64,000 bases of DNA from Candidatus Moraniibacteriota bacterium (lineage in GTDB: Bacteria; Patescibacteriota; Minisyncoccia; Moranbacterales; GCA-2747515). This document shows, in pieces, positions 1-64,000 of the stretch; positions within the stretch are counted from its first letter, which is position 1, and every line of letters begins with the position of its first letter. The position numbers and the translations under genes were made by a program. The notes under the pieces were generated by a model. The model saw only the letters and a program-made list of their open reading frames with translations. It ran no database searches and had not been told where the DNA came from. The stretch spans positions 819,449-883,448 of the forward strand of contig CP065011.1 of the NCBI GenBank assembly GCA_016699795.1, given 5' to 3'.

Positions 1-678
1 GATATCGGAGAAGCTGATCGAATGTATATTTTGTATACAAAAGAAGAAGGAAAAATTGTTGTAAAAGCCCCTGGAAGTAGAAAAAATGGAGCAAAACTTT
101 CTTCTCATTTAGAAACTGGAATGTTGTCTTCCGTTTCGATTATGCGATCACGGGGCATGGGTCGAGTGACGTCTGCTTTCTGTGAACAATCTTTTTTTGA
201 AGAAGATCTGATATTTCCCATTGCGCATGAAATGATGAATATTCTCTATTACATGAATCGATATACAGTAGAGCATGATAAGAATGAAAATATTTTTGAC
301 CTTTTGATGTCTTTTTTAAAAAAAGCAAAACATTTTTCAATCCTTGGAAAAGAAGAAAGATTCTCTTTAATGGGAAGTGGTTTTTTATTTCAATTACTTT
401 CTCATATGGGATTTTCTTTTGAAATATCGCGTTGCGTTTCTTGTCTGGAAAAACTTGAAGGTGAGCAATTCTTCTTTGGTATACAACAAGGAGGAATTTT
501 ATGTAGCAATTGTTCTTTAATAGAAAGTGTAGGATTAGAAATAGAAAAAAATAATATAAAATTATTTCGATTATTTGCCACGAATGCTATAGAAAATTTA
601 GGAAAAATTCATGTATCTAGAAAACAGAGCGATCAAATGCGTAATCTTCTAGAAATGTTCTTTCGAAATTTGGAATAG
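1..678 (+). CDS. recO: DNA repair protein RecO, 5' end truncated by window edge
   Basis: The reading frame is open from base 1, so the N-terminus lies upstream. The N-terminal OB-fold-like region (GKIVVKAPGSRK) and the C-terminal CxxC...CxxC zinc finger (CVSCLEKLEG...CSNCS) are typical of RecO. Confidence 0.6.
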   Translation, partial: DIGEADRMYILYTKEEGKIVVKAPGSRKNGAKLSSHLETGMLSSVSIMRSRGMGRVTSAFCEQSFFEEDLIFPIAHEMMNILYYMNRYTVEHDKNENIFDLLMSFLKKAKHFSILGKEERFSLMGSGFLFQLLSHMGFSFEISRCVSCLEKLEGEQFFFGIQQGGILCSNCSLIESVGLEIEKNNIKLFRLFATNAIENLGKIHVSRKQSDQMRNLLEMFFRNLE

Positions 679-761
679 CTCTAATAAAATTTTAAAAAGG
701 CAAATATTTTCATAAAAAATGGATGACAAGGAAAAGAAAATAGCGTATCATTGTATTTCGG

Positions 762-1862
762 TTGGATGAAAGAATTATTGCCAAGCTCCGCTTTTTACTA
801 CAATTTCCAAGTTTCGTTACGAAAGGAGAATATCGACAGCCCTATAAAAGAAATAAGCGAGATAAAACAATTATGATTGAGCATTCGATAAAGAAATCTT
901 TTCCAAGAAATCAACTTCGAAAGAACATTCTTTCTACGGTATGTTACTTTGACGCGATAGAAAAATCACTTACAGCTTTAGAAATTTGGCGTTTTTGTTT
1001 GGACACGCAATATCTTTTTGGAGAAAATTCTCATCGTTTGGAGCCGGGAAATGTTTCCTATAGTGAAATTCTTCGAGTTTTAGATGATCTTGTGAGAGAA
1101 AATTTCTTAGTTTTTTCTGAAGGATTCTATATAATTTCTTCAAAAAAAGAAGAACATGAGATAAGAAAAAAGAATAAAAAAATTTCAGATGAGAAACTTT
1201 GGAAACTTCATTCCTGGGCTTCTTTTTTGCGATACATTCCTTTTATTCGATCAATTATTGTTACTGGTGGATTATCGTCTGGAAATGCAACAAAAAATAG
1301 TGATTGGGATGTTTTAATAGTTGTCCGACGAGGGCATATTTGGACAGCTCGTTTTCTTATGGTTTTTGTGACGCAGCTTTTGGGGAAGAGAAGATATGCT
1401 CATTATATTAAAGATAGAATATGTCTTAATCATTTCATTTCCGATGGAGCTCTTTCTCTTCAATTACGAGATCTTTTTTCCGCCAAGGAATATATCCTTT
1501 CTCTTCCTTTGTGTAATGAAAGATTGTTTGAAAGATTCTTAAGGGAAAATTTGTGGATACGATCATTTTTTCCTCTTTGGGAAATTCCTCGAGCCAAAAA
1601 TATGATTTGTTTAGAGAAAAATTCTTTAGGAAAAATTCTTCAGCGTTTTTTGGAAGCTATTCCTTTTTGGGGAATCCTTGAAAAAAAACTTCGAGTTTGG
1701 CAAAAACAAAAGATTCTCAAAAATCCAAAAACAAATGAACTAGGAAGTTACATTGTAGCTAATGATGATGCTTTAATTTTCCTTCCCGATCCCCATGGGC
1801 CTCGGATATTTGAAAAATTTAAAGAAAATACTTTTCGATTTTCAAGTCGAACAGAGATATAA
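762..1862 (+). CDS. hypothetical protein with a polymerase-beta-type nucleotidyltransferase motif
   Basis: 366-aa ORF containing GGLSSGNATKNSDWDVLIVV, a GS...DxD-like nucleotidyltransferase signature. Nothing else was recognised. Confidence 0.3.
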   Translation: MDERIIAKLRFLLQFPSFVTKGEYRQPYKRNKRDKTIMIEHSIKKSFPRNQLRKNILSTVCYFDAIEKSLTALEIWRFCLDTQYLFGENSHRLEPGNVSYSEILRVLDDLVRENFLVFSEGFYIISSKKEEHEIRKKNKKISDEKLWKLHSWASFLRYIPFIRSIIVTGGLSSGNATKNSDWDVLIVVRRGHIWTARFLMVFVTQLLGKRRYAHYIKDRICLNHFISDGALSLQLRDLFSAKEYILSLPLCNERLFERFLRENLWIRSFFPLWEIPRAKNMICLEKNSLGKILQRFLEAIPFWGILEKKLRVWQKQKILKNPKTNELGSYIVANDDALIFLPDPHGPRIFEKFKENTFRFSSRTEI

Positions 1863-1868
1863 AAGATT

Positions 1869-3011
1869 TTAAAGGTAGGGACATTTACCTTCTTTTTTGA
1901 GTTTATCAATAAGTTTCTTGATATCGCTTCCTACAGTTTTTCTATCTGCTACGAGAATAGCATCTTCAGAATCTATAATAACAATATTCTTGAGATTGAG
2001 TGTGGTGATGAGTTTATTTTGGCCAGAAATAAAACATTCTTTACTTCCTAAATCAATATGATTTCCTTTGGCAACGATAGAGGAATTATATCGATTTTTG
2101 AGAAAGTCATAGAGCGCTTCCCAGTTTCCAATATCATCCCATTCAAGATCAGTCGGGATAACAAGTCTTTTATCTTTGGGCATTTTTTCGATAATGGCAG
2201 TATCGATAGGATCTTCTGGCATAGTAAGATAAAGAGTTTCAATAGTTTTTTTGGAAGGATGTGGTTTTTGGAGTTCTTTATTAATTTTTCTAAGAGGTTT
2301 CCAAATAGTAGGTGCATATTCTTTCACGAGTTCTAAGAGTGATCCTGGAATAAAAACAAAATATCCCGCATTCCAAAGATACTCCCATCCAGAAAGGTAT
2401 CTTTTCGCGGTTGCAATTTGGGGTTTTTCTTTGAAAGCGTCAGCATGAAAAACACGTTTTGTGAAAGTATTTTCTATTTCTTTTCCAATTTTTATATATC
2501 CAAATGCTGTGGAGGGATGCGTGGGATTAATACCGAGAGTTGCAATGCTATCAGGAAATTCTTCAATAGCCTCAAAAGATGTCTTAAGTGCATCGGAGAA
2601 TTCTTTGATATTGCCAATAGCATGATCTGAAGCAATGGTTGCTATAATGGCATCCTTATGAAGAAAGGAAAGTTCAAGTGCGGCTAGTGCTATTCCGGGA
2701 GCAGTGCTTCGTTGAGCGGGTTCGATAATAAGATGATCTTGTGAAATATCGGGAATGTTTTGAAAAACAAGATCCTGGTATCTCTTTGTGGTAGAGATGT
2801 AGATATTATTTTTTGGTACTATTGAGAGAGCTCGTTCATATGTTTCCTGAAGAAGTGTTTTCGAAGAAAGAAGTGTGTGGAATTGTTTGGGTTTTGACGA
2901 TCGTGAAATGGGCCAAAGTCTTGTTCCTGTTCCACCTGCCATAATAACAATAATCCTTTCTTTCAAAGGTTTTTTTATAACATCTTCTGATTTGTCGTTG
3001 ACTTTTTTCAT
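1869..3011 (-). CDS. manC: mannose-1-phosphate guanylyltransferase (GDP-mannose pyrophosphorylase)
   Basis: The N-terminal IIVIMAGGTGTRLWPISRSSKPKQF nucleotidyl transferase signature and overall length match ManC/CpsB. Confidence 0.75.
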   Translation of the reverse strand: MKKVNDKSEDVIKKPLKERIIVIMAGGTGTRLWPISRSSKPKQFHTLLSSKTLLQETYERALSIVPKNNIYISTTKRYQDLVFQNIPDISQDHLIIEPAQRSTAPGIALAALELSFLHKDAIIATIASDHAIGNIKEFSDALKTSFEAIEEFPDSIATLGINPTHPSTAFGYIKIGKEIENTFTKRVFHADAFKEKPQIATAKRYLSGWEYLWNAGYFVFIPGSLLELVKEYAPTIWKPLRKINKELQKPHPSKKTIETLYLTMPEDPIDTAIIEKMPKDKRLVIPTDLEWDDIGNWEALYDFLKNRYNSSIVAKGNHIDLGSKECFISGQNKLITTLNLKNIVIIDSEDAILVADRKTVGSDIKKLIDKLKKEGKCPYL

Positions 3012-3074
3012 AGAGATTGGTACTGTTAACTATGTTTTACGTATAAATGATTGTGAATCTTCTCTTTATATATT

Positions 3075-3296
3075 ATGCATACTTTAGAAGTTCTTCAAGT
3101 GATTGTATCTCTTTTGCTCATTGTTTCCATACTTATGCAAAATCGTGGGTCGAGTCTTGGGGGAGGTTTTGGGGGAGATTCTTTTTCAAGTTACCACACA
3201 AAGCGGGGATTTGAAAAGTTTCTTGTCCGTATATCAATCTTCCTTTCTTTTGCGTTTCTCGCTTTGTCTCTGGCAAATGTCTGGACCGTCTCGTAG
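3075..3296 (+). CDS. secG: preprotein translocase subunit SecG
   Basis: 73-aa protein with two transmembrane segments and a Gly-rich loop (NRGSSLGGGFGGDSFS), the characteristic SecG pattern. Confidence 0.6.
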   Translation: MHTLEVLQVIVSLLLIVSILMQNRGSSLGGGFGGDSFSSYHTKRGFEKFLVRISIFLSFAFLALSLANVWTVS

Positions 3297-3333
3297 AGAT
3301 TTATTGTGATTTTGGAAAAATGAATACGCGCCT

Positions 3334-5049
3334 ATGTCGTTGTATCGAAAAAGCACTTCTTCTGTAAGTCGATTTACCCTCGGATGGTGGGGGGCTCTTC
3401 GTTCGTTTTCTTTTCGCGAAAAACTTGTCGTGGGTTCTTTATTTATTCTTATTGCAAGTTCTATTTTTTATTGGGGAAATTTGGTTTACAAACATTTTAC
3501 TATAGCCATCCCTAAAGAAGGAGGGACGTATATAGAGGGAACAATAGGAAATCCTCATCGTATCAATCCAATATTTTCGAAAGCAAATATCCCAGATCAT
3601 GAAATTTCTCGATTAGTTTATTCTGGACTTTTAAAATATGATGCGCAAGGAAACCTCATAGAAGATATTGCAAAAAGCTGGGAAGTTTCTGAAGACGGAA
3701 AAACCTATACCGTACAGCTTCGAGAAGACGTTCTTTGGCATGACGGAGTTTCTTTGAATGCTCATGATATAACTTTTACAATTGATACAATAAAGAATGC
3801 TGAATATAGTAGTCCTTTTAGAAATATTTGGCTTGATGTTAGTGTAAAAAGAGGAGAAAATGATTATCAAGCTATTTTTACTTTACAAAGTCCGAGGGCA
3901 AATTTTAAAGAAAATCTTACTGTGGGAATTTTACCAAAACATATTTGGGAAAGTATTCCTCCCCAAAACTTTGCACTTCACCCTTCCAACTTAGAGCCTA
4001 TAGGGACTGGTCCTTATCGTTTCGAGCAATCTCAAAAGGACACTGAAGGGAAGATTCTTATTTATGAACTTTCTTCCTTTGCTAAATATTATGGAAAAAA
4101 ACCAAATATTTCAAAAGTTATTTTTAAATTTTATCCAGATAGAGAGTCTTTGCGTCAGGCTTATAAGAATAAAGAAGTGAAGGGTTTGAGTGGCATTGAT
4201 ACTTCTGACCTTCAAGAATTAGGAGATCACGTTGAACGTCTTAATCTTCATGCTATTGAAGTACCTCATTTTTTTGTTGTGTATTTTAATCAATCAAAAA
4301 GTAAATCTCTTGCCTATAAGGAAGTAAGAAATGCACTTAATCTTGCCACGAATCGTACAAAAATTGTTGAAGATATTCTTTCTGGAAAAGGAAAGGTTGT
4401 TCGAGGACCTTTTTTGGAAGAAAGCTTCACGGAAGAATCATTTGAAGATCGTCAAAAAAAAGCAAAAGATCTTTTAGAAGAGAATGGTTGGAAGTTGGGA
4501 GCTGATGGTGTGCGAGAGAAGAATGGAGTTCGTATTGAATTTGATATGTATACAGGAGATATTATTCAGGATCTTTCTGTTACTGCAGATGCTTTGAAAT
4601 CACAGTGGGAGGTTATAGGAGTAAGGGTCAATGTAAAAGTCCTTCCTGATCATGATCTCTTTAATAATTATATGAAACCTAGAGAATATGATTCTTTGCT
4701 CTACGCCCACATGACAACATTCATTCCCGATATTTCTCCCTTTTGGCATTCTACTAAAACAAAGGATCCAGGATTGAATTTTTCAGTGTACAAAAATGAT
4801 GAACTCGATGGATTTCTTGATACGCTTCTTATTTCACAAAACGATGAAGAAAGAAAAAAGGCATCAGAAGGAACTACACGCATTTTTGCGGAAGAGAGTC
4901 CTGCTCTCTATCTTTATTCTCCCTCATACATATATCCTTTGGATAAAAGTATTCAAGGAGTTACCTTAAAGAGGCTCACCGAAGACGCTAATAGGTTTTA
5001 CGATATTGAAAATTGGTATATAAAAACAAATCGTATTTGGAAAAAGTAA
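3334..5049 (+). CDS. ABC transporter substrate-binding protein, family 5 (peptide/nickel type)
   Basis: N-terminal transmembrane anchor, then the YSGLLKYDAQGNLIEDIAKSWEVSEDGKTYTVQLREDVLWHDG block typical of family-5 solute-binding proteins; 571 aa. Confidence 0.65.
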   Translation: MSLYRKSTSSVSRFTLGWWGALRSFSFREKLVVGSLFILIASSIFYWGNLVYKHFTIAIPKEGGTYIEGTIGNPHRINPIFSKANIPDHEISRLVYSGLLKYDAQGNLIEDIAKSWEVSEDGKTYTVQLREDVLWHDGVSLNAHDITFTIDTIKNAEYSSPFRNIWLDVSVKRGENDYQAIFTLQSPRANFKENLTVGILPKHIWESIPPQNFALHPSNLEPIGTGPYRFEQSQKDTEGKILIYELSSFAKYYGKKPNISKVIFKFYPDRESLRQAYKNKEVKGLSGIDTSDLQELGDHVERLNLHAIEVPHFFVVYFNQSKSKSLAYKEVRNALNLATNRTKIVEDILSGKGKVVRGPFLEESFTEESFEDRQKKAKDLLEENGWKLGADGVREKNGVRIEFDMYTGDIIQDLSVTADALKSQWEVIGVRVNVKVLPDHDLFNNYMKPREYDSLLYAHMTTFIPDISPFWHSTKTKDPGLNFSVYKNDELDGFLDTLLISQNDEERKKASEGTTRIFAEESPALYLYSPSYIYPLDKSIQGVTLKRLTEDANRFYDIENWYIKTNRIWKK

Positions 5050-5092
5050 ACACATAAAGGAGAAATCTTTAAAGTTTTAAAAAAGAAATACT

Positions 5093-6130
5093 ATGGAAAA
5101 TAGAGAAAAAGATCCTTCAAATATGCGAAAAGTTATTCTTGAAGAATATGCTCAATTTCAAGAAGGTTTCTGTACTGTAGATAATGCCACGAAAGAAATT
5201 ATACCTTTAGTAAAGCCTTATAAGCGAATCCTAGTCTTTGGTATGGGAGGAAGTGCCCTTCCTTGTGATATAACGGATATTTATATTCGAGATGCGGCGG
5301 TTCGCTTACATTTTCCTTATATTCCTTTTTCATCTTTTCGTTCTTATGAAACTCCTTTGGAAAGTTCCAAGGAAACATTGCATATTATATGTTCGCATTC
5401 TGGAAATACAGAAGAAACGCTTTCAGCATTGGAAGTTATTGCAAAAAAAGGATTTCCTCTTATTGGTGTATCAAGTGGAGGAACATTAGAACGTCGATGT
5501 TTGGAATTAGATATTCCTTTTGTAAAACTTCCTATTCCTTTTTTGAATTTTCAGCCACGGATGGCGTCAGGTCATTTTTTCTCTGTACTTATTGGCATTT
5601 TGATTCGTAGTGGTATTCTTCCGGAAATTCTTCGTGAAGAGATTCTTTCTGAAGCAAAAAATATGCAACAATGCATTGAGAATCAAGAAATGATAGCCAA
5701 GGAAATAGGAGAATCTTTGAAGGGTAAAACACCAATTATATATTCTTCGGAAAGATTTCGAGCTTTGGCGATGACTTGGAAGATAAAGATAAATGAAAAT
5801 GCAAAAACTCCTGCTTTTTGGAATTATTTTCCAGAACTTAATCATAATGAGATGGTTGGATTTACGTATCCTCAAGCTGAATTTTCTTTCTTTTTGCTTC
5901 GTGATGAGGATGAAGATCCGAGAATCCTTCGTAGGTTTGAAGTCTTTTCGCAATTAATGAAAAAAGCAGGAAGGGAAGTTAAGATTATTGACATTTCTGG
6001 AAATACGGTATATAGTAAACTTTTCTCGACGCTTTCTTTTGGTGACTGGGTTTCGTATTATTTGGCACTCGCTTATGATATAGATCCAACACCTGTGGAT
6101 ATGGTTGAAGCATTTAAGAAAATGCTTTAA
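5093..6130 (+). CDS. bifunctional phosphoglucose/phosphomannose isomerase (SIS domain)
   Basis: The SIS-domain pattern (ILVFGMGGSALPCD ... IICSHSGNTEET) and ~345-aa length match archaeal-type PGI/PMI. Confidence 0.55.
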   Translation: MENREKDPSNMRKVILEEYAQFQEGFCTVDNATKEIIPLVKPYKRILVFGMGGSALPCDITDIYIRDAAVRLHFPYIPFSSFRSYETPLESSKETLHIICSHSGNTEETLSALEVIAKKGFPLIGVSSGGTLERRCLELDIPFVKLPIPFLNFQPRMASGHFFSVLIGILIRSGILPEILREEILSEAKNMQQCIENQEMIAKEIGESLKGKTPIIYSSERFRALAMTWKIKINENAKTPAFWNYFPELNHNEMVGFTYPQAEFSFFLLRDEDEDPRILRRFEVFSQLMKKAGREVKIIDISGNTVYSKLFSTLSFGDWVSYYLALAYDIDPTPVDMVEAFKKML

Positions 6131-6174
6131 TTTGATAGATAAGAGGTACTATTTTTTGTAAAATTTACCTCTTC

Positions 6175-6258
6175 GGGGATATGGCGAAATTGGTAGACGC
6201 GTCAGCTTCAGGGGCTGATAATAGCAATGTTATGAGAGTTCAAATCTCTCTATCCCCA
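6175..6258 (+). tRNA. tRNA-Leu (anticodon CAG)
   Basis: Cloverleaf folded by hand: acceptor GGGGATA/TATCCCC, anticodon stem TCAGC/GCTGA with loop TTCAGGG, a long variable arm, and T-stem GAGAG/CTCTC with loop TTCAAAT. CCA is not encoded. Confidence 0.8.
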
Positions 6259-6385
6259 CGAATTTTTTGGATAGAGAAATGAAATATTTTTTATCAAATT
6301 TCCTCGCTTTTGATAAAAAGGTTCATTTTTCTATCCTTGATGAATAGAATAAGACTTTTTAAAAGAAATTTCTTTCTATTTTTAA

Positions 6386-8446
6386 GTGATTACAATACTA
6401 AACAGTGAGAATGAAAATATGTTTATAGATACTATACGAAGAGACAGAAAAACATCGCCAAAAAAAGTGAACCCTCAGGATAAAGAAGGGCACACACTTA
6501 ATGCGAAAAAATCTGTTGAAAGAAGAAAAACGGAGATATCTCCGTTAAAGAATCAAGCTAAAAATGTGAGTAGTGGAACGAATCAAGCATCCCCGACACA
6601 GAATGAAAATACACCACAAAGAAAAAGATCTGCGCAAGGGGGAAGAAGAGGTGGGCAACAAAAGCGAACGCCATCTCATTCTTTTGGGGGTTCAACGCAC
6701 ACACTTCGAGGAGGTGCAGACCGTGTTACAACAAGACAAGATCAATCAAGAGTGGAAATTGTTCCACCTGTAAAGCCTAAAACACTTCGAGTTATTCCTA
6801 TTGGGGGACAAGAAGAGGTGGGAAGGAATATGGCAGTGTTTGAATATGATGGCGATATTGTTATTGTAGATATGGGAATGCAGTTTCCTGAAGAAGATAT
6901 GCCCGGTATCGATTATATCGTTCCTAATATTGATTATTTAAAAGGAAAAGAAAGTCGTATCCGAGGGGTAATCTTTACTCATGGTCATTTAGATCATATT
7001 GGCGCAGCACCGATTCTTTTGGAAAAATTGGGGTATCCTCCTATTGTGGGAAGAGATCTTACTATTGCTATGTTGAAGAGAAAAATAGAAGAACATAATC
7101 CTAATGCAGCGTCAAAACTTAAAGTTATCCATGTAAAATCTTTTCGAGATACTGTCCGACTTGGCCAATTTCAAGCAGGATTTTTCGATGTTGAACATTC
7201 GATTATGGATGCTATAGGAGTTGTTCTTGCTACCGACGCTGGAACAATTGTTCATCTCGGAGATTGGACTATCGGACATGATTCTATAGAAAAAAATAAT
7301 ATTTCGTATACTCATTTATCTCGACTTCCTCGACCTACCATTTTAATGCTTGAAAGTTTGGGGGCTATCAATAAAAATCCTCCTAAATCTGAAAAACAAG
7401 TGCAAAAAAATCTCGAAGATCTTATAGCGGAAGCTCCCGGACGAGTTATTATCGGAACATTCTCTTCTCAGATTAAACGCGTTTCTTATCTTTTGAGCTA
7501 CGCGGAAAAGATTGGAAAGAAAGTTGCTCTTGATGGGTATAGTATGCGAACCAATATTGAAATCGCTCGAGAGCTTGGTTATCTTAATGTTCAAAAAGAT
7601 ACACTTATTCCGGTTTCTGATATTCATAAATATCCCGAAAATAGAATTGTGGTTATTTGCACCGGTGCTCAAGGCGAAGCGAATGCTGTTTTTAATCGAA
7701 TCGTTACGGGGAATCATAGATTTATTACTTTGCAAAAAACAGACACGATCGTTTTTTCTTCGTCGGTTATTCCTGGAAATGAACGAAGTGTGCAACGATT
7801 AAAAGATAATCTTTATCGAAAATGCGAGAATGTAATCCATAGCGATATTATGGATATTCATATGAGTGGACATTCTACAGCTGAAGATATTCGTGAAATG
7901 ATTCGTCAGATCAAACCTTCATATTTCCTTCCTGTATATGCTAATCATTTTTTTCTCAAAGAAGCTAAAAAACGAGCAGTAGAAATTGGTTATCCTGTGG
8001 AAGATGTATTTGTTTTGGATAACGGAAACGTAATTGACTTTAAAAAAGGAGAACGACCTAAAGTTCTTAAAGAAAAAGCTGATTCTAGCTATGTATTCAT
8101 CGACGGACTTGGTATTGGAGATATTGGGCACGTAGTTCTTCGTGATCGACAAATGCTTTCTGAAGATGGTATGTTTGCCATAACTATCATTCTTGATTCG
8201 AAGACCAAAGAGGTTGTTGGGAATATGCAAGTAACTTCTCGAGGATTTATTCTTGTGAAAGAAAACTTTGACTTGGTTAATGAAACGAAACGTCGTGTAG
8301 GCGATATTATAAAAAGAACAACGTCCAAAGATACTAAGTTAGATCCTCGATTTGTAGAAAATGCTATTAGGGATCAAATTGGAGAATTTCTTTTTCAAAA
8401 AACACAAAGACGTCCAATGATTCTTCCTGTTGTAGTGGAAGTATAA
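6386..8446 (+). CDS. rnj: ribonuclease J (beta-CASP metallo-beta-lactamase RNase) with an N-terminal basic low-complexity extension
   Basis: The HGHLDHIG metallo-beta-lactamase motif and the beta-CASP/C-terminal domain organisation match RNase J. The first ~125 aa are rich in R/Q/G/K and have no counterpart in canonical RNase J. Confidence 0.8.
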   Translation: MITILNSENENMFIDTIRRDRKTSPKKVNPQDKEGHTLNAKKSVERRKTEISPLKNQAKNVSSGTNQASPTQNENTPQRKRSAQGGRRGGQQKRTPSHSFGGSTHTLRGGADRVTTRQDQSRVEIVPPVKPKTLRVIPIGGQEEVGRNMAVFEYDGDIVIVDMGMQFPEEDMPGIDYIVPNIDYLKGKESRIRGVIFTHGHLDHIGAAPILLEKLGYPPIVGRDLTIAMLKRKIEEHNPNAASKLKVIHVKSFRDTVRLGQFQAGFFDVEHSIMDAIGVVLATDAGTIVHLGDWTIGHDSIEKNNISYTHLSRLPRPTILMLESLGAINKNPPKSEKQVQKNLEDLIAEAPGRVIIGTFSSQIKRVSYLLSYAEKIGKKVALDGYSMRTNIEIARELGYLNVQKDTLIPVSDIHKYPENRIVVICTGAQGEANAVFNRIVTGNHRFITLQKTDTIVFSSSVIPGNERSVQRLKDNLYRKCENVIHSDIMDIHMSGHSTAEDIREMIRQIKPSYFLPVYANHFFLKEAKKRAVEIGYPVEDVFVLDNGNVIDFKKGERPKVLKEKADSSYVFIDGLGIGDIGHVVLRDRQMLSEDGMFAITIILDSKTKEVVGNMQVTSRGFILVKENFDLVNETKRRVGDIIKRTTSKDTKLDPRFVENAIRDQIGEFLFQKTQRRPMILPVVVEV

Positions 8447-8465
8447 GAAATCTTTTTCTTTTTAA

Positions 8466-8497
8466 AAAAGTATACCTTGAAAAAGGTATACTTTTTT
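8466..8497 (+). terminator. rho-independent terminator after rnj
   Basis: Perfect 13-bp inverted repeat AAAAGTATACCTT-gaaa-AAGGTATACTTTT followed by a T-run. Confidence 0.55.
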
Positions 8498-8588
8498 GTG
8501 AGTCTTACTATTTTGGAGAAAGATATTATTTGTGATATTCTTATAAAAGAAAAATTCTATGAAAATAAATAATAAAAATATATTGAGT

Positions 8589-9512
8589 ATGAAACAAAAG
8601 AATCTTCTTTTTTTCTTTGGATTTTTTGTATTTAATTTTTTCATACTTCCTTTTTCCGCTCAAGCTCAAACAAGTCAGTGGATGTGGGGAGGGGGAGTTG
8701 CACCAACAAATCCTCCTGGATATGATGGTATGGGTTGGATAAGTGCTACAAATGAAAATATAGGAGGAGGCTCGACATACAAAGTAATAATTCCTCCTGC
8801 TGACGGAGCGGTTTCAGGATATGGATGGAGCGAATATTACGGTTGGATTGATTTTCAACCCACAGGACCTTATCCAGCAGGGCCTAATCATCCAGCACAA
8901 AGAGAGGGAAATCTTCTTACTGGTTGGGCAAGGATTCTTTCGATACAAAATGAAGGGATTAATTCTGGAGGATGGAGTGGTTGGATAAAATTAAGTGGTT
9001 CAGGCTATGGGGTGGATGTAACAAAATTTGGAGTTGAAGGAACGTATGCATGGTCGGATGAGCTTGGTTGGATCGATTTTCGTTATATAGGAATTCCTAC
9101 AGACGGAAAATGCGGAACTGCTAAAAGAAACTATCTTTGTTCTGAGACTGCGTATTCTCCGGGAGATACTTTTTGTGATAAAGGAATGTCTATTCCAACA
9201 ACGCCTTCATTTCCTACCTCAGCCATTCCTGTTATATGGCAATGTCCTGGAGAAAATGGAGGAAAGGATTTGGATTGTCCGGCTACAAAACAAGTCACTG
9301 AAGATGGACGCTGTGGAACGAATTTAAAATGTGCAGAGGGTTCTTTAGGGGAGGATGATCGCGAATTTTGCCTAACAGGAACGGTTAAGAATTTAGATTA
9401 TTCCTCAGGACGTTGGACATGGAAATGTGAGGGATCGTGTGGTACTTCTGAGGATTGTAATGATAGTAAAGGATTATCGCAGTGTGCTCGATATATGGAA
9501 GTAACGCCATAA
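8589..9512 (+). CDS. secreted hypothetical protein with Trp/Gly repeats and a Cys-rich C-terminus
   Basis: Signal peptide ending in AQA. A GWIDF/GWIKL-containing unit recurs three times, and the last ~110 aa contain at least 14 Cys. The start is taken at an internal Met at 8589; the track ORF begins at 8559. Confidence 0.4.
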   Translation: MKQKNLLFFFGFFVFNFFILPFSAQAQTSQWMWGGGVAPTNPPGYDGMGWISATNENIGGGSTYKVIIPPADGAVSGYGWSEYYGWIDFQPTGPYPAGPNHPAQREGNLLTGWARILSIQNEGINSGGWSGWIKLSGSGYGVDVTKFGVEGTYAWSDELGWIDFRYIGIPTDGKCGTAKRNYLCSETAYSPGDTFCDKGMSIPTTPSFPTSAIPVIWQCPGENGGKDLDCPATKQVTEDGRCGTNLKCAEGSLGEDDREFCLTGTVKNLDYSSGRWTWKCEGSCGTSEDCNDSKGLSQCARYMEVTP

Positions 9513-9565
9513 ACAAAAGAACGAAGAAAGAATTTTTAATAAATAGATACTATAGTAAAAATTTT

Positions 9566-9898
9566 ATGATAATAAAAAAGAAAAAATATCTTTCAGCCTT
9601 TCTTATTTTCCTTTTGTTTATAATGATTATTTTCGTTCTCTTGGCTTTGTTTTGGAAAGGGAATAGTAATCAAGGGAATGGAGATAAAAAGGAGTCTTTG
9701 AAAGTATATACAGATAACGAGACAGTATATTCAGAAGAGGAAATTCGAGAGGCTTTGAATAAACGTCTTCCGGAAGGAGATCAAAAAAATGAACTTTCCC
9801 AAGAAGAAATACGGACTCTTTTAGATGAAAGAAAAGAAGCTGAAACGAAAGTATATTCCGAGGAAGAATTACAAAAGGCTCTCAATGAAAGAAAATAA
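9566..9898 (+). CDS. small membrane-anchored hypothetical protein with an internal tandem repeat
   Basis: N-terminal transmembrane segment, then a duplicated YSEEE(I/L)..AL(N)(K/E)R unit. The start is taken at the Met at 9566. Confidence 0.3.
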   Translation: MIIKKKKYLSAFLIFLLFIMIIFVLLALFWKGNSNQGNGDKKESLKVYTDNETVYSEEEIREALNKRLPEGDQKNELSQEEIRTLLDERKEAETKVYSEEELQKALNERK

Positions 9899-9937
9899 AT
9901 GTATAAAAGTTTTATAAAAAAATAAGAGAAAAGAATT

Positions 9938-10531
9938 ATGAAAAAAAATGTATCATCCTTTACTTACTGGGTATCTGTTATTGTTTTTGGTGTAGTATTT
10001 GGAACAGGACTTCAAATTGCTCGTGCTTGGACTGAACCTATTTTACCTCCTCCTAGTGGAAATATAAGTGGACCTCTTACAACAAGTGCTACCGGACAAG
10101 AAAAAAAAGGGAATCTTGTGATTTCTACACTCAATACAATAACAAATGGACTTATTGTTGCTTATGGAAAAGTGGGAATAGGAACTTTAAATCCTCAAGC
10201 AAAGCTTGATGTGAATGGGAAGGCTATATCTCACTCTACGATAGATACTGATCCAGGGAATACTTTGGTGACAAAAGATTATGTTGATGCGCAAATGGGA
10301 GGGGGAAGCGGTATAACAGGGGGATGCGTCGCTTTTATATCAAATGACGACGGTAAACTTTATGTTCCTGAAAGATGGGGGAATGGTTGTTCACAGGGAG
10401 GGGGTAAAGTAGATATGAAGAAAGATTGGTATTATCCTTGTAGAATTGTTACTACTGCGGGTTATGAATGCGGAAACGCTGGCGCATTAGGAGAACAGCG
10501 TATCTGTATCTGTATCAAAAAATCCAGTTAA
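9938..10531 (+). CDS. secreted/membrane-anchored hypothetical protein
   Basis: N-terminal hydrophobic segment, a Gly-rich middle, and a Cys-containing C-terminus. No recognised domain. Confidence 0.3.
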   Translation: MKKNVSSFTYWVSVIVFGVVFGTGLQIARAWTEPILPPPSGNISGPLTTSATGQEKKGNLVISTLNTITNGLIVAYGKVGIGTLNPQAKLDVNGKAISHSTIDTDPGNTLVTKDYVDAQMGGGSGITGGCVAFISNDDGKLYVPERWGNGCSQGGGKVDMKKDWYYPCRIVTTAGYECGNAGALGEQRICICIKKSS

Positions 10532-10627
10532 AAAGAATTTGTAAATTTTTATTTTTTCAGTTATGAGGAAGAAATCATATAGTAAGATTTCTTCCTTTTT
10601 GTAGGGATTATTTTTGGTTTTTCAGGT

Positions 10628-11200
10628 ATGCTTCGATTTTCTTTTTTGGATAAAACTTTTTGTAGGATTGTTATTCTTTTTATTTTTATAAGTATGGGTG
10701 GTTTTTCTTTTTTTCTTTTTGAAAAAAATTCTTCTCACCCTTCAACTTGCCAGGTGAGTCGAGAGATAAAAACAGTCCGAGGTCATTCGATGGAACCTTT
10801 ATTTTTGGATGGAACTGAGGTGACCGCTCTTATGGGATATTTTGAATGTAAAAAACCCTCTCGAAATGATATCGCACTTGTTTCTTATGGAGGAAATAAA
10901 TTCCCTCTTATAAAACGTATACGCGCACTCCCTGGTGATACGTATGAATTTTTCGAAAGAGAACAGGAAAGATTTTCTTTGGTAATAAATGGAGAAATAC
11001 TTACGAATAGTGCTGGAAAATCCTATAATTTTCTTCGATCAGATATCCAAGAAATGGTACGCTATGGAAGTGCTTATGGCTATGTCATTCCTGAAAATAG
11101 ATATCTTATTCTTGGAGAAAATAGCGCTGGAAGTATGGACTCTACGCAGTTTGGTTTTTTGGATAGAGATACTCTTATTGCAAAAGTGATGAAAAAATAA
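10628..11200 (+). CDS. lepB: signal peptidase I (S26 family)
   Basis: Catalytic Ser box VRGHSMEP, the K-containing box IKRIRALPGDTY, and the GENSAGSMDS (GDN..S.DSR-like) box. Confidence 0.75.
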   Translation: MLRFSFLDKTFCRIVILFIFISMGGFSFFLFEKNSSHPSTCQVSREIKTVRGHSMEPLFLDGTEVTALMGYFECKKPSRNDIALVSYGGNKFPLIKRIRALPGDTYEFFEREQERFSLVINGEILTNSAGKSYNFLRSDIQEMVRYGSAYGYVIPENRYLILGENSAGSMDSTQFGFLDRDTLIAKVMKK

Positions 11201-11363
11201 AATTTTCTGTAAGGGAAAAGGAAACTTCAATAGGAGATTAAGAAGAAACTTGTTTGAGAAGTCTTAAAAAATTCTTTATTTTTTAAGAAAGAATATTTTT
11301 CTATTTTTGCTAAAAAAAGAAAAACGAGTATACTTTAAACTATAATGTTTTGAAACCTATAGT

Positions 11364-12341
11364 ATGAAAAAAAGACTTTTTTCTGGGGTTCAGCCTTCAG
11401 GAAGACTTCATTTGGGAAATTATGTTGGAGCGGTTCGGCAATGGATAGCTCTTCAAGAAGAATTCGAAGCTTTGTTTTGTGTGGTAGATCTCCATGCTAT
11501 AACCGTTTCTCAAAATCCTGAAATTTTGCGAGAAAAAACTCTTGAAATAGCTAAGACTTATTTGGCGCTTGGTATTGATCCTGAAAGAGCTCATATTTTT
11601 ATTCAGTCCCAAGTCTCAGAACATACAGAACTTGCATGGATTCTTAATACGCTTACCAGGATGAGTGATTTAGAAAAGATGACTCAATTCAAAGATAAGG
11701 CAAAAAGTCGTGAAGAGAGTAGTGTGGGATTATTTGATTATCCCGTTCTTATGGCAGCAGATATTTTACTCTATAGTACGGATACCGTTCCCGTTGGAGA
11801 AGACCAAACGCAACATCTTGAACTTACTCGAGTCCTTGCTCGTCGTTTTAATAAAAAATTTGGAGATACGTTTTTTGTTCCCAAGACATTTGTTATCGAG
11901 GAAGGTTCTCGTATTATGGGACTTGATGATCCAACTAAGAAAATGTCAAAATCAGCAACAAGTGAATATAATTATATCGCACTTGATGATGACGTTGTGA
12001 TGGCAAGAAAGAAGATTATGCGGGCGGTAACAGATAGTGATAAGGGAATAACATACGAAGATAATCGTCCAGGACTTAAAAACCTTCTTATCCTTTTTAC
12101 TCTTTTATCAGGGCGAACACTGGAAGATGTTATCTTGGAATATAAAGATAAAGGATGCTCTGAATTTAAAAAAGATGTAGCGGATATCGTGGTGGATTTT
12201 CTGGAAACATTTCAAGAGCAATACCAATCTATTTCCGATGAAGATGTTTTGAATATTTTGGAAGAAGGTAGGAAATATGCAAAAAAAATTGCAAAAGAAA
12301 AAATTTGTGAGGTAAAGGAGAAAATGGGTTTATATCTTTGA
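11364..12341 (+). CDS. trpS: tryptophan--tRNA ligase
   Basis: Class I aaRS HIGH-type motif (SGVQPSGRLHLGNYVG) and KMSKS motif; 325 aa. Confidence 0.9.
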   Translation: MKKRLFSGVQPSGRLHLGNYVGAVRQWIALQEEFEALFCVVDLHAITVSQNPEILREKTLEIAKTYLALGIDPERAHIFIQSQVSEHTELAWILNTLTRMSDLEKMTQFKDKAKSREESSVGLFDYPVLMAADILLYSTDTVPVGEDQTQHLELTRVLARRFNKKFGDTFFVPKTFVIEEGSRIMGLDDPTKKMSKSATSEYNYIALDDDVVMARKKIMRAVTDSDKGITYEDNRPGLKNLLILFTLLSGRTLEDVILEYKDKGCSEFKKDVADIVVDFLETFQEQYQSISDEDVLNILEEGRKYAKKIAKEKICEVKEKMGLYL

Positions 12342-12347
12342 TAGAAT

Positions 12348-13064
12348 ATGGATGTTTTTTCTAAAAAAATATGCATTTCAGCAGATGACTTTGGTATGTG
12401 TCGATTGGGAAATGATCGGACACTTTTTCTTCTTGAGCAAAAAAAAATTCATCGAATTTCTTGCTTAGTCTATGGAGAATATAATGAAGATGACATTCAA
12501 CGTCTTGTAGCATCAAATGCAAAGCTAGATATTCATTTGGATACAGAAACGGAAGTGAAGCAAGAAGGGTCGGGTCGTGGATCAGTTGCGAGAAGGGGAC
12601 TTTATTTTCTCTATGAGTTTTGGTTCACAAAAAAATATCTTTCAAAGAAGATGGAGCAAGAATGGGAAAAACAAATTCTTCTTTTTTATAAAAAATTTGG
12701 AAAATATCCTGACGGTTTAAATACACATCAGCATATTCATTATTTTTTTCCTTTTTTTCGGGTCCTCATAAGACTTTCAAAAAAATACTCTATTTCCTAT
12801 ATTCGATTGGGAAAAAATTCGTTTTATGTACCAGACGCTGTTGCTATTATATTGGATATTCTTCGAATTTTTGATATTACTTTACTTAAAAGATCAAAAA
12901 AACAAACAAGTGATGTTCTTTTGAGTTTTGATTGGTTTAGACAAGGAAACTTTTTGACGATAGAAACATTATATTCTCGATTACAAGGAAGAAATATAGA
13001 AATAATATTTCACCCTAAAAGAGAGGAAGATTTTGTTTTTCTTTCGGAGAAAAATAATTTTTAG
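12348..13064 (+). CDS. YdjC/ChbG-family carbohydrate deacetylase-like protein
   Basis: The N-terminal ICISADDFGMCRLGNDRTLFLL block resembles the YdjC-family ADDFG motif. The rest is weakly conserved. Confidence 0.35.
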   Translation: MDVFSKKICISADDFGMCRLGNDRTLFLLEQKKIHRISCLVYGEYNEDDIQRLVASNAKLDIHLDTETEVKQEGSGRGSVARRGLYFLYEFWFTKKYLSKKMEQEWEKQILLFYKKFGKYPDGLNTHQHIHYFFPFFRVLIRLSKKYSISYIRLGKNSFYVPDAVAIILDILRIFDITLLKRSKKQTSDVLLSFDWFRQGNFLTIETLYSRLQGRNIEIIFHPKREEDFVFLSEKNNF

Positions 13065-13130
13065 TTTTAAGACGTTTCGGCCAGTTTCTATTTTTTCTTG
13101 CAATCCCCAAGCTCTCGCTATAACTTCGAT

Positions 13131-13202
13131 GAAAATCTGACAGAATATTCAACTATTCCTTACAAATTTTTCACAATTTTTGTGAAAAATTTGAAGATTT
13201 TG
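13131..13202 (+). promoter_or_regulatory. copy 1 of a ~70-nt repeated promoter-like palindromic element
   Basis: CTGACA-N17 (containing the GAATATTC palindrome)-TTACAAAT, then the CAAATTTTT...AAAAATTTG inverted repeat. About 85 percent identical to the copy at 46929-47000. Confidence 0.45.
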
Positions 13203-13231
13203 TTACTGAAAGAAGTGGTGTAACAACCCCT

Positions 13232-14572
13232 TTAAAAATCTTTTTTAATAATAGAGAGAATCTCTTTCGTTTTTTCTTCCATGAGAGTTTTCGTTTTTGC
13301 TTCTAAATTAAGGCGAAGTACAGGCTCGGTATTAGAAGGACGAACATTAAACCACCAATTGGAAAATCGAATTTTTGTGCCGTCTAGCTCAGAGATTTTT
13401 CCTTGTCTGTAGACTGTTTTAAGCTCTTCTAAAACAATATTTTTATCCTTTACTTCGCTGTTTATTTCGCCACTATGATGATAGCGACGAAGATCCGCAA
13501 CAAGTTCTGAAATAGGAAGTTTTGTTTCTGCCATAAGATTAAGAAGGGTGAATGCTGCAAGTGTAGAAGACTCACCATTTTTATTGGCCTGAAAATAATA
13601 ATGTCCTGAAAGTTCTCCTGCAAAAAGAGCGTTTTCTTCTCGCATTTGTGCTTTGATAAAAGAGTGTCCAACACGACATTCTTTTGCTATTCCTCCATTT
13701 TCTTCTATAACTTCTTTAACAGAATCCGATGAACGAAGATCATAAAGAATAGTAGCTCCATGATTTTTTTCCAAAAGTACTCGAGCGATAAGTCCTGTTA
13801 CAAGATCCATAGGAATAATTTCTCCTTTTTCATCTACAAACCCTACTCGATCAGCATCTCCGTCATAAGAAATTCCAAGATCGGCCTTTTTCTTTACTAC
13901 GACTTCTTGAAGTTCTTTGAGAGTTTCTGTGTTAAGAGGATTAGCCTCATGAGCGCTATAGGGATGATCAAGATCGCAATAAAGAGGATGTATTTTTATA
14001 TTTTCTTGAAATTTTTCATAAAAAGGAAGTTCAAGAACTCCCATAGTATTTGCACAATCAATGACAAGCGAAAATTTTTGGTTTTTGAAATGGGCAAATT
14101 GACCAAAATATTCGTAATAGTCAGTCTTTATGTCTTGTGTTTTTTCTGAACCTTTTTTTTGCACGGGAATGAAATTCCCAGAAAAGGCTCTGTCTCGAAT
14201 ATCGAAAAGTCCAGACATTTCTCCTACAGGAATAGCATTTTTGAGACAAATTTTTACGCCGTTATATTCGGCGGGGTTATGAGAAGCTGTGACAGAAAGA
14301 GCTCCATCAACAGGAAGCTGCCAAGAAGAGAAATAAAGCATGGGAGTGGTTATCATTCCAATATTTATCACAGTACATCCAGCGTCAGTGAGTCCACGAA
14401 TGAGTTCTTTCATGAGGGATGGCCCAGAAGCACGGGCATCTCTTCCCACAGCAACGGTTGTAAGGCCGAGTATTTCAGCAGTTGAAAATCCTATAGCATA
14501 CGCACAAGATTCATCTATATCAGTTGGATAAATTCCTCGTATATCGTAAGACTTAAAAATCGATGGATTCAT
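13232..14572 (-). CDS. phosphomannomutase/phosphoglucomutase
   Basis: Phosphoserine loop TASHNPAEYNG, the Mg-binding DGDADR-like motif (YDGDADR), and a 446-aa alpha-D-phosphohexomutase architecture. Confidence 0.85.
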   Translation of the reverse strand: MNPSIFKSYDIRGIYPTDIDESCAYAIGFSTAEILGLTTVAVGRDARASGPSLMKELIRGLTDAGCTVINIGMITTPMLYFSSWQLPVDGALSVTASHNPAEYNGVKICLKNAIPVGEMSGLFDIRDRAFSGNFIPVQKKGSEKTQDIKTDYYEYFGQFAHFKNQKFSLVIDCANTMGVLELPFYEKFQENIKIHPLYCDLDHPYSAHEANPLNTETLKELQEVVVKKKADLGISYDGDADRVGFVDEKGEIIPMDLVTGLIARVLLEKNHGATILYDLRSSDSVKEVIEENGGIAKECRVGHSFIKAQMREENALFAGELSGHYYFQANKNGESSTLAAFTLLNLMAETKLPISELVADLRRYHHSGEINSEVKDKNIVLEELKTVYRQGKISELDGTKIRFSNWWFNVRPSNTEPVLRLNLEAKTKTLMEEKTKEILSIIKKDF

Positions 14573-14726
14573 AAATGTGAGATATTAAAATTATAAAATC
14601 ATTTACTTTTCTAGCATAACATTGACAGGGGTAGGTAAACAAGACACACTTTAGGAGTAAGAGAAATGTTTTTTTGGAAAAATAAGGAGAAGAAATAGTG
14701 TATAATTTTTAATCTTTTGTGCATAT

Positions 14727-15764
14727 ATGAAAGTTGGAATTGTGGGCCTTCCTAATGTTGGAAAATCAACCTTATTTAAGGTGCTTACTCGAAATCCTGT
14801 AGATATAAATAATTATCCTTTTTGTACTATTGATCCAAATATTGGAATAGTAAAAGTTCCTGATGAAAGATTATGGAAACTTTCTCAAATGTCTCAAAGT
14901 AAAAAAACGGTTCCTGCTGTTGTTGAATTTGTTGATATTGCTGGATTGGTAAAGGGAGCTTCGCAAGGAGAAGGTTTGGGGAATGCTTTTCTTGCTAATA
15001 TTCGTGAGGTCGATGCTATTGTTCATGTTGTTCGAGTTTTTGGTGATGGAAGAATCATTCATGTGGATGGTTCGGTAAATCCTCATCGAGACAGGGATAC
15101 TATTTCAACAGAACTTATGCTTGCAGATCTTCAGACTATACAAAAACATGTAGATAGACTTTCTAAAGAATCAAAATCAGGAGATAAGGATGCCCTGAAA
15201 GCATTTTCTGCAAGTAAGAAGATACGAGAAACTTTGGATGAGGGTAATTTGGCTATTCACACAAAACTTCCTGATGAAGAAATGTCATATATGCGACAAT
15301 TTGGCTTACTTACAGCAAAACCTATGATATATGTTTTTAATGTGGGTAATGTTGAAGAAGCGCTTTCTGATGAATTGGAAAATCTTGAACATATAAAACT
15401 TGATATAAAGATGGAGGAAGAAATATTGGATATGACAGATGAGGAAAGAAAAGAATTGGAAGTAAAAACAAATCTGGATCAACTTATTCGAAAAGCATAT
15501 GATGTATTGGGTCTTATTACTTTTCTCACAACAGGAGAGCAAGAAAGTCGAGCGTGGACAATAAAAAGAAATTCTACCGCGCCAGAGGCGGGTGCTGCTA
15601 TTCATACGGATTTTATGAATCGTTTTATTCGAGCAGAAGTAATTTCTTGGAATACCCTTCTTTCTCTTGGGTCATGGAATAGAGCAAGAGAAGAGGGGAA
15701 GTTAAGAACTGAAGGGAAAAATTATATTGTTTGTGATGGGGACGTTATTGTATTTAAAGTATAA
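14727..15764 (+). CDS. ychF: ribosome-binding ATPase YchF (Obg family)
   Basis: N-terminal G1 motif [15 protein letters not shown], a coiled insertion, and a C-terminal TGS-like domain; 345 aa. Confidence 0.9.
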
Positions 15765-15892
15765 TATCAAAAATCTTGACAAGATTCTCTAGCACGCTAC
15801 AATATTAGCAGTCGAACATAAAGAGTGCTAATAATTTATCCGTAATGATTTTCTTTATTGGTAAATCATGAATTATAAATACCGATAAATGA

Positions 15893-17557
<1,665 letters not shown>

Positions 17558-17583
17558 TTTTTCGATGGTTTTTTTCGATCGAA

Positions 17584-17618
17584 GACAGACTCTCTGAAAA
17601 TGGGAGTCTGTTTTTTTG
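17584..17618 (+). terminator. rho-independent terminator after groEL
   Basis: ACAGACTC-N11-GAGTCTGT hairpin followed by TTTTTTT. Confidence 0.5.
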
Positions 17619-17720
17619 TTTTCTTAGAATATGGTATACTTAAAATATATGTATAAAAAGAAAGAATGAAAATGTTACCGGAGAAGAAATTTTTCAAAAA
17701 TAATAAAATTAAAACGATAG

Positions 17721-19490
17721 TTGGCTCTGGAAAAAGTGTGTATGATAAAAATAGAAAATAAAAAATTAAGGGATTTCCTTCTTGATACCAATTTTATAAA
17801 AAAGGATATTATTGAAAATGCTTTTCTTGAAGCGGAATCAAAAAATGAGAATCTTTCTACTATTTTATTAGAACAAAAAGCTATAGAAGAAGCAGATCTT
17901 CAAAAATTCATTGCTTACATTCTAGGTATTCCTTTTGTGGATCTTGAGAAGATGATTATTAATTCTGATGTTTTGAGAATTATCCCAGAGCCGATTGCAA
18001 AAAAATATACCATAGTAGCTTTCGAAAAAAATGGAAAAGAATTAAAAATTGCAATGCTTCATCCTGAAGATCTTCAGACAATAGATTTTATTTCAAAAAA
18101 AAGTGGTTTAAAAATTGTTCCTTGCTTTTCAACAAAGAAAAGTATTTTATCCGCATTGCGTCAATATGAGAAAAGTTTACAAGCAGAGTTTATTAATCTT
18201 ATAGATGAAGATACGGGGAAAATTCATGAAGAAGAAAATTCCGATTCTGATCTTGAAAAAGTTGCTCAAGATATACCCGTTATTCGCATAGTTGATACAC
18301 TTCTTAAATATGCCATTATTCAACAAGCGAGTGATATTCATATAGAACCAACAGAAAAAGAAGTTATTGTTCGTTATCGGATTGATGGAATGCTTCATGA
18401 TGCTATGAATCTTTCGGCAAAAGTTCTTCCTGGAATTGTTGCTCGTATAAAGATTCTTTCCAATTTAAAACTTGATGAACATAGACTTCCTCAAGATGGA
18501 AGGTTTAAAATACAAACCAATGAATATAAAATTTCTTTTCGAGTAAGTATTTTGCCAGTATTTGATGGTGAAAAAGTGGTTATGCGTCTATTGGATGAGA
18601 CTTCTCGTGGATTGACTTTGGAATTAATTGGTTTTTTGGGAAGAGATCTCGAAGTTATGCATCGGCTTATACGAAAATCCAATGGTATTATTTTAGTTAC
18701 TGGACCTACAGGATCAGGAAAAACGACTACGCTTTATACCATTATGGATATTTTAAATTCTTCCGATGTGAATATATCCACAGTAGAAGATCCAGTGGAA
18801 TATCGAATGCAACGTATAAATCAAACGCAAGTAAATGCTAAAATAGGAATGACTTTTGCCACAGCCTTACGTTCATTGCTTAGACAAGACCCCGATATAA
18901 TTATGGTTGGAGAAATTCGAGATCAAGAAACGATGGAAATAGCTCTTCATGCTGCTATGACAGGGCACCTTGTTCTTTCTACTCTTCATACAAACAGTGC
19001 AGCAGCGACCATTCCTCGACTTGTGGATATGGGGGCGGAGCCTTTTCTTGTAGCTTCAACGGTAAATGGAATTCTTGCTCAACGTCTTGTTCGAAAATTA
19101 TGTCCTGATTGCAGAAAAGAAAGATTTTTAAGTGAAAAAGAAGTTCGAGCTATGAAGAAAAGTCTTCATATGGATGATATTCTTAAATATCTTCAAGAAA
19201 CATTAGAGAATCCAAAAGGTAAAACTCAAACGTGGAAAAATATAGCCTTTTTTTCTCCACAAGGATGTGAAAGGTGTGGAGGTACTGGCTTTAAAGGAAG
19301 AATGAGTATTTTTGAAACACTAGAAATGTCGGAATCTATAAGAAAAGCTATTTCTGAACGAGCTACTGCAGAAAAAATTCAAGAAATCTCTCGAAAAGAG
19401 GGTATGCATAGCATGCTAGAAGACGGACTTCTTAAGGCAGCCAGAGGAATCACTTCAATAGAAGAAATATTGCGTGTAGTACAAGAATAG
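17721..19490 (+). CDS. pilB: type IV pilus assembly ATPase PilB (GspE family)
   Basis: N-terminal GspE-N-like domain, Walker A GPTGSGKTTTLY, and the CPDC...CERCGG tetracysteine motif. Confidence 0.9.
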   Translation: MALEKVCMIKIENKKLRDFLLDTNFIKKDIIENAFLEAESKNENLSTILLEQKAIEEADLQKFIAYILGIPFVDLEKMIINSDVLRIIPEPIAKKYTIVAFEKNGKELKIAMLHPEDLQTIDFISKKSGLKIVPCFSTKKSILSALRQYEKSLQAEFINLIDEDTGKIHEEENSDSDLEKVAQDIPVIRIVDTLLKYAIIQQASDIHIEPTEKEVIVRYRIDGMLHDAMNLSAKVLPGIVARIKILSNLKLDEHRLPQDGRFKIQTNEYKISFRVSILPVFDGEKVVMRLLDETSRGLTLELIGFLGRDLEVMHRLIRKSNGIILVTGPTGSGKTTTLYTIMDILNSSDVNISTVEDPVEYRMQRINQTQVNAKIGMTFATALRSLLRQDPDIIMVGEIRDQETMEIALHAAMTGHLVLSTLHTNSAAATIPRLVDMGAEPFLVASTVNGILAQRLVRKLCPDCRKERFLSEKEVRAMKKSLHMDDILKYLQETLENPKGKTQTWKNIAFFSPQGCERCGGTGFKGRMSIFETLEMSESIRKAISERATAEKIQEISRKEGMHSMLEDGLLKAARGITSIEEILRVVQE

Positions 19491-19495
19491 AATAT

Positions 19496-20713
19496 ATGAA
19501 AAAATTTACCTACGAAGCGAAACATAATGAAACCGGAGAATCTCTTTCCGGAATTATGGAAATGGAAAGTCGGGAAACTCTAGCACATAATCTCAGAGCT
19601 CAGGGATATATTCTTACTTTCGTCCAAGAAGAGAAAAAAGGCACTTCTCCCGTAGTTTTTTTTAAGAGAATGTTTTCATCAGTACCTTTGAAAGAAAAAA
19701 TGGTATTTGCAAGAAATTTGAGTATCATGATTGAATCCGGACTTCCTTTGGTGCAGGCAATTGATGGATTAAAAGAGCAAACAAAGAATAAAACATTTCA
19801 ACATGTTTTGAATGAGGTAAAAGATTCAATACATGGAGGAAATTCTTTTGGAGATGCTCTTTCGAAGCACCCTGAAGTCTTTGATGATCTTTTTGTTAAT
19901 ATGGTCCGGGTAGGGGAACTTGGGGGTGATCTTGATCATGTTCTTACTATTGTGGCAACGCAGTTAGAAAAAGAACATTCCCTTAAAAGTAAAGTTCGGG
20001 GAGCAATGATTTATCCTTCAGTTATACTTTTTGCCATGCTTATTGTGGCAGTTCTTATGTTAACATATATTTTGCCTCAAATACTTGGAGTATTTAAAGA
20101 TATGGATGTGGAATTGCCGATGATGACAACTATGATTATGGATTTGAGTGAAATTTTTCAGCATCATTCTGCTTTGATAGGATTTGGATTTTTAATTTTT
20201 ATTATTCTTTTCCGTTTGTTTCTGAAAACAGCCTCGGGAAAAAGAGCTCTTTCTTGGCTAACTCTTCATCTCCCCGTTGTGAGAACTATTACAATAAAAG
20301 TGAATTGTTCTCGTTTTGCACGTATTTACAGTTCATTACTTAGAAGTGGCGTGGGCGTTGTGGAGGCGCTGGGTATTATCGCTCAAACGTTGAGTAATGT
20401 TTATTATAAAGACGCTATTTTGGAGGGAAGAGAACAAATTCAAAGAGGACTTGAACTGAGTAAGATAATTGAGAAAAATGAAGCTATTTTTCCTGTTCTC
20501 GTTCGTCAGATGTTTCAAGTTGGAGAGCAAACTGGAAAATCAGAAGAAGTTCTTCTCAAACTGGCAGGATTTTATGAAGAAGAAGTTGATCAGATAACAA
20601 AAAATCTTTCCTCAGTAATAGAACCCTTATTGATGCTTGTTATTGGGAGTGCTGTTGGATTCTTTGCTGTCGCTATGCTTCAGCCGATGTATAGTGTTAT
20701 GAATTCTATTTAA
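19496..20713 (+). CDS. pilC: type IV pilus inner-membrane platform protein PilC (GspF family)
   Basis: Duplicated GspF-type domains with three transmembrane segments; 405 aa, immediately downstream of pilB. Confidence 0.85.
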   Translation: MKKFTYEAKHNETGESLSGIMEMESRETLAHNLRAQGYILTFVQEEKKGTSPVVFFKRMFSSVPLKEKMVFARNLSIMIESGLPLVQAIDGLKEQTKNKTFQHVLNEVKDSIHGGNSFGDALSKHPEVFDDLFVNMVRVGELGGDLDHVLTIVATQLEKEHSLKSKVRGAMIYPSVILFAMLIVAVLMLTYILPQILGVFKDMDVELPMMTTMIMDLSEIFQHHSALIGFGFLIFIILFRLFLKTASGKRALSWLTLHLPVVRTITIKVNCSRFARIYSSLLRSGVGVVEALGIIAQTLSNVYYKDAILEGREQIQRGLELSKIIEKNEAIFPVLVRQMFQVGEQTGKSEEVLLKLAGFYEEEVDQITKNLSSVIEPLLMLVIGSAVGFFAVAMLQPMYSVMNSI

Positions 20714-20728
20714 AAAAAGGATTTTTGT

Positions 20729-22123
20729 ATGAAAGTTTTTAGATTTAAAACATTTTTTTTAAGAAAAGAAAAAAATAAAAAAGGATTTTCTTTAATGGAA
20801 AGTCTTATGGTTATTTTTATTGCAGGGATAATCACCTCTTCATTTTTTGCAGCATTCACTCAGGGGAATAGATTAATTAATGAATCCAAAAAAAAAGTTA
20901 CCGCAAGTTCTCTTGCTAATGAACGGATGGAAATGCTTCGAAATCTTAATTATGATGATATAGGAGTTGTGGGAGGTATACCCCAAGGAGTTTTTCCTGG
21001 AAATGAATTTATTGAAAAAAGTGGCACAGAATATCGAATTTTTACTGATATTCGTTACGTTGATGATATCTACGATGGAAAGCAAGGGGGGGATCCTGAG
21101 GATCTTGTAAATACTGATTACAAAATAGCAACAGTATCTGTGTTGTGGGGTGCGGAAGCTGAGAATCAAAAGGTACAATTTAGTTCCTTTTTTGTTCCCC
21201 CAGGTTTGGAATCTGATAGTGGGACGGGGACACTTTCTATTAATATAATTGATTCTTCAGGAGCTGGTGTTCCTTCGGCAAATGTCACGATACAAAATAT
21301 TCCAGAAAACATTTCATTTTCTACAAGTACGGATGCGGTGGGAAATGTTTTTTTGCCAGGATCTCCTCAATCGCAACAATTGTATAAAATAGCGGTAGAA
21401 AAAAATGCATTCGAATCAGTTTCTACATACCCACCGTATCCAACTACAGAATTTACTCCCGTTGATGAACATGCTTCTGTTTTTGAAGGTGGTGTTTCTA
21501 ATAAAGTTATTCTTATTGACAAACTTTCTGACATTCATTTTATAGCTAAGACAGCGAGCGGTGAAATTGTTCCTGATGTTGAATTTTCTCTTACTGGAGG
21601 AAGGGTTATAGGAAGTCGAGCTGGGACAGAAGAAAAAGTTTTTGGATATGAAGAAGATATTTCTCTCGGAATTGATGGAGAAACGGATGTATTAAATTTG
21701 AGCCCTGGTCAATATGCTGTTGAGATTTCTGAAGATATGTTGCCTAGATATCATTTTCTTTCTGTATCCACGAGTGTTTTTGGTGAGGAAAATGTTTTTT
21801 CTTTGAATTCAGATACTCATGAAACAATAGAGATTTTATTTCTTGATACACAAGCATCTTCTCTTCTTGTTTCCGTTCAAAATGAACAGGATAACCTTGG
21901 TATTTCTGGAGCAAATGTTCGAATAGAAAGTTCAGACGGAATATTTTCTAAAGAAAAACTTTCTGATCAATATGGTAATGCATTTTTTTCTTTAGAGGAC
22001 GGCATAGTTTTGGGAGAAACGTATACAATTGAGGTATCTTTGGAAGAATATGTATCTATGAATAAAGATATTGTAATACAAGAAAATATGTTACTAGAAA
22101 AATTCCTTCTTCAACGAGAATAA
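20729..22123 (+). CDS. large prepilin-type protein (type IV pilin-like N-terminus)
   Basis: A basic leader followed by G-FSLMESLMVIFIAG, matching the class III signal / N-methylation motif G(F)xL(I/M)E; 464 aa. Confidence 0.5.
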   Translation: MKVFRFKTFFLRKEKNKKGFSLMESLMVIFIAGIITSSFFAAFTQGNRLINESKKKVTASSLANERMEMLRNLNYDDIGVVGGIPQGVFPGNEFIEKSGTEYRIFTDIRYVDDIYDGKQGGDPEDLVNTDYKIATVSVLWGAEAENQKVQFSSFFVPPGLESDSGTGTLSINIIDSSGAGVPSANVTIQNIPENISFSTSTDAVGNVFLPGSPQSQQLYKIAVEKNAFESVSTYPPYPTTEFTPVDEHASVFEGGVSNKVILIDKLSDIHFIAKTASGEIVPDVEFSLTGGRVIGSRAGTEEKVFGYEEDISLGIDGETDVLNLSPGQYAVEISEDMLPRYHFLSVSTSVFGEENVFSLNSDTHETIEILFLDTQASSLLVSVQNEQDNLGISGANVRIESSDGIFSKEKLSDQYGNAFFSLEDGIVLGETYTIEVSLEEYVSMNKDIVIQENMLLEKFLLQRE

Positions 22124-22153
22124 TAGTGTTAGATAGAAAATAAAAAATGGTAT

Positions 22154-22762
22154 ATGAAAAAAACGAAAAAAGGAATGACATTAATAGAAGTAATCGTGGC
22201 TATAGGAGTTTTTTCTATAGGGATGGGCCTTGCTGTTCTTCTTTTTGTTCAATCATGGAATATGTATAAAATTTCTTTCTCAACGGGGAGTATGCAATTC
22301 GTGGCTTCTAATGGAGTTCAAAGAATAATAGATTCTATTCGTAACGCACAACGATCAGAAAATGGTTCTTATCCAATTGTGAGCGTGGATGAAAATGAAA
22401 TTATTCTTTATTCTAATGTAGATGATGATGAGGAAATAGAAAAAATACGCTTTTTTTATTCTGGCTCAGGTATTGTTCGAGAGGTGCGTAACTCTGTTTT
22501 TGGTACGCCACCTCAATATCCTGCTGGCTATGAAATTTCGGAAGAAATTATTCCTTATGTAATAAATACTGCAGATACACCTTTATTTTCTTATTATAAT
22601 AATGAAAATGAAAAACTTACTGAGCCAATTTCTCTTATTGATGTGAAGATGGTAAAAGTAGATCTTTATGTAGATGAAAATATTAACAGAGATCCTGAGA
22701 GCATAAATATTGAATCATTTGCTTCTATTCGTAATCTTTCCCAATATGAAATTTCGAATTGA
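22154..22762 (+). CDS. type IV pilin / pseudopilin
   Basis: MKKTKKG-MTLIEVIVAIGV is a canonical prepilin N-terminus; 202 aa. Confidence 0.6.
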   Translation: MKKTKKGMTLIEVIVAIGVFSIGMGLAVLLFVQSWNMYKISFSTGSMQFVASNGVQRIIDSIRNAQRSENGSYPIVSVDENEIILYSNVDDDEEIEKIRFFYSGSGIVREVRNSVFGTPPQYPAGYEISEEIIPYVINTADTPLFSYYNNENEKLTEPISLIDVKMVKVDLYVDENINRDPESINIESFASIRNLSQYEISN

Positions 22763-24128
22763 AATAAAAAAAAATCGTGGGGCAGTTCTTGCATATACAT
22801 TAGTTATTATTTCTATAACAATGATATTATTGGTTGCTATTATGCAATTTACTGTTTCGCGCATTGAATATGCAAAATATAGAGAAATACATGAACAATC
22901 TTTACAAATAGCAGAGTCGGGAATTTATTTCTATAGGTGGTATTTAGCGCATGAAGTCGAGGGAAAAACAACACAACAAATTAAAGATTTTTGGGAAAAT
23001 GGAAATCCTTTGGGCGTTGAAACTCCTTATGAACGAGATTTAAGTGATATTGATGGAACTGTTCGAGGAAGGTATCGAATTACAGTAACACCTCCAGAAG
23101 CTTACTCGACAATTGTTTTAGTAGAAACAGAAGGGTGGACGTTTCGGAATCCTGATATAAAAAGAAAAATACAAGTTCGTTTTCGAAGACCTTCTTGGAG
23201 TGATTTGGCTGTTTTGGGAAATGCGTATATGCGTTTTGGAAATGGAACTACGGTAATGGGACCTCTTCATGTGAATGGAGGTGTCCATTTTGATGGAGTT
23301 GCTTATAATGTCGTGAGTAGCTCTGTAGAACAATACTACGACAATGATAGTGATGTAAAAGGCTGGCATGACGGTGTTTGGACCTCTTGGGCTAATGAAT
23401 ACAATACAAGCATGGGGGAGTCCGTTTTTTCTGGAGGAAATGAATATCCTGTTGCTGAAAAAAGTTTCGCTAATGTTTTTACAGATCTTTCTATTATAAA
23501 AAGTACAGCACAAAACACGGGAACGTATTTTGGTAATAATGGACAAGGGCGTCATATCATTTTGAATAATAATAAGACTTTTAGTGTTCGAACAGTGGCT
23601 ACTTACAATACATCAACAAACGCAATAGCGACGTACTCAGGTAATTGGTCAACTTTAGCACTTCCTGATGATGGTGTTATTTTTGTAGAAGATAATATTT
23701 GGTTGGAGGGAAAAATAAATGGGAACCGATTAACAATTGCCGCGGCAGATTTAGTGGGGAGTGTAAAACCTAGTATCTTTATAGGAAAAGATATACTCTA
23801 TACATCCTATGACGGACGTGATATATTGGGAATAATAGCTCAAAATAATATAGAAATAGTTTTTGGAAGTAAGGATGTTCTTCGTTTAGATGGAGCTCTT
23901 CTAGCTCAGAATGGACGAGTCGGACGTTCTTATTATCCAGGAGATCAAAAAAGTACGATAACAGTTTTTGGCTCATTAGCATCGAATACAAGATATGGAT
24001 TTGGATATACTGATGGTACTGGATATGCTATCAGAAATTTATTTTATGATAATAATCTCTTGTATTATCCCCCTCCTTATTTTCCTACGGGAAATGCTTA
24101 TTCTATAGATCTCTGGAAAGAAATATAA
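22746..24128 (+). CDS. PilX-like minor pilin / pilus-associated protein
   Basis: The N-terminus KKNRGAVLAYTLVIISITMILLVAIMQF resembles the PilX N-terminal domain. The start is taken at an internal Met; the call follows from operon context. Confidence 0.35.
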   Translation: MKFRIEIKKNRGAVLAYTLVIISITMILLVAIMQFTVSRIEYAKYREIHEQSLQIAESGIYFYRWYLAHEVEGKTTQQIKDFWENGNPLGVETPYERDLSDIDGTVRGRYRITVTPPEAYSTIVLVETEGWTFRNPDIKRKIQVRFRRPSWSDLAVLGNAYMRFGNGTTVMGPLHVNGGVHFDGVAYNVVSSSVEQYYDNDSDVKGWHDGVWTSWANEYNTSMGESVFSGGNEYPVAEKSFANVFTDLSIIKSTAQNTGTYFGNNGQGRHIILNNNKTFSVRTVATYNTSTNAIATYSGNWSTLALPDDGVIFVEDNIWLEGKINGNRLTIAAADLVGSVKPSIFIGKDILYTSYDGRDILGIIAQNNIEIVFGSKDVLRLDGALLAQNGRVGRSYYPGDQKSTITVFGSLASNTRYGFGYTDGTGYAIRNLFYDNNLLYYPPPYFPTGNAYSIDLWKEI

Positions 24129-24135
24129 AAATATT

Positions 24136-25254
24136 ATGTTAGAAAGAATTTCAAACACCTTAGGATCAAATATTTTTCGACCAGTTCAATCTTTTATGGG
24201 ACTGGATTTAAGTGATCTTAGTGTGAAATATATTCAACTTGAGAGAAAGGGAAAAAATCATTCCGTTCGATCTTTTGCATCTGTTCCTTTAGCGAAGAAC
24301 TCAATTATAAATGGAGAAATAGAGAATCCAGGAGCAGTTATAGATGCTATAAAAGAGTTGATGCAAAGAGGAAAACCAAAGCCACTAAATACACGATCAG
24401 TTATATGTTCTATACCTGAAATAAAAGCTTTTTTACGTATCATTGATATCGTAAAGATGACTGATAAAGAAATGAGAGAGGCAATACCATGGGAGTTAGA
24501 AGAAAACATACCTTTAGCAATTGACCAGGTTTATTATGATTGCCAGACTCTTCCTACAAGAATTCAATCAAAAGATGAAAGTCGTCAGAATGTTTTGATT
24601 GTTGCTGTTGCAAAAAAAGTTATTGATTCATTTATACATGTAGTTGAAGGTGCTGGTTTAGAAGTTATGGGTATGGAGATTGAATCTATTGCTCAATCGA
24701 GATGCCTTCTTTCAGAAGGAGCTTCTAATGAGCATTGTACCTTAATATTAGATATAGGAGATCGTCGAACTAGTTTATTTTTTTCTGTCGGAAATATTAT
24801 AGTATTTACTTCAAGCATACCTCTTTCTTCGCAGATGCTAACTGATGCTTTCGCAAGCCATTTTGGTGTTAGCCAAAAAGAAGCTGAAAAAATAAAAATA
24901 GAATATGGAATAGGTTCTTGTGTGAAAAAAGACCCTCATTTTTTGGCAGCAGAACCCCTTCTTGAGAATCTTTTCTCTCAGATACGACATTCAATGGATT
25001 TTGTTATTCAAAGTCTTGGTTATACGAAAATTATCAATGAAATTTTATTATGTGGTGGAGGTGCTAATACAAAAGGACTCCCTCTTTATCTTTCAAAGAA
25101 AATAGGAATTCCAGTTAGTATGGGAAATCCTTGGATGAATATTACGCTTGGAAAAGATCTTCCCACAGAGCTTCAAAAATCATCTATAGAATATTCAACC
25201 GCCATTGGTCTTGCCCTTCAATCTATGTATTCAAAATATGAGAATAACACTTAA
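24136..25254 (+). CDS. pilM: type IV pilus assembly protein PilM (actin-like ATPase)
   Basis: FtsA/PilM-like fold, 372 aa, with the conserved pilM-pilN-pilO gene order. Confidence 0.75.
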   Translation: MLERISNTLGSNIFRPVQSFMGLDLSDLSVKYIQLERKGKNHSVRSFASVPLAKNSIINGEIENPGAVIDAIKELMQRGKPKPLNTRSVICSIPEIKAFLRIIDIVKMTDKEMREAIPWELEENIPLAIDQVYYDCQTLPTRIQSKDESRQNVLIVAVAKKVIDSFIHVVEGAGLEVMGMEIESIAQSRCLLSEGASNEHCTLILDIGDRRTSLFFSVGNIIVFTSSIPLSSQMLTDAFASHFGVSQKEAEKIKIEYGIGSCVKKDPHFLAAEPLLENLFSQIRHSMDFVIQSLGYTKIINEILLCGGGANTKGLPLYLSKKIGIPVSMGNPWMNITLGKDLPTELQKSSIEYSTAIGLALQSMYSKYENNT

Positions 25255-25783
25255 TATACTTCCAGACGATCATAAAAAAAGAATTCGACAAAAAGAACTT
25301 TTTTCTCGAGTCCTTTCTTATGTAATAGGAATATTTTTTCTCACATTATTTTTTGTGATGATTCTTTTTAGTATTCTTTTTGGTATTCAATCTCGAGAAT
25401 TTCCTCTTTTTACAGATGAAACAATTGATGAAAAAAAACTTCAGAGTCTTATTGAATATGATGAAATCCTTTTTCAAAAAAATAAAGATATGGAACTTAT
25501 AGAAAAACTTCTTCAAAATGAGAAAAAATATACAAAAACACTTTCCCTTTTTAGTGATTTAAATTTGGAAGGCATTACTTTTTCTTCTTTAAATATAGCA
25601 GAAAATACAAAGGTTAATTCGAAGGGCTTTTCAAAAACTCGAGATAAAATTCTTGAATTACAGGAAAAACTTCGCCAGGATGAATGTTTTCTTTCCGTCG
25701 AAGTTCCTATAGAGGATCTTGTGAAGAAAGAAGATGTGGATTTTTCACTTTCTTTTACTTTAAATGATGCGTGTCTTTTGTAG
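25205..25783 (+). CDS. PilN-like bitopic pilus assembly protein
   Basis: Short cytoplasmic N-terminus, a single transmembrane segment, and a periplasmic coiled region; positioned after pilM. Confidence 0.4.
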   Translation: MVLPFNLCIQNMRITLNILPDDHKKRIRQKELFSRVLSYVIGIFFLTLFFVMILFSILFGIQSREFPLFTDETIDEKKLQSLIEYDEILFQKNKDMELIEKLLQNEKKYTKTLSLFSDLNLEGITFSSLNIAENTKVNSKGFSKTRDKILELQEKLRQDECFLSVEVPIEDLVKKEDVDFSLSFTLNDACLL

Positions 25784-26484
25784 AATATATGAGAACACTT
25801 TCAATACAATACCGATTCACCCTTCTTGTGGGTATAAGCCTTGTCTTTTTTTTACCGATTTTTTTTGGAATAAATTTTTTGTTGAAAGAAATAACAAAGA
25901 ATGAATCTTTGGTATATACAAAGATTGTTGACAAAAAATGGCGACAAGATCGTTTGAAATCATTTGAAACTATTCGTATGCAAGTAGAGAAGGTTTCATC
26001 GTGCACTGATGTTTTTTGTGAAAGAATTTTAGATAGAGAAAATCAAATCGCTTATCTTACTTTTCTTGATGAAACAGCTGAAAAAAGAAATGTTTTTATT
26101 AAGGTGGTTGTTGGGAAAGTTGATAGTACGTCTGTCAAAAATAAGAAAGTTAAAGAAGAAGAAAAGAAAGAGATTGATTATGGAAGTACTATAGAGCCTT
26201 TTGATCTTTCGGTTCAGGTTTTGGGATCTTATAAGGATATATTTCTATTTCTTTCTGATATAGAAAATGCGCCTATAGTTATTCACTTTAGTTCACTCTC
26301 CATAGCTTTAGCGGAAGAAGATGCTTTCAAAAAATCAGCTCTTACTGGTAAAGAAAATATTGCTTTTGATGTTGATTCAGAAAAAACGAATGAAAAAATA
26401 GATGCCATAAAATTTGATGTTGTTGCTGATATGAAATTGCGAACATATATTCGAAAATCAGTCGAAACCCCTAAAGAGAAATAG
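25771..26484 (+). CDS. PilO-like pilus assembly protein (hypothetical)
   Basis: A single N-terminal transmembrane segment and operon position only. Confidence 0.3.
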   Translation: MSFVEYMRTLSIQYRFTLLVGISLVFFLPIFFGINFLLKEITKNESLVYTKIVDKKWRQDRLKSFETIRMQVEKVSSCTDVFCERILDRENQIAYLTFLDETAEKRNVFIKVVVGKVDSTSVKNKKVKEEEKKEIDYGSTIEPFDLSVQVLGSYKDIFLFLSDIENAPIVIHFSSLSIALAEEDAFKKSALTGKENIAFDVDSEKTNEKIDAIKFDVVADMKLRTYIRKSVETPKEK

Positions 26485-26493
26485 AATAAATTT

Positions 26494-26829
26494 ATGGAGA
26501 AGGAAAAGGAGAAAATTTGGAAAAGTTTTTTTACATCGAATATAAGAAATATTTTTTCTTTGTTATTTCAAAAACAAGAAACTTTTTTTGTTATGATATT
26601 CGTTGTATTAAGCGGCTTTGGTATTTGGATTTGGTATGAAAATTTATATCTTTTGGGGAGGGATGCTGGACGTATTGAAAATATGTTAAAAGAAAAAGAT
26701 GAAATTCAATTTAATGAAAAACTTTACGATAACATTAAACAAAATTTTGATTCTCGAAAGAATCTCTATGGCTCAGATAGGGATACAAAAGAACTTTTTA
26801 TTAAAAAAGAAAAAGAAGAAGAAAAATAA
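26494..26829 (+). CDS. small membrane hypothetical protein (last gene of the pilus cluster)
   Basis: 111 aa with one transmembrane segment and no recognised motif. Confidence 0.25.
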   Translation: MEKEKEKIWKSFFTSNIRNIFSLLFQKQETFFVMIFVVLSGFGIWIWYENLYLLGRDAGRIENMLKEKDEIQFNEKLYDNIKQNFDSRKNLYGSDRDTKELFIKKEKEEEK

Positions 26830-26964
26830 GGATCGTTTTTATGAAAAAGTAGGGTGTTTTCTTTTTTTAAATTTAGCTTGCACGATATTTTTTTAAAAAA
26901 ACAAAAAAATATTTTTCATTGAAGACAGAGAAAAAGTTTTTATTTTTTCTTTGAGTTTTTTTGT

Positions 26965-27060
26965 ATAGAGCAGGACTCGGTTACGAATATATTTTTTAAA
27001 AATATTTCTCGACTCCGACTTGCGGTTTCGCATAAACGCGAAATGTCGCTTCGTCTTTCT
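26965..27060 (-). repeat. tRNA-trailer repeat A: partial copy of the tRNA-Arg(TCG) T-arm plus a ~65-nt conserved unit
   Basis: GCAGGACTCG is shared with the tRNA-Arg(TCG) T-arm. The segment then aligns at ~65-70 percent with the unit at 27351-27440 (cggtYacgaRtat...ctcgacYccRcYtSggg...tcgca). Confidence 0.45.
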
Positions 27061-27118
27061 TGCTCTGACTCAAATAAAACCCTTTATTTGCTACGCAAAA
27101 CAAGTACTTTGTTCATTG

Positions 27119-27191
27119 TGTCCCCGGCAGGACTCGAACCTACAACCTTCTGGTCCGAAGCCAGACACTCTATCCATTGAGCTACGGGGAC
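27119..27191 (-). tRNA. tRNA-Arg (anticodon TCG)
   Basis: The reverse complement folds as acceptor GTCCCCG/CGGGGAC, anticodon stem TCTGG/CCAGA with loop CTTCGGA, and T-loop TTCGAGT. Confidence 0.8.
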
Positions 27192-27212
27192 TTTTTCTTC
27201 TTTGTGAAGAAG

Positions 27213-27286
27213 GGGGCGACTACTGGGAATTGAACCCAGATTCTTGGGACCACAACCCAATGTCCTACCATTGAACGATAGCCGCC
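27213..27286 (-). tRNA. tRNA-His (anticodon GTG) with encoded G-1
   Basis: The reverse complement folds as G-1 + GCGGCTA/TAGTCGC, anticodon stem TTGGG/CCCAA with loop TTGTGGT, and T-loop TTCAATT. G-1 pairs with discriminator C. Confidence 0.75.
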
Positions 27287-27350
27287 ATGTATCGTAAATT
27301 GTATCAACTTTTCTCGCTTATTGCGAGATGAGAACCCGCAATAACTTTTT

Positions 27351-27440
27351 TGTGCCCTCGGAGGGAATCGGTCACGAGTATTTTTCTAAAAGAAAAATCT
27401 CTCGACCCCACCTCGGGGTGCTTCGCACATCACTCCGGTT
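27351..27440 (-). repeat. tRNA-trailer repeat B: exact 20-nt copy of the tRNA-Arg(TCT) 3' end plus the ~65-nt conserved unit
   Basis: TGTGCCCTCGGAGGGAATCG at 27351-27370 is identical to 27495-27514, the T-arm 3' half plus acceptor 3' strand of tRNA-Arg(TCT). The sequence then diverges into the shared trailer unit. Confidence 0.5.
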
Positions 27441-27496
27441 TTCTCATCCCTCATGCACGTAAAGCAGTTTACGTGCTCTCGTGCACAAGAAACTTG

Positions 27497-27568
27497 TGCC
27501 CTCGGAGGGAATCGAACCCCCATCAAGAGCTTAGAAGACTCCTGCTCTATCCATTGAGCTACAAGGGC
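27497..27568 (-). tRNA. tRNA-Arg (anticodon TCT)
   Basis: The reverse complement folds as acceptor GCCCTTG/CGAGGGC, anticodon stem GGAGT/GCTCT (two GU pairs) with loop CTTCTAA, and T-loop TTCGATT. Confidence 0.8.
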
Positions 27569-27601
27569 TTTAAAAAAACAGTTTTCATCAATTCAACTAT
27601 G

Positions 27602-27674
27602 TGCGCGCAGAGGGATTCGAACCCCCGACCGTTTGGTTAAGAGCCAACTGCTCTACCAGCTGAGCTATGCGCGC
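27602..27674 (-). tRNA. tRNA-Lys (anticodon CTT)
   Basis: The reverse complement folds as acceptor GCGCGCA/TGCGCGC, anticodon loop CTCTTAA, and T-stem GGGGG/CCCTC with loop TTCGAAT. Confidence 0.8.
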
Positions 27675-27955
27675 AAAGTGTGCTATTGTGGGATGCTTTT
27701 TGTAAAAAAACGATACGAGATGAGCGTACCAGAAAAGTAAAAATGAGTCAATAAAAAATAGTTGACTGTATAAATTGATCTGTGCTAGTATGAAAACCTC
27801 ATTTGAGAAGGGGAGACCGAAAGGTCTTTTTTGATTGTCTTTAGGGGGTTTATTTGTAAGAACAATGTATGTGTAATCTTCTTCAAGAAGGAAGCGCTGA
27901 AAGTTTTGTTTCCTATAAAAATAACCTAAAAAATAATAAAAAGAAGAAGAAAGGA

Positions 27956-28657
27956 ATGTATTTAGTGGGAAAATATATTTTCCTCGTTTTTTTGACAGCT
28001 ACTTGGTTATTTATAAGACCATGGGTTGTTTCAAAAGCTTATGAAAGTAAAGATTTTAGCTCTTTTGAAAGGAGTTCAAATGAATTTGATTTAGATACTA
28101 TTCGAAAAGAAATAGATTTTTTCTTTCTTTCTGAAAAGAATGATCAGGAAAATTTAAAAGAACGTGAGCAACTTTTTAAGGAATTTGAAAAAACAGAAAC
28201 CGAGGATTATTTAAAAAATATACTTTCTGGATATCCAATGGAAGACATGATACCGTTTCTTTTAACCCAGGATAGTCAGGTTATGGCATTTTTGGTTGGT
28301 ATCGCAAAGAAAGAAAGTGATTGGGGAAAACATGTTCCTGTGGATAGACATGGTACGGATTGTTATAATTATTGGGGATATAAAGCTCCTGGCTCCTTGG
28401 GTGTACAAAAATCGGGCTATGGCTGTTTTTCAAGTCCAGAGGAAGCAATTTCTCGTGTTGGGGAAAGAATAAAAAAACTTGTACTAGAAAATAAGAAAGA
28501 TACTCCTGGAAAAATGGTAATTTGGAAATGTGGATCTTCATGTGCTGGTCATGAAAAAGGCTCAGTTCAAAAATGGATTGGAGATGTGGGATATTATCAT
28601 GCTAAAATCCTTGCTGTTGTAGAAAAAGATTCTCTATGGAAGAAAAACAAAACATAG
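27956..28657 (+). CDS. secreted hypothetical protein
   Basis: Signal-peptide-like N-terminus (start taken at the Met at 27956) and a Cys-containing C-terminal region (CYNYWGY, CGSSCAGHEKG). No family recognised. Confidence 0.35.
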   Translation: MYLVGKYIFLVFLTATWLFIRPWVVSKAYESKDFSSFERSSNEFDLDTIRKEIDFFFLSEKNDQENLKEREQLFKEFEKTETEDYLKNILSGYPMEDMIPFLLTQDSQVMAFLVGIAKKESDWGKHVPVDRHGTDCYNYWGYKAPGSLGVQKSGYGCFSSPEEAISRVGERIKKLVLENKKDTPGKMVIWKCGSSCAGHEKGSVQKWIGDVGYYHAKILAVVEKDSLWKKNKT

Positions 28658-29145
28658 TTATTCTGGCACATAACATTCGAAGTGCTCATAATATTGGAGC
28701 ATTATTTCGAACTGCGGATGGCTTTGGTGTTTCTAAAATTTTTCTTTCAGGATATTCCCCTGTTCCTTATAAAGAAAATTCACTTTATAAGAATAAAGGA
28801 CAGAAGGAAATCGAAAAAACAGCACTTGGAGCTGAAAAAAATATTCCATGGGAATACTTTTCAAAACTTTCTTCTGTTTTAGAAAGAATACATAAAGAAG
28901 GATTTTTTCTTGTTGCTCTCGAACAAAGTCCCAAGAGTATTCCTTTTCATAATGAAATAATAAGAAAAAAGACTCAACTAGCTATACTTTTGGGAAATGA
29001 AGTTCTTGGAGTACATGGTAAAACACTCAAAAAAATGGATGCTATTTGTGAAATACCCATGAGGGGAAAGAAAAATTCTTTTAATGTTATCATTGCATGT
29101 GCTGTTTTTCTGGGAGCTATTCGCTATTTTGACAAAGATTCATAA
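28636..29145 (+). CDS. SpoU/TrmH-family RNA 2'-O-methyltransferase
   Basis: Motifs NIGALFRTADGFGV and C-terminal EIPMRGKKNSFNVIIACAVFL are characteristic of the SPOUT class. Confidence 0.75.
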   Translation: MEEKQNIVILAHNIRSAHNIGALFRTADGFGVSKIFLSGYSPVPYKENSLYKNKGQKEIEKTALGAEKNIPWEYFSKLSSVLERIHKEGFFLVALEQSPKSIPFHNEIIRKKTQLAILLGNEVLGVHGKTLKKMDAICEIPMRGKKNSFNVIIACAVFLGAIRYFDKDS

Positions 29146-29738
29146 TAGCGACGATTTTGAAGTGAACTAATAAGAGTTTGTTCATCAGCATGTTCGATAT
29201 CTCCACCTGTCGCGAGTCCTCGTGCTATGCGACTTATTCGAATATGAGGGAATTGATTGAGTTGTTGACGAATATAAAGAGCTGTAAGATCTCCTTCGGA
29301 AGTCGGATTGGTCGCTAAAAGAATTTCTTGTATATTCTCTTTTTCTGTTCGTTGTAAAAGATCTGAAACAGTAAGAGGTGCATCTATTTGCTTTTTATTT
29401 TTTCCTGGTTCGATAACACCACCAAGAATGTGATATCTTCCACTGAAAACGCCAGTTCTTTCTATAGCGATAGCATCCAAAGCATCTTCTACTACACAAA
29501 GAATAGTAGTATCTCTTTTTGGATCACGACAGATGGAGCAGTATTCTTGATCGCTTATAGCATAACAACGTTTGCAAGAAGAAAGTTTAGTGAGAGCTTC
29601 GAGTGCGTGCGAAAAAGATATAATATCTTCTTTGGATTGTTTGAAAACGAAAAGTGTTAATCTCTCAGCCATTTTTGGTCCAATAGAAGGAAGATTTACA
29701 AAATGTCGTATAAGTTCTTGAAAAGTATTTGGAAGCAT
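29124..29738 (-). CDS. recR: recombination protein RecR
   Basis: HhH N-terminus (LPSIGPKMAERL), a C4 zinc finger (CKRCYAISDQEYCSIC), and a Toprim domain; 204 aa. Confidence 0.9.
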   Translation of the reverse strand: MLPNTFQELIRHFVNLPSIGPKMAERLTLFVFKQSKEDIISFSHALEALTKLSSCKRCYAISDQEYCSICRDPKRDTTILCVVEDALDAIAIERTGVFSGRYHILGGVIEPGKNKKQIDAPLTVSDLLQRTEKENIQEILLATNPTSEGDLTALYIRQQLNQFPHIRISRIARGLATGGDIEHADEQTLISSLQNRRYYESLSK

Positions 29739-29754
29739 AGAAAAAAAGAATGTA

Positions 29755-31113
29755 TTATTTTTCTTGATGAATTCTTTCTAAAGAACGAAATGTTGTAGAA
29801 GCTTCATCAAAATAGAGCTGTACTTTTCCTAAAGGACCATTTCTATGTTTTGCAATAATAACTTCTACAATATTTTTATTAGGGGTGTCAGGTTTATAGC
29901 GGTCTTCTCTATAAAGAAAAAGAACGACATCAGCATCTTGCTCGATAGAACCAGATTCTCGAAGATCTGAAAGTTTTGGAATTTGATCTGTTCGAGATTC
30001 TACAGCTCGAGAAAGTTGAGAGAGTGCAATTATGGGTATATTAAGTTCTTTGGCAAGATTCTTAAGTCCACGAGAAATCTCGGAAATTTCTTGGACACGA
30101 CTTTCTTTACTACGTCCTTCCATAAGCTGGAGATAATCGATGATAATCATCCCTAAATGATGCTCTGCTTGAAGACGTCGTGCCATAGTACGAAGTTGCA
30201 TAATATTAGCACTTGAGCTGTCATCGATATAAATAGGAGCTTCACTGAGGACTCCCATGGCATTATTGATGCGCTCAAAATCATCAGAACCTTCTCCACT
30301 TTTAAGCTTTCCCGTTCGGAGTCGCCAAAGATCAACACCTCCTTGAGCCGCTATCATACGATCAACGAGCTGATCACTGGACATTTCCAAAGAAAAAATA
30401 CCCACAGGAACTTTTGCTTTTGTTCCAACATTTCTAGCTATATCAAGTGCAAAAGTTGTTTTTCCTATAGAGGGTCGAGCTGCAAGGATAACAAGATCAG
30501 ATTTTTGAAATCCAGCAAGAATATTATCAAGATCGGGATAACAAGAGGGAACGCCACGCATTTCATCACCATTATTATGGAGCTCATCAATACGATTAAA
30601 AGCTTCTTCCAAAACAGATTTTATAGGAACAAAATCTTTTTTGATGTGTTTTTGAGATATCCCAAAAAGCTTTTGTTCAGCCTTATCAAGGGTAAGTTGA
30701 ACATCTTGGGATTCTTCAAATCCTAAATCGGCAATTTCATTGGCAACGGCTATGAGTCGACGAAGAATGGCCTTTTTCTGGACAACTCCAGCATAATGTC
30801 CAACATTGGATGCGGAGGGGACACTATTCACAAGAGAAGCGAGATAACTTGTCCCACCTATTTCCTCGAGTTTATTCTTTTCCTCGAGTTTATTAGAAAG
30901 ACTGAGGAGATCAATAGGATCTCGTTGTTCATAAAGATCAAGAATGGCTTCATAAATAAAACCATGTTTGCCATTATAAAAATCTTTGATACCCACTATA
31001 TCAGCAACACGAATAATGGCATCTTTATCGAGCATGAGTGCTCCGAGAACACTTTGTTCAGCATCAATATTATGAGGAGGAACACGAAGCTCTTTGTGAG
31101 AAGTGATGGGCAT
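29755..31113 (-). CDS. dnaB: replicative DNA helicase DnaB
   Basis: N-terminal DnaB domain, Walker A ARPSIGKTTFALDIA, and the RecA-like C-terminal domain; 452 aa. Confidence 0.9.
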   Translation of the reverse strand: MPITSHKELRVPPHNIDAEQSVLGALMLDKDAIIRVADIVGIKDFYNGKHGFIYEAILDLYEQRDPIDLLSLSNKLEEKNKLEEIGGTSYLASLVNSVPSASNVGHYAGVVQKKAILRRLIAVANEIADLGFEESQDVQLTLDKAEQKLFGISQKHIKKDFVPIKSVLEEAFNRIDELHNNGDEMRGVPSCYPDLDNILAGFQKSDLVILAARPSIGKTTFALDIARNVGTKAKVPVGIFSLEMSSDQLVDRMIAAQGGVDLWRLRTGKLKSGEGSDDFERINNAMGVLSEAPIYIDDSSSANIMQLRTMARRLQAEHHLGMIIIDYLQLMEGRSKESRVQEISEISRGLKNLAKELNIPIIALSQLSRAVESRTDQIPKLSDLRESGSIEQDADVVLFLYREDRYKPDTPNKNIVEVIIAKHRNGPLGKVQLYFDEASTTFRSLERIHQEK

Positions 31114-31248
31114 AAAAGAAAAATAAGTGTCTGATGTCTGACAAGTATACTTCCTTTACGGAGTTTGGAAAAGTCTTGACGGTGTTTTGTTTTTATAGCG
31201 AAAATAAAAATTTTCCTTATTTGTAAAAAATAATGGTATACTTTTTTT

Positions 31249-32775
31249 ATGAATATCGAATTATTACAAGCTTTAGTTGTCTGGAGAAAAAAGATAGCCC
31301 AAAGGGATGGTTTTCGCGAGCTTTATCGCATTTTTTCCAATAGCACTTTGGAAGAATTAGCTCGAAAAACTCCTCAAAATGAGTACGAATTGCTTAATAT
31401 AAAAGGCATAGGGCAAAAAAAATGCGAACGTTACAGTAAAGATATCCTGAAATTAGTAAAAGAAACAACATTTGAAAAAGAAGATGTTGTTTCTCAAAAA
31501 GAAAAATATAAAGAGGATTATGCTACAAAAGAAATAGAATGTGTTGGAGATTTTCTTGATCGTCTTAATCAATCGCTTGGGGTCAATCGAGGTCGGGTGA
31601 GGGGAGAAATAACTTCACTTCAATGGCGAGAAACCTGTGTATACTTTTCTCTAAAAGATGCTGAAAAAGATGCCATACTCCCTTGTTTTATGTGGTCATC
31701 AGATCTTTTGCTTTTTGGTTTAAATCTTTCAGAGGGTATGGAAATTATTGCTTTAGGTGTACCAAATATTTATAAACCTGTGGGAAAGATGACGTTTCGG
31801 GTTTCTGATATTGAATTAGTTGGAGAGGGAGCTCTTAAAATGGCCTACGAAGCTTTGAAAAAGAAGTTGGAAATAGAGGGTTTATTGGATGAAAAACGAA
31901 AAAAGAAACTTCCTGAATTTCCAAGGAAGGTGGGAATTATCACATCACTTCAAGGAGCTGTCATTCATGATTTTCTTAATAATGTATCTCATTATGGATT
32001 TCGATTTTTTTGTAGGGATACTCGGGTAGAGGGGCAATCAGCAGTTCGAGATTTACTTCAATCTCTTCGTGTATTCAAAAATCAAGATATTGACATTCTT
32101 GTAGTTATGCGTGGAGGAGGAAGTTTGGAGAGTTTGCAGGCATTTAATAACGAAATACTTATTCGAGAATTAGCAACGATGCCTTTTCCTGTTGTGGCAG
32201 CGATAGGACATCATCAAGACATGCCTTTATTTGCACTTGTTTCTGATAGTGCTGTTTCTACACCAACCGCCGCCGCTCATATTTTAGGAGAATGTTGGAA
32301 TAGTGCTAAAGTTCGCTTATTGGATATGGAACATTCTCTTTTTTCTTTCTTTGAAATCGCCTTAGAAAGACATCATCGAATACTGGATCGTTCTGGAAGT
32401 GATCTAGAAAAATACAGCACTACTATTATAGAAAGAATTACACAGGTTAGAAGAGCTCTTTATAAATGCAGTCTTCTTTTGGAAGCTCGCATCCAAATAT
32501 TAGGAAAAGAAATATGTGAAGGAAATAAACGTTTATTTACTTTATATGAGATGATTTTGATGCGTACCGAAGAAAAAATTGTGCAATATGAAAAATCTCT
32601 CTCTTCTCATGACCCCAAACGAATGCTTGCATTAGGTTACTCACTCATTCGAAAAGATGCTAAAATAATACGAAGTGTCGAAGACGTTTGCAAAAATGAA
32701 GAACTCGAAATAACTATGTATAACGGAAAAATAATTACTCAAGTAAAAAATATTACGTATGAAGGAAAAAAATAA
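31249..32775 (+). CDS. xseA: exodeoxyribonuclease VII large subunit with an N-terminal HRDC-like domain
   Basis: Residues ~95-508 match XseA (OB fold, VGIITSLQGAVIHDF core). The first ~85 aa look like an HRDC/HhH domain (LEELARKTPQNEYELLNIKGIGQKKCERY). Confidence 0.75.
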   Translation: MNIELLQALVVWRKKIAQRDGFRELYRIFSNSTLEELARKTPQNEYELLNIKGIGQKKCERYSKDILKLVKETTFEKEDVVSQKEKYKEDYATKEIECVGDFLDRLNQSLGVNRGRVRGEITSLQWRETCVYFSLKDAEKDAILPCFMWSSDLLLFGLNLSEGMEIIALGVPNIYKPVGKMTFRVSDIELVGEGALKMAYEALKKKLEIEGLLDEKRKKKLPEFPRKVGIITSLQGAVIHDFLNNVSHYGFRFFCRDTRVEGQSAVRDLLQSLRVFKNQDIDILVVMRGGGSLESLQAFNNEILIRELATMPFPVVAAIGHHQDMPLFALVSDSAVSTPTAAAHILGECWNSAKVRLLDMEHSLFSFFEIALERHHRILDRSGSDLEKYSTTIIERITQVRRALYKCSLLLEARIQILGKEICEGNKRLFTLYEMILMRTEEKIVQYEKSLSSHDPKRMLALGYSLIRKDAKIIRSVEDVCKNEELEITMYNGKIITQVKNITYEGKK

Positions 32776-32965
32776 TCTTACAGATTCGTTGAAAGAATTA
32801 GAAAAAATTATTTCTTGGTTTGAATTACAAAATGAAATCGATGTAGAAGAGGGTTTAAGAAGGGTTCAAGAAGGCGCGAAACTCGTTGAAAAGTGTCGAA
32901 AAAGACTTAAAGATGTAGAAAATGAGTTCAAAATAATTCGAGAAGATTTGAAAGATTCTGAATAA
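32759..32965 (+). CDS. xseB: exodeoxyribonuclease VII small subunit
   Basis: 68-aa coiled-coil protein overlapping the xseA stop; FEKALEELE-like core (LKELEKIISWFE). Confidence 0.7.
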   Translation: MKEKNNLTDSLKELEKIISWFELQNEIDVEEGLRRVQEGAKLVEKCRKRLKDVENEFKIIREDLKDSE

Positions 32966-33149
32966 TTTTCTTTCAAGAAAATATTTATTTGACGATTAGG
33001 CTGTTTTTTGCTATCTTGTTCTCGTAAGGTTTCTCGGGTTTCGAGTCGATTCGAAAACGACGTATGGCGTCTTAGTATATTCGATCGGCGTTTTGTTAAG
33101 GGCTACGGGAAAGGGTCGACTTACGTTCGTAAATCAAGAAGATGTTTAC

Positions 33150-33407
33150 ATGAACAAAAGACTTTACGTTGGAGGTATTCCCTACAGCTCTACGGAGGAT
33201 GGTCTCAAAGACACGTTCTCCCAAGCCGGTGAAGTTACTTCCGTTCGCATTATTCTCGATAGAATGACTGGGCGATCTCGTGGTTTTGGTTTTGTCGAAA
33301 TGGCAACCGAAGATGAGGCTCAGAAAGCTATTGAGTTGTTTGATGGCAAGGAATTCGAAGGAAGAACCCTCGTTGTCAACGAAGCGCGATCGGACGAAAG
33401 ACGATAG
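33150..33407 (+). CDS. RNA-binding protein with an RRM domain
   Basis: RNP-2 (LYVGGIP) and RNP-1 (RGFGFVEM) motifs; start taken at the Met at 33150. Confidence 0.75.
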   Translation: MNKRLYVGGIPYSSTEDGLKDTFSQAGEVTSVRIILDRMTGRSRGFGFVEMATEDEAQKAIELFDGKEFEGRTLVVNEARSDERR

Positions 33408-33443
33408 ATTTCGTTTTCTAAGTCCGTAGAAAAAATCTAAGAT

Positions 33444-33477
33444 AAACGAGGTGACGCCACCTCGTTTTTTCTTTTTT
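33444..33477 (+). terminator. rho-independent terminator after the RRM gene
   Basis: AAACGAGGTG-acgc-CACCTCGTTT hairpin followed by TTTTTT. Confidence 0.55.
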
Positions 33478-33682
33478 TGTTTTGTCTGAATTTTTTAGAA
33501 TTCTTGCTCGAGATTTCATTCTTTGGTATAGTGTTTTTGCAGATAGGTTTGTTGTTTGTAAAATAATTGTGAAGATACGCGAATTTTTTGGTATTTTTAG
33601 AAAAAATCGAAGTAAACAACAAGAATACGAATATTAGTTTTTATCGAAAAAAGGAATTACAAAGAAAGAGAAAAACATAGTT

Positions 33683-34024
33683 ATGAAAATATTCTCATTT
33701 TTTCTTGGTATTATTTCCATTTTCGGTTTAAGCGGAACTGTTTTATTTCTTGATCCAGAAAGTAAAACACTCCTTCCGTTTATAGCTTTTTATGGAAGTT
33801 TTTTTCTTTTTATTTTTTCTTTTTTTCTTTTTTTTCTTTTGAAAAAGCAATCTGCTGACGTGACAAAAGCTGTTCGTCAGAGTATACTATTAGGACTTCT
33901 TGCTTGTGGAATTCTTTTTCTTCAACAATGGAGGATTTTAAGTTGGTGGAGTTCTGGAATCATTGTTTTTGGCATATGTCTTTTGGAGTTAGGTTTTTCC
34001 GCCTTCTCTTTTCAAGAAGAATAG
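33683..34024 (+). CDS. small multi-pass membrane hypothetical protein
   Basis: 113 aa with about three hydrophobic helices; the DNA region is low-complexity T-rich. Confidence 0.3.
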   Translation: MKIFSFFLGIISIFGLSGTVLFLDPESKTLLPFIAFYGSFFLFIFSFFLFFLLKKQSADVTKAVRQSILLGLLACGILFLQQWRILSWWSSGIIVFGICLLELGFSAFSFQEE

Positions 34025-34060
34025 AGAAAAAAAATAATTGAATAGAATGTTGACTCGGGT

Positions 34061-36058
34061 ATGGTTGAAAAAAATGTAAAGAAAGAGCAGGAATATGGAG
34101 CAAAATCCATTCAAGTTTTAGAAGGATTGGACCCAGTTCGTAAGCGCCCAGGAATGTATATAGGAGGAACTTCTCTTGAGGGGCTTCATCATTTGATATG
34201 GGAAATTGTTAATAACTCTATAGATGAAGCTATAGCAGGACATTGTAAAAATATTTTTATTAGACTTCTTCCTGATAATACTGTGGAAATCGGAGATGAT
34301 GGTCGAGGTATTCCCGTAGAAAAACATCCTCAGACTGGAAAATCTACGTTGGAAACGGTTCTTACTATTTTGCATGCTGGAGGAAAATTTGGTGGTGGTG
34401 GTTATAAAATATCAGGAGGTCTTCATGGTGTTGGTATATCAGTTGTAAACGCTCTTTCTGTGTGGCTTCGTGCTGATATTCATCGAGAGGGATCAGTTTT
34501 TTCTCAAGAATATTCACAAGGAAAGCCCTCTGCTGATTTGAAAAAAATAGGAACATCTACAAAAACTGGAACGATTATAGCATTTCGACCTGATCCAGAG
34601 ATATTTCCCGAGATAAAATTTCAATGGAAAAGAATACTTGATTATGTTCGTTGGCAAGCGTATTTAACGAGGGGTGTTAAGATAGAAATATACGATGAAA
34701 GAAAAAAAGAAGAAAAAGGCATTCGCCGTTACGCATTTTCTTTTGATGCTGGGATTATTTCATTTGTTGAGTTTCTCAATCGATCTCAAGAGACGAAACA
34801 TCGATATCCTATTTATATATATAAAGAAGTAGAAAGTTCTATTGTAGAAGCAGCTATCCAATATACAGATGGCTACAAAGAACATTTATATTCTTTTGCT
34901 AATAATATTTATAATCCTGAAGGCGGTACCCATGTTACGGGATTCAAAATGGCGCTCACAAGAGTTCTTAATGACTATGCTAAAAAGAATAACCTTTTAA
35001 AAGAAAAAGATGGTGCGTTCACTTCTGACGATCTTAGAGAAGGCTTAACCGCTGTTTTGAGTGTAAAACTTACAGATCCTCAATTTGAGGGTCAAACAAA
35101 AGCAAAGCTCGGAAACGGAGAAATGAGAGGTCTTGTTTCTAATGCTATCGCAGAAGGATTATCTGATTATTTGGAAAGTCATCCCGCAGAAGCGAAGGCA
35201 ATACTTGAAAAATGTCTTTTGACAGTAAGGGCTCGCGTAGCTGCTCGCGCTGCAAAAGATGCTGTACTTCGAAAAGGCGCCTTGGAAGGAATGGCACTCC
35301 CAGGAAAACTAGCTGATTGTTCGACGAAAAAAGCAAGTGAATCAGAGGTATTTATCGTAGAGGGAGATTCTGCTGGTGGTAGTGCCAAACAGGGGAGAAA
35401 TAGACGATATCAGGCTATACTTCCACTTCGAGGAAAATTAGTAAATGTTGAGAAAACGACATTAGATAAAATAGTTAAGTCTGATACCCTCAAACCTATT
35501 ATTATTGCTCTCGGAACAGGTATAGGAGACACTTTTGATGTGAGTAGATTACGATATCATAAAATAATCATCATGGCGGATGCTGATGTGGACGGTGCTC
35601 ATATTAGAACTCTACTATTGACGTTTTTTTATAGGTATTTTGAAGAACTTATTCAACAAGGGTTTGTTTATATCGCTCAACCGCCATTGTATAGGCTTCA
35701 AAAAGGAAGGACGATAAAATTTGTGTATACAGAAGAAGAAAAAATAGAAGCACTTAAAAAATTTGGTATCAAAGAAAGTCTTTTGAACGAAGAGGATTCT
35801 CAAGCAGAAGCTTCCAATGAAAATCAAGAGAGTGTTGGAGGGGTAAATATCCAGAGATATAAAGGTTTGGGAGAAATGAACCCGGAACTTCTGTGGCAAA
35901 CCACTATGAATCCGGATACAAGAATGATGTACCGAGTAACTATTCAAGATGCACAAGAAGCTGATAGAGTATTTGAAATTCTTATGGGAAAGGAAGTTGC
36001 TCCAAGAAAGAGTTTTATACAAACCCATGCTAAACGTGTAAAAAATCTTGATGTTTAA
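34061..36058 (+). CDS. gyrB: DNA gyrase subunit B
   Basis: GHKL ATPase motifs (LHHLIWEIVNNSIDEA, GLHGVG), a Toprim domain (EGDSAGGSA), and MADADVDGAHIRTLLLTFF; 665 aa. Confidence 0.85.
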   Translation: MVEKNVKKEQEYGAKSIQVLEGLDPVRKRPGMYIGGTSLEGLHHLIWEIVNNSIDEAIAGHCKNIFIRLLPDNTVEIGDDGRGIPVEKHPQTGKSTLETVLTILHAGGKFGGGGYKISGGLHGVGISVVNALSVWLRADIHREGSVFSQEYSQGKPSADLKKIGTSTKTGTIIAFRPDPEIFPEIKFQWKRILDYVRWQAYLTRGVKIEIYDERKKEEKGIRRYAFSFDAGIISFVEFLNRSQETKHRYPIYIYKEVESSIVEAAIQYTDGYKEHLYSFANNIYNPEGGTHVTGFKMALTRVLNDYAKKNNLLKEKDGAFTSDDLREGLTAVLSVKLTDPQFEGQTKAKLGNGEMRGLVSNAIAEGLSDYLESHPAEAKAILEKCLLTVRARVAARAAKDAVLRKGALEGMALPGKLADCSTKKASESEVFIVEGDSAGGSAKQGRNRRYQAILPLRGKLVNVEKTTLDKIVKSDTLKPIIIALGTGIGDTFDVSRLRYHKIIIMADADVDGAHIRTLLLTFFYRYFEELIQQGFVYIAQPPLYRLQKGRTIKFVYTEEEKIEALKKFGIKESLLNEEDSQAEASNENQESVGGVNIQRYKGLGEMNPELLWQTTMNPDTRMMYRVTIQDAQEADRVFEILMGKEVAPRKSFIQTHAKRVKNLDV

Positions 36059-36083
36059 TACTTAGAAAAATAGTAGAAATATT

Positions 36084-36120
36084 AAAAAACATCCTTTTAT
36101 AAAAGGATGTTTTTTAAAAA
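36084..36120. terminator. bidirectional terminator between gyrB and rpmB
   Basis: ACATCCTTTT-at-AAAAGGATGT hairpin flanked by A-runs and T-runs on both sides. Confidence 0.55.
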
Positions 36121-36135
36121 CTAAAAACGAGGAAA

Positions 36136-36318
36136 CTATTTAGTTTCTTGTTTGGCAAGTGTTCGAATACAACTCGTACATAATCGAATAGTTTTTCCTT
36201 CGATTTTTTTCGTTTGAATATTAGCACCGAATCGTCGTCTTGTGGCAATGTTTGAGTGACTTCTCTTATTTCCTGTTCTTGCCGTTTTGTCACACATTTG
36301 GCATTTTTTTTGACTCAT
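36136..36318 (-). CDS. rpmB: 50S ribosomal protein L28
   Basis: MSQKKCQMCDKTARTGNKRSHSNIATRRRFGANIQ matches the L28 signature. The start is taken at the internal Met. Confidence 0.75.
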   Translation of the reverse strand: MSQKKCQMCDKTARTGNKRSHSNIATRRRFGANIQTKKIEGKTIRLCTSCIRTLAKQETK

Positions 36319-36602
36319 ATTCATTCTTTCCATTGATTTATACGAAAACATCGTATAGAGTTATAACATAGGGATTGTTAAAACGCAAGTCTTTATTCTC
36401 GAAGGTAAGATGAATAAAATAGAAGATCCTTTCTATATTTGAGAAAATATAGAAAATACTGTGAAAATTTGAAAATTTATGTTGTGTTTTTTGAAAGAAT
36501 TATGAATAAAAGAATACTTTTTGAAGTAATATTTAAGACTCATTTTTTGTCTTAAATAAAGTATTTTTTATTATTATAACTTATTATTTTTTTCCATAGT
36601 CT

Positions 36603-37298
36603 ATGAGCAATGAATTAATCCTTATTGGTTTCTATGTTCTTATTCTTATTTATAGTATTATCCTTCATGAGATTTCTCATGGATGGGTTGCTTTGTGGTT
36701 AGGAGATGTTACTGCTAAATATGCAGGAAGATTAAGTTTAAATCCAAAAAGTCACATAGATCCCATTGGTTCAATTCTTGTTCCTATAATGCTCCTTCTT
36801 GTTTCGGGTGGAAAAATGGCATTTGGTTGGGCAAAACCAGTTCCTTACAATCCTAATAATCTTCGAGATAGAAAAAAAGGAGAGCTTCTTGTGGCTCTTT
36901 CTGGACCTGCTACGAATCTTTTATTGGCAATTGTCGCAGTGATTCTTTCTTATTTAATAAATCTTTCTTCTGTTACAAAAAAAGAAATGATTTATAATCT
37001 TAATGATTGGGAAAAAATAACACAAATGCTTTCGGGTTCATTTGAATCCATCGCATTTATTCTTCTTGTCTATGTAGTTTTTTGGAATGTTATTTTAGCT
37101 TTTTTTAACCTTATTCCTATTCCTCCGTTAGATGGTTCTAAAATTCTTTATGCTCTTTTTCCTCTTGATATAAAAACAAAAATTTTTCTAGAACAATATG
37201 GCTTTTTTATTCTTCTTTTTATTATGATTTTCTTTGGAGGTTTAATAAATGGTCTTATGTCATGGGCATTAAATATTTTCTTTTCACTCATGATTTGA
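36603..37298 (+). CDS. site-2 protease family (peptidase M50) zinc metalloprotease
   Basis: HEISH zinc-binding motif in the first transmembrane segment and LDGSKIL (the conserved LDG motif); multi-pass membrane protein. Confidence 0.55.
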   Translation: MSNELILIGFYVLILIYSIILHEISHGWVALWLGDVTAKYAGRLSLNPKSHIDPIGSILVPIMLLLVSGGKMAFGWAKPVPYNPNNLRDRKKGELLVALSGPATNLLLAIVAVILSYLINLSSVTKKEMIYNLNDWEKITQMLSGSFESIAFILLVYVVFWNVILAFFNLIPIPPLDGSKILYALFPLDIKTKIFLEQYGFFILLFIMIFFGGLINGLMSWALNIFFSLMI

Positions 37299-37372
37299 TC
37301 TTGAGGAGAAATTTTTCCTATAGAAAAACTACATTGAGATTTTTTATTAAAAAATGAAATCATAAAAAACAG

Positions 37373-37403
37373 AAGACTCTTCCTGAGGGAGGAGTCTTTT
37401 TTG
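37373..37403 (+). terminator. rho-independent terminator after the M50 protease gene
   Basis: AGACTCTTCC-tgag-GGAGGAGTCT hairpin followed by TTTTTT. Confidence 0.5.
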
Positions 37404-37552
37404 AAGGAATGTGTTTTGGGGAGACTTGTCGTTACCTGCGTAATGTATTGATTGTCAAAAAAATATATGGTAAAATTTATTTACTAAATAATTAATAAGG
37501 ATTATAATTTTCTTTTTAATAAAAATGAAGGAAAGAAAAAATCATTGTATAT

Positions 37553-37873
37553 ATGGAAGTAGTATTTACGGATGGTAATTTTGATGAAGAAGTTCTTAAA
37601 AGTAATGTTCCCGTTTTAGTCGATTTTTGGGCTCCATGGTGCGGACCTTGTCAAATGATGAGTCCAGTAATCGAAGACCTTGCTAAAGAAATGGAAGGAA
37701 AAGCAAAAATAGGAAAATTGAACGTAGATGAAAATCCTGAAAAGGCAAGTCAATATGGAATTATGTCCATTCCTACTCTTAAAATTTTCAAAGATGGTCA
37801 GATCGTAAAAGAAATGACAGGGGTACAATCTCTTGATTTTCTTAAAGAATCTCTCCAGTCTTTTTCAAAGTAA
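37553..37873 (+). CDS. trxA: thioredoxin
   Basis: WAPWCGPC active site; 106 aa. Confidence 0.9.
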   Translation: MEVVFTDGNFDEEVLKSNVPVLVDFWAPWCGPCQMMSPVIEDLAKEMEGKAKIGKLNVDENPEKASQYGIMSIPTLKIFKDGQIVKEMTGVQSLDFLKESLQSFSK

Positions 37874-37899
37874 TTTCAGCGTATTAAGAAAAAGAAAAA

Positions 37900-38340
37900 A
37901 TGAAAATAGAAACACAAACAATAAAGTTTGAAACGAAATCACAAATAGATTTTATTGACATTACAGAACAAGTTCAAAATATCATTGAAAAAAGTGGTGT
38001 TCGTGAAGGAATAGTTCTTGTTTTTTCTTCTCATACTACGATGGGTGTGTGTATTAATCACAATGAACCACTTCTTCTTCAGGATTTTATGTCTATGATG
38101 TACCGACTTTCTCCTGTAGATAATAGATATAATCATGATCTCTTTGAATTAAAGAAAAAAATAAAGAGTGATGGACGAAGTAATGGTCATTCTCACTGCA
38201 AAGATCTTCTTGTTGGGAATAGTGAAACAATTCCAATAGAAAGAGGAGTGGTATCTTTGGGACGATGGCAAAGTATATTCGCTGTAGAATTTGATGGATC
38301 CAGAAAGCGAGATATTGTTGTTCAAATAATGGGAGAATAA
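37900..38340 (+). CDS. YjbQ/UPF0047 family protein
   Basis: The pattern HTTMGVCINHNEP...GHSHCKDLLVG...LGRWQSIFAVEFDG fits the YjbQ family; 146 aa. Confidence 0.55.
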   Translation: MKIETQTIKFETKSQIDFIDITEQVQNIIEKSGVREGIVLVFSSHTTMGVCINHNEPLLLQDFMSMMYRLSPVDNRYNHDLFELKKKIKSDGRSNGHSHCKDLLVGNSETIPIERGVVSLGRWQSIFAVEFDGSRKRDIVVQIMGE

Positions 38341-38350
38341 ATTTTCTTAT

Positions 38351-38977
38351 TTGTTTTTTATGAGTCAATTGGTAAACAATCTTATTCTTAAAGGATATCT
38401 TTTGACTGATAGAGTAGTAGATGCTTTCTCAGAAATTCAACGAGTTGAATTTCTTTCTGATGAGTTTTCTCAATTTTCAGATGCAGAAATTTCTCTTCCC
38501 GCTGGCTTTGGAAGAACTATGATTCAGCCACAAGTAGCTGCCACTATGATTGAACTCCTTGATGTGGGACAGGGACAAAAAGTTCTTGAAATTGCCAGTG
38601 CTTCTGGGTGGATAACTTCAATTCTTGCTTACATAGTAGGAAAAGAAGGAAAAATTATTGGTATTGAAGAATCTTCAGGTTTAGTAGAACTTGCTCGCGA
38701 AAATGTTGATAAATACCAGTTCATAACGAGAAAACAAGTGGAAATACAACAATGCGATATTCAAAAGGGATATCCCAAAGAAGCTCCTTATGATAGAATA
38801 ATGGTCAATATTAGTTTCGATCATATCCCTGATGTTTTTCTTGAACAGCTTCAATGTAATGGTGTTATAGTCATGCCTTTATATAATGGAATTTGGCGTA
38901 TTTCTAAGGATAAAGATGGAAATATTAAGAAAGAATCCTATGCGGGATTTTCTTTTTTATCCGATGAAGGAAGGTGA
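38351..38977 (+). CDS. pcm: protein-L-isoaspartate O-methyltransferase-like SAM methyltransferase
   Basis: SAM motif I VLEIASASGW with PCMT-like flanking blocks; 208 aa. Confidence 0.5.
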   Translation: MFFMSQLVNNLILKGYLLTDRVVDAFSEIQRVEFLSDEFSQFSDAEISLPAGFGRTMIQPQVAATMIELLDVGQGQKVLEIASASGWITSILAYIVGKEGKIIGIEESSGLVELARENVDKYQFITRKQVEIQQCDIQKGYPKEAPYDRIMVNISFDHIPDVFLEQLQCNGVIVMPLYNGIWRISKDKDGNIKKESYAGFSFLSDEGR

Positions 38978-40029
38978 TAGAGAATAAAAATATGAAAATA
39001 GTAAAAATAATTATTTTTCTTCTATTTACGCTTTGTTTTTTTGTATATCTGAGCATATTTCATTTATATAAAAAAGATATTGCTTATCAAGGATCTGAAC
39101 CTCTCCTTATCACTATTCAAGAAGGATCAAATGTTCTTGATATTGCGCGTGAGTTAAAGAAACAACGATTAATAAGCTCCGAATGGGCTTTTATTATAGG
39201 AACATGGAGTGATGATCTGAGAGGTAAATTTTTTGCGGGAGAATTTTCAATTAAACCAGGCCTTTCTAGTATGGACATCGCCTATATTTTGACAGATGAA
39301 AAATTAGGAAGAAAAAAAGATGTTCAAAATCAAATAACTTTTCCTGAAGGTTGGACATCTCGTCAGATGGCAGATAGATTGACCGCAAAAGGTTTTCGAG
39401 GAGAAGAATTCTTCAAACTTACCCAAAACCCTTCGCAAGAAATACTTGAAAAATTTCTTTTCCTTTCCTCCTTGCCACAAGGAAGATCTCTCGAAGGCTT
39501 TCTTTTTCCAGATACTTATATTTTTGCTTCTGATGACAGGGCGCAGGATATTATAGAAATGCTTTTAGAGACATTTGAGAAAAAAGTTTTTCGTGTTCAT
39601 AAAGATGCTTTTTATTCAGACGGAATATTTGATCAAAATGCTTTTTATGAAAAGGTTATTCTTGCAAGTATTTTGGAAGGAGAAGTTCGTGTAGATAGAG
39701 ATAGAAAAATTGTGAGTGGTATTTTTCAAAAACGATTAACTTCCAATATGCGACTTCAGAGTTGTGCTACGGTCGCTTATGCTTTGGGAGAAAGAAAAGT
39801 TCAATATACGGCAGAGGATTTAACAGTGGATTCTCCTTATAATACCTATACTCATGATGGCTTACCACCCGGACCAGTATCTAATCCATCCCTAAATTCT
39901 CTTGAGGCGGCATTTTTTCCAGAAAAATCGGAATATTTATTTTTCTTAAACGATCCTGAAACAGGAGATACGTATTTCGCAAAAAATTTTGAGGAGCATA
40001 AAATAAATAAAGAAAAAACGGGATTGTAA
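38974..40029 (+). CDS. mltG: endolytic murein transglycosylase MltG (YceG family)
   Basis: N-terminal transmembrane segment, the YceG-like domain, and the conserved C-terminal block GLPPGPVSNP...YLFFLNDPETGDTYFAKNFEEH. Confidence 0.8.
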   Translation: MIENKNMKIVKIIIFLLFTLCFFVYLSIFHLYKKDIAYQGSEPLLITIQEGSNVLDIARELKKQRLISSEWAFIIGTWSDDLRGKFFAGEFSIKPGLSSMDIAYILTDEKLGRKKDVQNQITFPEGWTSRQMADRLTAKGFRGEEFFKLTQNPSQEILEKFLFLSSLPQGRSLEGFLFPDTYIFASDDRAQDIIEMLLETFEKKVFRVHKDAFYSDGIFDQNAFYEKVILASILEGEVRVDRDRKIVSGIFQKRLTSNMRLQSCATVAYALGERKVQYTAEDLTVDSPYNTYTHDGLPPGPVSNPSLNSLEAAFFPEKSEYLFFLNDPETGDTYFAKNFEEHKINKEKTGL

Positions 40030-40870
40030 ATGTATTTTTTGATGTACATTTAACACTAATGAGTTTATTTCTTACTGTTCTATTTGTAGTAAATTATTCT
40101 TTTAATCTAAAGTTAAGGAAGAATACAATATTATTAATAAATAAATTATTTTGAAACATATTTTTTTGAAAGTGTAAGTACGAGTCTTTCCAACTGGGAA
40201 GGATTTTTCTTTAGAACTAATTGTTTTTATAATAGTGACGATAACAGATACAAATGAAAAAGTTGAACACTTTTATAGAATATTCGAGGATAGAATTTTA
40301 AAATTTAGATTTATTGCAACTGAACCACTTAATGTTACGCAACAATATAAGTTAAATAAACTTCCGTATTATTAAAAAAGAGACGTCGAGTGTTTGAATA
40401 TAGGAAACAAAAGTTCTCATCTATAAAGATTTCGAAACTTTGTAAATGTAAATTTGACGCTGTAATGTAACATTTGTGGACAAGTTTGATTTTTTGTGGG
40501 ATAAAGGAGATGAAAATATTTTAAAAGAGGAGGAAATTAGTTATGGCAACCTTGTCTTTTTTGGAATTTGCTCAAGAAGAAGAAGTGAGATCTTCGATTC
40601 AAGAAAAAAAAATAAGAATAATTCTTGAACCTTCCTCATCTGAGTACTCGTCGAGCTTAAACGAAGAAATGGTGAGAAAATTTCTGACCATCATGTATGG
40701 TGAGGATAAAAAATTAAATGATTTCATTTGAAATGAAACTCTTTACGCCTTCAATGAAGGCTTTTTTCTTTTTCTTCAAGGGAGGAAAAAATTTTTACTC
40801 CTTGACAATACTTCAATTATATTTTATTTTGTTTCTATACGTATGAAACTGATTAAAGACCTGTAAAACA

Positions 40871-41752
40871 ATGAAATCATCATTATCATCTTTTCACAAA
40901 AAGTCTTCGGAGAGCCAATTTCTTTTTGGTGTGAGAGAAATATTACGAGATTTTCCTGAAAGAACACAAAGCGTTCTTTCAGATCGATATAATTTGAGTG
41001 GAAAATTAAAAAAAGGGAAAACACTTGAAGCTATTGGTTGTGAGTACGGAGTAACCCGAGAACGTGTACGTCAGATTATTCAATATGCAATGAAAGTTTC
41101 GAGAGATAGGGGCATGAAGAGTCTTGATAGCGCTATAGAGACTGTGAGTACTACTCTTTCTGAGCGTGGAGGGATCCTTTCCAAAAAAGGTCTTTTGCAT
41201 AATCTTGATATAAAAGTTCCAGGAGATGATGGTGCGCTTGATTTTATTCTCGATCTTTCTGATAAATTTGTAGTACTTTCTCCCAATCGCTATGTCACTC
41301 ATGCTGTTTCTATGATAGGTTTTGATCATAAAAGATTTCAGAAAGTTATTGAGGATGTTGAATCGTTCTTACAAGATATTAAAAAACCAAGCTCTTTAGA
41401 ATTCCTTCATAAAATTCTTTGCGAACGTTCCGATGAGCAGGCTGATATTCTTCATTTAGAATCTTTCTTGATTTCTAGTGCAACTATTGATAAAAATCCT
41501 CTTGGAGAATGGGGTATGCTGAAATGGGGAGAAATACGACCGAAAAGTGCGGGTCAACGCGCATATTTAGCACTTCGTTTTCATGGAAAACCGATGCATT
41601 TTACGCAAATATCTCAGAAAATTCACGAGCTTGGACTTTCTTCGAGAAAAGTTAATTCTCAAACAGTTCATAATGAACTTATAAAGAGCTCTTTGTTTGT
41701 GTTGTGTGGAAGGGGAATTTACGGTCTTTCTGAATGGAAAAACTTTTCTTGA
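40871..41752 (+). CDS. hypothetical DNA-binding protein with a sigma-70 region-4-like HTH
   Basis: TLEAIGCEYGVTRERVRQIIQYAMKV matches the sigma-70 region 4 helix-turn-helix. No region 2 is present, so this is not a complete sigma factor. Confidence 0.4.
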   Translation: MKSSLSSFHKKSSESQFLFGVREILRDFPERTQSVLSDRYNLSGKLKKGKTLEAIGCEYGVTRERVRQIIQYAMKVSRDRGMKSLDSAIETVSTTLSERGGILSKKGLLHNLDIKVPGDDGALDFILDLSDKFVVLSPNRYVTHAVSMIGFDHKRFQKVIEDVESFLQDIKKPSSLEFLHKILCERSDEQADILHLESFLISSATIDKNPLGEWGMLKWGEIRPKSAGQRAYLALRFHGKPMHFTQISQKIHELGLSSRKVNSQTVHNELIKSSLFVLCGRGIYGLSEWKNFS

Positions 41753-41804
41753 TTTCTTTCGTAAATACGAAGATAATAAAAAATAATATACAAACATTAA
41801 ACCG

Positions 41805-43082
41805 ATGAATCTTACAGCAATTATATCTTCTGGATTTTTTTTCCAACTCGGGGAATTTTTTGATGTTATCTCTGTAATCTGGGTTTTTGTTTTGCCGTTT
41901 GCTTTTTATTATCTCTTCATGCTTCTTTGGATGGATTATGTGAATGATAGATATGCTGGAAAGATGAGTTTTATTCTTCTTGAAATCACGCCTCCTCAAA
42001 ATATCGAAAAAAGTCCTCAGCCAATGGAGGCTTTGTACTCTGGAATGGCCGGTGCTTATAAAACACCAAATGTTTTTGAACAGTATCTGGATGGTTTCTT
42101 TGTAGATTCTTTTTCTTTGGAGTTTGTGGGAAGTGGGGGAAAGGGGGTTCACTTTTATATTCGAACACCTAAACAATTTCAACATCTTGTAGAGGCTCAT
42201 CTCTATGCACAATATCCTGAAGTAGAAATTCTTGAGGTGGAGGATTATATACACGAAGTTCCCCCTGTAATTCCTAATGATGAATGGGATATCTGGGGCT
42301 CTGATTTTGAGCTTACTGAGCCTGATCCGATGCCAATTAAAACGTATAGACATTTTGAAGAAGATGTTACTGGAAAGATGATAGACCCTCTTGCAGGTCT
42401 TATTGAAATAATGGGACAACTTACCCCTGAGCAACATTTATGGCTTCAGTATATTATCACCCCAGTTTCAGAAGGTTGGTCAAAGGAGGGTCGTCAATAT
42501 GTGCAAGAACGAGCTGGACGAGTAACTAAAAAACCTGGATTTTGGGATAAATTCATAAAAGATTTTTTTGATGTGATTAAAGCGATTGTATCGGGTATTT
42601 TTAGTCCGCCACAATTTTCAACAAGTGAAGAAAAAAAAGATGCTCAACCTTTGGAGGATCGATTAACTCCTATGGAAAAACGTATTCTTGAGGCTTTGGA
42701 AGGAAATGTTGGAAAGAATGTTTTCCAGGTAAAAATGAGAATGGTTTATGTGGGAAAGAAAATAGGTTTTGATAAAGCAACGTTCGTTTCTGGTTTGATG
42801 GGAGGAATTAAACAGTTTTCAGATATGAACTATAACGGGCTTCGTCCAGAGGATGCCTCCAAAACATACGCAAATTATATTATGAAAACTTCGAGATTGA
42901 ATTATCGACAGAGAAAAATATTCAATCGATATCGTGATAGAGATCCTTCGGGAAAGAGATTTATTTTTAGTACAGAAGAACTTGCTACTGTTTTTCATCT
43001 TCCTGATATGGCTGTCATTTCACCTTTCTTTCGACGTGTAAGTGCTAAAAGAGGAAGCGCTCCAATAAATCTTCCTTTCTAA
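41805..43082 (+). CDS. membrane-anchored hypothetical protein, probable partner of the downstream ATPase
   Basis: One or two N-terminal transmembrane helices, then a ~380-aa soluble domain with no recognised motif. Separated from the next gene by 30 bp. Confidence 0.35.
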   Translation: MNLTAIISSGFFFQLGEFFDVISVIWVFVLPFAFYYLFMLLWMDYVNDRYAGKMSFILLEITPPQNIEKSPQPMEALYSGMAGAYKTPNVFEQYLDGFFVDSFSLEFVGSGGKGVHFYIRTPKQFQHLVEAHLYAQYPEVEILEVEDYIHEVPPVIPNDEWDIWGSDFELTEPDPMPIKTYRHFEEDVTGKMIDPLAGLIEIMGQLTPEQHLWLQYIITPVSEGWSKEGRQYVQERAGRVTKKPGFWDKFIKDFFDVIKAIVSGIFSPPQFSTSEEKKDAQPLEDRLTPMEKRILEALEGNVGKNVFQVKMRMVYVGKKIGFDKATFVSGLMGGIKQFSDMNYNGLRPEDASKTYANYIMKTSRLNYRQRKIFNRYRDRDPSGKRFIFSTEELATVFHLPDMAVISPFFRRVSAKRGSAPINLPF

Positions 43083-43111
43083 TTTCCTTATTTTGTGGTA
43101 TACTTTTTCCT

Positions 43112-45124
43112 ATGACAAATCTAAATGAAATAACAAAATTTGCCAAAACTAATTTCCGTAATAGGGAGGTAGTGTTTGGAATAAAGACCGATGATAGACG
43201 TCGGCATATGTATATCATTGGAAAGACTGGAATGGGAAAAACGAATCTCTTGGAACATCTTGTAAGTCAAGATATTAAAAATGGACATGGCGTAGCTTAT
43301 GTGGATCCCCATGGAGATACTTCAGAAAAACTTACACACCTTATTCCACCCGAAAGAATTAAAGATGTTATCTATTTTAATCCTGCTGATCAAGATTTCC
43401 CTATAGCCTTCAATGTGATGGAAAGAGTGGATCCAGCGTACCGACATCTTGTTGCATCAGGTTTGGTGGGTGTTTTTAAAAAACTATGGGCAGATTCATG
43501 GGGACCAAGATTGGAATATATTCTGAGAAATGCTCTTCTTGCTCTTTTGGAATACCCAGAAAGTACTCTTTTGGGTGTGATGCGTATTTTGGTTGACAAG
43601 AAATATCAGAAAGAAGTTGCTTCTTATATTACTGATCCTGTAGTGCGAAGTTTTTGGGTAGATGAATTTACAAAGTGGAATGATAGAGTTTTGCAAGAAG
43701 TAATCGCTCCGATTCAAAATAAAGTAGGCCAATTTCTTTCGAGTTCATTAATTCGAAATATCGTTGGTCAAACGGAATCCTCTTTTAATATCCGACAAGC
43801 GATGGATGAGAAGAAAATCCTCATTTTCAATTTGTCGAAAGGAAGAATAGGAGAAGATAATAGCGCACTTTTGGGTGCTATGATGATTACGAAAATTCAG
43901 CTTGCGGCCATGGGTCGTGTAGATATTGCAGAAGAAAGTCGAAATGACTTTTATTTGTATGTAGATGAGTTTCAGAATTTCGCTACAGAATCTTTTGCTA
44001 ATATTCTTTCAGAAGCGAGAAAATATCGATTAAATCTTATCCTTGCTAATCAGTACATAACACAGATTGAAGAAAAGGTTCGTGATTCTATCTTTGGAAA
44101 TGCGGGAACATTGGTATCGTTTCGTGTGGGAGCAGCAGATGCTGAATTTTTAGAGAAGGAATTCGAGCCTGTTTTTTTGCAGAATGATCTTGTGAATCTT
44201 CCTAAATATCATATTTATTTAAAGCTTATGATAGATGGCGTGGCTGGAGATGCTTTTAGCGCAACAACACTTCCTCCTGTGGAAGGACAAGAAGTAGAAG
44301 ATGTTTCGGAGCAAGTTATTTTTGAAACTCGAAAACGATACACATCTTCTCGTGAGCAGGTGGAAGCAGATATTCGAAAACGAAGTGGTATGGACGAATT
44401 GCTTTTCCCCTCAAAAAGAGAAGAACCAAAAGAGAGAAAATTTGAAATGAAAAGTAATCCCCCTCATTTTGCAAAAGCATCTGTTGAGGAAAATGAAGTA
44501 CCTACTCATCCTCTCGTTACACCACCTATTGTCGTACAAAAAGAGCTTTTGCATGAAGAGATAACTCTTCCTCAAAGAGAAGCACAGCCAAATGAGCAAA
44601 ATTTTGAAAAACAAGTGGAGAGGGAGCAAGTTTCTAAAGAAGTTAGCCCAAAAAATATTTTGTCCGAAGAACATAAAACACATCCTCTTCAAGAAGAAAA
44701 AACAGTAAGAATTCTTTATGATTCTGTTTGTGAATCTTGTGGTGTTCCTATTCAAGTTCCTTTCAAACCAGATGTAACAAGACCTACTTTTTGTAGAGAA
44801 CATTTGAAAGAACACCAGAGACAAACAGCACTTGCTCGAGGAGCGACAAAGTCTCACAGTAGACCCCGCATTGTTCAGCAATCTGAGCCTCCAAGAAAAG
44901 AAGAAGAAATTACTTTAGAAAACAAGAACACTTCTTCCAAGGTGTATACTTCAAGTGAACCGGCAATGTCTCTTTCTCAAATGCAATATGTAGCACCAAA
45001 GAAGTTTCGATCATTACAGAAACCAAATTCTAATGATATTCGAACATTGCTTGAGAGCCTTAAGCGAAATGGACCCCAAGAAAATGAAGATACAGATTTT
45101 TCTCAAAAGAAAAATTCTGAATAG
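43112..45124 (+). CDS. TraD/TrwB/VirD4-like (DUF87/HerA-related) P-loop ATPase with a C-terminal zinc ribbon
   Basis: Walker A IIGKTGMGKTNLLEHL, Walker B LYVDEFQNF, an ARKYRLNLILANQ sensor block, and CESCGVPI...CREH Cys pairs. The C-terminal ~250 aa are low-complexity. Confidence 0.5.
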   Translation: MTNLNEITKFAKTNFRNREVVFGIKTDDRRRHMYIIGKTGMGKTNLLEHLVSQDIKNGHGVAYVDPHGDTSEKLTHLIPPERIKDVIYFNPADQDFPIAFNVMERVDPAYRHLVASGLVGVFKKLWADSWGPRLEYILRNALLALLEYPESTLLGVMRILVDKKYQKEVASYITDPVVRSFWVDEFTKWNDRVLQEVIAPIQNKVGQFLSSSLIRNIVGQTESSFNIRQAMDEKKILIFNLSKGRIGEDNSALLGAMMITKIQLAAMGRVDIAEESRNDFYLYVDEFQNFATESFANILSEARKYRLNLILANQYITQIEEKVRDSIFGNAGTLVSFRVGAADAEFLEKEFEPVFLQNDLVNLPKYHIYLKLMIDGVAGDAFSATTLPPVEGQEVEDVSEQVIFETRKRYTSSREQVEADIRKRSGMDELLFPSKREEPKERKFEMKSNPPHFAKASVEENEVPTHPLVTPPIVVQKELLHEEITLPQREAQPNEQNFEKQVEREQVSKEVSPKNILSEEHKTHPLQEEKTVRILYDSVCESCGVPIQVPFKPDVTRPTFCREHLKEHQRQTALARGATKSHSRPRIVQQSEPPRKEEEITLENKNTSSKVYTSSEPAMSLSQMQYVAPKKFRSLQKPNSNDIRTLLESLKRNGPQENEDTDFSQKKNSE

Positions 45125-45197
45125 TACTTGTAGAAGAAATTTTGAAAAAACTATTTTGTTTTTTTAGCTTATTTTATTTGATGATAGAAATTGATGT

Positions 45198-45479
45198 ATG
45201 TATCTAAGAAGTTATGAGAATTTAGAGCAAAACGAGCGAAGAAAATTAATGGCTGAAATTGAAAATGAATTAGTTATAATAGAATCTGATTTGAAACGAA
45301 ATGCGAGAAAAAAAGAGGATCTTCTTTTGGAAAAAAGGCGTTTAAATGATCAGATTTTGGTACTTCAAGCTCGTTTAGAAGATCTTTCAAAAGAGCTTAA
45401 AAATAGTTTGAAAGAAGAATTTTACTTTCAAACTGAAATTGATCGATTAAAGAAAAAGAGAAACGTTGTAGGGAATTAG
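45198..45479 (+). CDS. small coiled-coil hypothetical protein
   Basis: 93 aa, charged heptad-like sequence, no motif. Confidence 0.2.
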   Translation: MYLRSYENLEQNERRKLMAEIENELVIIESDLKRNARKKEDLLLEKRRLNDQILVLQARLEDLSKELKNSLKEEFYFQTEIDRLKKKRNVVGN

Positions 45480-45620
45480 ATTTCTTTAACTTCGAGTAAA
45501 AATTTTAAAAATCTTCGAAGAGGTGTCGATATATTTTAAAATAATTTTGGTAATTTACAGCCGAAATTATGAAATTTTGAGTGATAGAAGAAACCATTCT
45601 CGCTTTAAAGAGAAGGGTTT

Positions 45621-46766
45621 TTAGTATATGATCACGGGCATTCCAATATATGACCATTCATAAACCTTTTGAGCAGGGCCAACTCCCAAACGAACACAGC
45701 CATGAGAAACGGGTATTCCAAGATGATTCGCCCCTTCTTTATAACCTCCTGGCCATTCTGGAAGTTCATGAATGCCATACTTTCCATCCGGAGTTATCGC
45801 CATCCAATGAGGCATAAAAAGAGAATATTGTTTTGACCAGGGTCTAGGGAACTGATTGTGAATAGCAAATGTTCCTTTGGGCGTATCCATACCTCTTTTT
45901 CCAGAAGAGATAAGATAGGAGTCAACAAAACTTCCATTTTCAAAAAGTGTCATTATTTGAGCGCTAATATTAATATCAATATATTTTCCTTCTAATACTT
46001 TCGGATTGGTATATTTTCTTACTTCAGAGAGGCGATCATTGAGATTCAAAGACCATGTGGAGGGGCGAGGAGGGAGTGTGGTAAAAGAAAAAGTAGTAAT
46101 CTTTTTTTGATATTCTTCATTTGGGAAATCAATAGGATAAGCGACAACATCCACAGTATATGGCACACCACTTTCGAATGTTTCTTTTGGTAGTATTTCA
46201 AATCTTGATCGATTGTCATTGCTTTGATAGATAACCTGACGCTTGGGATTGAGAGAAAAGTCTATCCAAAAATCTCCAGCACCGCGATCAAGTTTAACGG
46301 ATAAAGGGTCTTCAATTCCCACAACAACATCTGTCGCATTATTTTCAGGCCAAACTTCTTCCACTTTCGGATAAGGAATAGTTTTAAAAGAAAGTGTCTT
46401 TCCTGGAAATGTCGACATGAATTTTGTTTTTCCTTCGGGGAGGGTTATGGTGTAGTCCATTTCTGGTTTCCAAATAGATTTTGGTTTTATGACGAGGGTG
46501 TTGTTTTTTTCCCATGAAACAAAAACATTTGTCTTGGGTGTAATGCGAAGAGATTCTCGAAAATTTTCTGTCGTTATTGCTTCTGTAAAATGAATAGTTA
46601 TCGATTCGGTAAGACCTAGATACGAAGGCATGTCTTTAAACTCAGCAATAACGTTTTGAGCTGCTGAATAAGAAAAAAAACCAAAAATAAAAAGAAATAT
46701 CAATGAGGGTGTACCAAGAATAAAAAATAAAATTTTTTTGAGAAGAACGTTTGCTTTTTTTGTCAT
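45621..46766 (-). CDS. L,D-transpeptidase (YkuD domain) with N-terminal Ig-like domains
   Basis: The C-terminal catalytic block HGIHELPEW...GIPVSHGCVRLG carries the His/Cys of YkuD; N-terminal transmembrane anchor. Confidence 0.75.
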   Translation of the reverse strand: MTKKANVLLKKILFFILGTPSLIFLFIFGFFSYSAAQNVIAEFKDMPSYLGLTESITIHFTEAITTENFRESLRITPKTNVFVSWEKNNTLVIKPKSIWKPEMDYTITLPEGKTKFMSTFPGKTLSFKTIPYPKVEEVWPENNATDVVVGIEDPLSVKLDRGAGDFWIDFSLNPKRQVIYQSNDNRSRFEILPKETFESGVPYTVDVVAYPIDFPNEEYQKKITTFSFTTLPPRPSTWSLNLNDRLSEVRKYTNPKVLEGKYIDINISAQIMTLFENGSFVDSYLISSGKRGMDTPKGTFAIHNQFPRPWSKQYSLFMPHWMAITPDGKYGIHELPEWPGGYKEGANHLGIPVSHGCVRLGVGPAQKVYEWSYIGMPVIIY

Positions 46767-46928
46767 GGAAACGATGTTAATATAAATCTTTCTCTAGTAT
46801 ATCAATTTGCGGTTTCTTTGAGAAGGTGTCATTTTTAAAGAGAGTTTGTTACACTAAAATAGTATAAGGGAGCTATTGCCAATCTCCATTTTTTATTACA
46901 ATCTTCAAATTTTTACTACAAATTCGGT

Positions 46929-47000
46929 AAAAATTTGACAGAATATCCAGATATTCCTTACAAATTTTTACAATTTTCGCAAAAAAATTTGAAAATTTCA
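46929..47000 (+). promoter_or_regulatory. copy 2 of the repeated promoter-like palindromic element, upstream of rmlD
   Basis: TTGACA (46935-46940), a 17-nt spacer containing the GAATAT-N5-ATATTC palindrome, TTACAAAT, then CAAATTTTT...AAAAAATTTG. Near-identical 14-nt inverted repeats (TATTGCCAATCTCC / GGAGATTGCCAATA) flank it at 46875 and 47010. Confidence 0.5.
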
Positions 47001-47046
47001 TATACGAAAGGAGATTGCCAATAGTCCTATAAGAGAATAAAATAAT

Positions 47047-48000
47047 ATGCAATCAGTACTTATTCTTGGTGCCAAAGGAATGTTAGGACAGGAACTTGTT
47101 AAATCTTTTTCTAAAAAAGAATCTTACGAGGTTATTGCTTGGGATAGAGATGATTTTGATGTGAGTGATGAAAAAATTCTTCGCGAAAAAGTTTCAGATC
47201 TCTGGCCTGATATTATTCTTAATGCTTGTGCTTATAATGCGGTAGATGTGTGCGAAATTGATGATGAGGAATATGAAAAGGCCAAAATTCTTAATACACA
47301 TGTTCCTGGTGTCTTAGCAGAAATCGCTAAAGATCTTCGTTCCATTTTTGTACATTATTCGACTGATTATGTTTTTGATGGAAATCGCCCTCAGTATCGT
47401 TTGGGAGGTCGGGCCCCTGGATGTTGTGGAAGTGGCTGTTCTGGTTGTTCTTACAAAAGTCCGAGTGGAAAATTTGATGGGTACAGAGAAAATGATTTAC
47501 CCAATCCGCTTTCTCGGTACGGTATGACAAAATATGAAGGAGAGCAAAAAATCGAGAAAGTAGGGGATCAATATTATATTTTTCGACTTTCTAAACTTTT
47601 TGGAAAGTCTGGTTTTGGAAATTATTCAAAACAATGTTTTTTTGAAAGTATCGAAAAATTGGCAAAAACTCAAAATGAAGTTCGAGTTGTTGATGGAGAA
47701 ATAAGCTGTTTTACCTATGCTCCTGACCTTGCTTTACAAACTGAAAAAATACTTTCTTCAGGTTTGGCTTTCGGAATATATCATCTTGTGAATAAAGGAG
47801 AAGAAACGTGGTACAGTGCTACGAAAAAACTTTTTGACGAAATGGGTATTCATACAAAACTTACAGCGGTATCCCCAAATGAATTTAAAAGGAATGCTAC
47901 TCGTCCTGAAAGGTCAGTTCTCGTTTCAACAAAAATAGAGGCTATGCGAAATTGGGAAGAGGCATTAAAGGATTATATAAAGGAAAATAAGAAGGTATAA
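47047..48000 (+). CDS. rfbD: dTDP-4-dehydrorhamnose reductase with a Cys/Gly-rich internal insertion
   Basis: The GAKGMLG Rossmann motif and the YSTDYVFDG ... YGMTKYEGE catalytic region match RmlD. A ~25-aa insert (RLGGRAPGCCGSGCSGCSYKSPSGKF) lies between them. Confidence 0.6.
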   Translation: MQSVLILGAKGMLGQELVKSFSKKESYEVIAWDRDDFDVSDEKILREKVSDLWPDIILNACAYNAVDVCEIDDEEYEKAKILNTHVPGVLAEIAKDLRSIFVHYSTDYVFDGNRPQYRLGGRAPGCCGSGCSGCSYKSPSGKFDGYRENDLPNPLSRYGMTKYEGEQKIEKVGDQYYIFRLSKLFGKSGFGNYSKQCFFESIEKLAKTQNEVRVVDGEISCFTYAPDLALQTEKILSSGLAFGIYHLVNKGEETWYSATKKLFDEMGIHTKLTAVSPNEFKRNATRPERSVLVSTKIEAMRNWEEALKDYIKENKKV

Positions 48001-48220
48001 TAATACTTTCCCTAAAATTAAACCGTAAGAGACTTATCGTAGAGGTTACAAGGTATACGGAGATTTTTTTAAACCCTTTTATTTTTAAAAGTTTCGAAAA
48101 ATTTTTTAAGAAAAATCTTTATTTTTTTCGTTTTACGCTCTGTAAATTCTTTTTTAGAACTTTTCTCTTGCGAGTTTTTTCTTTTATGTTATACTTTCGC
48201 AAGTATTGAGTGAGAAAAAT

Positions 48221-48294
48221 GCCGCCATCGTCTAGCCCGGTCAGGACGCCAGGTTCTCATCCTGGTAACAGGGGTTCGAATCCCCTTAGCGGTA
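48221..48294 (+). tRNA. tRNA-Glu (anticodon CTC), with one acceptor-stem mismatch
   Basis: Anticodon stem CCAGG/CCTGG with loop TTCTCAT, T-stem AGGGG/CCCCT with loop TTCGAAT, and a D-arm like tRNA-Glu. The acceptor stem GCCGCCA/TAGCGGT has one C-A mismatch and one GU pair. Confidence 0.6.
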
Positions 48295-48409
48295 CAATGC
48301 GGCAATAAAATTGTTGTATTTTTAGAATAAAGTGTTATTATTTTGGAATTTTTTAGAGAAAACAAAAAATCTAAAAGATCAATTTTAGTGAAAAATCGAA
48401 CGAATTTTT

Positions 48410-49480
48410 ATGAATATTCATGAAGAATTAGCTCTTTTTAAAAAGAGGTTGGATATTGAATTGAAACTGTTTCTTGATCGGGAAATTGCTTTAGCAAAGA
48501 AACAAGACCATTTAGTTTCTCTCGCATTAATACAGGCGAGAGAAATTCTTCTTTCAGGCGGAAAGAGAATTCGTGCTGCTATGATGTATATTGGATATCT
48601 TGCTGCAGGAGGAAAAAATACTGAGGAAATAATAAAAGCTTCGATGAGTATTGAACTTGTCCATGCTTTTTTACTTATTCATGATGATGTTATGGATCGT
48701 GATGATGTTCGGCATGGGAAGAAAACTATCCATGCTCACTTTCGCGAATACGGAATAAAATATTTTCCAGAAAAAGATACGACTCATTTTGGTAATATTA
48801 TGGCAATATCTATTGGGGATATTCTTACGGCTTATGGAGGTCAATGCATTTTTTCTTCTACGTTTGATCCTAATGATATCGTAATAGCCCTCAAGCGACT
48901 TCAGTCTATTGTTCTTTCAACGGTTATTGGTCAAATTAAAGATGTGAAAATGGGATTTTCTTCTAAAATTGCAACTGAAGAAGAAATTCTTCTGATGTAT
49001 GAACTTAAAACAGCGAGATATACTTTTGAAGGACCTCTTTGTTTGGGTGTCACTTTGGCTGGAGGATCACAAGAGCTTCTGGATGATATGAAAGAATATT
49101 CAATTCCTATGGGTATAGCGTATCAAATACAAGATGACATTCTCGGTATTTATGGCGAAGAAACTTCTGTAGGAAAAGTGATGGGATCTGATTTGGAAGA
49201 AGGTAAAATGACTCTTCTTGTAGCGGGAGCTCATCAACGAGGAAATAAAAATCAAAAAAAAGAATTGAAAAGCCTTTGGGGGACAACTCTTACTCAAGAG
49301 AAGCTCTGTCGTATTCAGCAATTATTCAAAGAAACAGGCTCCTTTGACTATGCAAACAATCTTCAAGAAGAATTATTACAAAAAGCACGTCAAGTAGTGC
49401 AAAGAATGGTAACTCAGGATACGTATTCTCGAGATTTTCTTTTTTCAGTAATTTCTTATCTTGCAGAAAGAAAAACATAG
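48410..49480 (+). CDS. polyprenyl diphosphate synthase (trans-isoprenyl diphosphate synthase family)
   Basis: First DDxxD motif (LLIHDDVMDRDDVRHG) and second DDxxD motif (IQDDILG). Confidence 0.8.
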   Translation: MNIHEELALFKKRLDIELKLFLDREIALAKKQDHLVSLALIQAREILLSGGKRIRAAMMYIGYLAAGGKNTEEIIKASMSIELVHAFLLIHDDVMDRDDVRHGKKTIHAHFREYGIKYFPEKDTTHFGNIMAISIGDILTAYGGQCIFSSTFDPNDIVIALKRLQSIVLSTVIGQIKDVKMGFSSKIATEEEILLMYELKTARYTFEGPLCLGVTLAGGSQELLDDMKEYSIPMGIAYQIQDDILGIYGEETSVGKVMGSDLEEGKMTLLVAGAHQRGNKNQKKELKSLWGTTLTQEKLCRIQQLFKETGSFDYANNLQEELLQKARQVVQRMVTQDTYSRDFLFSVISYLAERKT

Positions 49481-49503
49481 TAATGAATAGGCAATAAATA
49501 TAT

Positions 49504-50232
49504 ATGGAAAAAAAGGAGCACGTTCTTCCTATATCTGTCGTTCCCAATCATGTGGCTATCGTTCCAGATGGCAATCGTCGTTGGGCAAAAAACAGAGATC
49601 TTCTTCCTTGGGAGGGTCATCGTTTCGGTGCTGAGAATACAGAAAAGCTTATAAAAACTGCAAATAATTTAGGAATAAAATGTCTTTCTTTTTGGGGATC
49701 ATCGCAAGATAATCTAACAAAGCGACCAATTCGAGAGAAGAAAGAGCTTCTTGATGTCTATAAAGTATACTTCGAGCGATTGTTAAGAAGTGATGAAATT
49801 CATAAAAATGGTGTAAGGATTCGTGTCTTGGGTGAATGGGAAAAACAATTTCCAGAATCTCTCAAATCACTTCTTTTGGAATGTATAGATATAACGAAAG
49901 AGTATACTGATCGTATGCTTAACTTTTTTTTGGCTTATAATGGTGATAGAGAGATGCTTTTTGCTATACAAAAAATGATAGAAGATGGTATATCTGCACG
50001 AGATATTCATCCTGAAACTATAAAAAAATATCTTTTTACAAAAGATATTCCTTCTGTTGATTATCTTGTTCGAACGGGAGGAGAGCCTCATTTAAGTGCT
50101 GGTTTTATGATGTGGGAAGTAGCAAATGCTCAACTTTTTTTCTCAGATACCTGCTATCCAGATTTCGGGCCGGAAATGTTTACGGAAGCTATAGAAGAAT
50201 TTTCACGGCGAAAAAGAAGACTAGGTGCTTAA
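49504..50232 (+). CDS. uppS: isoprenyl transferase / undecaprenyl diphosphate synthase
   Basis: HVAIVPDGNRRWAK N-terminal signature of cis-prenyltransferases; 242 aa. Confidence 0.85.
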   Translation: MEKKEHVLPISVVPNHVAIVPDGNRRWAKNRDLLPWEGHRFGAENTEKLIKTANNLGIKCLSFWGSSQDNLTKRPIREKKELLDVYKVYFERLLRSDEIHKNGVRIRVLGEWEKQFPESLKSLLLECIDITKEYTDRMLNFFLAYNGDREMLFAIQKMIEDGISARDIHPETIKKYLFTKDIPSVDYLVRTGGEPHLSAGFMMWEVANAQLFFSDTCYPDFGPEMFTEAIEEFSRRKRRLGA

Positions 50233-50348
50233 ATTAAAGAGAGACCATTGTTAATTTCTGTTTTTTCCCACAATTTTCAAACTTCTCTTGTAATGGGATG
50301 AAAAATTGATGAGACAGTAAGATCTTTATAAAAAATAAAATTAAATAT

Positions 50349-51926
50349 ATGTACGACATTCTTCTTCGCGGGGGTTTGGTATACGATGGAACTGGAGCAA
50401 AACCCGTTCGTGCTGACGTGGCAATCAAAGATGGTTTTATCCATGAAATGGGGGAAATTTCAAAAAATCAAGCAACAAGAGAATCTATTGATGTCGAAGG
50501 AAAGGTTGTTTCTCCAGGATTTATCGATGTAAATAATCATAGTGATACACACTGGAGAATGTTTTTTGATCCAAAATTAGAAAGCCTTCTTTCTCAAGGA
50601 ATAACAACCATCATTGGAGGCTCTTGTGGTTCATCTCTTGCACCACTGCTCAATGAAAAGGCCATAGATTCTATACGAAAATGGATTGAAGTTCGATCTG
50701 TTCATGCAAATTGGGGACATCTTTGTGAATTTTTCTCTTACCTTGCTCTTCGTGGCATTCCTCTCAATTTCGCTACGTTGGTGGGACACAACACTCTTCG
50801 ACGTGCTTTAGTTGGAGATGAAAATCGAGCCTGTACAGAAGAAGAGTTAGCTCAAGCAGTGCGGGCAGTTCAGACTTCTCTTCAAGAGGGTGCTCTTGGA
50901 TTATCTTTTGGTTTAGCGTATACACACGCAAAGGCTGCGGATGAAAGAGAGATACAATCTCTTATGAAAGCAGTTTCTGCGAAGGGTATTATAACAGTTC
51001 ATCTTCGTAATGAAGGACCTTTTATTCAGGAATCTTTGGGGGAGATGCTGGAATATGCAAAAAACACTCAATCCCGTTTGCATATTTCTCATCTTAAAGT
51101 GATGGGAAAAAGAAATTGGCAAAGTTTTGATGGAGCGCTTTCTCTCTTAGATACTGCATCTCAAGAAGGTGTTGATGTGAGTTTTGATGTATTTCCTTAT
51201 GATTTTTCTGGATCCGTTCTCTATACATTACTCCCTGATTGGGTTTGTGAAGGGGGAAGAATGCCTATGCTTGAAAGATTGCGAGATTTCCCCACAAAAA
51301 GACAAATTGTTTCTGAGATGAAACAATCTTCTTTTGAATTTGAAAAAATGCATATTTTAAGTGCAACATTTCTCAATCAATCACTTACAAAGAAAAACAT
51401 TTCAGAAATTGCAAAATCTAGAGGTATCGAGTCAGAAGAGGCCTTTATTGAAATTCTTCTTGCAAGTGAAGGAAGAGCGCTGGCACGAATGAATGTTCTT
51501 AGTGAAGAAAATATGGAAAAGGCTATGAAACATCCTCTTTCTATGATTTGTTCTGATGGTTCGGGATATAGTTTGAAACATAAAATTATTGGGGAAGAAA
51601 TTCATCCTCGAAATTTTGGAGCATTCCCGAGGTTCCTTGGTCATTATGTGCGAGAGAAAAAACTCCTTTCTCTGGAAGAAGCTTTGTATAAAATAACGGG
51701 ATTTCCAGCGAAACGTTTCGGTATTTCTCAGAGGGGAGTCTTAAAAGAAGGAAACTATGCAGACATTGTTGTATTTGATCCGGATAAAATACGAGATGAA
51801 GCTACCGTACAAAATCCTTATCAGTATGCAAGTGGGATTGAATACGTTGTGGTAAATGGAGAGTTTGCATGGAGGGATTCCCAATGTGTTGCGAAAAATT
51901 CTGGATTGATTGTTAAACGGAAATAA
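50349..51926 (+). CDS. D-aminoacylase family amidohydrolase
   Basis: The N-terminus YDILLRGGLVYDGTGAKPVRADVAIKDGFI, metal-binding His pairs and 525-aa length match N-acyl-D-amino-acid deacylases. Confidence 0.65.
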   Translation: MYDILLRGGLVYDGTGAKPVRADVAIKDGFIHEMGEISKNQATRESIDVEGKVVSPGFIDVNNHSDTHWRMFFDPKLESLLSQGITTIIGGSCGSSLAPLLNEKAIDSIRKWIEVRSVHANWGHLCEFFSYLALRGIPLNFATLVGHNTLRRALVGDENRACTEEELAQAVRAVQTSLQEGALGLSFGLAYTHAKAADEREIQSLMKAVSAKGIITVHLRNEGPFIQESLGEMLEYAKNTQSRLHISHLKVMGKRNWQSFDGALSLLDTASQEGVDVSFDVFPYDFSGSVLYTLLPDWVCEGGRMPMLERLRDFPTKRQIVSEMKQSSFEFEKMHILSATFLNQSLTKKNISEIAKSRGIESEEAFIEILLASEGRALARMNVLSEENMEKAMKHPLSMICSDGSGYSLKHKIIGEEIHPRNFGAFPRFLGHYVREKKLLSLEEALYKITGFPAKRFGISQRGVLKEGNYADIVVFDPDKIRDEATVQNPYQYASGIEYVVVNGEFAWRDSQCVAKNSGLIVKRK

Positions 51927-51940
51927 AGAATATACAGAGT

Positions 51941-53344
51941 ATGTCTTGGAAAGAACAATTCTCGGGAAAGAAAATAACAGTATATGGTTTGGGTCTTCAC
52001 GGAGGAGGTGTAAGTACCGTTCGTTTTTTTGCAGAGGCCAATGCTAAAATAACAGTTACGGATCTAAAAACAAAAGAACAGCTCGCACCGTCTTTGGAGC
52101 AATTAAAAAAATACAAAAATATTCAGTATGTACTCGGAGGACACCGAGAAGAAGATTTTATTTTTGCTGATCTGATTATAAAATCCCCAGCTATTCCTTG
52201 GGAAAATAACTATATTCGTCTAGCTTTGGAAAAGAATATACCCGTAGAAATGGATTCGAGTTTGTTTTTTCATTATAGCTCTTCTCCTATTATTGGTGTT
52301 ACAGGAACGAAAGGAAAAACAACAGTATCTCTTCTTACAAGTAGGCTCCTTGAATTGGCAGGAGAAAAAGTTGCTCAAGTGGGTATAGGGCAGGTTCCCG
52401 TTTTGGATGTTTTAGGAGAAATTGAAAAATATTCTGTTTGTGTTTTTGAACTTTCAAGCTGGCGTTTGAGTGCTTTCAACAAGGTGAAATTCAAGAAGAG
52501 TCCTCATATAGCGGTGTTTAAAAATTTTCTTCCTGATCATTTAAATTATTATTCTTCTATGGAAGAATATTTGGAAGACAAAAAAAATATTTTTCGTTAT
52601 CAAAATGAAAATGATTGGCTTCTTCTTAATTATGATGATGATGTTGTAAGAGAACTCTCTAAAGAAGCGCGATCAAAAATTATATATTTTGGATTTTCTC
52701 AACCAGAAGAGGGAAAGTTTGTGAGTATTGAAGGGGATTATCTGGTATATGGAGATGGTGAAAAAACATACCGTATTGTGGAGAGTCGAGATCTTACCTT
52801 GAGGGGTAATCATAATGTTCTTAACGTTATGGCAGCTGTCGGTGCTTGTATAGCGTATGGAATGTCTTTGGAAGATCTTCGAAAAAATATACCTTTACTT
52901 GAAGGCGTTCCTCATCGGCTTGAATTTGTAAGAGAGATGAGAGGGGTTAAATTTTATAATGATACGACAGCCACTATACCTGAAGCGACTATATCTGCAC
53001 TTCATTCTTTTACTCAACCCGTTATCCTTATAGCAGGGGGATCTAATAAAGGCCTTCACTATGAAGGTTTTGCAAAAGCGCTCCTTCATAAAGCAAAGGC
53101 AATTGTTTTTCTCTCTGGTACGGCAACACAGGATATGATAAAGGCGCTCGAAGATAATAGGCAAGAAGGAGAAAAGAAGTTTATAGAAACACAATCGATA
53201 ACAGAAGCAGTAACGCAAGCTTTGAGCCTAGCAGAGACGGGGGATATCGTAGTGTTATCTCCAGGAGCAGCGAGTTTTGGTATGTTTGAGAATGAATTTG
53301 ATAGGGGAAATAAATTTCGTCAAGCGGTAAGAGATCTTCATTAA
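51941..53344 (+). CDS. murD: UDP-N-acetylmuramoylalanine--D-glutamate ligase
   Basis: N-terminal Rossmann-like GLGLHGGG and the Mur ligase P-loop IIGVTGTKGKTT; 467 aa. Confidence 0.85.
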   Translation: MSWKEQFSGKKITVYGLGLHGGGVSTVRFFAEANAKITVTDLKTKEQLAPSLEQLKKYKNIQYVLGGHREEDFIFADLIIKSPAIPWENNYIRLALEKNIPVEMDSSLFFHYSSSPIIGVTGTKGKTTVSLLTSRLLELAGEKVAQVGIGQVPVLDVLGEIEKYSVCVFELSSWRLSAFNKVKFKKSPHIAVFKNFLPDHLNYYSSMEEYLEDKKNIFRYQNENDWLLLNYDDDVVRELSKEARSKIIYFGFSQPEEGKFVSIEGDYLVYGDGEKTYRIVESRDLTLRGNHNVLNVMAAVGACIAYGMSLEDLRKNIPLLEGVPHRLEFVREMRGVKFYNDTTATIPEATISALHSFTQPVILIAGGSNKGLHYEGFAKALLHKAKAIVFLSGTATQDMIKALEDNRQEGEKKFIETQSITEAVTQALSLAETGDIVVLSPGAASFGMFENEFDRGNKFRQAVRDLH

Positions 53345-53380
53345 TTTTTTTTAAGAGAATAGAATCTTTTCCATCTTTTC

Positions 53381-53490
53381 GACTGATGAATCTTCGAGGA
53401 GTGGAGACTTGGTCCGCCTTTGGCGGAAATCTCGCGGAGACGGAAAAAGAGTCCTTGCGAGGAGTCCGCGAAGTGACGAAGCAATTCAGA
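53381..53490 (+). repeat. GC-rich structured repeat element, left copy, upstream of the AAA-ATPase gene
   Basis: Sub-blocks CGACTGATGAATC, GGTCCGCCTTTGGCGGAAATCTCGCGGAGACGG (two palindromes) and GTCCTTGCGAG...GCGAAGCAATTCAGA. Each has a counterpart at 54884-54980, but in a different order. Confidence 0.5.
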
Positions 53491-53653
53491 GTATATTCGA
53501 GAAAAAAAATAGAGGGTATATATTTCAAAAAAATAAAGTCTTCACCGTATAATCCTGGATTGCCACGCAGAGCCTCGAAACGACGGAGGGAAAGATCTTG
53601 CAAACAGAAAAAAGAGAGAAAAAAAGAGGATATTTGCTTATTTTGTTAATTTT

Positions 53654-53701
53654 GTGTATTGTAAATACATAAATTAATGTAATAATTTGTATTATAAATA
53701 C
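53654..53701 (+). promoter_or_regulatory. tandem palindromic operator-like sites upstream of the AAA-ATPase gene
   Basis: TGTATTGTAAATACA (53654-53668) and TGTATTATAAATACA (53687-53701) are 15-bp palindromes repeated in tandem, ending 9 bp before the ATG. Confidence 0.4.
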
Positions 53702-53709
53702 ATAAATAT

Positions 53710-54861
53710 ATGATAAAGCGATTTTTTAGCCCTCTCGAGCCATTATTATGTCCGAATAAAGTATTGGTACTGTATGGACCACGAAGAGTTGGAAAAACAA
53801 CACTTCTCAAGGAACTTCTTGAAAAAACTTCTTTAAAGTATCGTTTTGATAGTGGTGAAAATTTACGAGTTCAAGAACTTTTTGCTTCTGGTGATTTTGA
53901 AAAAATGAAAGAATATGTTGGTGATAATGAGCTTATTGCTATTGATGAGGCTCAGCAAATACCTTCTATCGGAATGGGATTAAAAATCATAGTTGATCAG
54001 ATTCCTAGGATAAAGATTATTGTGACAGGTTCTTCGAGTTTTGAATTGTTTAATCAAATTGGAGAGCCTTTAGTGGGGAGAAAAAACACTCTTACTCTTT
54101 ATCCATTCGCTCAAGTTGAACTTAAAAATGAATTCAATATTTTTGATCTTAAAGAAAGACTTGAAGAATTCTTGATTTATGGTTCCTATCCAGATGTTTT
54201 TCTTGCTCCGAGTAAACAGGAAAAAATAATATTTCTCAATGATATTGTAGATTCTTATTTATTAAAGGATATTCTTGCTTTAGATGGCGTAAAAAAATCT
54301 CGAGTCTTAGTTGATCTTGTTACATTACTTGCTCTTCAAATTGGGAGCGAAGTTTCTCTTAACGAACTCGCACAACAACTCAATGCTAATGTGCGGACTA
54401 TCGAAAAATACCTCGATATACTAGAAAAGGGCTTTGTTATTACTTCACTTTCGACCTTAAAACGTAACCTCCGAAATGAAGTAAGGGGAAAGCGAAAATA
54501 TTATTTTCTTGATCTTGGTGTTCGTAATGCATTACTTTCACAATTTAATGAAATTGCTTTACGAAATGATGTAGGAGCTCTTTGGGAAAATTTTCTCTTT
54601 ATTGAACGATTGAAAAAATGTTCCTATCAGAAAATTTTTGCCAATCGATACTTTTGGAGAACGTACAATCAAAAAGAAATTGATCTTGTAGAAGAACGTG
54701 GAGGTGAGTTTTTTGCCTACGAATTCAAATGGAGTATGGACAAAAAACAACCACCAAAAGAATTTATAGAAGAATATACGCAATCTCATTTTGAAAATAT
54801 TACTCGAGAAAAGTATTGGGACTTTATCGCGGGAGAAAATGAAGACAAAGAGGGTGTATAA
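53710..54861 (+). CDS. AAA-family ATPase (AAA_14 / DUF4143-type ATP-binding protein)
   Basis: Walker A LVLYGPRRVGKTT, Walker B LIAIDEAQ, and the C-terminal DUF4143-like region; 383 aa. Confidence 0.65.
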   Translation: MIKRFFSPLEPLLCPNKVLVLYGPRRVGKTTLLKELLEKTSLKYRFDSGENLRVQELFASGDFEKMKEYVGDNELIAIDEAQQIPSIGMGLKIIVDQIPRIKIIVTGSSSFELFNQIGEPLVGRKNTLTLYPFAQVELKNEFNIFDLKERLEEFLIYGSYPDVFLAPSKQEKIIFLNDIVDSYLLKDILALDGVKKSRVLVDLVTLLALQIGSEVSLNELAQQLNANVRTIEKYLDILEKGFVITSLSTLKRNLRNEVRGKRKYYFLDLGVRNALLSQFNEIALRNDVGALWENFLFIERLKKCSYQKIFANRYFWRTYNQKEIDLVEERGGEFFAYEFKWSMDKKQPPKEFIEEYTQSHFENITREKYWDFIAGENEDKEGV

Positions 54862-54883
54862 GAGAGGATTTCCCCGTTCTTTC

Positions 54884-54980
54884 GAGTGATGATGTTTTGT
54901 TTTTTCTGTCTTTGCGAGCGTAGCGAAGCAATCCAGAAATTCGGATGGACCGCCACGTTGCGGACTCCTCGCGGAATCGG
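54884..54980 (+). repeat. GC-rich structured repeat element, right copy, between the ATPase gene and the DGR target gene
   Basis: CGAGTGATGATG, GTCTTTGCGAGCGTAGCGAAGCAATCCAGA and GATGGACCGCCACGTTGCGGACTCCTCGCGGAATCGG match the left copy's sub-blocks at about 70 percent identity. Confidence 0.5.
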
Positions 54981-55083
54981 AGATCCAGCATTTCACAAAA
55001 AACACAAAACATCCTATACTAAAAAAAGAAAAAAGATTATTTCACAAACAAAAAAAAGAACATTTATTATACAATAAAATAGT

Positions 55084-56229
55084 ATGATGTTTACGAAAAA
55101 AAATACTCCCCCCAAACTACAAAGAACTCTTGATGGAATACGAAAAGAAAAAAACAATACTTATTCTATAAAAGAAAAAAAAGAAATCTCTCTTTCTTCT
55201 TTTTTTTCTTTCCTCTCCAAAAAAAGAAAACTCACTTCTACTTTCCTCTTAACCATTCTTATCTTAGGAGGAGTCTCTTTTTTCTTTTCAAAAAATATAA
55301 AAGGAGCAACGTATGGATGGATTCAAAGTAGTTGGATAGGAGGAGTAACAGTAAATACTGCTACACATACCAATAATCAAGAAAACTGGACGGAGTTTGC
55401 TTCGAAAGATACAAACATTGATACAACATCTACTCCTGGAGAAGTAAAAATTGTGGGAGTAAATAATAGCTGGATACAAACAAGTGATGCGGATTTCAAT
55501 GCGGGAACGAATGACGGTATTGTGGTGAGTGGAGGAGCTGTTTCTTCTCTCCGCCCTCCTGGAGCAAGTTGTACAAGTTATACGCAGTGTACGAGTTATT
55601 CTTGTACTGGGAATCTTTGTGGATCGGATAATGGCTGTGGCGTGGCTCAGGATGCGGATGGCAATCGTTATGGATCTATCTGGGTGGGGACACAATGCTG
55701 GCTCAATAGAAATCTTAATGTAGGAACGATGCTTGCAAGTGCAAGTACCCTTCCTACCAATAATGGAACGATAGAAAAATGGTGCTATGATAATAATAGT
55801 GCGAACTGTATTTCAGAAGGGGGTTTGTATCATTGGAGCGAAGCAATGAGTTGGGTAACGACAGAGGGAGCTCAAGGCATCTGCCCCACAGGTTGGCACA
55901 TACCAACGGATGCAGAACAAAACACGCTTGATCAGTACCTCAAAGACACGCTTGCAACCTGCAATGCTTCACGTTCAGGAGCGTATGATTGTATCAGTGC
56001 AGGAACCAAGCTCAAAGTAAATGGAATATCAAATATGAATATACCGCTCGCTGGTAACCGTCTTACCTCCGGCACGTTTGTCGTTCGAGGGGCGTACACG
56101 TACCTTTGGTCTTCGTCAGTTTCAGGCTCGGATGCTTGGTATCGTAATTTGAATTCTGGGTCTGATGGTGTCGGTCGCGGTCCTTATTCCCAGGCTTACG
56201 GGTTTAGTGTCCGTTGTCTCAAGAACTGA
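55084..56229 (+). CDS. DGR target protein: membrane-anchored, C-type-lectin-fold variable protein (FISUMP-like ligand-binding domain)
   Basis: N-terminal transmembrane helix, a Thr/Ser-rich linker, a DADGNRYGSIWVGTQCWLNRNLNVG block resembling the FISUMP domain, and a C-terminal VR ending ...AYGFSVRCLKN as in known DGR targets. Confidence 0.75.
   Translation: MMFTKKNTPPKLQRTLDGIRKEKNNTYSIKEKKEISLSSFFSFLSKKRKLTSTFLLTILILGGVSFFFSKNIKGATYGWIQSSWIGGVTVNTATHTNNQENWTEFASKDTNIDTTSTPGEVKIVGVNNSWIQTSDADFNAGTNDGIVVSGGAVSSLRPPGASCTSYTQCTSYSCTGNLCGSDNGCGVAQDADGNRYGSIWVGTQCWLNRNLNVGTMLASASTLPTNNGTIEKWCYDNNSANCISEGGLYHWSEAMSWVTTEGAQGICPTGWHIPTDAEQNTLDQYLKDTLATCNASRSGAYDCISAGTKLKVNGISNMNIPLAGNRLTSGTFVVRGAYTYLWSSSVSGSDAWYRNLNSGSDGVGRGPYSQAYGFSVRCLKN
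56041..56229 (+). repeat. DGR variable region (VR)
   Basis: The last 63 codons of the target gene. They align to the TR with substitutions confined to TR-adenine positions, plus one A/C difference. Confidence 0.85.
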
Positions 56230-56279
56230 TATATTTTCTTTTATTCTTTTTTTATTTTATTCTTTTTCCGAAAAAAAAT

Positions 56280-56642
56280 ATGGCAATGCATCATAATCTC
56301 CCAGTATATCGAGCGAGCTATGATTTTCTTAGAGATTTTTTTCTTTTTTCCAAACATATTCCAAAAGAGTATAAATATACCGTTGGGGAGAAAATAAAAA
56401 ATGAAGCCGTTGAAATGACTCTTTGTATTGTGGAAGCAAATGCATCCAGAGAAGGAAGAAAAGAAAAAATTCAAAAAGGAATCCTTCATTTAGAACGAAT
56501 ACGGCTTCTAATGAGGCTTTTAAAAGATACTAAAAATATAAGTTTAAAATCTTTTGCTCAATTATCTTTGGATCTAGAGACAGCCAGTAGACAACTTACA
56601 GGATGGAAGAATTATCAACAAAATGGCCAGAGTCGCGAATAG
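56280..56642 (+). CDS. avd: Avd-like accessory variability determinant (four-helix-bundle protein)
   Basis: ~120-aa basic helical protein between VR and TR (MAMHHNLPVYRASYDFLRDFF...VGEKIKNEAVEMTLCIVEANASREGRKEK), in the position and of the size and character of bAvd. The start is taken at the Met at 56280. Confidence 0.55.
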   Translation: MAMHHNLPVYRASYDFLRDFFLFSKHIPKEYKYTVGEKIKNEAVEMTLCIVEANASREGRKEKIQKGILHLERIRLLMRLLKDTKNISLKSFAQLSLDLETASRQLTGWKNYQQNGQSRE

Positions 56643-56782
56643 TCAAGGCTTTCGCGAGTGCGCCAAAATCAGTTCCATAGCCCTCTCGTTTTTCGGGAAA
56701 TATAAAAATGAGGAGTAGGAATAAGGTATTCCATTGGACAAAAGCGTGTAGCATTTGTTCAAGAGTAATAGTGGCTATTTGA

Positions 56783-56974
56783 CATAACGCTCGCTGGTAA
56801 CCGTAATACCTCCGGCACGTTTGACAATCGAGGGACGAACACGAACCTTTGGTCTTCGTCAGTTTCAGGCTCGAATGCTTGGAATCGTAATTTGAATTCT
56901 GGGTCTGCTGGTGTCAATCGCAATCCTAATTCCCAGGCTAACGGGTTTAGTGTCCGTTGTCTCAAGAACTGATA
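56783..56974 (+). repeat. DGR template repeat (TR)
   Basis: Noncoding ~190-nt copy of the VR with A at every variable position and AAC/AAT codons in the VR frame; immediately upstream of the RT. Confidence 0.85.
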
Positions 56975-56985
56975 CGCGATGATGT

Positions 56986-58035
56986 ATGAAAAAAGAGGAT
57001 GTGGAGATTTATATTTACATCCTCGTCTCGCGTTTTTTTGAATCCCAATATTTTTCTATGAATAAACAAGAACTTTTTGAAAAAATTCTTTCTGCCTACT
57101 ATGACGCTCGAAAGAATAAAAGAAAAAGTCACGACGCAATTTTTTTTGAGATGAATTATGAAAAAGAATGTATGCGATTGTGTGAAGAGCTTATGGATAG
57201 AACGTATAGAATTTCACCCAGTTCTTGTTTTATTGTGAACAGACCAGTAAAAAGAGAAATTTTTGCCGGAGCTTTTCGTGATAGGGTTATTCATCATTTT
57301 CTTTTTAATGCTGTAAATCCCTGGTGTGAAACAATGTTTATCCGTGATACGTATAGTTGTCGAAAAGGAAAGGGAACCTCCTATGCCGTATCTCGTGCAA
57401 TACATTTTCTTCGCTCTGTTTCAAAAAATTATTCTTCGGATGCTTGGGTAATACGACTAGATATAGCGGGGTATTTTATGTCTATTCGAAAGGATATTTT
57501 ATTTTCTATCTTTGTAGATCTTTTAGAACGTCATCGAAACGCTATGTTATATGACTTTGATCTTCTTTTTTGGTTAGGACAAAAAATTATTGATAATAAT
57601 CCAATTTTTTCTGCTAAAGTGAAAGGAAAGAAAGAGGATTGGGTTGGGTTGCCGAGAAATAAAAGTCTTTATTGGGCTGAAAAAGGTTGCGGATTACCTA
57701 TCGGAAATTTAACAAGTCAACTTTTTGCAAATGTATATTTGAGTGATTTTGATTACTATGTTCGATCTATAGTTTCTCGTCTTGGGGGATGTTATGGGCG
57801 ATATGTAGATGATATTCTTATTTTTATACCTAAGAATAAGAATATTCGGACAGTTGTGCAATTACTCGAACAGCATCTTTTTAAAAAAAGACGGCTTTAT
57901 ATACATCCGAAAAAAATTTTCACACAACCGTATAAAAACGGTTTTTCTTTTGTTGGTAGATATATCCTTCCTTATAGAATATATATAAAACGAAAAACAA
58001 AACAGAATATGAAAAAAATTTTATTAAGAAGATGA
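56986..58035 (+). CDS. DGR reverse transcriptase
   Basis: RT motifs FRDRVIHHFLF (1/2), GLPIGNLTSQLFANVYLSDFD (B/4) and YGRYVDDILIF (C/5, YxDD); 349 aa. Confidence 0.85.
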   Translation: MKKEDVEIYIYILVSRFFESQYFSMNKQELFEKILSAYYDARKNKRKSHDAIFFEMNYEKECMRLCEELMDRTYRISPSSCFIVNRPVKREIFAGAFRDRVIHHFLFNAVNPWCETMFIRDTYSCRKGKGTSYAVSRAIHFLRSVSKNYSSDAWVIRLDIAGYFMSIRKDILFSIFVDLLERHRNAMLYDFDLLFWLGQKIIDNNPIFSAKVKGKKEDWVGLPRNKSLYWAEKGCGLPIGNLTSQLFANVYLSDFDYYVRSIVSRLGGCYGRYVDDILIFIPKNKNIRTVVQLLEQHLFKKRRLYIHPKKIFTQPYKNGFSFVGRYILPYRIYIKRKTKQNMKKILLRR

Positions 58036-58317
58036 ATACAATTTCAAAACGAAAGACAAAATAATAGAACTTGTGAAATTCATTCATTTCATGCTTGTTG
58101 GATATCGTATGAAGGTATATTTGAATATTGTAATGCTTATAAAGTAAGAGAAAGATGGACTTGTGTTTATAAAAAGAAGAAGAAAGAATTGGAATTGATA
58201 GAAATGAATACTATAAGAGTGTAACTGATGCAAGTCATTGGGTTCTTATTAGAGGGAAATAAAGAAGATTTTTTGAAAATTTTTTTGAAAATAAAAACTA
58301 TGGTATACTTGGAGGGT

Positions 58318-61300
58318 ATGAAATTTCTCAAACAAACAGCACAAAAAAGGAAAATACAGTTTTTTGTAGGAATGTTTTTTGTGGTGCTTGTGAATGTTTT
58401 TTCTGTGGGAGAGGCGAAGGCATATACTTTTGATACTAACTGGATATCGCCGATCAGATCGTATCCAACAGCGGTTGGTTTTGGCACTCTTTCTTGGACG
58501 GAAACTCCTGCTGTGGATGCAAGTGCTTTGATGTATATTCGTGCAGGGAATACAGCTATTCCTGATGGTTCATGGACGGATTGGACGGCTATTTCCAATG
58601 GAGGGAATCTTGCTGTCTTGGGGGTCAAAAAATATGTGCAACAAAAAATTAATTTCTTTGGAAATGGCTTAGCTGTTCCTGTTATTTCCGACATTACTTT
58701 ATCTACGTATTCTGGAGAGCTTTTTTCTTCGTCTTATGATACTAAAGCTTCTCTCAATCAAATCCTTTCTTTTCATTGGAATGCATTAGAATCTGGCTGG
58801 GGGAATACGGCGTTTCAGATACAAGTTTCTCGAGACAAAACAACATGGAATTCATGGTGTAGTGGAATGGAAAATCCAAGCGGAAATTGTGATACTTCGG
58901 TGTGGTTTGAAAATGATTCTGGAACGAATGAATCGACGGTTGTGATGGATAATGCACAGTATCGTTATATTCGATATAGACTTTTTTTTACAGGAAATAC
59001 TGAAAATACGGCTTCCATAGGGGATGTTCGTATAGAGTATGATAAAAAAATATACCAAACACATTTTACCAGCCCCGTCAAAGACTTTCTTTCCCCCTCT
59101 CTTTTCCAAACGCTTTCTTGGAATGAAACTCCGGGACTTGAAGCAGCACTCACTATGAATGTCCGATCAGGAAATACTCCAACACCTGACGGAACATGGT
59201 CTTCATGGATTCCCATTTCCAATGGGGGAGATATATCCCAATTTACAGGCAATCGCTATCTTCAGTATGAAGCAACGTTTTCTTCGTATGATGTAGATAC
59301 ATCAGTTATTCTTTCCGATGTAACAGTTGCTTACTCCCAATACCCCGTAGGCTCCTATCTTCTCACCTCTTCCCCCTACAACTCCACCGATACTGCGAAC
59401 CTCCTCTCTAAAATAGAATGGAATGAAACCATTCCTCCTCAAACAAATATACGTTTCCAACTCCGAACCGCACCAGATCTAACAGGATCTCCTGATTGGA
59501 ACAATGGTTCCAAATGGTGTGGACCTACAGATTGCGCCCTCACAACAAATAGCAATGACTTTGCTTCGAGTTTTTACGAAACAACACCACAAGGAGAATC
59601 TACCAATCCCATACATCTAGAAGGAAACAATGATCAATGGTTACAGTATGCTACCTGGCTTTCTAATGAAAACACCGGAGCCACTCCAACACTTTCTCAA
59701 GTAACGCTTACCTATCTGGTAAACGCTTCTCCTATGATTCAAAATGTAACTGCTACTCCCAATACAGATAAAACAGTAGATATCACCTACGAAGTCAAAG
59801 ATCCTGATACAACTACAGGAACCAATACTCCAGGATTTATTACTCCGAGCTTTTCCTATTGGGATGGAGATTCATGGGAAAGCATTGCTTCTAATACTCT
59901 AGCTCCCGAAGATGTACAAAACAAAGCAGTGAATCAAGATTCGTACACAACACACACAGCTACCTGGACTCCTTCACTTTCTCACTCAAATCTCTATCTT
60001 TCTGGATCAGCCAAGATTCGTGTCACTATAGGGGACAATGAAGGAGCAAATAATACAGCAAATGCAGAATCCAATACCTTTACATTGGATACAAAGATTC
60101 CAGAGAACCCTTCTCTTTCTATAGACGCATCCACTCAAGATCTTCTTGATACCAACACCACATCACTCCTTACTCTTTCTGTATCTGAAGACTCTCAACG
60201 ATTCATGAAAGTTTCTCTTTTTCCTGATCTCTCTGATACTGATTGGGAACCCCATACTCTTAACAAAACTATCAAACTCCAAAGTGATCCTGATACCGTC
60301 TACGCACAATTCAAAGATCAATACGGAAATGAAACACAAATCATTGCTACTGAGAGTATAGAGACTCCTTCTCATATCATGACACAAGATACTTCTAATC
60401 TTTATCTTACTCCTCCTGAATATCGAGTCTTTCTTAGTTTCAAACCATCAGAAATCTCTTCTCAAGAATTCTCTCGTTATGAACTCTTCAGAAAAGAAGA
60501 AGGGGGTTCTTATGGTACTGACCCTCATGATATACGAACAGTTCCTCAAGAAAACTTTCTTACTGATTCAGGAGGAGGTGTTGATCCTAATACTCTCTAT
60601 ACGTATAAAGTACGAACCAAAGATACACTCGGAAATATTTCTTTCTTTTCTCAAGAAGTAACTGCCAAAGCAAATGGCATCCAAGATGCAGGAGAGGGTG
60701 GTGGTGGAGTTGATGATAGTTCTCCTTCTATTGCCAACGTAACCGTAGAATCTAAAGACACCACAACCGTAACTATCACATGGGAAACAGATGAACTCTC
60801 TGACTCTCGTGTAGAATATGCAACCACTCCCAACACCTATACCAAACAAACAGGAGTCTCTACCTATGCTGACACCCAAGCACAATCAGGACTTCATAGA
60901 GTCACTCTTACCAACCTCACACCAAACACTCCCTACTTCTTTAGAGTTGCCTCTACTGATCCTCAAGGCAATACCGGAGTCAATGACAATAATGGCAATG
61001 GATATGAAGTCACAACGAATCCTGGACCTTCTATCAGTGGTGTAGCGGTATCAAGTGCTTCTAACACACAAGCAACCATATTCTGGAATACGAATGTCCC
61101 TGCAGACTCTGTACTCCATTACAGTGAAAACAAGAATGGATCTCTTATCGATCCTATCACTCTCTCCGGATCAAGTGTTCTTACAAAAAATCATCAAGTA
61201 ACCTTAGATGCTCTTACTCAAGGAACCACCTACTATTTCTACGTTACCTCCACCGACTCACAAGGAAACATTGCCAATGACAATAATGGAGGAAACTATT

Positions 61301-63159
61301 TTCAATTCTCTACAACACTCGACGAAACACCTCCTACCATAACGAATCTTCAAACATCTCTTATCTCAAATGACAAAGCAGTTATTACAGCAAACACAGA
61401 TGAAGAAGCATCCTTCCTCCTTCAGTACAGAAAAAAAGGAAGCCTTACCTTCACACAAACAGAACAAGGAACAACATACGATAGATCTCACTACAGGGTA
61501 CTCGATACTCTTACTCCTGATACAGAGTATGAATATCAAGTGAGTGTTAAAGATATCAATCAAAACGAATCACAGAGTGATATACAAACAATGAAAACAA
61601 CCTTAGATCCAGAATACAATCATGCACCTCTTTCAAAGATTCATACTATCAGTGATCCTCCTAAAGTACTCACTGATCAAAAAGCAGTCATAACCTTCCA
61701 GACGGATCAAGCAGCAAACTGCATCCTTGAATATGGAACCCAATCAAGAAACTACCAAGAAGTTCCTCAAACAGAAGCGACAGGAATCTATGACACACTC
61801 CATTCCCTGCATCTTGGAGGACTCATCTTTAACACAACCTACTTCTACAAACTTCTTTGTGAAGATAATCTTGGAACCCTCATAGAGAGTGAAGAAAAAA
61901 GCTTCACAACAAAACTCAAACAAGTAGACAGTGGAAGTGAACAAGCAGAATCTACTCCTCCCTCTATCTCAGGAGTCAAAGTCAAAGACATTACAGGAGA
62001 GAGTGCAGTGGTGAGTTGGGAGACGGATGAAGTTTCAAACTCACAGGTGAGGTATGGGACGACGGAGGAGATGGAAGAATTAAGAGGAAATGCTTTGATA
62101 AATACAGACATCGCTAAATTCTCAACAGCCCATTCTGTAACCTTGCGAGGACTCATTCCTTCAACAAAGTATTTTTTCAGTGCAAGCTCATACGACACCG
62201 CCGGAAACATAGGCACCTCCTCCCAACAAACCTTCCAAACGCAATCTCCTTCTTCCATCTCTTCCATTAAAGCTTCTTCCAAACAAATAGGGGAAACAAC
62301 TATCACATGGAAAACTTCCACTCCCACTACCTCTATTGTTGAATATGGAAACACAGAAAACTATGGACAAACAAGAAAAAGTGAAGAACTCAAAAAAGAT
62401 CATGAAATTATCATAAACAATCTTTTAGAAAACTCTACCTACCACTTCCGAGTAAAAGGAGAAGATGAATCAAAAAATCTCTTCTCTTCTTCCGACTCTA
62501 CCTTTGAACCAAAGTCTCCACCACAAATCAAAGAAATCAAGATAGAAGTTCTTTCAGACAGAGAAGCAAAAGTAAACTTCCTTACTGATACTCTTACCGA
62601 CTCTCTTGTAACCTACAAAAACAAAAACAAAGAAGAAGATCAAAAGAGTGAAGGAAATCCCTCCCTCCTCCAAACTCACTCCCTCACCCTCAAAGAACTC
62701 ACTCCTGGAGAAAACTACGTTCTTACTGTACGAGTCAGAGATGATATGGGAAATGAAACTCTCTCTGATGAGATAGAATTCACTATGCAAAAAGATGAAA
62801 CTTCTCCTACAGTAGAAAGAGTCTCTACCGACTCCGCTCTTTCACAAAACGGAAAAGTACAAATGATTATTAACTGGCAAACAGATGAAGATGCTTCTTC
62901 CTCCCTCATCTACAAAGAAGGAAGAGCAGGAGAAGAAAAAACAGTGAATGTAAGTTCTTCCCCAACAAAGAATCACATCATTGTACTCACCTCTTGGAAA
63001 CCAGGAACTCTCTACTCTTACAAAGTCATAGTAAAAGATCTGAGTGGGAATGAAACCATAACCAAAGACTACATCACCCTTACACCACAAACAAAAGAAT
63101 CTGTTGTAGAACTCATCATAAAGAACTTCAAAGAAATCTTTGCTTGGACGGGAGGGTAG
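58318..63159 (+). CDS. giant secreted surface protein with about eight tandem fibronectin type III-like repeats
   Basis: Signal peptide MKFLKQT...VGEAKA. The C-terminal ~800 aa consist of ~100-aa units of the form ...SI(S/A)xVxV....TxAxIxWxTDE.SxSxVxYG....Y.....L.......L.P.T.YYFRV. 1643 aa from the track start. Confidence 0.5.
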   Translation: MKFLKQTAQKRKIQFFVGMFFVVLVNVFSVGEAKAYTFDTNWISPIRSYPTAVGFGTLSWTETPAVDASALMYIRAGNTAIPDGSWTDWTAISNGGNLAVLGVKKYVQQKINFFGNGLAVPVISDITLSTYSGELFSSSYDTKASLNQILSFHWNALESGWGNTAFQIQVSRDKTTWNSWCSGMENPSGNCDTSVWFENDSGTNESTVVMDNAQYRYIRYRLFFTGNTENTASIGDVRIEYDKKIYQTHFTSPVKDFLSPSLFQTLSWNETPGLEAALTMNVRSGNTPTPDGTWSSWIPISNGGDISQFTGNRYLQYEATFSSYDVDTSVILSDVTVAYSQYPVGSYLLTSSPYNSTDTANLLSKIEWNETIPPQTNIRFQLRTAPDLTGSPDWNNGSKWCGPTDCALTTNSNDFASSFYETTPQGESTNPIHLEGNNDQWLQYATWLSNENTGATPTLSQVTLTYLVNASPMIQNVTATPNTDKTVDITYEVKDPDTTTGTNTPGFITPSFSYWDGDSWESIASNTLAPEDVQNKAVNQDSYTTHTATWTPSLSHSNLYLSGSAKIRVTIGDNEGANNTANAESNTFTLDTKIPENPSLSIDASTQDLLDTNTTSLLTLSVSEDSQRFMKVSLFPDLSDTDWEPHTLNKTIKLQSDPDTVYAQFKDQYGNETQIIATESIETPSHIMTQDTSNLYLTPPEYRVFLSFKPSEISSQEFSRYELFRKEEGGSYGTDPHDIRTVPQENFLTDSGGGVDPNTLYTYKVRTKDTLGNISFFSQEVTAKANGIQDAGEGGGGVDDSSPSIANVTVESKDTTTVTITWETDELSDSRVEYATTPNTYTKQTGVSTYADTQAQSGLHRVTLTNLTPNTPYFFRVASTDPQGNTGVNDNNGNGYEVTTNPGPSISGVAVSSASNTQATIFWNTNVPADSVLHYSENKNGSLIDPITLSGSSVLTKNHQVTLDALTQGTTYYFYVTSTDSQGNIANDNNGGNYFQFSTTLDETPPTITNLQTSLISNDKAVITANTDEEASFLLQYRKKGSLTFTQTEQGTTYDRSHYRVLDTLTPDTEYEYQVSVKDINQNESQSDIQTMKTTLDPEYNHAPLSKIHTISDPPKVLTDQKAVITFQTDQAANCILEYGTQSRNYQEVPQTEATGIYDTLHSLHLGGLIFNTTYFYKLLCEDNLGTLIESEEKSFTTKLKQVDSGSEQAESTPPSISGVKVKDITGESAVVSWETDEVSNSQVRYGTTEEMEELRGNALINTDIAKFSTAHSVTLRGLIPSTKYFFSASSYDTAGNIGTSSQQTFQTQSPSSISSIKASSKQIGETTITWKTSTPTTSIVEYGNTENYGQTRKSEELKKDHEIIINNLLENSTYHFRVKGEDESKNLFSSSDSTFEPKSPPQIKEIKIEVLSDREAKVNFLTDTLTDSLVTYKNKNKEEDQKSEGNPSLLQTHSLTLKELTPGENYVLTVRVRDDMGNETLSDEIEFTMQKDETSPTVERVSTDSALSQNGKVQMIINWQTDEDASSSLIYKEGRAGEEKTVNVSSSPTKNHIIVLTSWKPGTLYSYKVIVKDLSGNETITKDYITLTPQTKESVVELIIKNFKEIFAWTGG

Positions 63160-63403
63160 GAGGGGAGGGGAAAACTCTCTGAACTCATAAAAAAAGAGAG
63201 ATCGTCAAAACAATCGTGACTGGTTTTCTCTTACATTAAAATTATCAAGATATAATTCTTGCGGTGACGGAGGGAGGGAGGTTCCTATAAAAAAGTGTAT
63301 TTGATGTAACTAATGACTTTACTCGACTTTAATAAAAGAGTATTACCCAAACGACAAGAGAACTAAAAATTTGCTGAGGCTCTGGGACAAAGTTGGAATT
63401 TTA

Positions 63404-63871
63404 TTAAGAATTTATAGATTGCTCAATTGCAGCTTTAAGCTCTTCGGGGACATCCGTTCCTATGCGATAGACTTTCCCATTTTTCATAGTTATCTCAACC
63501 GCATAAAGACCGGAAACACTGTAAATCCACATATATGGCCAGAACCAGATTTTTATTCCCCATCCGTAGTACCAGTGATTCTTTACTGTTTGAGTTGAAT
63601 CTATCTGATCAAGTGCAAATTTCTTGGCAAAAATTCCGTAACCAAACCTGATCCGAAGATAGCTTTCATCGATTGACACTTTCAGTGTGGCAAATGATCC
63701 AAGAATAAACAGAATCAATGCCATTATGGCAGAAACGGCAAAATTTGTTCCGGAGTCGACCGAAGGAGCCTCGGCTCTAGCCGTAATTTGAGCCCATGTA
63801 AAAAGTACTAGTATGGCTAGTGTAACAACTAGCATTAGGTACCCAATTTGGGTGTGTTTGTACGAAGTCAT
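63404..63871 (-). CDS. membrane hypothetical protein
   Basis: 155 aa with two or three transmembrane helices and no motif. Confidence 0.3.
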   Translation of the reverse strand: MTSYKHTQIGYLMLVVTLAILVLFTWAQITARAEAPSVDSGTNFAVSAIMALILFILGSFATLKVSIDESYLRIRFGYGIFAKKFALDQIDSTQTVKNHWYYGWGIKIWFWPYMWIYSVSGLYAVEITMKNGKVYRIGTDVPEELKAAIEQSINS

Positions 63872-64000
63872 AAATCTATGAGTTTATTTTTCCAGACTAC
63901 TACTTTACCGGCAGATGGGTCTTTCCTTGTTTGATCCTTTTCATCATAACACAAACAAAAAAGCCCTTAAAGGGACTTTTTATTTGCGTATGCTGGGCCG

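Follow-up and report, generated by a model that had tools for sequence, protein, structure and literature searches.

Two arginine tRNA genes in a 64,000-nucleotide stretch of a Candidatus Moraniibacteriota genome (the window) are each followed by a copy of their own 3' end. What are these copies, and what is the short piece of DNA that each of them bounds? An earlier note on this sequence likened them to the classic attL/attR footprint of site-specific integration at tRNA genes, and named excision scars, miniature elements and degenerate tRNA pseudogenes as possible origins.

The four minus-strand tRNA genes that the note had listed, Lys(CTT), Arg(TCT), His(GTG) and Arg(TCG), are all recovered by ARAGORN and by the Rfam tRNA model (60-70 bits), and none encodes CCA. 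The first gene of the cluster, tRNA-Lys(CTT) (27601-27674, minus strand), is followed by a 32-nt spacer without any additional unit; the orthologous Lys gene carries one in two relatives. Next comes tRNA-Arg(TCT) (27496-27568, minus; 68.8 bits), the host of unit U1 (27350-27495, minus). Since tRNA-His(GTG) (27212-27286, minus) lies on the same strand downstream, U1 is internal to a tRNA operon. The last gene, tRNA-Arg(TCG) (27118-27191, minus; 70.3 bits), is the host of unit U2 (26961-27117, minus). The segments enclosed in the window measure 125-150 nt. The adjacent block encoding a 262-aa protein, SpoU and RecR is retained in relatives without the tRNA cluster at that place, and synteny is uninformative here.

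U1 is an intact unit composed of a spacer, an arm, a three-way-junction core and a copy of the tRNA target segment. This target segment, T (27494-27514, minus), extends from C56 in the T loop to the discriminator A73 plus CAA, and it recurs exactly at 27350-27370 (minus) with a spacing of 144. The repeat is 21 nt long, one base more than had been noted, and is not expected by chance in 64 kb. The downstream copy supplies the 3' strand of an outer helix, P1, whose 5' arm GAGGGA (27447-27452, minus) matches UCCCUC of the copy by Watson-Crick complementarity; the T-stem 5' strand of tRNA-Arg(TCT) itself is GGGGG. Between arm and copy is the conserved core (27371-27446, minus), which RNAalifold and pair counts resolve into J1/2 (UGAG-AAA), P2a/P2b, GGGG and P3. 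The P3 helix of U1 (GGUCG-A-GAG with CUC-G-UGAC) ends at the invariant boundary where GUGAC meets C56. The hairpin observed earlier near 27450 lies in the spacer at 27455-27476 (minus) and reads GCACGTAAA-CTGC-TTTACGTGC as DNA, or GCACGUAAA-CUGC-UUUACGUGC as RNA. Its conserved AA-CUGC-UU tip recurs in other genomes (L006, L012, L091, L134, L140 and L180).

U2 is an older, decaying member that retains the core with GAGUCGAGA and UCGUAACC variants. Its copy of tRNA-Arg(TCG), which had been recognized as opening a homologous unit, is exact over 10 nt from C56 (GCAGGACTCG; 26970-26979 = 27127-27136) and has diverged beyond this remnant (CGAGUCCUGC, minus strand). The arm AGAGCA (27061-27066, minus) pairs with UGCUCU (26967-26972) of the diverged copy, and the closing stem is preserved through compensatory changes although the copy no longer matches the tRNA. 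The two post-tRNA spacers can be aligned end to end with 74% column identity. The shared trailer of the earlier note is therefore real, but it occupies the whole length of the spacers rather than about 65 nt.

A covariance model built from relatives in other genomes matches U1 (27352-27461, minus; 95 bits, E=1e-24) and U2 (26961-27077, minus; 72 bits, E=5e-18) and no other position in the window. The same two sites are the only ones that fit the pattern GTCGAGAN{15,28}TCGTRACCGA, for which the number expected in 100 shuffles is 0. A terminator scan finds no intrinsic terminator within U1 or U2, which are not a terminator motif. At other loci terminators flank the units yet are distinct from them.

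These two units have many relatives. Pattern scans of CPR/Patescibacteria DNA yield at least 135 core matches in at least 129 loci, of which at least 121 are distinct; the counts are lower bounds, and the contig pattern scan is not a census. The scan of genome contigs was loose; among the matches listed, most were chance ones in GC-rich genomes, and about ten real CPR loci remained after filtering. At least 83 units have a tRNA or tmRNA gene on the same strand no more than 170 nt upstream. The hosts include genes for Ser, Arg, Val, Leu, Trp, Glu, Gln, Gly, Cys, Ile, Tyr, Asp, Lys, His, Asn, Thr and Ala tRNAs as well as tmRNA, such that the same conserved core stands behind at least 17 tRNA species plus tmRNA in several phyla. 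Most tRNAs in any locus have no unit. The trailer is common behind tRNAs, yet the copy that ends it tracks the neighboring tRNA, and a general downstream motif unconnected with duplicated tRNA ends does not describe it. The duplications of tRNA 3' ends are genuine, do not occur at random and have a causal link to the trailer.

The window units match no Rfam 15 family at E<=10. Across eight loci searched at E<=1, the only overlap is with permuted tmRNA (E=0.57; 23.5 bits, where the gathering score is 47), and neither this RNA nor the Rfam ribozymes fit. Literature searches returned no description of the element. U1 and U2 are members of a widespread, protein-less, structured family in CPR/Patescibacteria that has no Rfam model.

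Units are about 110-170 nt long, and the conserved element begins directly after the discriminator N73 of its host. It opens with a hairpin in the spacer, in some units an intrinsic terminator and in others a hairpin tipped with CUGC, and continues into the arm, which is the Watson-Crick complement of the 3' part of the host gene. The three-way junction that follows consists of G-AAA, P2a/P2b with a GGA/GA internal loop, GGGG and P3 (GGUCG-A-GAR...YUC-G-UGACC). Beyond the GUGAC/C56 boundary, the unit ends with a direct copy of host nucleotides 56-73, usually extended by C or CA. Pairing of the arm with this copy closes the junction, and the 3' tail is also paired (P0) in several loci.

The fold in the model has 26 pairs, with 96.3% of cells paired compared with 74.5% in shuffles. 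Its covariation score of 0.564 is reached by none of 500 shuffles (0.158), and slid controls score no more than 0.10. That the GGGTCGAGA and TCGTGACCGA.TCC blocks never vary is due in part to ascertainment through the search patterns. All 43 sequences have a G·U pair in P3, an indication that the element folds on the sense strand. The sense-strand hairpins carry this pair and a conserved A·G mismatch, within an overall layout of T...rc(T)...T.

Copies are exact over at least 18 nt in at least 54 units (at least 49 of them distinct); these copies run from C56 to a point 0-10 nt beyond the end of the tRNA. Identity between copy and tRNA spans 18-29 nt and often reaches into genomic trailer bases that are nonfunctional. 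The copies that do not match, as in U2, L018 and L053, look decayed. The duplication has a fixed register (nt 56-73, 18 nt), and GGTT immediately precedes the matched segment in the tRNA. Conventional TIRs, as in MITEs and other derivatives of classical DDE insertion sequences, are absent; the sole inverted repeat is that of the arm against the copy or tRNA, and is derived from the target. CAATGAT follows N73 at seven Ser, Trp and Tyr genes, and the sequence past the second copy is not conserved.

The composition of the arm bears on the idea that the units are degenerate tRNAs. Perfect 16-nt arms occur in L208, L212, L219, L235 and L243. Of 10 cases in which the T stem of the tRNA contains a wobble pair, 9 have in the arm the Watson-Crick complement of the 3' strand, and not the 5' strand of the tRNA itself. 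Neither 26961-27117 nor 27350-27495 yields a cloverleaf with ARAGORN or with the Rfam tRNA model at E up to 10. Both observations speak against the degenerate tRNA pseudogenes of the earlier note, and a pseudogene with an insertion in its T loop is rejected. Origin as a retro-copy of mature tRNA is not supported. Identity often extends into the genomic trailer, CCA is mostly absent from both sequences (copy only, 7; gene only, 2; both, 5; neither, 45), and the arms lack a consistent TGG, which would be the complement of CCA. Where tRNA and copy have diverged, inspection by hand finds an arm that follows the tRNA for L124 and for L193's second unit, and an arm that follows the copy for U2.

Comparison with related genomes at these tRNAs reveals that occupancy changes. 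Two relatives (L252 and L254) have the same Lys-Arg-His-Arg cluster with units behind different tRNAs. In the window, Lys and His have none and the two Arg genes carry U1 and U2. L254 has 1.5 units after Lys and none elsewhere, and its Arg(tcg) gene is followed directly by a terminator. L252 has units after Lys and Arg(tcg), and the latter site reads T-element-T-terminator. Filled sites thus have the form T-element-T-terminator/flank, and empty sites the form T-terminator/flank. Such polymorphism between orthologous sites could result from losses alone.

Within a contig, core identity is 0.88-0.97 for the only two contig pairs available, one of which compares a Ser with an Arg unit in L193. 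Across contigs, its median is 0.65 for units at the same tRNA species and 0.66 for units at different tRNAs. Cores therefore resemble other units of the same genome, and not units at the same tRNA species elsewhere. This similarity could also come from gene conversion rather than from transposition. Some pairings of unit and tRNA look old and vertically inherited; for instance, the spacer start AACAAAGT is common to the Arg(NCG) units of the window, L252 and L006.

Tandem, partial or '1.5-unit' forms (L124, L006 and L254) would fit another origin, in which units are passive by-products of tandem duplication or unequal crossing-over at tRNA genes, that is, degenerate tRNA pseudogenes without function or mobility. 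In keeping with this proposal, both window units follow Arg genes, and whole tRNA-plus-unit modules are duplicated in L140, where the Arg-gcg and Arg-ccg cores are 97% identical. However, accidents of this kind do not account for one core behind so many tRNA species in several phyla, for covariation that reflects selection on structure, or for units that match no cloverleaf and whose arm is not the tRNA's own 5' strand. We judge a by-product origin very improbable, and it is largely refuted by the covariation, the distribution behind tRNAs and the composition of the arms.

Selection on structure could instead reflect a benefit to the host. The units might be cis-acting RNA modules of tRNA operons: a structured spacer, or a tRNA-minihelix-like RNA in which an acceptor/T-stem mimic is closed by the three-way junction. 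Such a module would act in precursor processing (as 'punctuation' for RNase P, RNase Z or RNase III), or else in defining the 3' end or stabilizing the transcript. It would pass down vertically with each tRNA, be homogenized within genomes by gene conversion and easily disappear through its direct repeats. The strong covariation, the conserved unpaired purines, the sense-strand G·U pair and the A·G mismatch are all RNA-like, and U2 has kept its closing stem by compensatory changes despite a mismatched copy. Persistence of the family in reduced genomes of about 1 Mb across several CPR phyla and the related spacer starts of the Arg(NCG) units also agree with a host role. U1 and 24 other units lie between same-strand tRNAs, the next of which begins within 300 nt in those 24 cases, and these units must be transcribed within the precursor. 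In contrast, about a quarter of units (approximately 20 of 83) stand behind a strong or perfect terminator that leaves no space for a promoter, and many of these may be poorly transcribed. A processing helix also needs no identity to the tRNA, whereas the identity observed is exact over 18-29 nt and often includes trailer bases. Patchy occupancy at orthologous tRNAs, the many tRNAs without a unit and cores that follow the genome rather than the tRNA species fit poorly as well. A host-beneficial RNA module is possible but, on balance, doubtful.

The extent of the duplicated segment suggests site-specific integration. Williams is said to have described in 2002 (Islander) that integrases with a T-loop crossover typically leave a block of identity that starts in the T loop and stops a little beyond the 3' end, as is seen here. 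The units would then be attL/attR cores of integrase islands integrated at the T loop, and their 125-150 nt either a deletion remnant or an integrase-dependent mini-element mobilized in cis. tmRNA genes are also hosts, and L055 and L022 have terminators after both copies, as if an element brings a replacement 3' end. Three long versions (L204, L174 and L192), with 2.5-4.5 kb between tRNA and unit, are compatible with the same idea; these carry an element with a large serine recombinase (LSR) or ordinary cargo, and no transposase that would mark an autonomous partner of the units. Yet the enclosed DNA is a conserved, covarying three-way junction with one architecture at no fewer than 121 sites rather than a remnant of cargo, and, unlike att scars, it contains an additional antisense copy of the 3' part of the tRNA. 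Both features contradict the earlier reading as excision scars of integrase islands.

The search for a recombinase points in the same direction. The units encode no protein in cis. There is no recombinase inside or beside the bounded segments in the window, where the scan for tyrosine integrases covered neighbors within about ±5 kb. When open reading frames around approximately 130 units are clustered, no integrase family recurs beside them, and no transposase, TnpA, RAYT or TnpB family is recognized among the recurrent neighbors (the LSR cluster being the only one annotated). The sole recurrent mobile-type neighbor is the LSR, at 8 loci. In L204, an LSR element sits between tRNA-Ser and its unit. 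The LSR is rejected as the mobilizing enzyme, however. Each LSR converges on the 3' end of a tRNA or tmRNA gene of its own, and no unit occurs in four further LSR contexts, L244-L247 at tRNA-Ser(gct), which possess their own 18-nt inverted repeat. The model finds no match at E<=1 in these four contexts, for which the element-side sequence ranges from about 500 nt or less (L245 and L247) up to 6.4-7 kb. With their own inverted repeats and restriction-modification cargo and no unit, the nearby LSRs represent a separate element that targets tRNA 3' ends.

Nor is the unit carried by viruses in the collections searched. There are no matches in 2.9 million viral contigs or 50,697 phage genomes, and identity as a phage attP is rejected. 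Plasmids give only a weak, partial 37-nt match to a P3-like hairpin, and no free (circular or unintegrated) form is found among viral contigs, phages and plasmids. Taken together with the independence of the LSR elements, these results make the integrase-island explanation improbable.

We tentatively favor the view that the units are protein-less elements that undergo insertion and deletion and are probably mobile, pairing with a tRNA target and duplicating 18 nt of it, although our confidence in this reading falls a little short of even and its mechanism is inferred. Among the three origins named at the outset, 'miniature elements' comes nearest. A non-autonomous element of this type would recognize the 3' part of a tRNA gene through base pairing with its arm, and would end up flanked by the 18-nt duplication of nucleotides 56-73. 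Folded on the tRNA-sense strand, either in RNA or in single-stranded DNA, the three-way junction would provide the cis-acting structure for recognition by machinery encoded elsewhere; no candidate for a trans-acting enzyme has been found. Loss would proceed through the two direct copies of T, by recombination or by slippage from one to the other. In transcribed units, the helix of arm and copy would keep the antisense arm from invading the real tRNA.

A point against this view is that the mosaic of conserved and tRNA-specific segments requires arm and copy both to change when an element switches to another host tRNA. A more speculative and rather unlikely extension is that the units are a self-contained nucleic-acid-guided mobile element, or a functional RNA of a new kind. 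The arm would read the 3' part of the tRNA/tmRNA gene or precursor, the three-way junction would act as a catalytic or protein-recruiting core, and insertion would be templated, with arm and copy rewritten for each target. Such an element would be programmable, would home to tRNA genes and would encode no protein in cis. A related idea would make the unit a spare or decoy, encoded in the genome, for the 3' half of the tRNA.

If the proposed reading is right, the units constitute an abundant and apparently uncatalogued family of structured nucleic acids tied to CPR/Patescibacteria tRNA and tmRNA genes, and would explain why CPR genomes show many 'partial tRNA' calls and long spacers at tRNAs. 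They would also offer a clear case for how a protein-less element retargets two guide-like segments. The family may point to a new enzyme (recombinase, nuclease or polymerase) or ribozyme that recognizes the T loop or 3' end of tRNA genes. Should it prove to be a module for RNA processing in the host, the family would still represent a new class of conserved RNA from a major radiation of bacteria that is poorly understood.

Several known systems resemble the units in part. Partial copies of tRNA and tmRNA genes (attL/attR) that arise from integrase-mediated islands and prophages have been reviewed (PMC9897764). Like the units, these are direct repeats of the 3' part of the tRNA that start in the T loop, stop shortly after the gene and lie downstream on the same strand; they also make use of tmRNA genes and leave the complete gene functional. 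Unlike them, the units enclose only 80-170 nt that are themselves conserved and structured, hold an antisense copy of the repeat, have no recombinase in cis or recurrently nearby, and are absent from the phage and viral collections searched. TIGR-Tas guide arrays are also CPR-associated, and consist of alternating 8-12-nt repeats and 9-nt spacers in arrays adjoining a gene with a Nop domain (PMC12045711). The units do not belong to this system, as they are single elements with a conserved core of about 70 nt and have no Tas gene.

To our knowledge, no mobile element or noncoding RNA has been described in which a sense and an antisense copy of the 3' part of the neighboring gene flank a conserved core. 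The E. coli tyrT locus contains 178-bp repeats, each with the last 19 nt of tRNA-Tyr. Its arrangement of a tRNA followed by repeats ending in a tRNA 3' copy of about 19 nt, arrayed in tandem by unequal recombination, is similar. However, tyrT is a single locus in one lineage, with no antisense arm and no three-way junction shared between tRNAs, whereas the CPR units form one family behind many tRNA species in many phyla.

tRNA-like RNA domains include the TLD of tmRNA, mascRNA, viral TLS and acceptor/T-arm minihelices. The arm and copy of a unit can likewise form an acceptor/T-stem-like helix ending at the discriminator base. In the units, however, a three-way junction replaces the T loop, the helix reaches into T-loop nucleotides, the 3' tail is paired at several loci, and there is neither a cloverleaf nor a match to the Rfam tRNA clan.

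Some mobile elements employ guide RNAs to home to tRNA genes, as with the delocalized crRNA of type V-K CAST, and the omega-RNA of TnpB joins a scaffold to a 3' guide. The units share with these RNAs a conserved scaffold followed by a 3' segment of about 20 nt that is identical to the neighboring tRNA gene. They differ in standing alone at about 110-170 nt without Cas12k, TnpB or Tn7 genes, and in having the '3' guide' paired to their own arm.

IS200/IS605 'peel-and-paste' elements and their protein-less derivatives (PATEs, and REP/BIME with RAYT) use a guide and target of 4-5 nt. In the units these are 9-17 nt and tRNA-specific, no TnpA, RAYT or TnpB is recognized as recurrent nearby, and a single-stranded DNA fold is putative. 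The likeness lies in strand-specific imperfect hairpins with conserved mismatches, and in the T...rc(T)...T layout, where an internal 'guide' pairs with the target that flanks the element as well as with the same sequence at its opposite end. The IS200/IS605 derivatives are likewise small, protein-less and present in several copies; here, several single contigs contain two units.

CTX-phi integrates as a folded single-stranded attP. The units have no phage genes or identified Xer-type site, use many tRNA targets and would carry a 'cargo' of only 10-60 nt. They nevertheless share with CTX-phi an integrated state in which one end combines an inverted arm, a structured spacer of about 70-100 nt and a direct hybrid of arm and target, and the opposite end has the target restored; in both the stem of arm and copy is a Watson-Crick mimic of the target duplex.

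The tRNA cluster lies in an ordinary gene neighbourhood. In the window, whose GC content is ~35%, it is flanked on one side by a type IV pilus operon (pilM and others) and on the other by genes for a SpoU-type methyltransferase, RecR, DnaB and XseA. ARAGORN and Rfam agree on the four minus-strand tRNAs listed in the earlier note: tRNA-Lys(CTT) (27674-27601), tRNA-Arg(TCT) (27568-27496), tRNA-His(GTG) (27286-27212) and tRNA-Arg(TCG) (27191-27118), none of which encodes CCA. GC skew is positive over 1-58 kb and negative from ~58 kb (58000-64000), a segment in which GC content reaches ~0.39-0.40. This shift may mark a switch point associated with replication or a segment of distinct composition.

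The reported exact copy of the tRNA-Arg(TCT) 3' end is real, with a length of 21 nt in place of the 20 originally counted (27350-27370 = 27494-27514). On the tRNA strand this repeat reads CGAUUCCCUCCGAGGGCA+CAA, from T-loop C56 to discriminator A73 and then three trailer bases. The copy described for tRNA-Arg(TCG), put at 10-11 nt, spans 10 nt (26970-26979 = 27127-27136) and likewise starts at C56. The repeat noticed in both trailers extends further, as the post-tRNA spacers are homologous over their full length with 74% column identity. These structured elements are here called units, U1 (27350-27495) behind tRNA-Arg(TCT) and U2 (26961-27117) behind tRNA-Arg(TCG). The window also contains an inverted repeat in which 26962-26978(+), the reverse complement of the diverged U2 copy (UAUAGAGCAGGACUC), is identical at 15 of 17 positions to 27537-27553(+) in the D-arm/anticodon-stem region of tRNA-Arg(TCT). 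Given its T-arm-like composition, this match is possibly due to chance.

Units belong to a conserved, widespread family of three-way-junction elements that fold on the sense strand. The junction is predicted by RNAalifold from an alignment of 43 units. Helix P1 is formed by the copy and a complementary arm, and is followed by J1/2 (G-AAA), the 3-bp helix P2a, and P2b, a short second helix past a GGA/GA internal loop. A GGGG run separates P2b from P3, which has the form GGUCG-A-GAR...YUC-G-UGACC with a variable, covarying distal stem. The middle pair of P2a is CG in 18, GC in 14, AU in 10 and UA in 1 of the 43 sequences. Standard pairs occupy 96.3% of cells, compared to 74.5% in shuffles. The covariation score is 0.564 versus 0.158 in shuffles, none of 500 shuffles reaches the observed value, and sliding the 3' partner by 1-3 columns reduces the score to 0.10 or less. 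Because the search patterns demanded the blocks GGGTCGAGA and TCGTGACCGA.TCC, the invariance of these blocks is partly by construction; the covariation sits in columns that the patterns left free. A G.U pair in P3 is present in 43 of 43 sequences and G.U is elsewhere in excess over A.C, which indicate that the predicted fold is adopted by the tRNA-sense strand, as RNA or single-stranded DNA.

Searched with a covariance model of this alignment (R1), the window has exactly two matches, both on the minus strand: U1 (27352-27461, 95 bits) and U2 (26961-27077, 72 bits). U2 is a decaying family member that carries GAGUCGAGA and UCGUAACC variants and whose copy is identical to the tRNA for only 10 nt. 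Compensatory changes keep its outer stem, made up of AGAGCA:UGCUCU and a longer outer helix. None of the Rfam 15 families matches a unit examined.

The pattern GCGAA..GTCGAGA..TCGTRACCGA was scanned on one genome per species, and the matches listed, mostly chance, were then filtered. The genuine relatives among them are from Saccharibacteria, Parcubacteria/Paceibacterota, Moraniibacteriota and unclassified Patescibacteria MAGs. Typical units also stand behind tRNA-Tyr and tRNA-Val in two MAGs labelled 'uncultured Bdellovibrionales' (L053, L091); either the family reaches beyond Patescibacteria or these bins are mislabelled. A sharper pattern scanned on JGI/ENA metagenome contigs adds at least 120 loci with genuine matches. 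Together the scans yield at least 135 core matches in at least 129 loci, at least 121 of the matches being distinct; these counts, taken from the matches listed, are lower bounds.

The position of the element 3' of tRNA or tmRNA genes can be termed obligatory. Among the matches listed, 83 of 121 distinct units lie no more than 170 nt downstream of a tRNA or tmRNA gene on the same strand, and 8 are truncated by the end of their contig. Of the 30 remaining units without a called host, several lie behind a truncated tmRNA (L240) or probably behind a tRNA gene with an intron (L137, L139). ARAGORN assigns hosts of 17 tRNA amino-acid types plus tmRNA among these matches (Ser 16, Arg 13, Val 9, Leu 8, Trp 6, Glu 6, Gln 5, Gly 4, Cys 4, and others). 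Rfam detects group I introns (76-82 bits) at L137:1727-1967(-), L139:8889-9129(-) and L164:2699-2936(+). The first two lie 117-300 nt upstream of a unit, where ARAGORN calls no tRNA, and may interrupt host genes that it misses; the third is more than 2 kb away from units.

Both the 18-nt sense copy and its complementary arm are specific to the host gene. Among the matches listed, 54 units (49 distinct) carry an exact host-gene copy of at least 18 nt directly behind the invariant ...UCGUGAC; it starts at C56 and ends 0 to +10 nt past the gene. The identity block typically comprises nt 56-73 plus C or CA. Blocks of 25-29 nt occur in seven loci, and some of these (L006, L254) have a second, partial unit behind. 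The element's conserved sequence begins directly after N73 of the host gene: CAATGAT takes this position in seven different Ser, Trp and Tyr genes, and the sequence behind their second copies is unrelated flank. The T loop of one tRNA-Asp gene (L012:4691-4767(+)) is UCCGAGU, in which the near-universal U of position 55 is replaced by C. A C invariably precedes C56 in the unit as well (GUGAC-C), which suggests that this functional gene was converted by its unit's copy.

The arm lies upstream of the core in each unit and is typically 9 bp long (for example, CAGGAAUCG:CGAUUCCUG), with perfect 16-nt arms at L208, L212, L219, L235 and L243. Many units carry an extra 5' segment (P0), whose pairing partner is the 3' strand of the acceptor together with the trailer; a hairpin tipped by AA-CUGC-UU stands between P0 and the arm. 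The hairpin noticed near 27450 in the U1 spacer is one of these (27455-27476). Other units have an intrinsic terminator between tRNA and arm (under strict criteria, 20 of 83 among the matches listed), and in some loci another follows the copy. If units were degenerate tRNA duplicates, one of the options in the earlier note, the arm should be the tRNA's own acceptor/T-stem 5' strand. Where the T stem of the host has a G.U or U.G pair, however, 9 of 10 cases, among them U1, show in the arm the Watson-Crick partner of the 3' strand, so the arm is either templated on this 3' part or selected against it. This result and the covarying core leave the pseudogene reading poorly supported.

Units show presence/absence polymorphism and tandem forms. 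Two relatives (L252 and L254; PilM 58% identical) share the pil operon followed by minus-strand Lys(ctt)-Arg(tct)-His(gtg)-Arg(tcg), and occupancy differs among the three. Behind Lys(ctt), the window has none (32-nt spacer), L254 1.5 units and L252 one unit. Behind Arg(tct), U1 in the window corresponds to a 46-nt spacer without a unit in L254 and to an unrelated ~105-nt insert in L252. The window and L254 have no unit behind His(gtg). Behind Arg(tcg), where the window has U2, L254 has a terminator directly and L252 has, in this order, a unit, a perfect 22-nt copy and a terminator. A filled site is thus T-element-T-flank and an empty site T-flank, where T is the host segment from C56 to N73, as expected for insertion with target duplication and equally for precise loss via direct repeats.

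The L252 insert (9415-9545(-)) lies between the copies of a ~20-nt direct repeat, CCGARGGTACAAGGAAATT, made of the last 9 nt of tRNA-Arg(tct) plus trailer. R1 does not recognise this insert, orthologous in position to U1; it may be a highly degenerate unit or a small element of another sort. Between tRNA-His and the complete tRNA-Arg(tcg), L252 also carries two extra tandem tRNA-Arg(tcg) 5' halves (9000-9240(-); ~118-nt period), each reaching the anticodon loop and followed by ~75 nt of other sequence. Partial-tRNA repeats of this kind differ from those of the units.

L124 contains identical units in tandem. Two units of one contig have cores 88-97% identical, even a Ser and an Arg unit (L193), whereas across contigs the median is 0.65 for the same tRNA species and 0.66 for different tRNAs. 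This pattern points to intragenomic spread or concerted evolution. Some unit-tRNA pairs are old, as the Arg(NCG) units of the window, L252 and L006 have a common spacer start (AACAAAGT...).

We tentatively regard the unit, at somewhat below even odds, as an indel-dynamic element that lacks a protein and is probably mobile. Such a unit would pair with the tRNA target and end up between two copies of nt 56-73. Units inside operons would be transcribed, as U1 must be within its tRNA operon, and arm:copy pairing could protect the real tRNA from the antisense arm. The main rival, which we consider less likely, is a host-useful RNA module (processing or punctuation) or tRNA-minihelix mimic maintained by gene conversion. 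Such a module fits the RNA-like conservation and the compensatory stem of U2, but leaves unexplained why exact identity runs on into trailer bases that have no function, why terminators precede many units and why occupancy is patchy.

The unit encodes no protein of its own. When all ORFs within ±4 kb of units were clustered, the recurrent families were housekeeping genes and a single family of mobile type, that of a large serine recombinase (LSR) present in 8 loci. A bAvd/23S_rRNA_IVP-type gene, an accessory gene of diversity-generating retroelements, lies near a conserved 262-aa/SpoU block in a Moranbacteria relative (L003:8708-9058(+)). The strict pattern has no matches in 2.9 million viral contigs, and BLAST finds no unit in phage genomes. 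Among plasmids, the sole BLAST match is a P3-like hairpin, GGGGUCGAGAAAAAUUUUCUGUAAGAAAAAUUUUCGUAGCC (13.8 bits, E=0.0035), in a 2.7-kb circular element of an 'uncultured bacterium' (pRGI00823, HG796376.1:843-883(-)); the rest of the unit and a tRNA are absent.

The LSR family is very large across CPR (64-93% identical over many contigs). In 8 of 8 loci the gene converges on its own tRNA or tmRNA gene, ending within ~50 nt of the 3' end. LSR genes (L204:2583-4142(-); L244-L247; also L022, L141, L176, L183, L203, L238/L208 and L242) always converge on or overlap the 3' end of a tRNA-Ser, Glu, Leu, Val or tmRNA gene. Four further contexts (L244-L247) are all at tRNA-Ser(gct), two with restriction-modification cargo upstream (L244, L246) and three with the LSR gene enclosed by an 18-nt inverted repeat, which starts within the tRNA's last bases (CCGCCA+TTTTACAATTTC). 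Besides restriction-modification, the cargo of LSR elements includes HTH. In L204 the LSR element lies between tRNA-Ser and that gene's unit, and 135 nt of the LSR 3' end are duplicated in inverted orientation at 4244-4378. Since LSR genes converge on their own tRNA or tmRNA genes and R1 has no match in the four further contexts, the LSR element is not part of the unit. The classical reading, in which duplicated tRNA 3' ends are attL/attR excision scars of integration at tRNA genes, is therefore poorly supported: units enclose a conserved covarying structure whose arm complements the copy, and the LSR is a separate element that itself targets tRNA 3' ends.

Follow-up and report, generated by a model that had tools for sequence, protein, structure and literature searches.

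A conserved chromosomal operon of Patescibacteria encodes a coupling-protein-type motor, apparently split and put to another use

Results

An operon in a Candidatus Moraniibacteriota MAG encodes a candidate two-piece translocase

In a 64,000-nucleotide stretch of a Candidatus Moraniibacteriota MAG, hereafter the window, we describe an operon of three co-directional genes on the + strand that apparently encodes a conjugation-derived coupling motor, split and put to another use. Our preferred reading, to which we give about even weight, takes the products of this chromosomal operon of the ultra-small Patescibacteria to be a translocase of the T4CP family and a DNA-binding partner; the translocase would be made in two pieces, tethered to the membrane, driven by NTP, derived from conjugation and reused. 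All three reading frames proposed in the initial annotation of this DNA, of 293, 425 and 670 aa, are present (Table 1).

Table 1. Positions of the features of the locus within the window
Feature	Position (nt)	Strand	Residues (aa)	Evidence or description
mltG/YceG	38974-40029			Pfam YceG, 1.8e-74
Gap between mltG and first operon gene	40030-40870			841 bp
AT-rich non-coding spacer 3' of mltG	40030-40542	+		GC 0.25
Small ORF, 62 aa	40543-40731	+		GAGGAGG Shine-Dalgarno upstream; L001 counterpart
Intrinsic terminator of 62-aa ORF	40747-40770	+		GCCTTCAATGAAGGC, then T run
Promoter-like site for operon	40802-40830	+		TTGACA-17-TATTTT, 10/12 consensus matches
DNA-binding protein, 293 aa	40871-41752	+		Pfam and NCBIfam matches
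Sigma70_r4	40946-41095	+	26-75	E = 1.7e-11
HARE-HTH	41561-41737	+	231-289	1.2e-4, just under Pfam cut-off
DUF8128 (PF26449) protein, 425 aa	41805-43082	+		Family labels, hydropathy, AF2 model
N-terminal membrane anchor	41847-41942	+	~15-46	Hydropathy
Soluble domain, VirB4-like in the model	41958-43040	+	~52-412	Fold matches
Coupling-protein-type ATPase, 670 aa	43112-45124	+		Pfam/NCBIfam, PDB profile search, Foldseek
Walker A	43220-43243	+	37-44	
All-alpha insertion	43433-43807	+	108-232	Model secondary structure
Walker B	43955-43972	+	282-287	
Zinc ribbon in ATPase tail	44708-44809	+		Treble-clef, CxxC-x17-CxxH; zf_Tbcl_2 1.2e-8 (aa 533-563), TIGR04272 (CxxC-x17-CxxC) 1.7e-9

The ATPase is a soluble coupling-protein-type motor

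The third gene encodes a soluble motor of the T4CP type, 670 aa long, whose P-loop nucleotide-binding domain carries the all-alpha insertion typical of TrwB and VirD4. It had been called TraD/TrwB/VirD4-like from its sequence, and Pfam, a profile search of PDB sequences and the fold agree on that placement. The Pfam and NCBIfam matches are to TrwB_AAD_bind over residues 26-338 (3.2e-13), SXT_TraD (4.4e-14) and the CD1115 VirD4-like family (7.7e-8), with DUF87 and TraG-D_C matching as well. Besides a weak match limited to the P-loop, the profile search of PDB sequences returned only TrwB (2e-5) and DotL (3e-5), and both Walker B and the RK...Q...Q motif align with TrwB. The top 21 Foldseek matches are all T4CPs (TrwB at 4e-5, Cagbeta, DotL), whereas VirB4/TrwK appears only at 0.11. 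The underlying model has an overall pLDDT of only 60, with the helices of residues 108-232 reaching 80-90 and residues 1-43 and 305-387 being of low confidence. Hydropathy indicates no membrane segment, and Walker A is reached already at residue 37.

The chain also contains a disordered linker, and its C-terminal tail includes a short helix. The zinc ribbon noticed in the initial annotation is recognized by two family models (Table 1) and is a lineage-variable accessory, present in 39 of 57 ATPase orthologues and missing in the other 18. Pfam, NCBIfam, PDB sequences and folds gave no match to FtsK, and membership of the FtsK/SpoIIIE family was rejected; no confident match to a helicase, the other family raised against a coupling-protein assignment, was obtained either. 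We likewise rejected a VirB4 C-terminal domain: there is no AAA_10 or CagE match, and VirB4_CagE and P-loop_TraG cover the Walker A region only.

Fused homologues suggest that the motor is split between two genes

Comparison with fused homologues indicates that DUF8128 and the ATPase, here separate genes, correspond to the two halves of a single polypeptide, and it strongly supports the earlier proposal that the membrane protein is the partner of the ATPase. The two proteins are matched in tandem by phrog_5156. When DUF8128 is joined to the ATPase, the product aligns with gp156 of Bacillus phage G in one HSP of 795 columns (E = 1e-58) that spans the junction, and HHalign pairs DUF8128 with the N-terminal parts of gp156 and of an 885-aa Bacillus plasmid protein (WP_128472464) at a probability of 98%. 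The identity of the Patescibacteria pair to these fused proteins is 25-29%. The plasmid gene heads a Tcp-type conjugation cluster, in which Replic_Relax, TcpC, TcpE and a VirB4-like AAA_10 gene follow. By hydropathy, the fused proteins have no N-terminal membrane segment, and no sigma-4/HARE-HTH gene was seen beside them.

The DUF8128 protein supplies the missing parts of the motor, namely a membrane anchor and a ~370-aa domain that resembles only VirB4 among solved structures. It had been described as membrane-anchored and of unknown function; the anchor stands, as hydropathy gives one hydrophobic stretch, at the N terminus, and a family can now be named. The PF26449 assignment is taken from precomputed labels, carried by the 100% cluster representative P0121 and every homologue listed, and likewise by the genes of the related loci L001 and L002. 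A Foldseek search of the PDB with the AF2 model (pLDDT 76.5, pTM 0.73) returned TrwK/VirB4 as all of the top 14 matches, which include every match with E < 1e-3 (2e-6 to 9e-4), at TM-scores of 0.33-0.39 and an rmsd of 8-12 Å. Among viral models, it matched gp156 (8e-18) and the VirB4-like gp155 (3e-7). Profile comparisons of DUF8128 with pSK41 TrsE and TrsD, the N-terminal domain of the Bacillus VirB4-like protein and gp155 found nothing; as judged from the predicted model, the likeness to VirB4 is at the level of the fold only. The matched half is probably the VirB4 N-terminal domain (TrwK residues 15-400), since DUF8128 lacks a P-loop and its counterpart stands ahead of the ATPase in the fused proteins.

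The first gene encodes a sigma-4/HARE-HTH protein

A sigma-70 region 4 HTH was initially taken to be the sole recognizable feature of the 293-aa protein. That domain is present, and a C-terminal HARE-HTH domain accompanies it (Table 1). The protein has 2327 homologues, and nearly all among the matches listed combine Sigma70_r4 with HARE-HTH. With the family profile, region 4 of primary sigma factors is found at E = 3e-19, and the recognition helix, VTRERVRQI, is the one those factors have; homologues are labelled RNA polymerase delta subunit by JGI. We rejected a sigma factor of the sigma-70 family, as region 4 alone is present, with no region 2, and the remainder consists of HARE-HTH and unassigned sequence. 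Hydropathy gives no hydrophobic stretch in this protein.

The trio is conserved across Patescibacteria

The trio is a conserved chromosomal machine and not a mobile element. Across 80 species-level genomes from widely divergent Patescibacteria lineages, the order HTH-DUF8128-ATPase is kept: among loci with room, the HTH gene lies upstream of DUF8128 in 61 of 75 and DUF8128 precedes the ATPase gene in 60 of 72, with median intergenic gaps of 73 and 22 bp. A reciprocal check from the HTH side placed all three of three independently seeded homologues directly upstream of DUF8128. The identity of the ATPase core has a median of 64% (range 54-80%, 57 species-level genomes). Neighbours are often envelope genes, including MltG, FtsW, SecDF, L,D-transpeptidase and Mur ligases. 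Relocation of the ATPase gene leaves the HTH and DUF8128 genes side by side, DUF8128 occurs in some lineages with no ATPase or HTH gene next to it, and in one strain an IS integrase occupies the place of the HTH gene.

The initial annotation saw a resemblance to mobile-element or DNA-transport operons. This holds for relatives of the module, which include the Tcp-type cluster of the Bacillus plasmid, and is not supported for the present copy, given conservation of the trio in most of the 80 genomes, window-typical composition and the virtual absence of the family from 2.9 million viral contigs. The GC content of the three-gene module is 0.367 against 0.353 for the window, and its tetranucleotide composition is likewise typical of the window. 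The reported lack of a relaxase or integrase was confirmed: tblastn searches of limited sensitivity with relaxase, Replic_Relax, TcpC, TcpE, VirB4-like and VirB6-like queries found none in the window or in ~87 related loci, and no integrase was detected near the module in either. As for synteny with core genes in all relatives, which had been set against a mobile-element or DNA-transport origin, the module is conserved in the relatives, but its flanking genes differ between lineages.

The AT-rich leader contains a small gene, a terminator and a promoter

The unusually long leader had, together with the HTH gene, been called reminiscent of mobile-element or DNA-transport operons. Its length of ~840 bp is accurate, but a comparable gap of ~1.3 kb occurs ahead of gyrB elsewhere in the window, and the leader is a synteny breakpoint followed by a small gene, a terminator and a promoter, with no special regulatory region. 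Synteny with the closest relative stops at the spacer, and DNA homology to L001 starts only at ~40661. The spacer contains terminator-like hairpins at 40027-40052 and 40182-40206, and comparison with Rfam gave no credible match (best E = 0.12, with all scores far under the family thresholds). A repeat search returned a single 16-nt direct repeat, at chance level.

The 62-aa ORF, at first considered doubtful, is probably a real lineage-specific gene, judging from its Shine-Dalgarno sequence, its terminator and a 61-aa counterpart in L001 (39% identity, E = 1e-12); family searches gave no match. Only ~510 bp of the gap is therefore plainly non-coding. The stem of the terminator is kept in L001 through a compensatory change (GCCTTCAATGAAGGC versus GCCGTCAATGACGGC). 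At the promoter-like site, L001 has the same -35 hexamer, in identical surroundings. Since the total of such sites in the region is no higher than in shuffles, the assignment of this one to the operon draws on its position and conservation.

Discussion

We propose that the ATPase would dock as a hexamer on the membrane via DUF8128, by analogy with VirB4, which is held by its N-terminal domain and VirB3. The motor would then move or remodel nucleic acid, most likely DNA, a substrate suggested by the ATPase family, the zinc ribbon and the HTH neighbour. The HTH protein, in many lineages together with the zinc ribbon and tail of the ATPase, may select or load this substrate in the way that TrwA and TraM load TrwB and TraD. 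The module would have descended from a monoderm conjugative coupling protein and now serve a purpose different from plasmid transfer, with or without involvement of the Patescibacteria T4SS encoded elsewhere. Exaptation of Patescibacteria T4CP homologues has been raised as a possibility by the authors of PMC12102498.

A tentative alternative, which we hold to be clearly less probable, is that the motor is the coupling protein of the Patescibacteria T4SS, encoded apart from it, and docks via DUF8128 on the VirB4/VirB6 channel to hand over effectors or DNA for the host bacterium. The ATPase belongs to the T4CP family and its fused homologues lie within conjugation or T4SS-like clusters, as this account would have it. 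T4CP genes are, moreover, often away from virB4, with only 148 of 5713 T4CP homologues near it (PMC12102498), and a VirB4-like domain could pair with VirB4, since VirB4 dimerizes through its N-terminal domains (PMC9259494). The genome counts speak against such a role, with T4CP homologues in 2918 of 3035 Patescibacteria genomes and VirB4 in 2417 of 3035 (PMC12102498), as does the finding of no T4SS gene within 8 kb in ~87 loci. In Southlakia, furthermore, the T4SS is essential, whereas published Tn-seq found the 921-aa ATPase gene that adjoins the probable HTH counterpart not to be.

The same Tn-seq found the HTH counterpart itself to be essential, so that the motor cannot be all that the HTH protein serves. 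This fits a further reading, which we consider improbable, that the HTH gene adjoins the pair for regulatory or historical reasons and not mechanistic ones, with its product a general RNA-polymerase-associated factor and the DUF8128-ATPase pair handling a non-DNA substrate such as proteins or envelope components. The primary-sigma recognition helix, the delta-subunit label and the frequent envelope genes among the neighbours are in keeping with it. However, the gene order is kept in most of the 80 genomes and at the Southlakia locus, a depth of conservation that usually marks joint action, and the HTH-DUF8128 pairing survives relocation of the ATPase gene. T4CPs with studied DNA handling bind DNA, and the tail of this ATPase has a zinc ribbon.

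We attach very little weight to a role of the module in anti-phage defence, with a HerA/T4CP-like ATPase as its basis. The matches of the ATPase to PADLOC mad8 (7.8e-17) and, weakly, to HerA and DndH models, a weak match of the HTH protein to MzaA, and RhuM and a ResIII helicase as upstream neighbours in L001 would suit it, but the motor, unlike defence genes, is present in most sampled Patescibacteria genomes at 54-80% identity, DUF8128 is matched by no PADLOC model, further MADS or Mza components are absent, and the neighbours in most loci are housekeeping genes. Equally far-fetched, and largely refuted, is a part or remnant of an integrated mobile element. In its favour are homology to plasmid and phage proteins, flanks that differ by lineage and an upstream boundary that is a breakpoint, with an IS integrase there in one strain. 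Against it, the composition is host-like, no integrase, relaxase or flanking repeat beyond the chance-level match accompanies the genes, the distribution is not patchy but shows one internal order in most of the species-level genomes, and viral contigs almost never carry the family.

The split translocase that we favour shares with the T4CPs (TrwB of R388, VirD4, TraD, Cagbeta, DotL) the P-loop domain with its all-alpha insertion, and its Walker A, Walker B and RK...Q motifs align with TrwB. Canonical T4CPs carry an N-terminal transmembrane domain in the same chain, whereas the Patescibacteria ATPase lacks one and the anchor is on the separate DUF8128 protein. The ATPase is further unlike them in being chromosomal, with no relaxase or mating-pair genes nearby, in its zinc ribbon and long disordered tail, and in being paired with (and, it would seem, ancestrally fused to) a ~370-aa N-terminal domain that canonical T4CPs do not have.

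DUF8128 also recalls VirB3-VirB4 (TrwM-TrwK of R388), in that a membrane anchor is followed by a domain with TrwK/VirB4 as its sole solved-structure matches; in R388, the 2-TM protein VirB3 wraps the VirB4 N-terminal domain (PMC9259494). VirB4 has the same order of N-terminal domain and then ATPase as the fused homologues, but the ATPase half of the Patescibacteria motor is T4CP-type (fold E of 0.11 for TrwK versus 4e-5 for TrwB). The fused Bacillus proteins (WP_128472464; phage G gp156, phrog_5156) are colinear with the two Patescibacteria genes placed end to end, and the plasmid protein holds the coupling-protein position of its cluster; they differ in being single chains and in lying beside Replic_Relax, TcpC/TcpE and VirB4-like genes.

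For a stand-alone protein remotely like the VirB4 N terminus, TrsD/TraD of pGO1/pSK41 provides a monoderm T4SS precedent, and proteins of this type are abundant near virB4 in Patescibacteria (PMC12102498). TrsD, however, is 227 aa long and pairs with VirB4, not with a T4CP, and HHalign of the DUF8128 profile against pSK41 TrsD gives a probability of 0.3%. For the DNA-binding partner, the counterparts are TrwA of R388, TraM of F and PcfF of pCF10, small DNA-binding proteins encoded alongside a T4CP, which they may recruit or stimulate. These act at oriT with a relaxase, whereas no oriT or relaxase is known for the Patescibacteria trio, whose HTH counterpart in Southlakia is essential on its own; and they have ribbon-helix-helix or other folds, whereas the Patescibacteria partner joins sigma region 4 to a HARE-HTH domain.

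A conserved three-gene chromosomal operon

The cassette encodes an HTH protein, a membrane-anchored DUF8128 protein and an ATPase on one strand behind mltG/YceG and a long intergenic gap, and the ORF coordinates of the initial annotation for this layout are exact. The cassette belongs to a Candidatus Moraniibacteriota MAG, and its proteins are 100% identical to IPN70_04025, IPN70_04030 and their neighbour. Intervals of 52 and 29 bp, in which a hairpin scan showed nothing resembling a terminator, separate the three genes, and we take the 252-aa antisense ORF to be spurious because it overlaps genes with thousands of homologues.

Positions of the cassette and of other features in the window
Feature	Position	Strand	Remark
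Type IV pilus cluster	17721-26484		15-23 kb upstream of the module
Exonuclease VII large subunit	31249-32775		
mltG/YceG	38974-40029		upstream of 841-bp gap
AT-rich part of gap	40030-40542		G+C 25% (window, 35%)
62-aa ORF	40543-40731	+	strong GAGGAGG ribosome-binding site
62-aa ORF with terminator	40543-40770		
HTH gene	40871-41752	+	293 aa
Sigma-70 region 4 in HTH gene	40946-41095		aa 26-75, E=1.7e-11
252-aa ORF	41679-42437		antisense
DUF8128 gene	41805-43082	+	425 aa
ATPase gene	43112-45124	+	670 aa
93-aa ORF	45198-45479	+	73 bp downstream of ATPase gene
1643-aa protein	58228-63159		

Seeding a search of genomes, one per species, with DUF8128 yielded at least 588 relatives. The best 80 loci, which we examined, carry the lineage labels Moran-, Buchanan-, Uhr-, Kerfeld-, Terry-, Niyogi-, Portnoy-, Falkow-, Magasanik-, Nealson- and Lipton-bacteria, among others. 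In loci with enough contig on the relevant side, the HTH gene lies directly upstream of DUF8128 (61 of 75 loci; median gap 73 bp) and the ATPase gene directly downstream (60 of 72; median gap 22 bp). HTH homologues chosen independently likewise sit directly upstream of DUF8128 in 3 of 3 cases, and the linkage of the HTH gene is kept across widely divergent lineages. Variant arrangements have HTH-DUF8128 followed by a glycosyltransferase or MltG, or run DnaJ-DUF8128-RsmI-MetG. Identity over the ATPase core has a median of 64% (range 54-80%, 57 genomes), with the zinc ribbon present in 39 of 57 orthologues; the figures for DUF8128 and the HTH protein are about 33% and 31%.

The initial annotation found the module reminiscent of mobile-element or DNA-transport operons; we abandon the mobile-element reading in favour of a conserved chromosomal operon. 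Apart from this linkage, the tetranucleotide composition of the module is typical of the window (0.145 versus 0.150 ± 0.033), tblastn with relaxase, Replic_Relax, TcpC/E, VirB4-like and VirB6-like queries found no match in the window or the loci, and IMG/VR yielded a single fragment of the family. The cassette is therefore not an island and is free of signs of mobility. That single fragment also disposes of a phage-borne module; a defence system was rejected despite a mad8 match, since the other system components are missing and the distribution is wrong. None of the flanking genes of the window is conserved among the loci compared.

MltG/YceG stands beside the cassette in three otherwise unlike arrangements, upstream in the window and right after DUF8128 in two compared loci (L081, 9261-10310; L088, 9458-10489). 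Other common neighbours are the envelope genes FtsW, FtsI, MurF, SecDF and L,D-transpeptidase, a neighbourhood that could reflect chance in small genomes. Several MAG records with clear Patescibacteria-type cassettes (L006, L008, L012, L027, L038, L040 and others; at most 50% identity to the Moranbacteria protein) are titled "uncultured Gammaproteobacteria", "Bdellovibrionales", "Binatia" or "Saccharibacteria"; the titles of these TPA assembly records are unreliable as taxonomy. Elsewhere in the window, the type IV pilus cluster comprises a PilB-like T2SSE protein with a MshEN domain, a PilC-like T2SSF protein and the genes that follow, the exonuclease VII large subunit is unusual in being fused at its N terminus to an HRDC domain (aa 4-70, 6.7e-21), and a giant surface protein is the probable identity of the 1643-aa product, which has repeated purple-acid-phosphatase N-terminal domains as well as fibronectin type III domains.

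The upstream gap is a breakpoint with a small gene, not a special leader

The initial annotation described the gap as a long AT-rich leader. It is not a special leader but is made up of a synteny breakpoint, a small gene, a terminator and the operon promoter, as comparison with two close strains and the signals within it indicate. Two terminator-like hairpins lie 3′ of mltG. The 62-aa ORF matches no family, and a counterpart was found only in the closest relative available, L001 (61 aa, 39% identity, E=1e-12), whose module proteins are 72-85% identical to those of the window. It is followed by a hairpin and T-run terminator whose stem is kept in L001 through a compensatory base change, and then by a promoter-like TTGACA-17-TATTTT with an identical -35 region in L001. 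A non-coding RNA or repeat region was ruled out, as every Rfam score for the 840-bp gap fell far under the family threshold and the only repeat was one 16-nt two-copy direct repeat, nothing meaningful.

DNA similarity between the window and L001 starts at about 40661. Upstream of the cassette, L001 has RhuM and a ResIII helicase in place of mltG, while in the second close strain, L002, an rve-family integrase and uvrB abut DUF8128 and the HTH gene is absent. These differing contents make the upstream edge of the cassette a rearrangement hot spot. The L001 and L002 contigs (regions 1501-4703 and 4659-5741, respectively) share an identical DUF8128 protein (P0122) and differ upstream. The 93-aa coiled-coil ORF behind the ATPase gene is syntenic, at 61% identity, in these two close relatives only and may be a lineage-specific fourth operon gene.

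The ATPase is a coupling-protein-type motor without a membrane domain

Pfam assigns the ATPase to TrwB_AAD_bind (3.2e-13, aa 26-338), DUF87 and TraG-D_C with a treble-clef zinc finger at aa 533-563, and NCBIfam to TraD models, the CD1115 VirD4-like family and CxxC-x17-CxxC. When a profile built from 28 orthologues was run against all PDB sequences, it found only TrwB and DotL beyond a weak P-loop-only match, in an alignment spanning Walker A, Walker B and the RK...Q...Q stretch. The AF2 model has a mean pLDDT of 60, with a confident helical insertion (aa 108-232) and low confidence at aa 1-43 and 305-387; its fold matches are TrwB, the best at 4e-5, Cagbeta and DotL, with HerA at 8.7e-4 and VirB4 at only 0.11. 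A confident match to FtsK/SpoIIIE or a helicase, sought as a refutation of the coupling-protein family call, was found neither in Pfam and NCBIfam nor among PDB sequences and folds, so that the call stands and those identities are discarded.

The ATPase has no hydrophobic segment, and its Walker A begins at residue 37. From these family and fold matches and the lack of such a segment, it is a type IV coupling protein (T4CP)-type motor without the T4CP membrane domain. Against the pSK41 T4CP TrsK and the VirB4 protein TrsE, the profile gave weak, P-loop-level signals only. A conserved C-terminal docking motif was not borne out, the tails showing just a loose amphipathic-helix or PGxxhxh pattern (37 of 58). 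The closest plasmid relative, a 395-aa Sulfitobacter ATPase (43% identical), was set aside as uninformative because it stands alone among transposases with no annotated adjacent DUF8128 or HTH gene.

A single machine split into DUF8128 and the ATPase

The 425-aa protein has no match in local Pfam and NCBIfam copies, and precomputed labels place it in PF26449 (DUF8128), for which an exhaustive search recovered 1756 cluster representatives at E≤1e-3. Its sequence has a single hydrophobic stretch, at the N terminus, a feature shared by 40 of 47 diverse members of the family. In the AF2 model (pLDDT 76.5, pTM 0.73), alpha/beta domains come after a long N-terminal helix, and all 14 PDB matches of the model at E≤1e-3 are TrwK/VirB4 of R388, at TM-scores of only 0.33-0.39, with no other family near. 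A profile search of PDB sequences gave no match, and HHalign against pSK41 TrsD and TrsE, a Bacillus VirB4-like N-terminal domain and gp155 of phage G gave probabilities below 1%, at low power because the templates are single sequences. Within that low power, we accordingly rejected both homology of DUF8128 to TrsD and its kinship with VirB4 N-terminal domains at sequence level; since the profile comparisons are empty, the modelled likeness to VirB4 would be one of fold only. In TrwK, the N-terminal domain (residues 15-400) mediates dimerisation and the 2-TM VirB3 wraps around it (PMC9259494).

Fused homologues tie the two proteins together. PHROG family 5156 (824 positions) has DUF8128 at positions 79-358 and the ATPase at 396-808. 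In gp156 of Bacillus phage G (825 aa), HHalign places the DUF8128 profile on residues 10-321 at 98% probability, and the concatenated window proteins align in a single colinear HSP that spans the junction (795 columns, E=1e-58). Next to gp156 are genes for VirB6-like (TrbL_4) and VirB4-like (P-loop_TraG, AAA_10) proteins. On 27-kb Bacillus plasmids, an 885-aa protein is fused in this same way (HHalign 98%; ATPase 28% identical). Its gene is the first of a cluster in which Replic_Relax, TcpC, TcpE and a VirB4-like AAA_10 gene follow, and it occupies the position of the coupling protein in a Tcp-type conjugation system. The Pontibacillus megaplasmid NZ_CP062975 (343693-341700) has a TM-anchored DUF8128 followed by three out-of-frame ATPase fragments, a Firmicute copy that is split and has decayed.

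DUF8128 and the ATPase derive from a single ancestral polypeptide, of which each is one half, and we identify DUF8128 as the missing membrane part of the orphan coupling-protein motor. DUF8128 has an EELAT..H.P...APxNLP motif at its C terminus, and FAKTNFRN... marks the conserved N terminus of the ATPase. The fused plasmid and phage homologues and their conjugation-type neighbours indicate that the family descends from monoderm conjugation machinery, in agreement with the published origin of the Patescibacteria T4SS (PMC12102498).

The T4SS-like set of phage G, a jumbo phage (87772-93336), comprises gp153 (TrbL_4, VirB6-like), gp155 (VirB4-like) and gp156, and further Bacillus phages, of the SPO1-like, CP-51-like and PBC5/JL/Slash-like types, have related ATPases. 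An Mbov_0395-family pilin-like conjugal protein and a sigma-like HTH gene lie near the Pontibacillus copy.

The HTH protein is a sigma-4/HARE-HTH protein with a role of its own

The N terminus of the HTH protein is a sigma-70 region 4, and a profile of the family hits this region in primary sigma factors at 3e-19. Its recognition helix, VTRERVRQI (core TRERVRQ), is the one with which primary sigma factors read the -35 element and does not vary within the family. A HARE-HTH domain, the fold of the RNA polymerase delta subunit, occupies the C terminus, as in nearly all homologues listed. Since it lacks sigma region 2, the protein does not qualify as a sigma factor; an as yet uncharacterised general transcription factor of Patescibacteria is one possibility for it.

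Its probable counterpart in Southlakia, SEML1_0294 (349 aa; Sigma70_r4 27-72, HARE-HTH 225-283; annotated RpoS), is essential at all time points in the published Tn-seq, whereas SEML1_0293 directly downstream (921 aa; TrwB_AAD_bind 402-719) is non-essential (Wang et al. 2023 supplement). By domain coordinates, length and gene order in the published table, SEML1_0293 is likely a fused form of DUF8128 and the ATPase, given its ~400-aa N-terminal extension, a length of ~425 + 496 aa and its position behind the same type of HTH gene. This contrast in essentiality means that the HTH protein does something further, probably together with RNA polymerase.

The same table lists a second T4CP-like protein at SEML1_0141-0142 (1019 aa, "TraM recognition domain", P-loop 381-800, FtsK-like ECOD hit). 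It is essential, as is the small gene before it, and may be the second of about two T4CP homologues per Patescibacteria genome.

Discussion

The cassette is genuine and conserved, and represents an under-described variant within a known family. A published survey counts 5,713 VirD4-type homologues in 2,918 of 3,035 Patescibacteria genomes (96%), 148 of them near virB4 (Quinonero-Coronel et al. 2025, PMC12102498), and leaves the role of the orphans open, keeping exaptation as a possibility (PMC12102498). The literature that we searched makes no mention of DUF8128, PF26449 or the HTH-DUF8128-ATPase trio. The orphan motor is now assigned to a defined three-gene unit with DUF8128 and a sigma-4/HARE-HTH protein, and the fused Bacillus plasmid and phage homologues show its two larger parts to be one machine of conjugative ancestry.

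The main rival explanation, less probable but still plausible, is that the motor is a T4SS coupling protein encoded in trans. T4CP homologues are, however, more widely distributed than VirB4, which occurs in 2,417 of the 3,035 genomes (PMC12102498), and the fitness data speak against it as well, the VirD4-type homologue of Southlakia epibionticum being non-essential (PMC12102498). Among the window ORFs checked, no T4SS genes were seen.

On the reading that we favour, DUF8128 would anchor a hexameric ATPase at the membrane in the way that VirB3 and the VirB4 N-terminal domain anchor VirB4; the substrate would be nucleic acid, and the HTH protein or the zinc-ribbon tail might load it. A more far-reaching possibility is that the co-opted motor is a membrane-tethered DNA or nucleoprotein pump recruited by the essential sigma-4/HARE-HTH factor. 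Such a pump would connect the chromosome or transcription machinery to the membrane or the host-contact apparatus. With the probable counterpart of the HTH partner essential in Southlakia, the one genetically tractable member, the question of function is now experimentally approachable there.

Taken jointly, co-option of a conjugative coupling motor by Patescibacteria for a job other than plasmid transfer, such a recruited pump and a place for this T4CP lineage on the path from VirB4 to VirD4 strike us as rather improbable. On this reading the lineage would retain an N-terminal domain that is VirB4-like in fold, and could on that account be a surviving intermediate between VirB4 and the canonical VirD4-type coupling proteins.

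Follow-up and report, generated by a model that had tools for sequence, protein, structure and literature searches.

One of the closest described counterparts of the locus presented here is the diversity-generating retroelement (DGR) of Bordetella phage BPP-1. Its genes are arranged as mtd-avd-TR-brt: the variable region (VR) is at the C-terminus of a target protein with a C-type-lectin fold, Mtd, and it is rewritten from a template (TR) by adenine-specific mutagenesis, with the participation of a reverse transcriptase (RT) and an accessory protein (Avd). The complex formed by the Bordetella RT (bRT) and Avd requires structured RNA flanking the TR on both sides (10.1101/2023.10.23.563531). Closely comparable are also the DGRs of Legionella pneumophila and of 'category d', whose targets belong to DUF1566/DUF823/Fib_succ_major and carry a VR of the CLec2 class (Wu et al. 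2018, PMC5758913). In Legionella the target is an outer-membrane lipoprotein, and a hairpin/cruciform downstream of the VR is needed for efficient homing. Cellular DGR clades from CPR/Patescibacteria and from the FCB group were reportedly described by Paul et al. in 2017. They have been treated as well by Roux et al. 2021 (PMC8144416), and both CPR DGRs and DGRs with Fib_succ_major/DUF1566 targets are well described (PMC5758913, PMC8144416). Finally, the Rfam family RF03028 (RT-7; Weinberg et al. 2017, PMC5737381) is a structured RNA that adjoins RT genes; it was given no function in the original paper, where only RT-10 was linked to a DGR (PMC5737381).

The locus studied here is located in the chromosome (genome of 1.19 Mb) of a tiny, uncultured Candidatus Moraniibacteriota (CPR) bacterium, and it was analysed within a window of 64 kb, which is the whole stretch of DNA considered. 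It is a genuine DGR and an ordinary member of this well-known class. All its parts are on the forward strand, in the order target gene (ending in the VR), avd, RT-7-like RNA, TR, stem-loop and RT gene. It shares with BPP-1 the order of target, avd, TR and RT, the adenine-specific mutagenesis, the VR at the C-terminus of a C-type-lectin-fold protein, the Avd-family accessory protein and the presence of structured RNA on both sides of the TR. On the other hand, the present element is cellular whereas that of BPP-1 is phage-borne, and its target is a membrane-anchored protein of the FISUMP/CLec2 type instead of Mtd. With the cellular DGRs of the CPR and FCB group it has in common the host group and the fact of being cell-encoded, and there is no categorical difference; the present copy is set apart only by a nonsense codon in its RT gene and by a sister strain in which the RT has been deleted.

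There is strong support for a DGR in which the C-terminus of a ligand-binding surface protein is rewritten from a template mutagenised at adenines, Avd and a DGR-type RT taking part. This support comes from the substitution spectrum, the protein family matches, the C-type-lectin fold of the target, the nearest relatives of the RT and the comparison between strains. The first-pass annotation of this DNA had proposed mutagenic homing onto a surface protein, and in this respect it is upheld. It had also called the element complete, which does not hold: the RT frame is broken by a TGA at 58033-58035 and about 62 conserved C-terminal residues are lost.

The VR (56041-56231) consists of a mutagenised part (56041-56197) and an invariant IMH-like tail (56198-56231) that includes the TGA stop codon of the target gene (56227-56229), and the noncoding TR (56784-56974) ends in an IMH*-like tail (56941-56974). 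Both repeats align without gaps over 191 nt at an offset of 743, with 18 mismatches (90.6% identity). This agrees with the value of about 90% given previously, although the TR start had been placed one base too early, at 56783, and the lengths quoted then (189 and 192) were mutually inconsistent. TR adenines, which amount to 45, hold 17 of the 18 mismatches (hypergeometric probability of at least 17 in 18, about 2e-11), and the computed list of substitutions is the same as that of the first-pass annotation, including the sole non-adenine mismatch (TR C56908 against VR A56165). Every adenine change affects the first or second position of its codon. Of the 13 codons altered, ten read AAY in the TR and the other three read ACG, ACG and GAC, hence the earlier statement that AAC or AAT stands at exactly the mismatch sites was slightly overstated; four AAY codons are unchanged. 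Read in the VR frame, the TR contains 38 mutable adenines and 13 AAY codons; a stop codon cannot arise from any substitution of its adenines, and the repertoire is computed at about 1e20 protein variants.

The last 34 nt (56198-56231) are the same in VR and TR and extend beyond the stop codon. None of their nine adenines is changed, and they mark the 3' limit of mutagenesis, the two repeats diverging only after 56231 and 56974, respectively. The identity of this tail had been recognised before; its description as GC-rich is acceptable only in relative terms, because its G+C content is 44%. Unlike in BPP-1, IMH and IMH* are thus identical, as has been reported for some DGRs (PMC5758913), and the VR is not followed by a GC-rich inverted repeat: no stable structure was found in 56195-56300 (z -0.39), neither such a repeat nor, unlike in Legionella, a hairpin/cruciform. 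The lack of the repeat is not strictly disqualifying, since only 34% of the catalogued DGRs have one (PMC5758913). Adenine-tolerant matching of the TR on both strands of the 64-kb window revealed no VR besides the known one. The 28-nt invariant core of TR and VR was absent from both the JGI metagenome contigs and the representative genomes of GTDB, so these sources yielded no population series.

Evidence of mutagenic homing comes from the comparison with a sister strain (L002). The TR is identical in both strains (154/154 positions) while the flanks differ by 2-8%, and the VR differs at 14 of the 45 sites that are adenine in the TR and at only 2 of the 146 others. An identical template together with a VR that differs mainly at TR-adenine sites indicates that mutagenic homing did occur, and its operation in this lineage is demonstrated. 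The RT and the 3' end of the TR are missing from the sister strain, and this independent loss indicates that the cassette is dispensable in the lineage. In a more distant relative, the homologous target gene is present without an adjoining cassette.

In the 381-aa product of the target gene (55084-56229; QQS61037.1, IPN70_04085), an N-terminal helix that serves as membrane anchor (residues 51-67, nt 55234-55284) is followed by a linker predicted with low confidence and then by the FISUMP domain (residues ~192-381), which forms the C-terminal part and has a C-type-lectin fold; the nearest fold is that of Treponema TvpA. The assignment to FISUMP/Fib_succ_major is well above the cutoffs of both PF09603 (87.9 vs 33.9) and the NCBIfam model TIGR02145 (91.3 vs 41.65). 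The VR is placed at the 3' end of an open reading frame with a variation-tolerant fold. The target domain family and the VR class (...W-SSS...GFSVRC-LK end) are the same as in Legionella and the 'category d' DGRs, as are the architecture and the diversified C-terminus of a surface-anchored protein; in contrast with the Legionella lipoprotein, the anchor is here an N-terminal transmembrane helix in a CPR monoderm. Elsewhere in the same genome there are two paralogous surface proteins with CLec2-like C-termini (P0136 and P0146). The target plausibly has a role in attachment or surface adhesion.

Between VR and TR, the avd gene (56280-56642; QQS61038.1) encodes a protein of 120 aa of the four-helix-bundle type. 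Its match to Pfam bAvd (PF22296) reaches 50.3 bits against a cutoff of 40, which bears out the Avd-like protein proposed at this position in the first-pass annotation; the score with NCBIfam DivGenRetAVD (45.5 bits) is under the equivalog cutoff of 80. The name given to this protein by NCBI is 'four helix bundle protein'.

Two features are new to the description of the locus: a covarying RT-7-like RNA that immediately precedes the TR, and a stem-loop, typical of the family, that follows it. The RT-7-like element (56626-56785) shares its first 17 nt with the end of avd and has its 3' end at the first base of the TR; it comprises a P1 hairpin (56626-56663) and a closing helix (56677-56683 with 56771-56778). 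The match to RF03028 covers the full model, with the 5' GCCAGAG...GUCAAGGC...GAG.G.GC and 3' AGUGGYUAU boxes, and adjoins an RT gene as in that family, but its score (44.4 bits, E 3e-8) does not reach the gathering score of 116.8 and, unlike what is described for RT-7, the element sits consistently between avd and TR of DGRs. In four of six relatives, which score 33-60 bits, the match likewise ends at the start of the TR. A covariance model built here for the 5' 70 nt of the element gave 54 matches, all of them (54/54) on the RT strand, and 38 of these 54 are located 108-281 nt (median 158) upstream of a TR. In P1, 95.4% of cells are paired, with compensatory changes in 12/12 pairs (52 distinct sequences). 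As P1 is supported by covariation whereas the score is below the gathering threshold, the RNA between avd and TR behaves as a divergent RT-7 and not as a formal member of the family. In BPP-1 the 5' element is not of this type. The RT-7-like RNA parallels the upstream RNA segment needed by the Bordetella RT-Avd complex.

On the other side of the TR there is an extended stem-loop (56974-57039), with an outer stem (ACGCGA, 56974-56979, with UCGCGU, 57028-57033) and an inner hairpin (56995-57024), followed by a run of seven T (57033-57039). Its folding energy is -32.3 kcal/mol (z -2.2). Hairpins of -10 kcal/mol or lower occur within 75 nt 3' of the TR in 34 of 47 related DGRs, vs 17 of 47 after the VR; it is the position that is conserved among these DGRs, the sequences being different. 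The element could be either terminator-like or a binding site for RT/Avd; it was not called in a simple terminator scan. The spacer between TR and RT gene is of 83 nt with this single stem-loop, unlike the 140-nt Sp of BPP-1 (Rfam RT-10). A template-primer duplex like the TR:Sp of Bordetella, in which the 3' end of the TR would pair with sequence beyond the stem-loop, was also considered and rejected: against shuffled controls, the RNAduplex energies of 47 loci had a median z of -0.04, and a single locus fell below -2.

The RT open reading frame in its present state (57058-58035; QQS61039.1) encodes 325 aa. It matches Pfam RVT_1 and contains the motifs FRDRV, GLPIGNLTSQ (57691-57720) and YVDD (57802-57813), of which FRDRV, GLPIGN and YVDD had been pointed out previously. 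Its nearest PDB match is 8ub7_A, an RT of 328 aa (E 1.8e-21, vs 3e-7 for Drt2 and about 1e-5 for group II RTs); this entry is unnamed and is presumably the Bordetella bRT, with which R74, I181 and the IGxxxSQ motif are conserved. The GLPIGNLTSQ motif is invariant in the alignment of the RT family and is carried by 71 relatives, and adenine-biased TR/VR pairs occur at about 50-56 of the 80 loci of relatives. The nearest homologues (45-54% identity) are from Moraniibacteriota, other Patescibacteria and Bacteroidota MAGs, each with its own TR/VR pair. The assignment to the DGR clade is drawn from this motif, the nearest PDB match and the TR/VR pairs of relatives. The RT starts at ATG 57058, which is the start given by NCBI and the point where the alignment of homologues begins, 83 nt after the TR. 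A start at ATG 56986, only 12 bp after the TR, as given in the first-pass annotation, was discarded as unlikely: the 24 residues that it would add are absent from homologues, and they would run into the conserved stem-loop that occupies the interval.

The reading frame does not end in homology where the protein ends. Past the TGA, 62 codons follow in the same frame (58036-58224) up to a TAA (58222-58224) situated 3 nt before the next gene, so the full frame (57058-58224) has 388 codons. This remnant holds the conserved W-SY-G-F-C-AY-RE motif of the end of the thumb, in which SYxG is at least 90% conserved in the RT family. When the extension is added, the alignment with 8ub7_A reaches residue 319/328 and scores 86 bits instead of 80.1; the lost residues (about 62) align to ~287-319 of 8ub7, a region that corresponds to the end of the thumb provided that this entry is bRT. 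A profile from 21 full-length homologues, with the query excluded, matches the extension at positions 328-378 of 394 with 22.3 bits, the best of 200 shuffles giving 8.1 bits. The present frame ends 114 aa past GLPIGNLTSQ, a distance that is of 145-237 aa in 65 of the 71 relatives. Compared with that of BPP-1, the RT has an insertion of ~50 aa and is truncated by the stop; the interrupted RT gene also distinguishes this DGR from that of Legionella. No further lesion is found in the 62 orphaned codons, from which it follows that the TGA mutation is recent or that the region is still under selection. The first-pass annotation mistook the truncated frame for the whole gene. Genetic code 25 (UGA = Gly) was rejected as an explanation: TGA ends 7 of 45 long open reading frames, including the target gene at the exact end of its domain, a neighbouring gene has 1643 codons without any TGA, and the TGA of the RT gene is not at a conserved Gly, unlike those in the relatives L073 and L077.

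It could be argued that the locus is not a DGR, and that a group II intron, retron or defence-type RT happens to lie beside a duplicated gene fragment. The RT does show likeness to group II, Drt2, retron and UG-type RTs in NCBIfam and PADLOC, but it is a sub-threshold likeness expected of any RT, and the PADLOC scan was undiscriminating, its top match being a generic RT model. The scores are all far under the curated cutoffs (group_II_RT_mat 79.8 bits vs 300, Retron_St85 49.3 vs 235, Drt2 53 vs 390, Drt3a 42.9 vs 200), Rfam gave no group II intron match at E<=1 and no retron RNA in 54000-58500, and a simple duplication can account neither for a spectrum restricted to adenines nor for the presence of avd, the richness of the TR in AAY codons or the TR/VR pairs of relatives. 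This reading, whose probability is vanishingly small, is already effectively refuted. As the RT gene is cut short by an in-frame stop, the DGR is probably no longer fully working, and the preferred reading, considered probable, is that of a chromosomal CPR DGR most likely recently disabled, with RT activity presumably lost, or at best dependent on rare UGA read-through. By analogy with the Bordetella phage system, the RT-Avd complex would have bound RNA spanning the 5' structured element, the TR and the 3' stem-loop; this RNA would have been reverse-transcribed with random nucleotides inserted opposite template adenines, and the cDNA would have taken the place of the VR in the 3' part of the target gene. 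In this way as many as 13 AAY codons and about 10 others, which lie on the ligand-binding face of the membrane-anchored FISUMP surface protein, would have been randomised anew. With the end of the thumb lost, the VR would be frozen in its last state.

A fully functional DGR, which is judged unlikely, would require low-level read-through of the UGA at codon 326, possibly with a regulatory function, giving a 387-aa RT, or that the 325-aa RT suffice, or that another DGR RT of the genome act in trans. In the truncated RT the NTE, the fingers, the palm and the beginning of the thumb are present, its length is similar to that of bRT, and the codons beyond the stop show no damage and remain conserved. 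Of the stop codons UGA is the leakiest, here in the context UGA-A. Two strains whose flanks diverge by 2-8% have exactly the same TR, the VR is heavily diversified (17 changes among 45 TR adenines, 38 of them in the mutable part), the two CLec2-like paralogues hint at other DGR activity, and a second DGR RT may exist in the 1.19-Mb genome, of which 64 kb were examined. However, none of 71 code-11 relatives has an in-frame stop at the same or any other position of the RT, and the UGA is therefore not a conserved recoding site; TGA terminates ordinary genes in the window, no suppressor tRNA is found within its 64 kb, the lost SYxG motif is highly conserved and the sister strain independently lost its RT. 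A more elaborate form of read-through, regarded as quite improbable, would make the UGA a leaky stop that throttles a thumb-complete RT, a translational governor on the DGR by which the lectin would be hypermutated only in rare cells or under conditions of raised read-through; separately, the template RNA of a large DGR clade of CPR and Bacteroidota would have RT-7 RNA as its 5' scaffold. That the TGA is an error of sequencing or consensus, and the RT gene in reality intact with 388 codons, seems very improbable. The genome is metagenome-assembled and one base change (e.g. AGA, CGA or GGA to TGA) would be enough, but the lesion is a substitution instead of the homopolymer indel typical of long-read errors, and the Logan assembly of SRR11674012 is 100% identical over 56945-59197, stop included, although the reads of both assemblies are possibly shared.

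Although no new biology is added on how DGRs work, a practical lesson is offered: calls of 'complete' DGRs from motifs alone may hide a truncated RT, and so may a GenBank annotation such as that of the 325-aa RT, which has no pseudogene flag. The locus shows the decay of a DGR, with a nonsense codon in the RT gene of one strain, the RT and the 3' end of the TR deleted in its sister and no cassette in a distant relative, and it provides direct evidence of diversification, as two strains have one template and different variable regions. As for the orphan Rfam motif RT-7, its likely role is that of a structured RNA which directly precedes the TR in DGRs of a large clade. The locus is also a clean natural case of the diversification of a membrane-anchored protein with a lectin fold, plausibly serving attachment, in a CPR bacterium of the episymbiont type.

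The region 54800-58400 of the window was read and its open reading frames were listed: the target gene coding for the 381-aa FISUMP protein (55084-56229), the small accessory frame avd (ATG at 56280, end at 56642) and the reverse transcriptase (RT) gene, whose frame stops at 58035. When the target's 3' end was compared with the noncoding copy at successive offsets, one strong register only was obtained, without gaps, in which the variable repeat (VR, 56041-56231) is paired with the template repeat (TR, 56784-56974). The repeat is 191 nt long and contains 18 mismatches, 17 of them at TR adenines as the first-pass annotation had reported; its list of substitutions agrees exactly with this alignment. 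The TR is composed of 45 A, 45 C, 46 G and 55 T, and the chance of at least 17 of the 18 mismatches falling on A is P ~2e-11. All the A-changes are placed at codon positions 1 or 2 of the VR. The AAC/AAT codons previously assigned to the changed sites are found in 10 of the 13 affected TR codons (AAY), the remainder being ACG, ACG and GAC. The identical 3' ends described for both copies were also found: the terminal 34 nt, through the stop codon, are the same, so that all 9 adenines within them are retained. The mutable adenines of the TR (38) are spread over 24 codons, from none of which can a stop codon be reached by mutation, and the theoretical repertoire reaches ~1e20 proteins. No further VR matching the TR was found within the 64-kb window, and there is no hairpin 3' of the VR. 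In this diversity-generating retroelement (DGR) IMH and IMH* cannot be told apart, and the VR is followed by no inverted repeat; neither feature is universal among DGRs (PMC5758913).

Evidence of homing comes from the comparison with a sister strain (L002, ENA contig ERZ27290317 k141_192581), whose near-identical 118-aa protein belongs to the Avd cluster. The two loci are 94.6% identical over 55285-56937 and their TRs are identical at 154/154 positions, with flanks differing by 1.9-7.9%. The two VRs differ at 14/45 TR-adenine sites and at 2/146 others (Fisher 2e-8), and the VR/TR mismatches of L002 itself are all at adenines (10/10). The single non-adenine difference noticed at first pass is real (56165) and it is private to the window VR, because the L002 VR keeps the C of the template; either a normal point mutation or an occasional misincorporation produced it.

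Regarding the proteins, the small ORF had been described as Avd-like: it scores above the Pfam bAvd cutoff, but stays below the cutoff of the NCBIfam Avd equivalog. Among solved structures the window RT comes closest, with E 1.8e-21, to 8ub7_A, a protein of 328 aa named 'Reverse transcriptase' that has nine PDB entries; Drt2 (3e-7) and group II RTs (~1e-5) follow. Every group II, retron and Drt model scores far under its cutoff. In the alignment to 8ub7_A, the window RT keeps the IGNLTSQ box and the residues R74 and I181 of the Bordetella phage enzyme (bRT), which we take to be determinants of adenine mutagenesis. The identity of 8ub7_A with bRT is our assumption, made from its length, the nine entries against nine complexes and a paper that prints no PDB codes itself (10.1101/2023.10.23.563531). 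Scanning of GTDB representative genomes with the RT family alignment gave 80 loci, from Moraniibacteriota, other Patescibacteria, Bacteroidota and several further phyla. In 56 of these loci self-comparison revealed a TR/VR pair with adenine bias; the others are mostly short contigs that extend only a little way upstream. The TR ends at most ~120 nt 5' of the RT start, or overlaps it, in 46 loci. The clade of the window RT is a DGR clade. Some of its loci have other arrangements: three RT-7-like elements and two tandem TR copies, both matching one VR (L047, 3627-4920), three VRs together with a single TR that is encoded on the opposite strand (L043, 6522-8914), or two VRs, one on each side of the RT (L069).

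The stretch between the end of avd and the first TR base (56626-56785) is a full-length, sub-threshold match to the Rfam family RT-7 (RF03028; 44.4 bits vs GA 116.8, E 3e-8), and in 4/6 relatives such a match ends at their own TR. A covariance model covering the 5' 70 nt of this element gave 54 matches in ~50 loci, all on the RT strand, 38 of which are located 108-281 nt (median 158) 5' of the TR start. Its P1 helix is 95% paired, vs at most 49% in slid controls, with compensatory changes in 12/12 pairs, values obtained from an alignment fitted to the model. Weinberg et al. described RT-1 to RT-19 near RT genes, with a DGR link for RT-10 only (PMC5737381). On the other side of the TR there is an extended stem-loop (56974-57033) followed by seven T. 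A comparable hairpin is present within 75 nt 3' of the TR in 34/47 relatives (median -17 kcal/mol), vs 17/47 (median -7.6 kcal/mol) after the VR; the stem sequences vary between loci. Because the RT-7-like RNA and the post-TR hairpin recur in relatives, conserved structure lies on either side of the template RNA, similarly to the Bordetella RT-Avd complex, which needs structure on both sides of its template RNA (10.1101/2023.10.23.563531). The 3' element may be a protein-binding stem-loop, a terminator or both. A TR:spacer duplex like the template-primer duplex of Bordetella was unsupported at the window DGR and its relatives.

The element had been called complete, a description which overlooked that the RT gene is cut by an in-frame TGA (58033-58035). 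The NCBI annotation gives a protein of 325 aa starting at 57058 (P0001/QQS61039.1), vs 370-400 aa in its homologues. Translation in the same frame continues past the stop ('...KKILLRR*IQFQNERQNNRTCEIHSFHACWISYEGIFEYCNAYKVRERW...') and ends with the TAA at 58222-58224, 3 nt 5' of the next gene; the part beyond the TGA can be aligned to the C-terminus that full-length homologues conserve. Adding this extension takes the alignment to 8ub7_A as far as residue 319/328 and lifts its score to 86 bits, compared with 80.1 without it. A profile made from 21 full-length homologues, the query left out, gives the extension 22.3 bits (profile positions 328-378 of 394), whereas the best of 200 shuffles reaches 8.1 and there is no score in either of the other frames. 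The lost segment includes the SYxG motif, whose conservation in the family is at least 90%, and the TGA removes the end of the thumb, a subdomain with which bRT touches both the 'Thumb Ring' RNA and the duplex of template and primer (10.1101/2023.10.23.563531). RT activity would thus have been lost.

Among 71 relatives with the catalytic-region motif, the window RT alone stops at +114 aa and has homologous sequence following in frame. Over 56945-59197 a Logan assembly of SRR11674012 agrees with the window at 100% of positions. The stop is therefore very probably real and lineage-specific, and a sequence error is very improbable as its origin. It is unlikely, too, that the element is still functional through read-through or trans activity, although the continuation is preserved. 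This genome uses TGA as a normal stop codon: 7/45 long ORFs end with it, among them the target, precisely where its domain ends, and the 1643-codon neighbour gene contains none. In-frame TGAs were found in the RT genes of three other relatives (L030 5616+, L073 5640+, L077 5625+), from one Gracilibacteria MAG and two hosts labelled only Patescibacteria or bacterium. The TGA of L073 and L077 replaces a conserved Gly of the homologues (..NLGL.LHP..), which fits the use of genetic code 25 by these two hosts, whereas that of the window RT sits in a variable K/R-rich linker.

L002 passes into unrelated sequence beyond TR nt 154. This sequence is 91% identical to the region 3' of the homologous target in a more distant relative, L083 (4551-4687 in L002 and 7854-7990 in L083), whose target is 66% identical and which is without avd, TR and RT. 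As the post-TR sequence of L002 corresponds to that region, L002 has lost the RT and the 3' end of its TR. The VR-equivalent of L083 differs from the window TR at 24/45 A sites vs 43/146 others (P 0.004), in line with a related template having diversified it in the past. Together, the three loci represent three stages of DGR decay in one Moraniibacteriota group.

The neighbourhood of the target is rearranged, because the flanking genes differ in all three genomes: an ABC transporter or a redoxin upstream, and a LamG-like or fn3-rich giant protein downstream. A minus-strand tRNA cluster of the window (26973-27677; Arg-TCG, His, Arg-TCT, Lys) has counterparts in L083 (3022-3241, 78-92% identical), ~3.5 kb from the target homologue vs ~28 kb in the window, another sign of rearrangement. 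Directly 3' of the DGR, with its start codon 3 nt past the end of the original RT frame, lies the gene of a giant surface protein of 1643 aa (58228-63159), with an N-terminal hydrophobic segment and at least seven purple-acid-phosphatase-N/fibronectin-III-type repeats. The AT-rich spacer just 5' of the target contains a GC-rich island of ~123 nt (54891-55013) with inverted repeats of 19 nt at its borders (54891-54909 and 54995-55013). Part of it recurs in inverted orientation ~1.4 kb upstream (53457-53478 and 53551-53593), and several copies or fragments lie, apparently in frame, in the 5' part of the longer 441-aa target gene of L002 (2369-2752); the island looks like a MITE/REP-like mobile element. 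A 33-nt AT-rich unit, repeated twice in tandem with 82% identity (53647-53712), stands directly 5' of an AAA-ATPase/DUF4143 gene (53710-54861). Besides, the same 1.19-Mb genome encodes two paralogues of the target, P0136 (IPN70_05320) and P0146 (IPN70_03575). Their N-terminal ~105 aa (anchor and linker) are identical to those of the target (55084-55400), which suggests recent gene conversion or module shuffling; their C-terminal domains differ, look lectin-like and end in ...VRCLKN or ...VRCVRGQ, so they are possibly other present or former DGR targets.

The locus has the features that define a DGR: the adenine-specific TR/VR pair, an RT of the DGR clade, an Avd protein, a VR placed at the C-terminus of a C-type-lectin fold, and evidence of homing from the comparison of strains; an intact RT is the one that fails. 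Since these features are present, and both CPR DGRs and FISUMP/DUF1566 targets are already well documented (PMC5758913; PMC8144416), it is a DGR of known kind, most likely recently inactivated. Its value lies in offering a natural series of DGR decay, two strains with the same TR and different VRs, and an RT-7-like RNA placed at the 5' edge of DGR templates.
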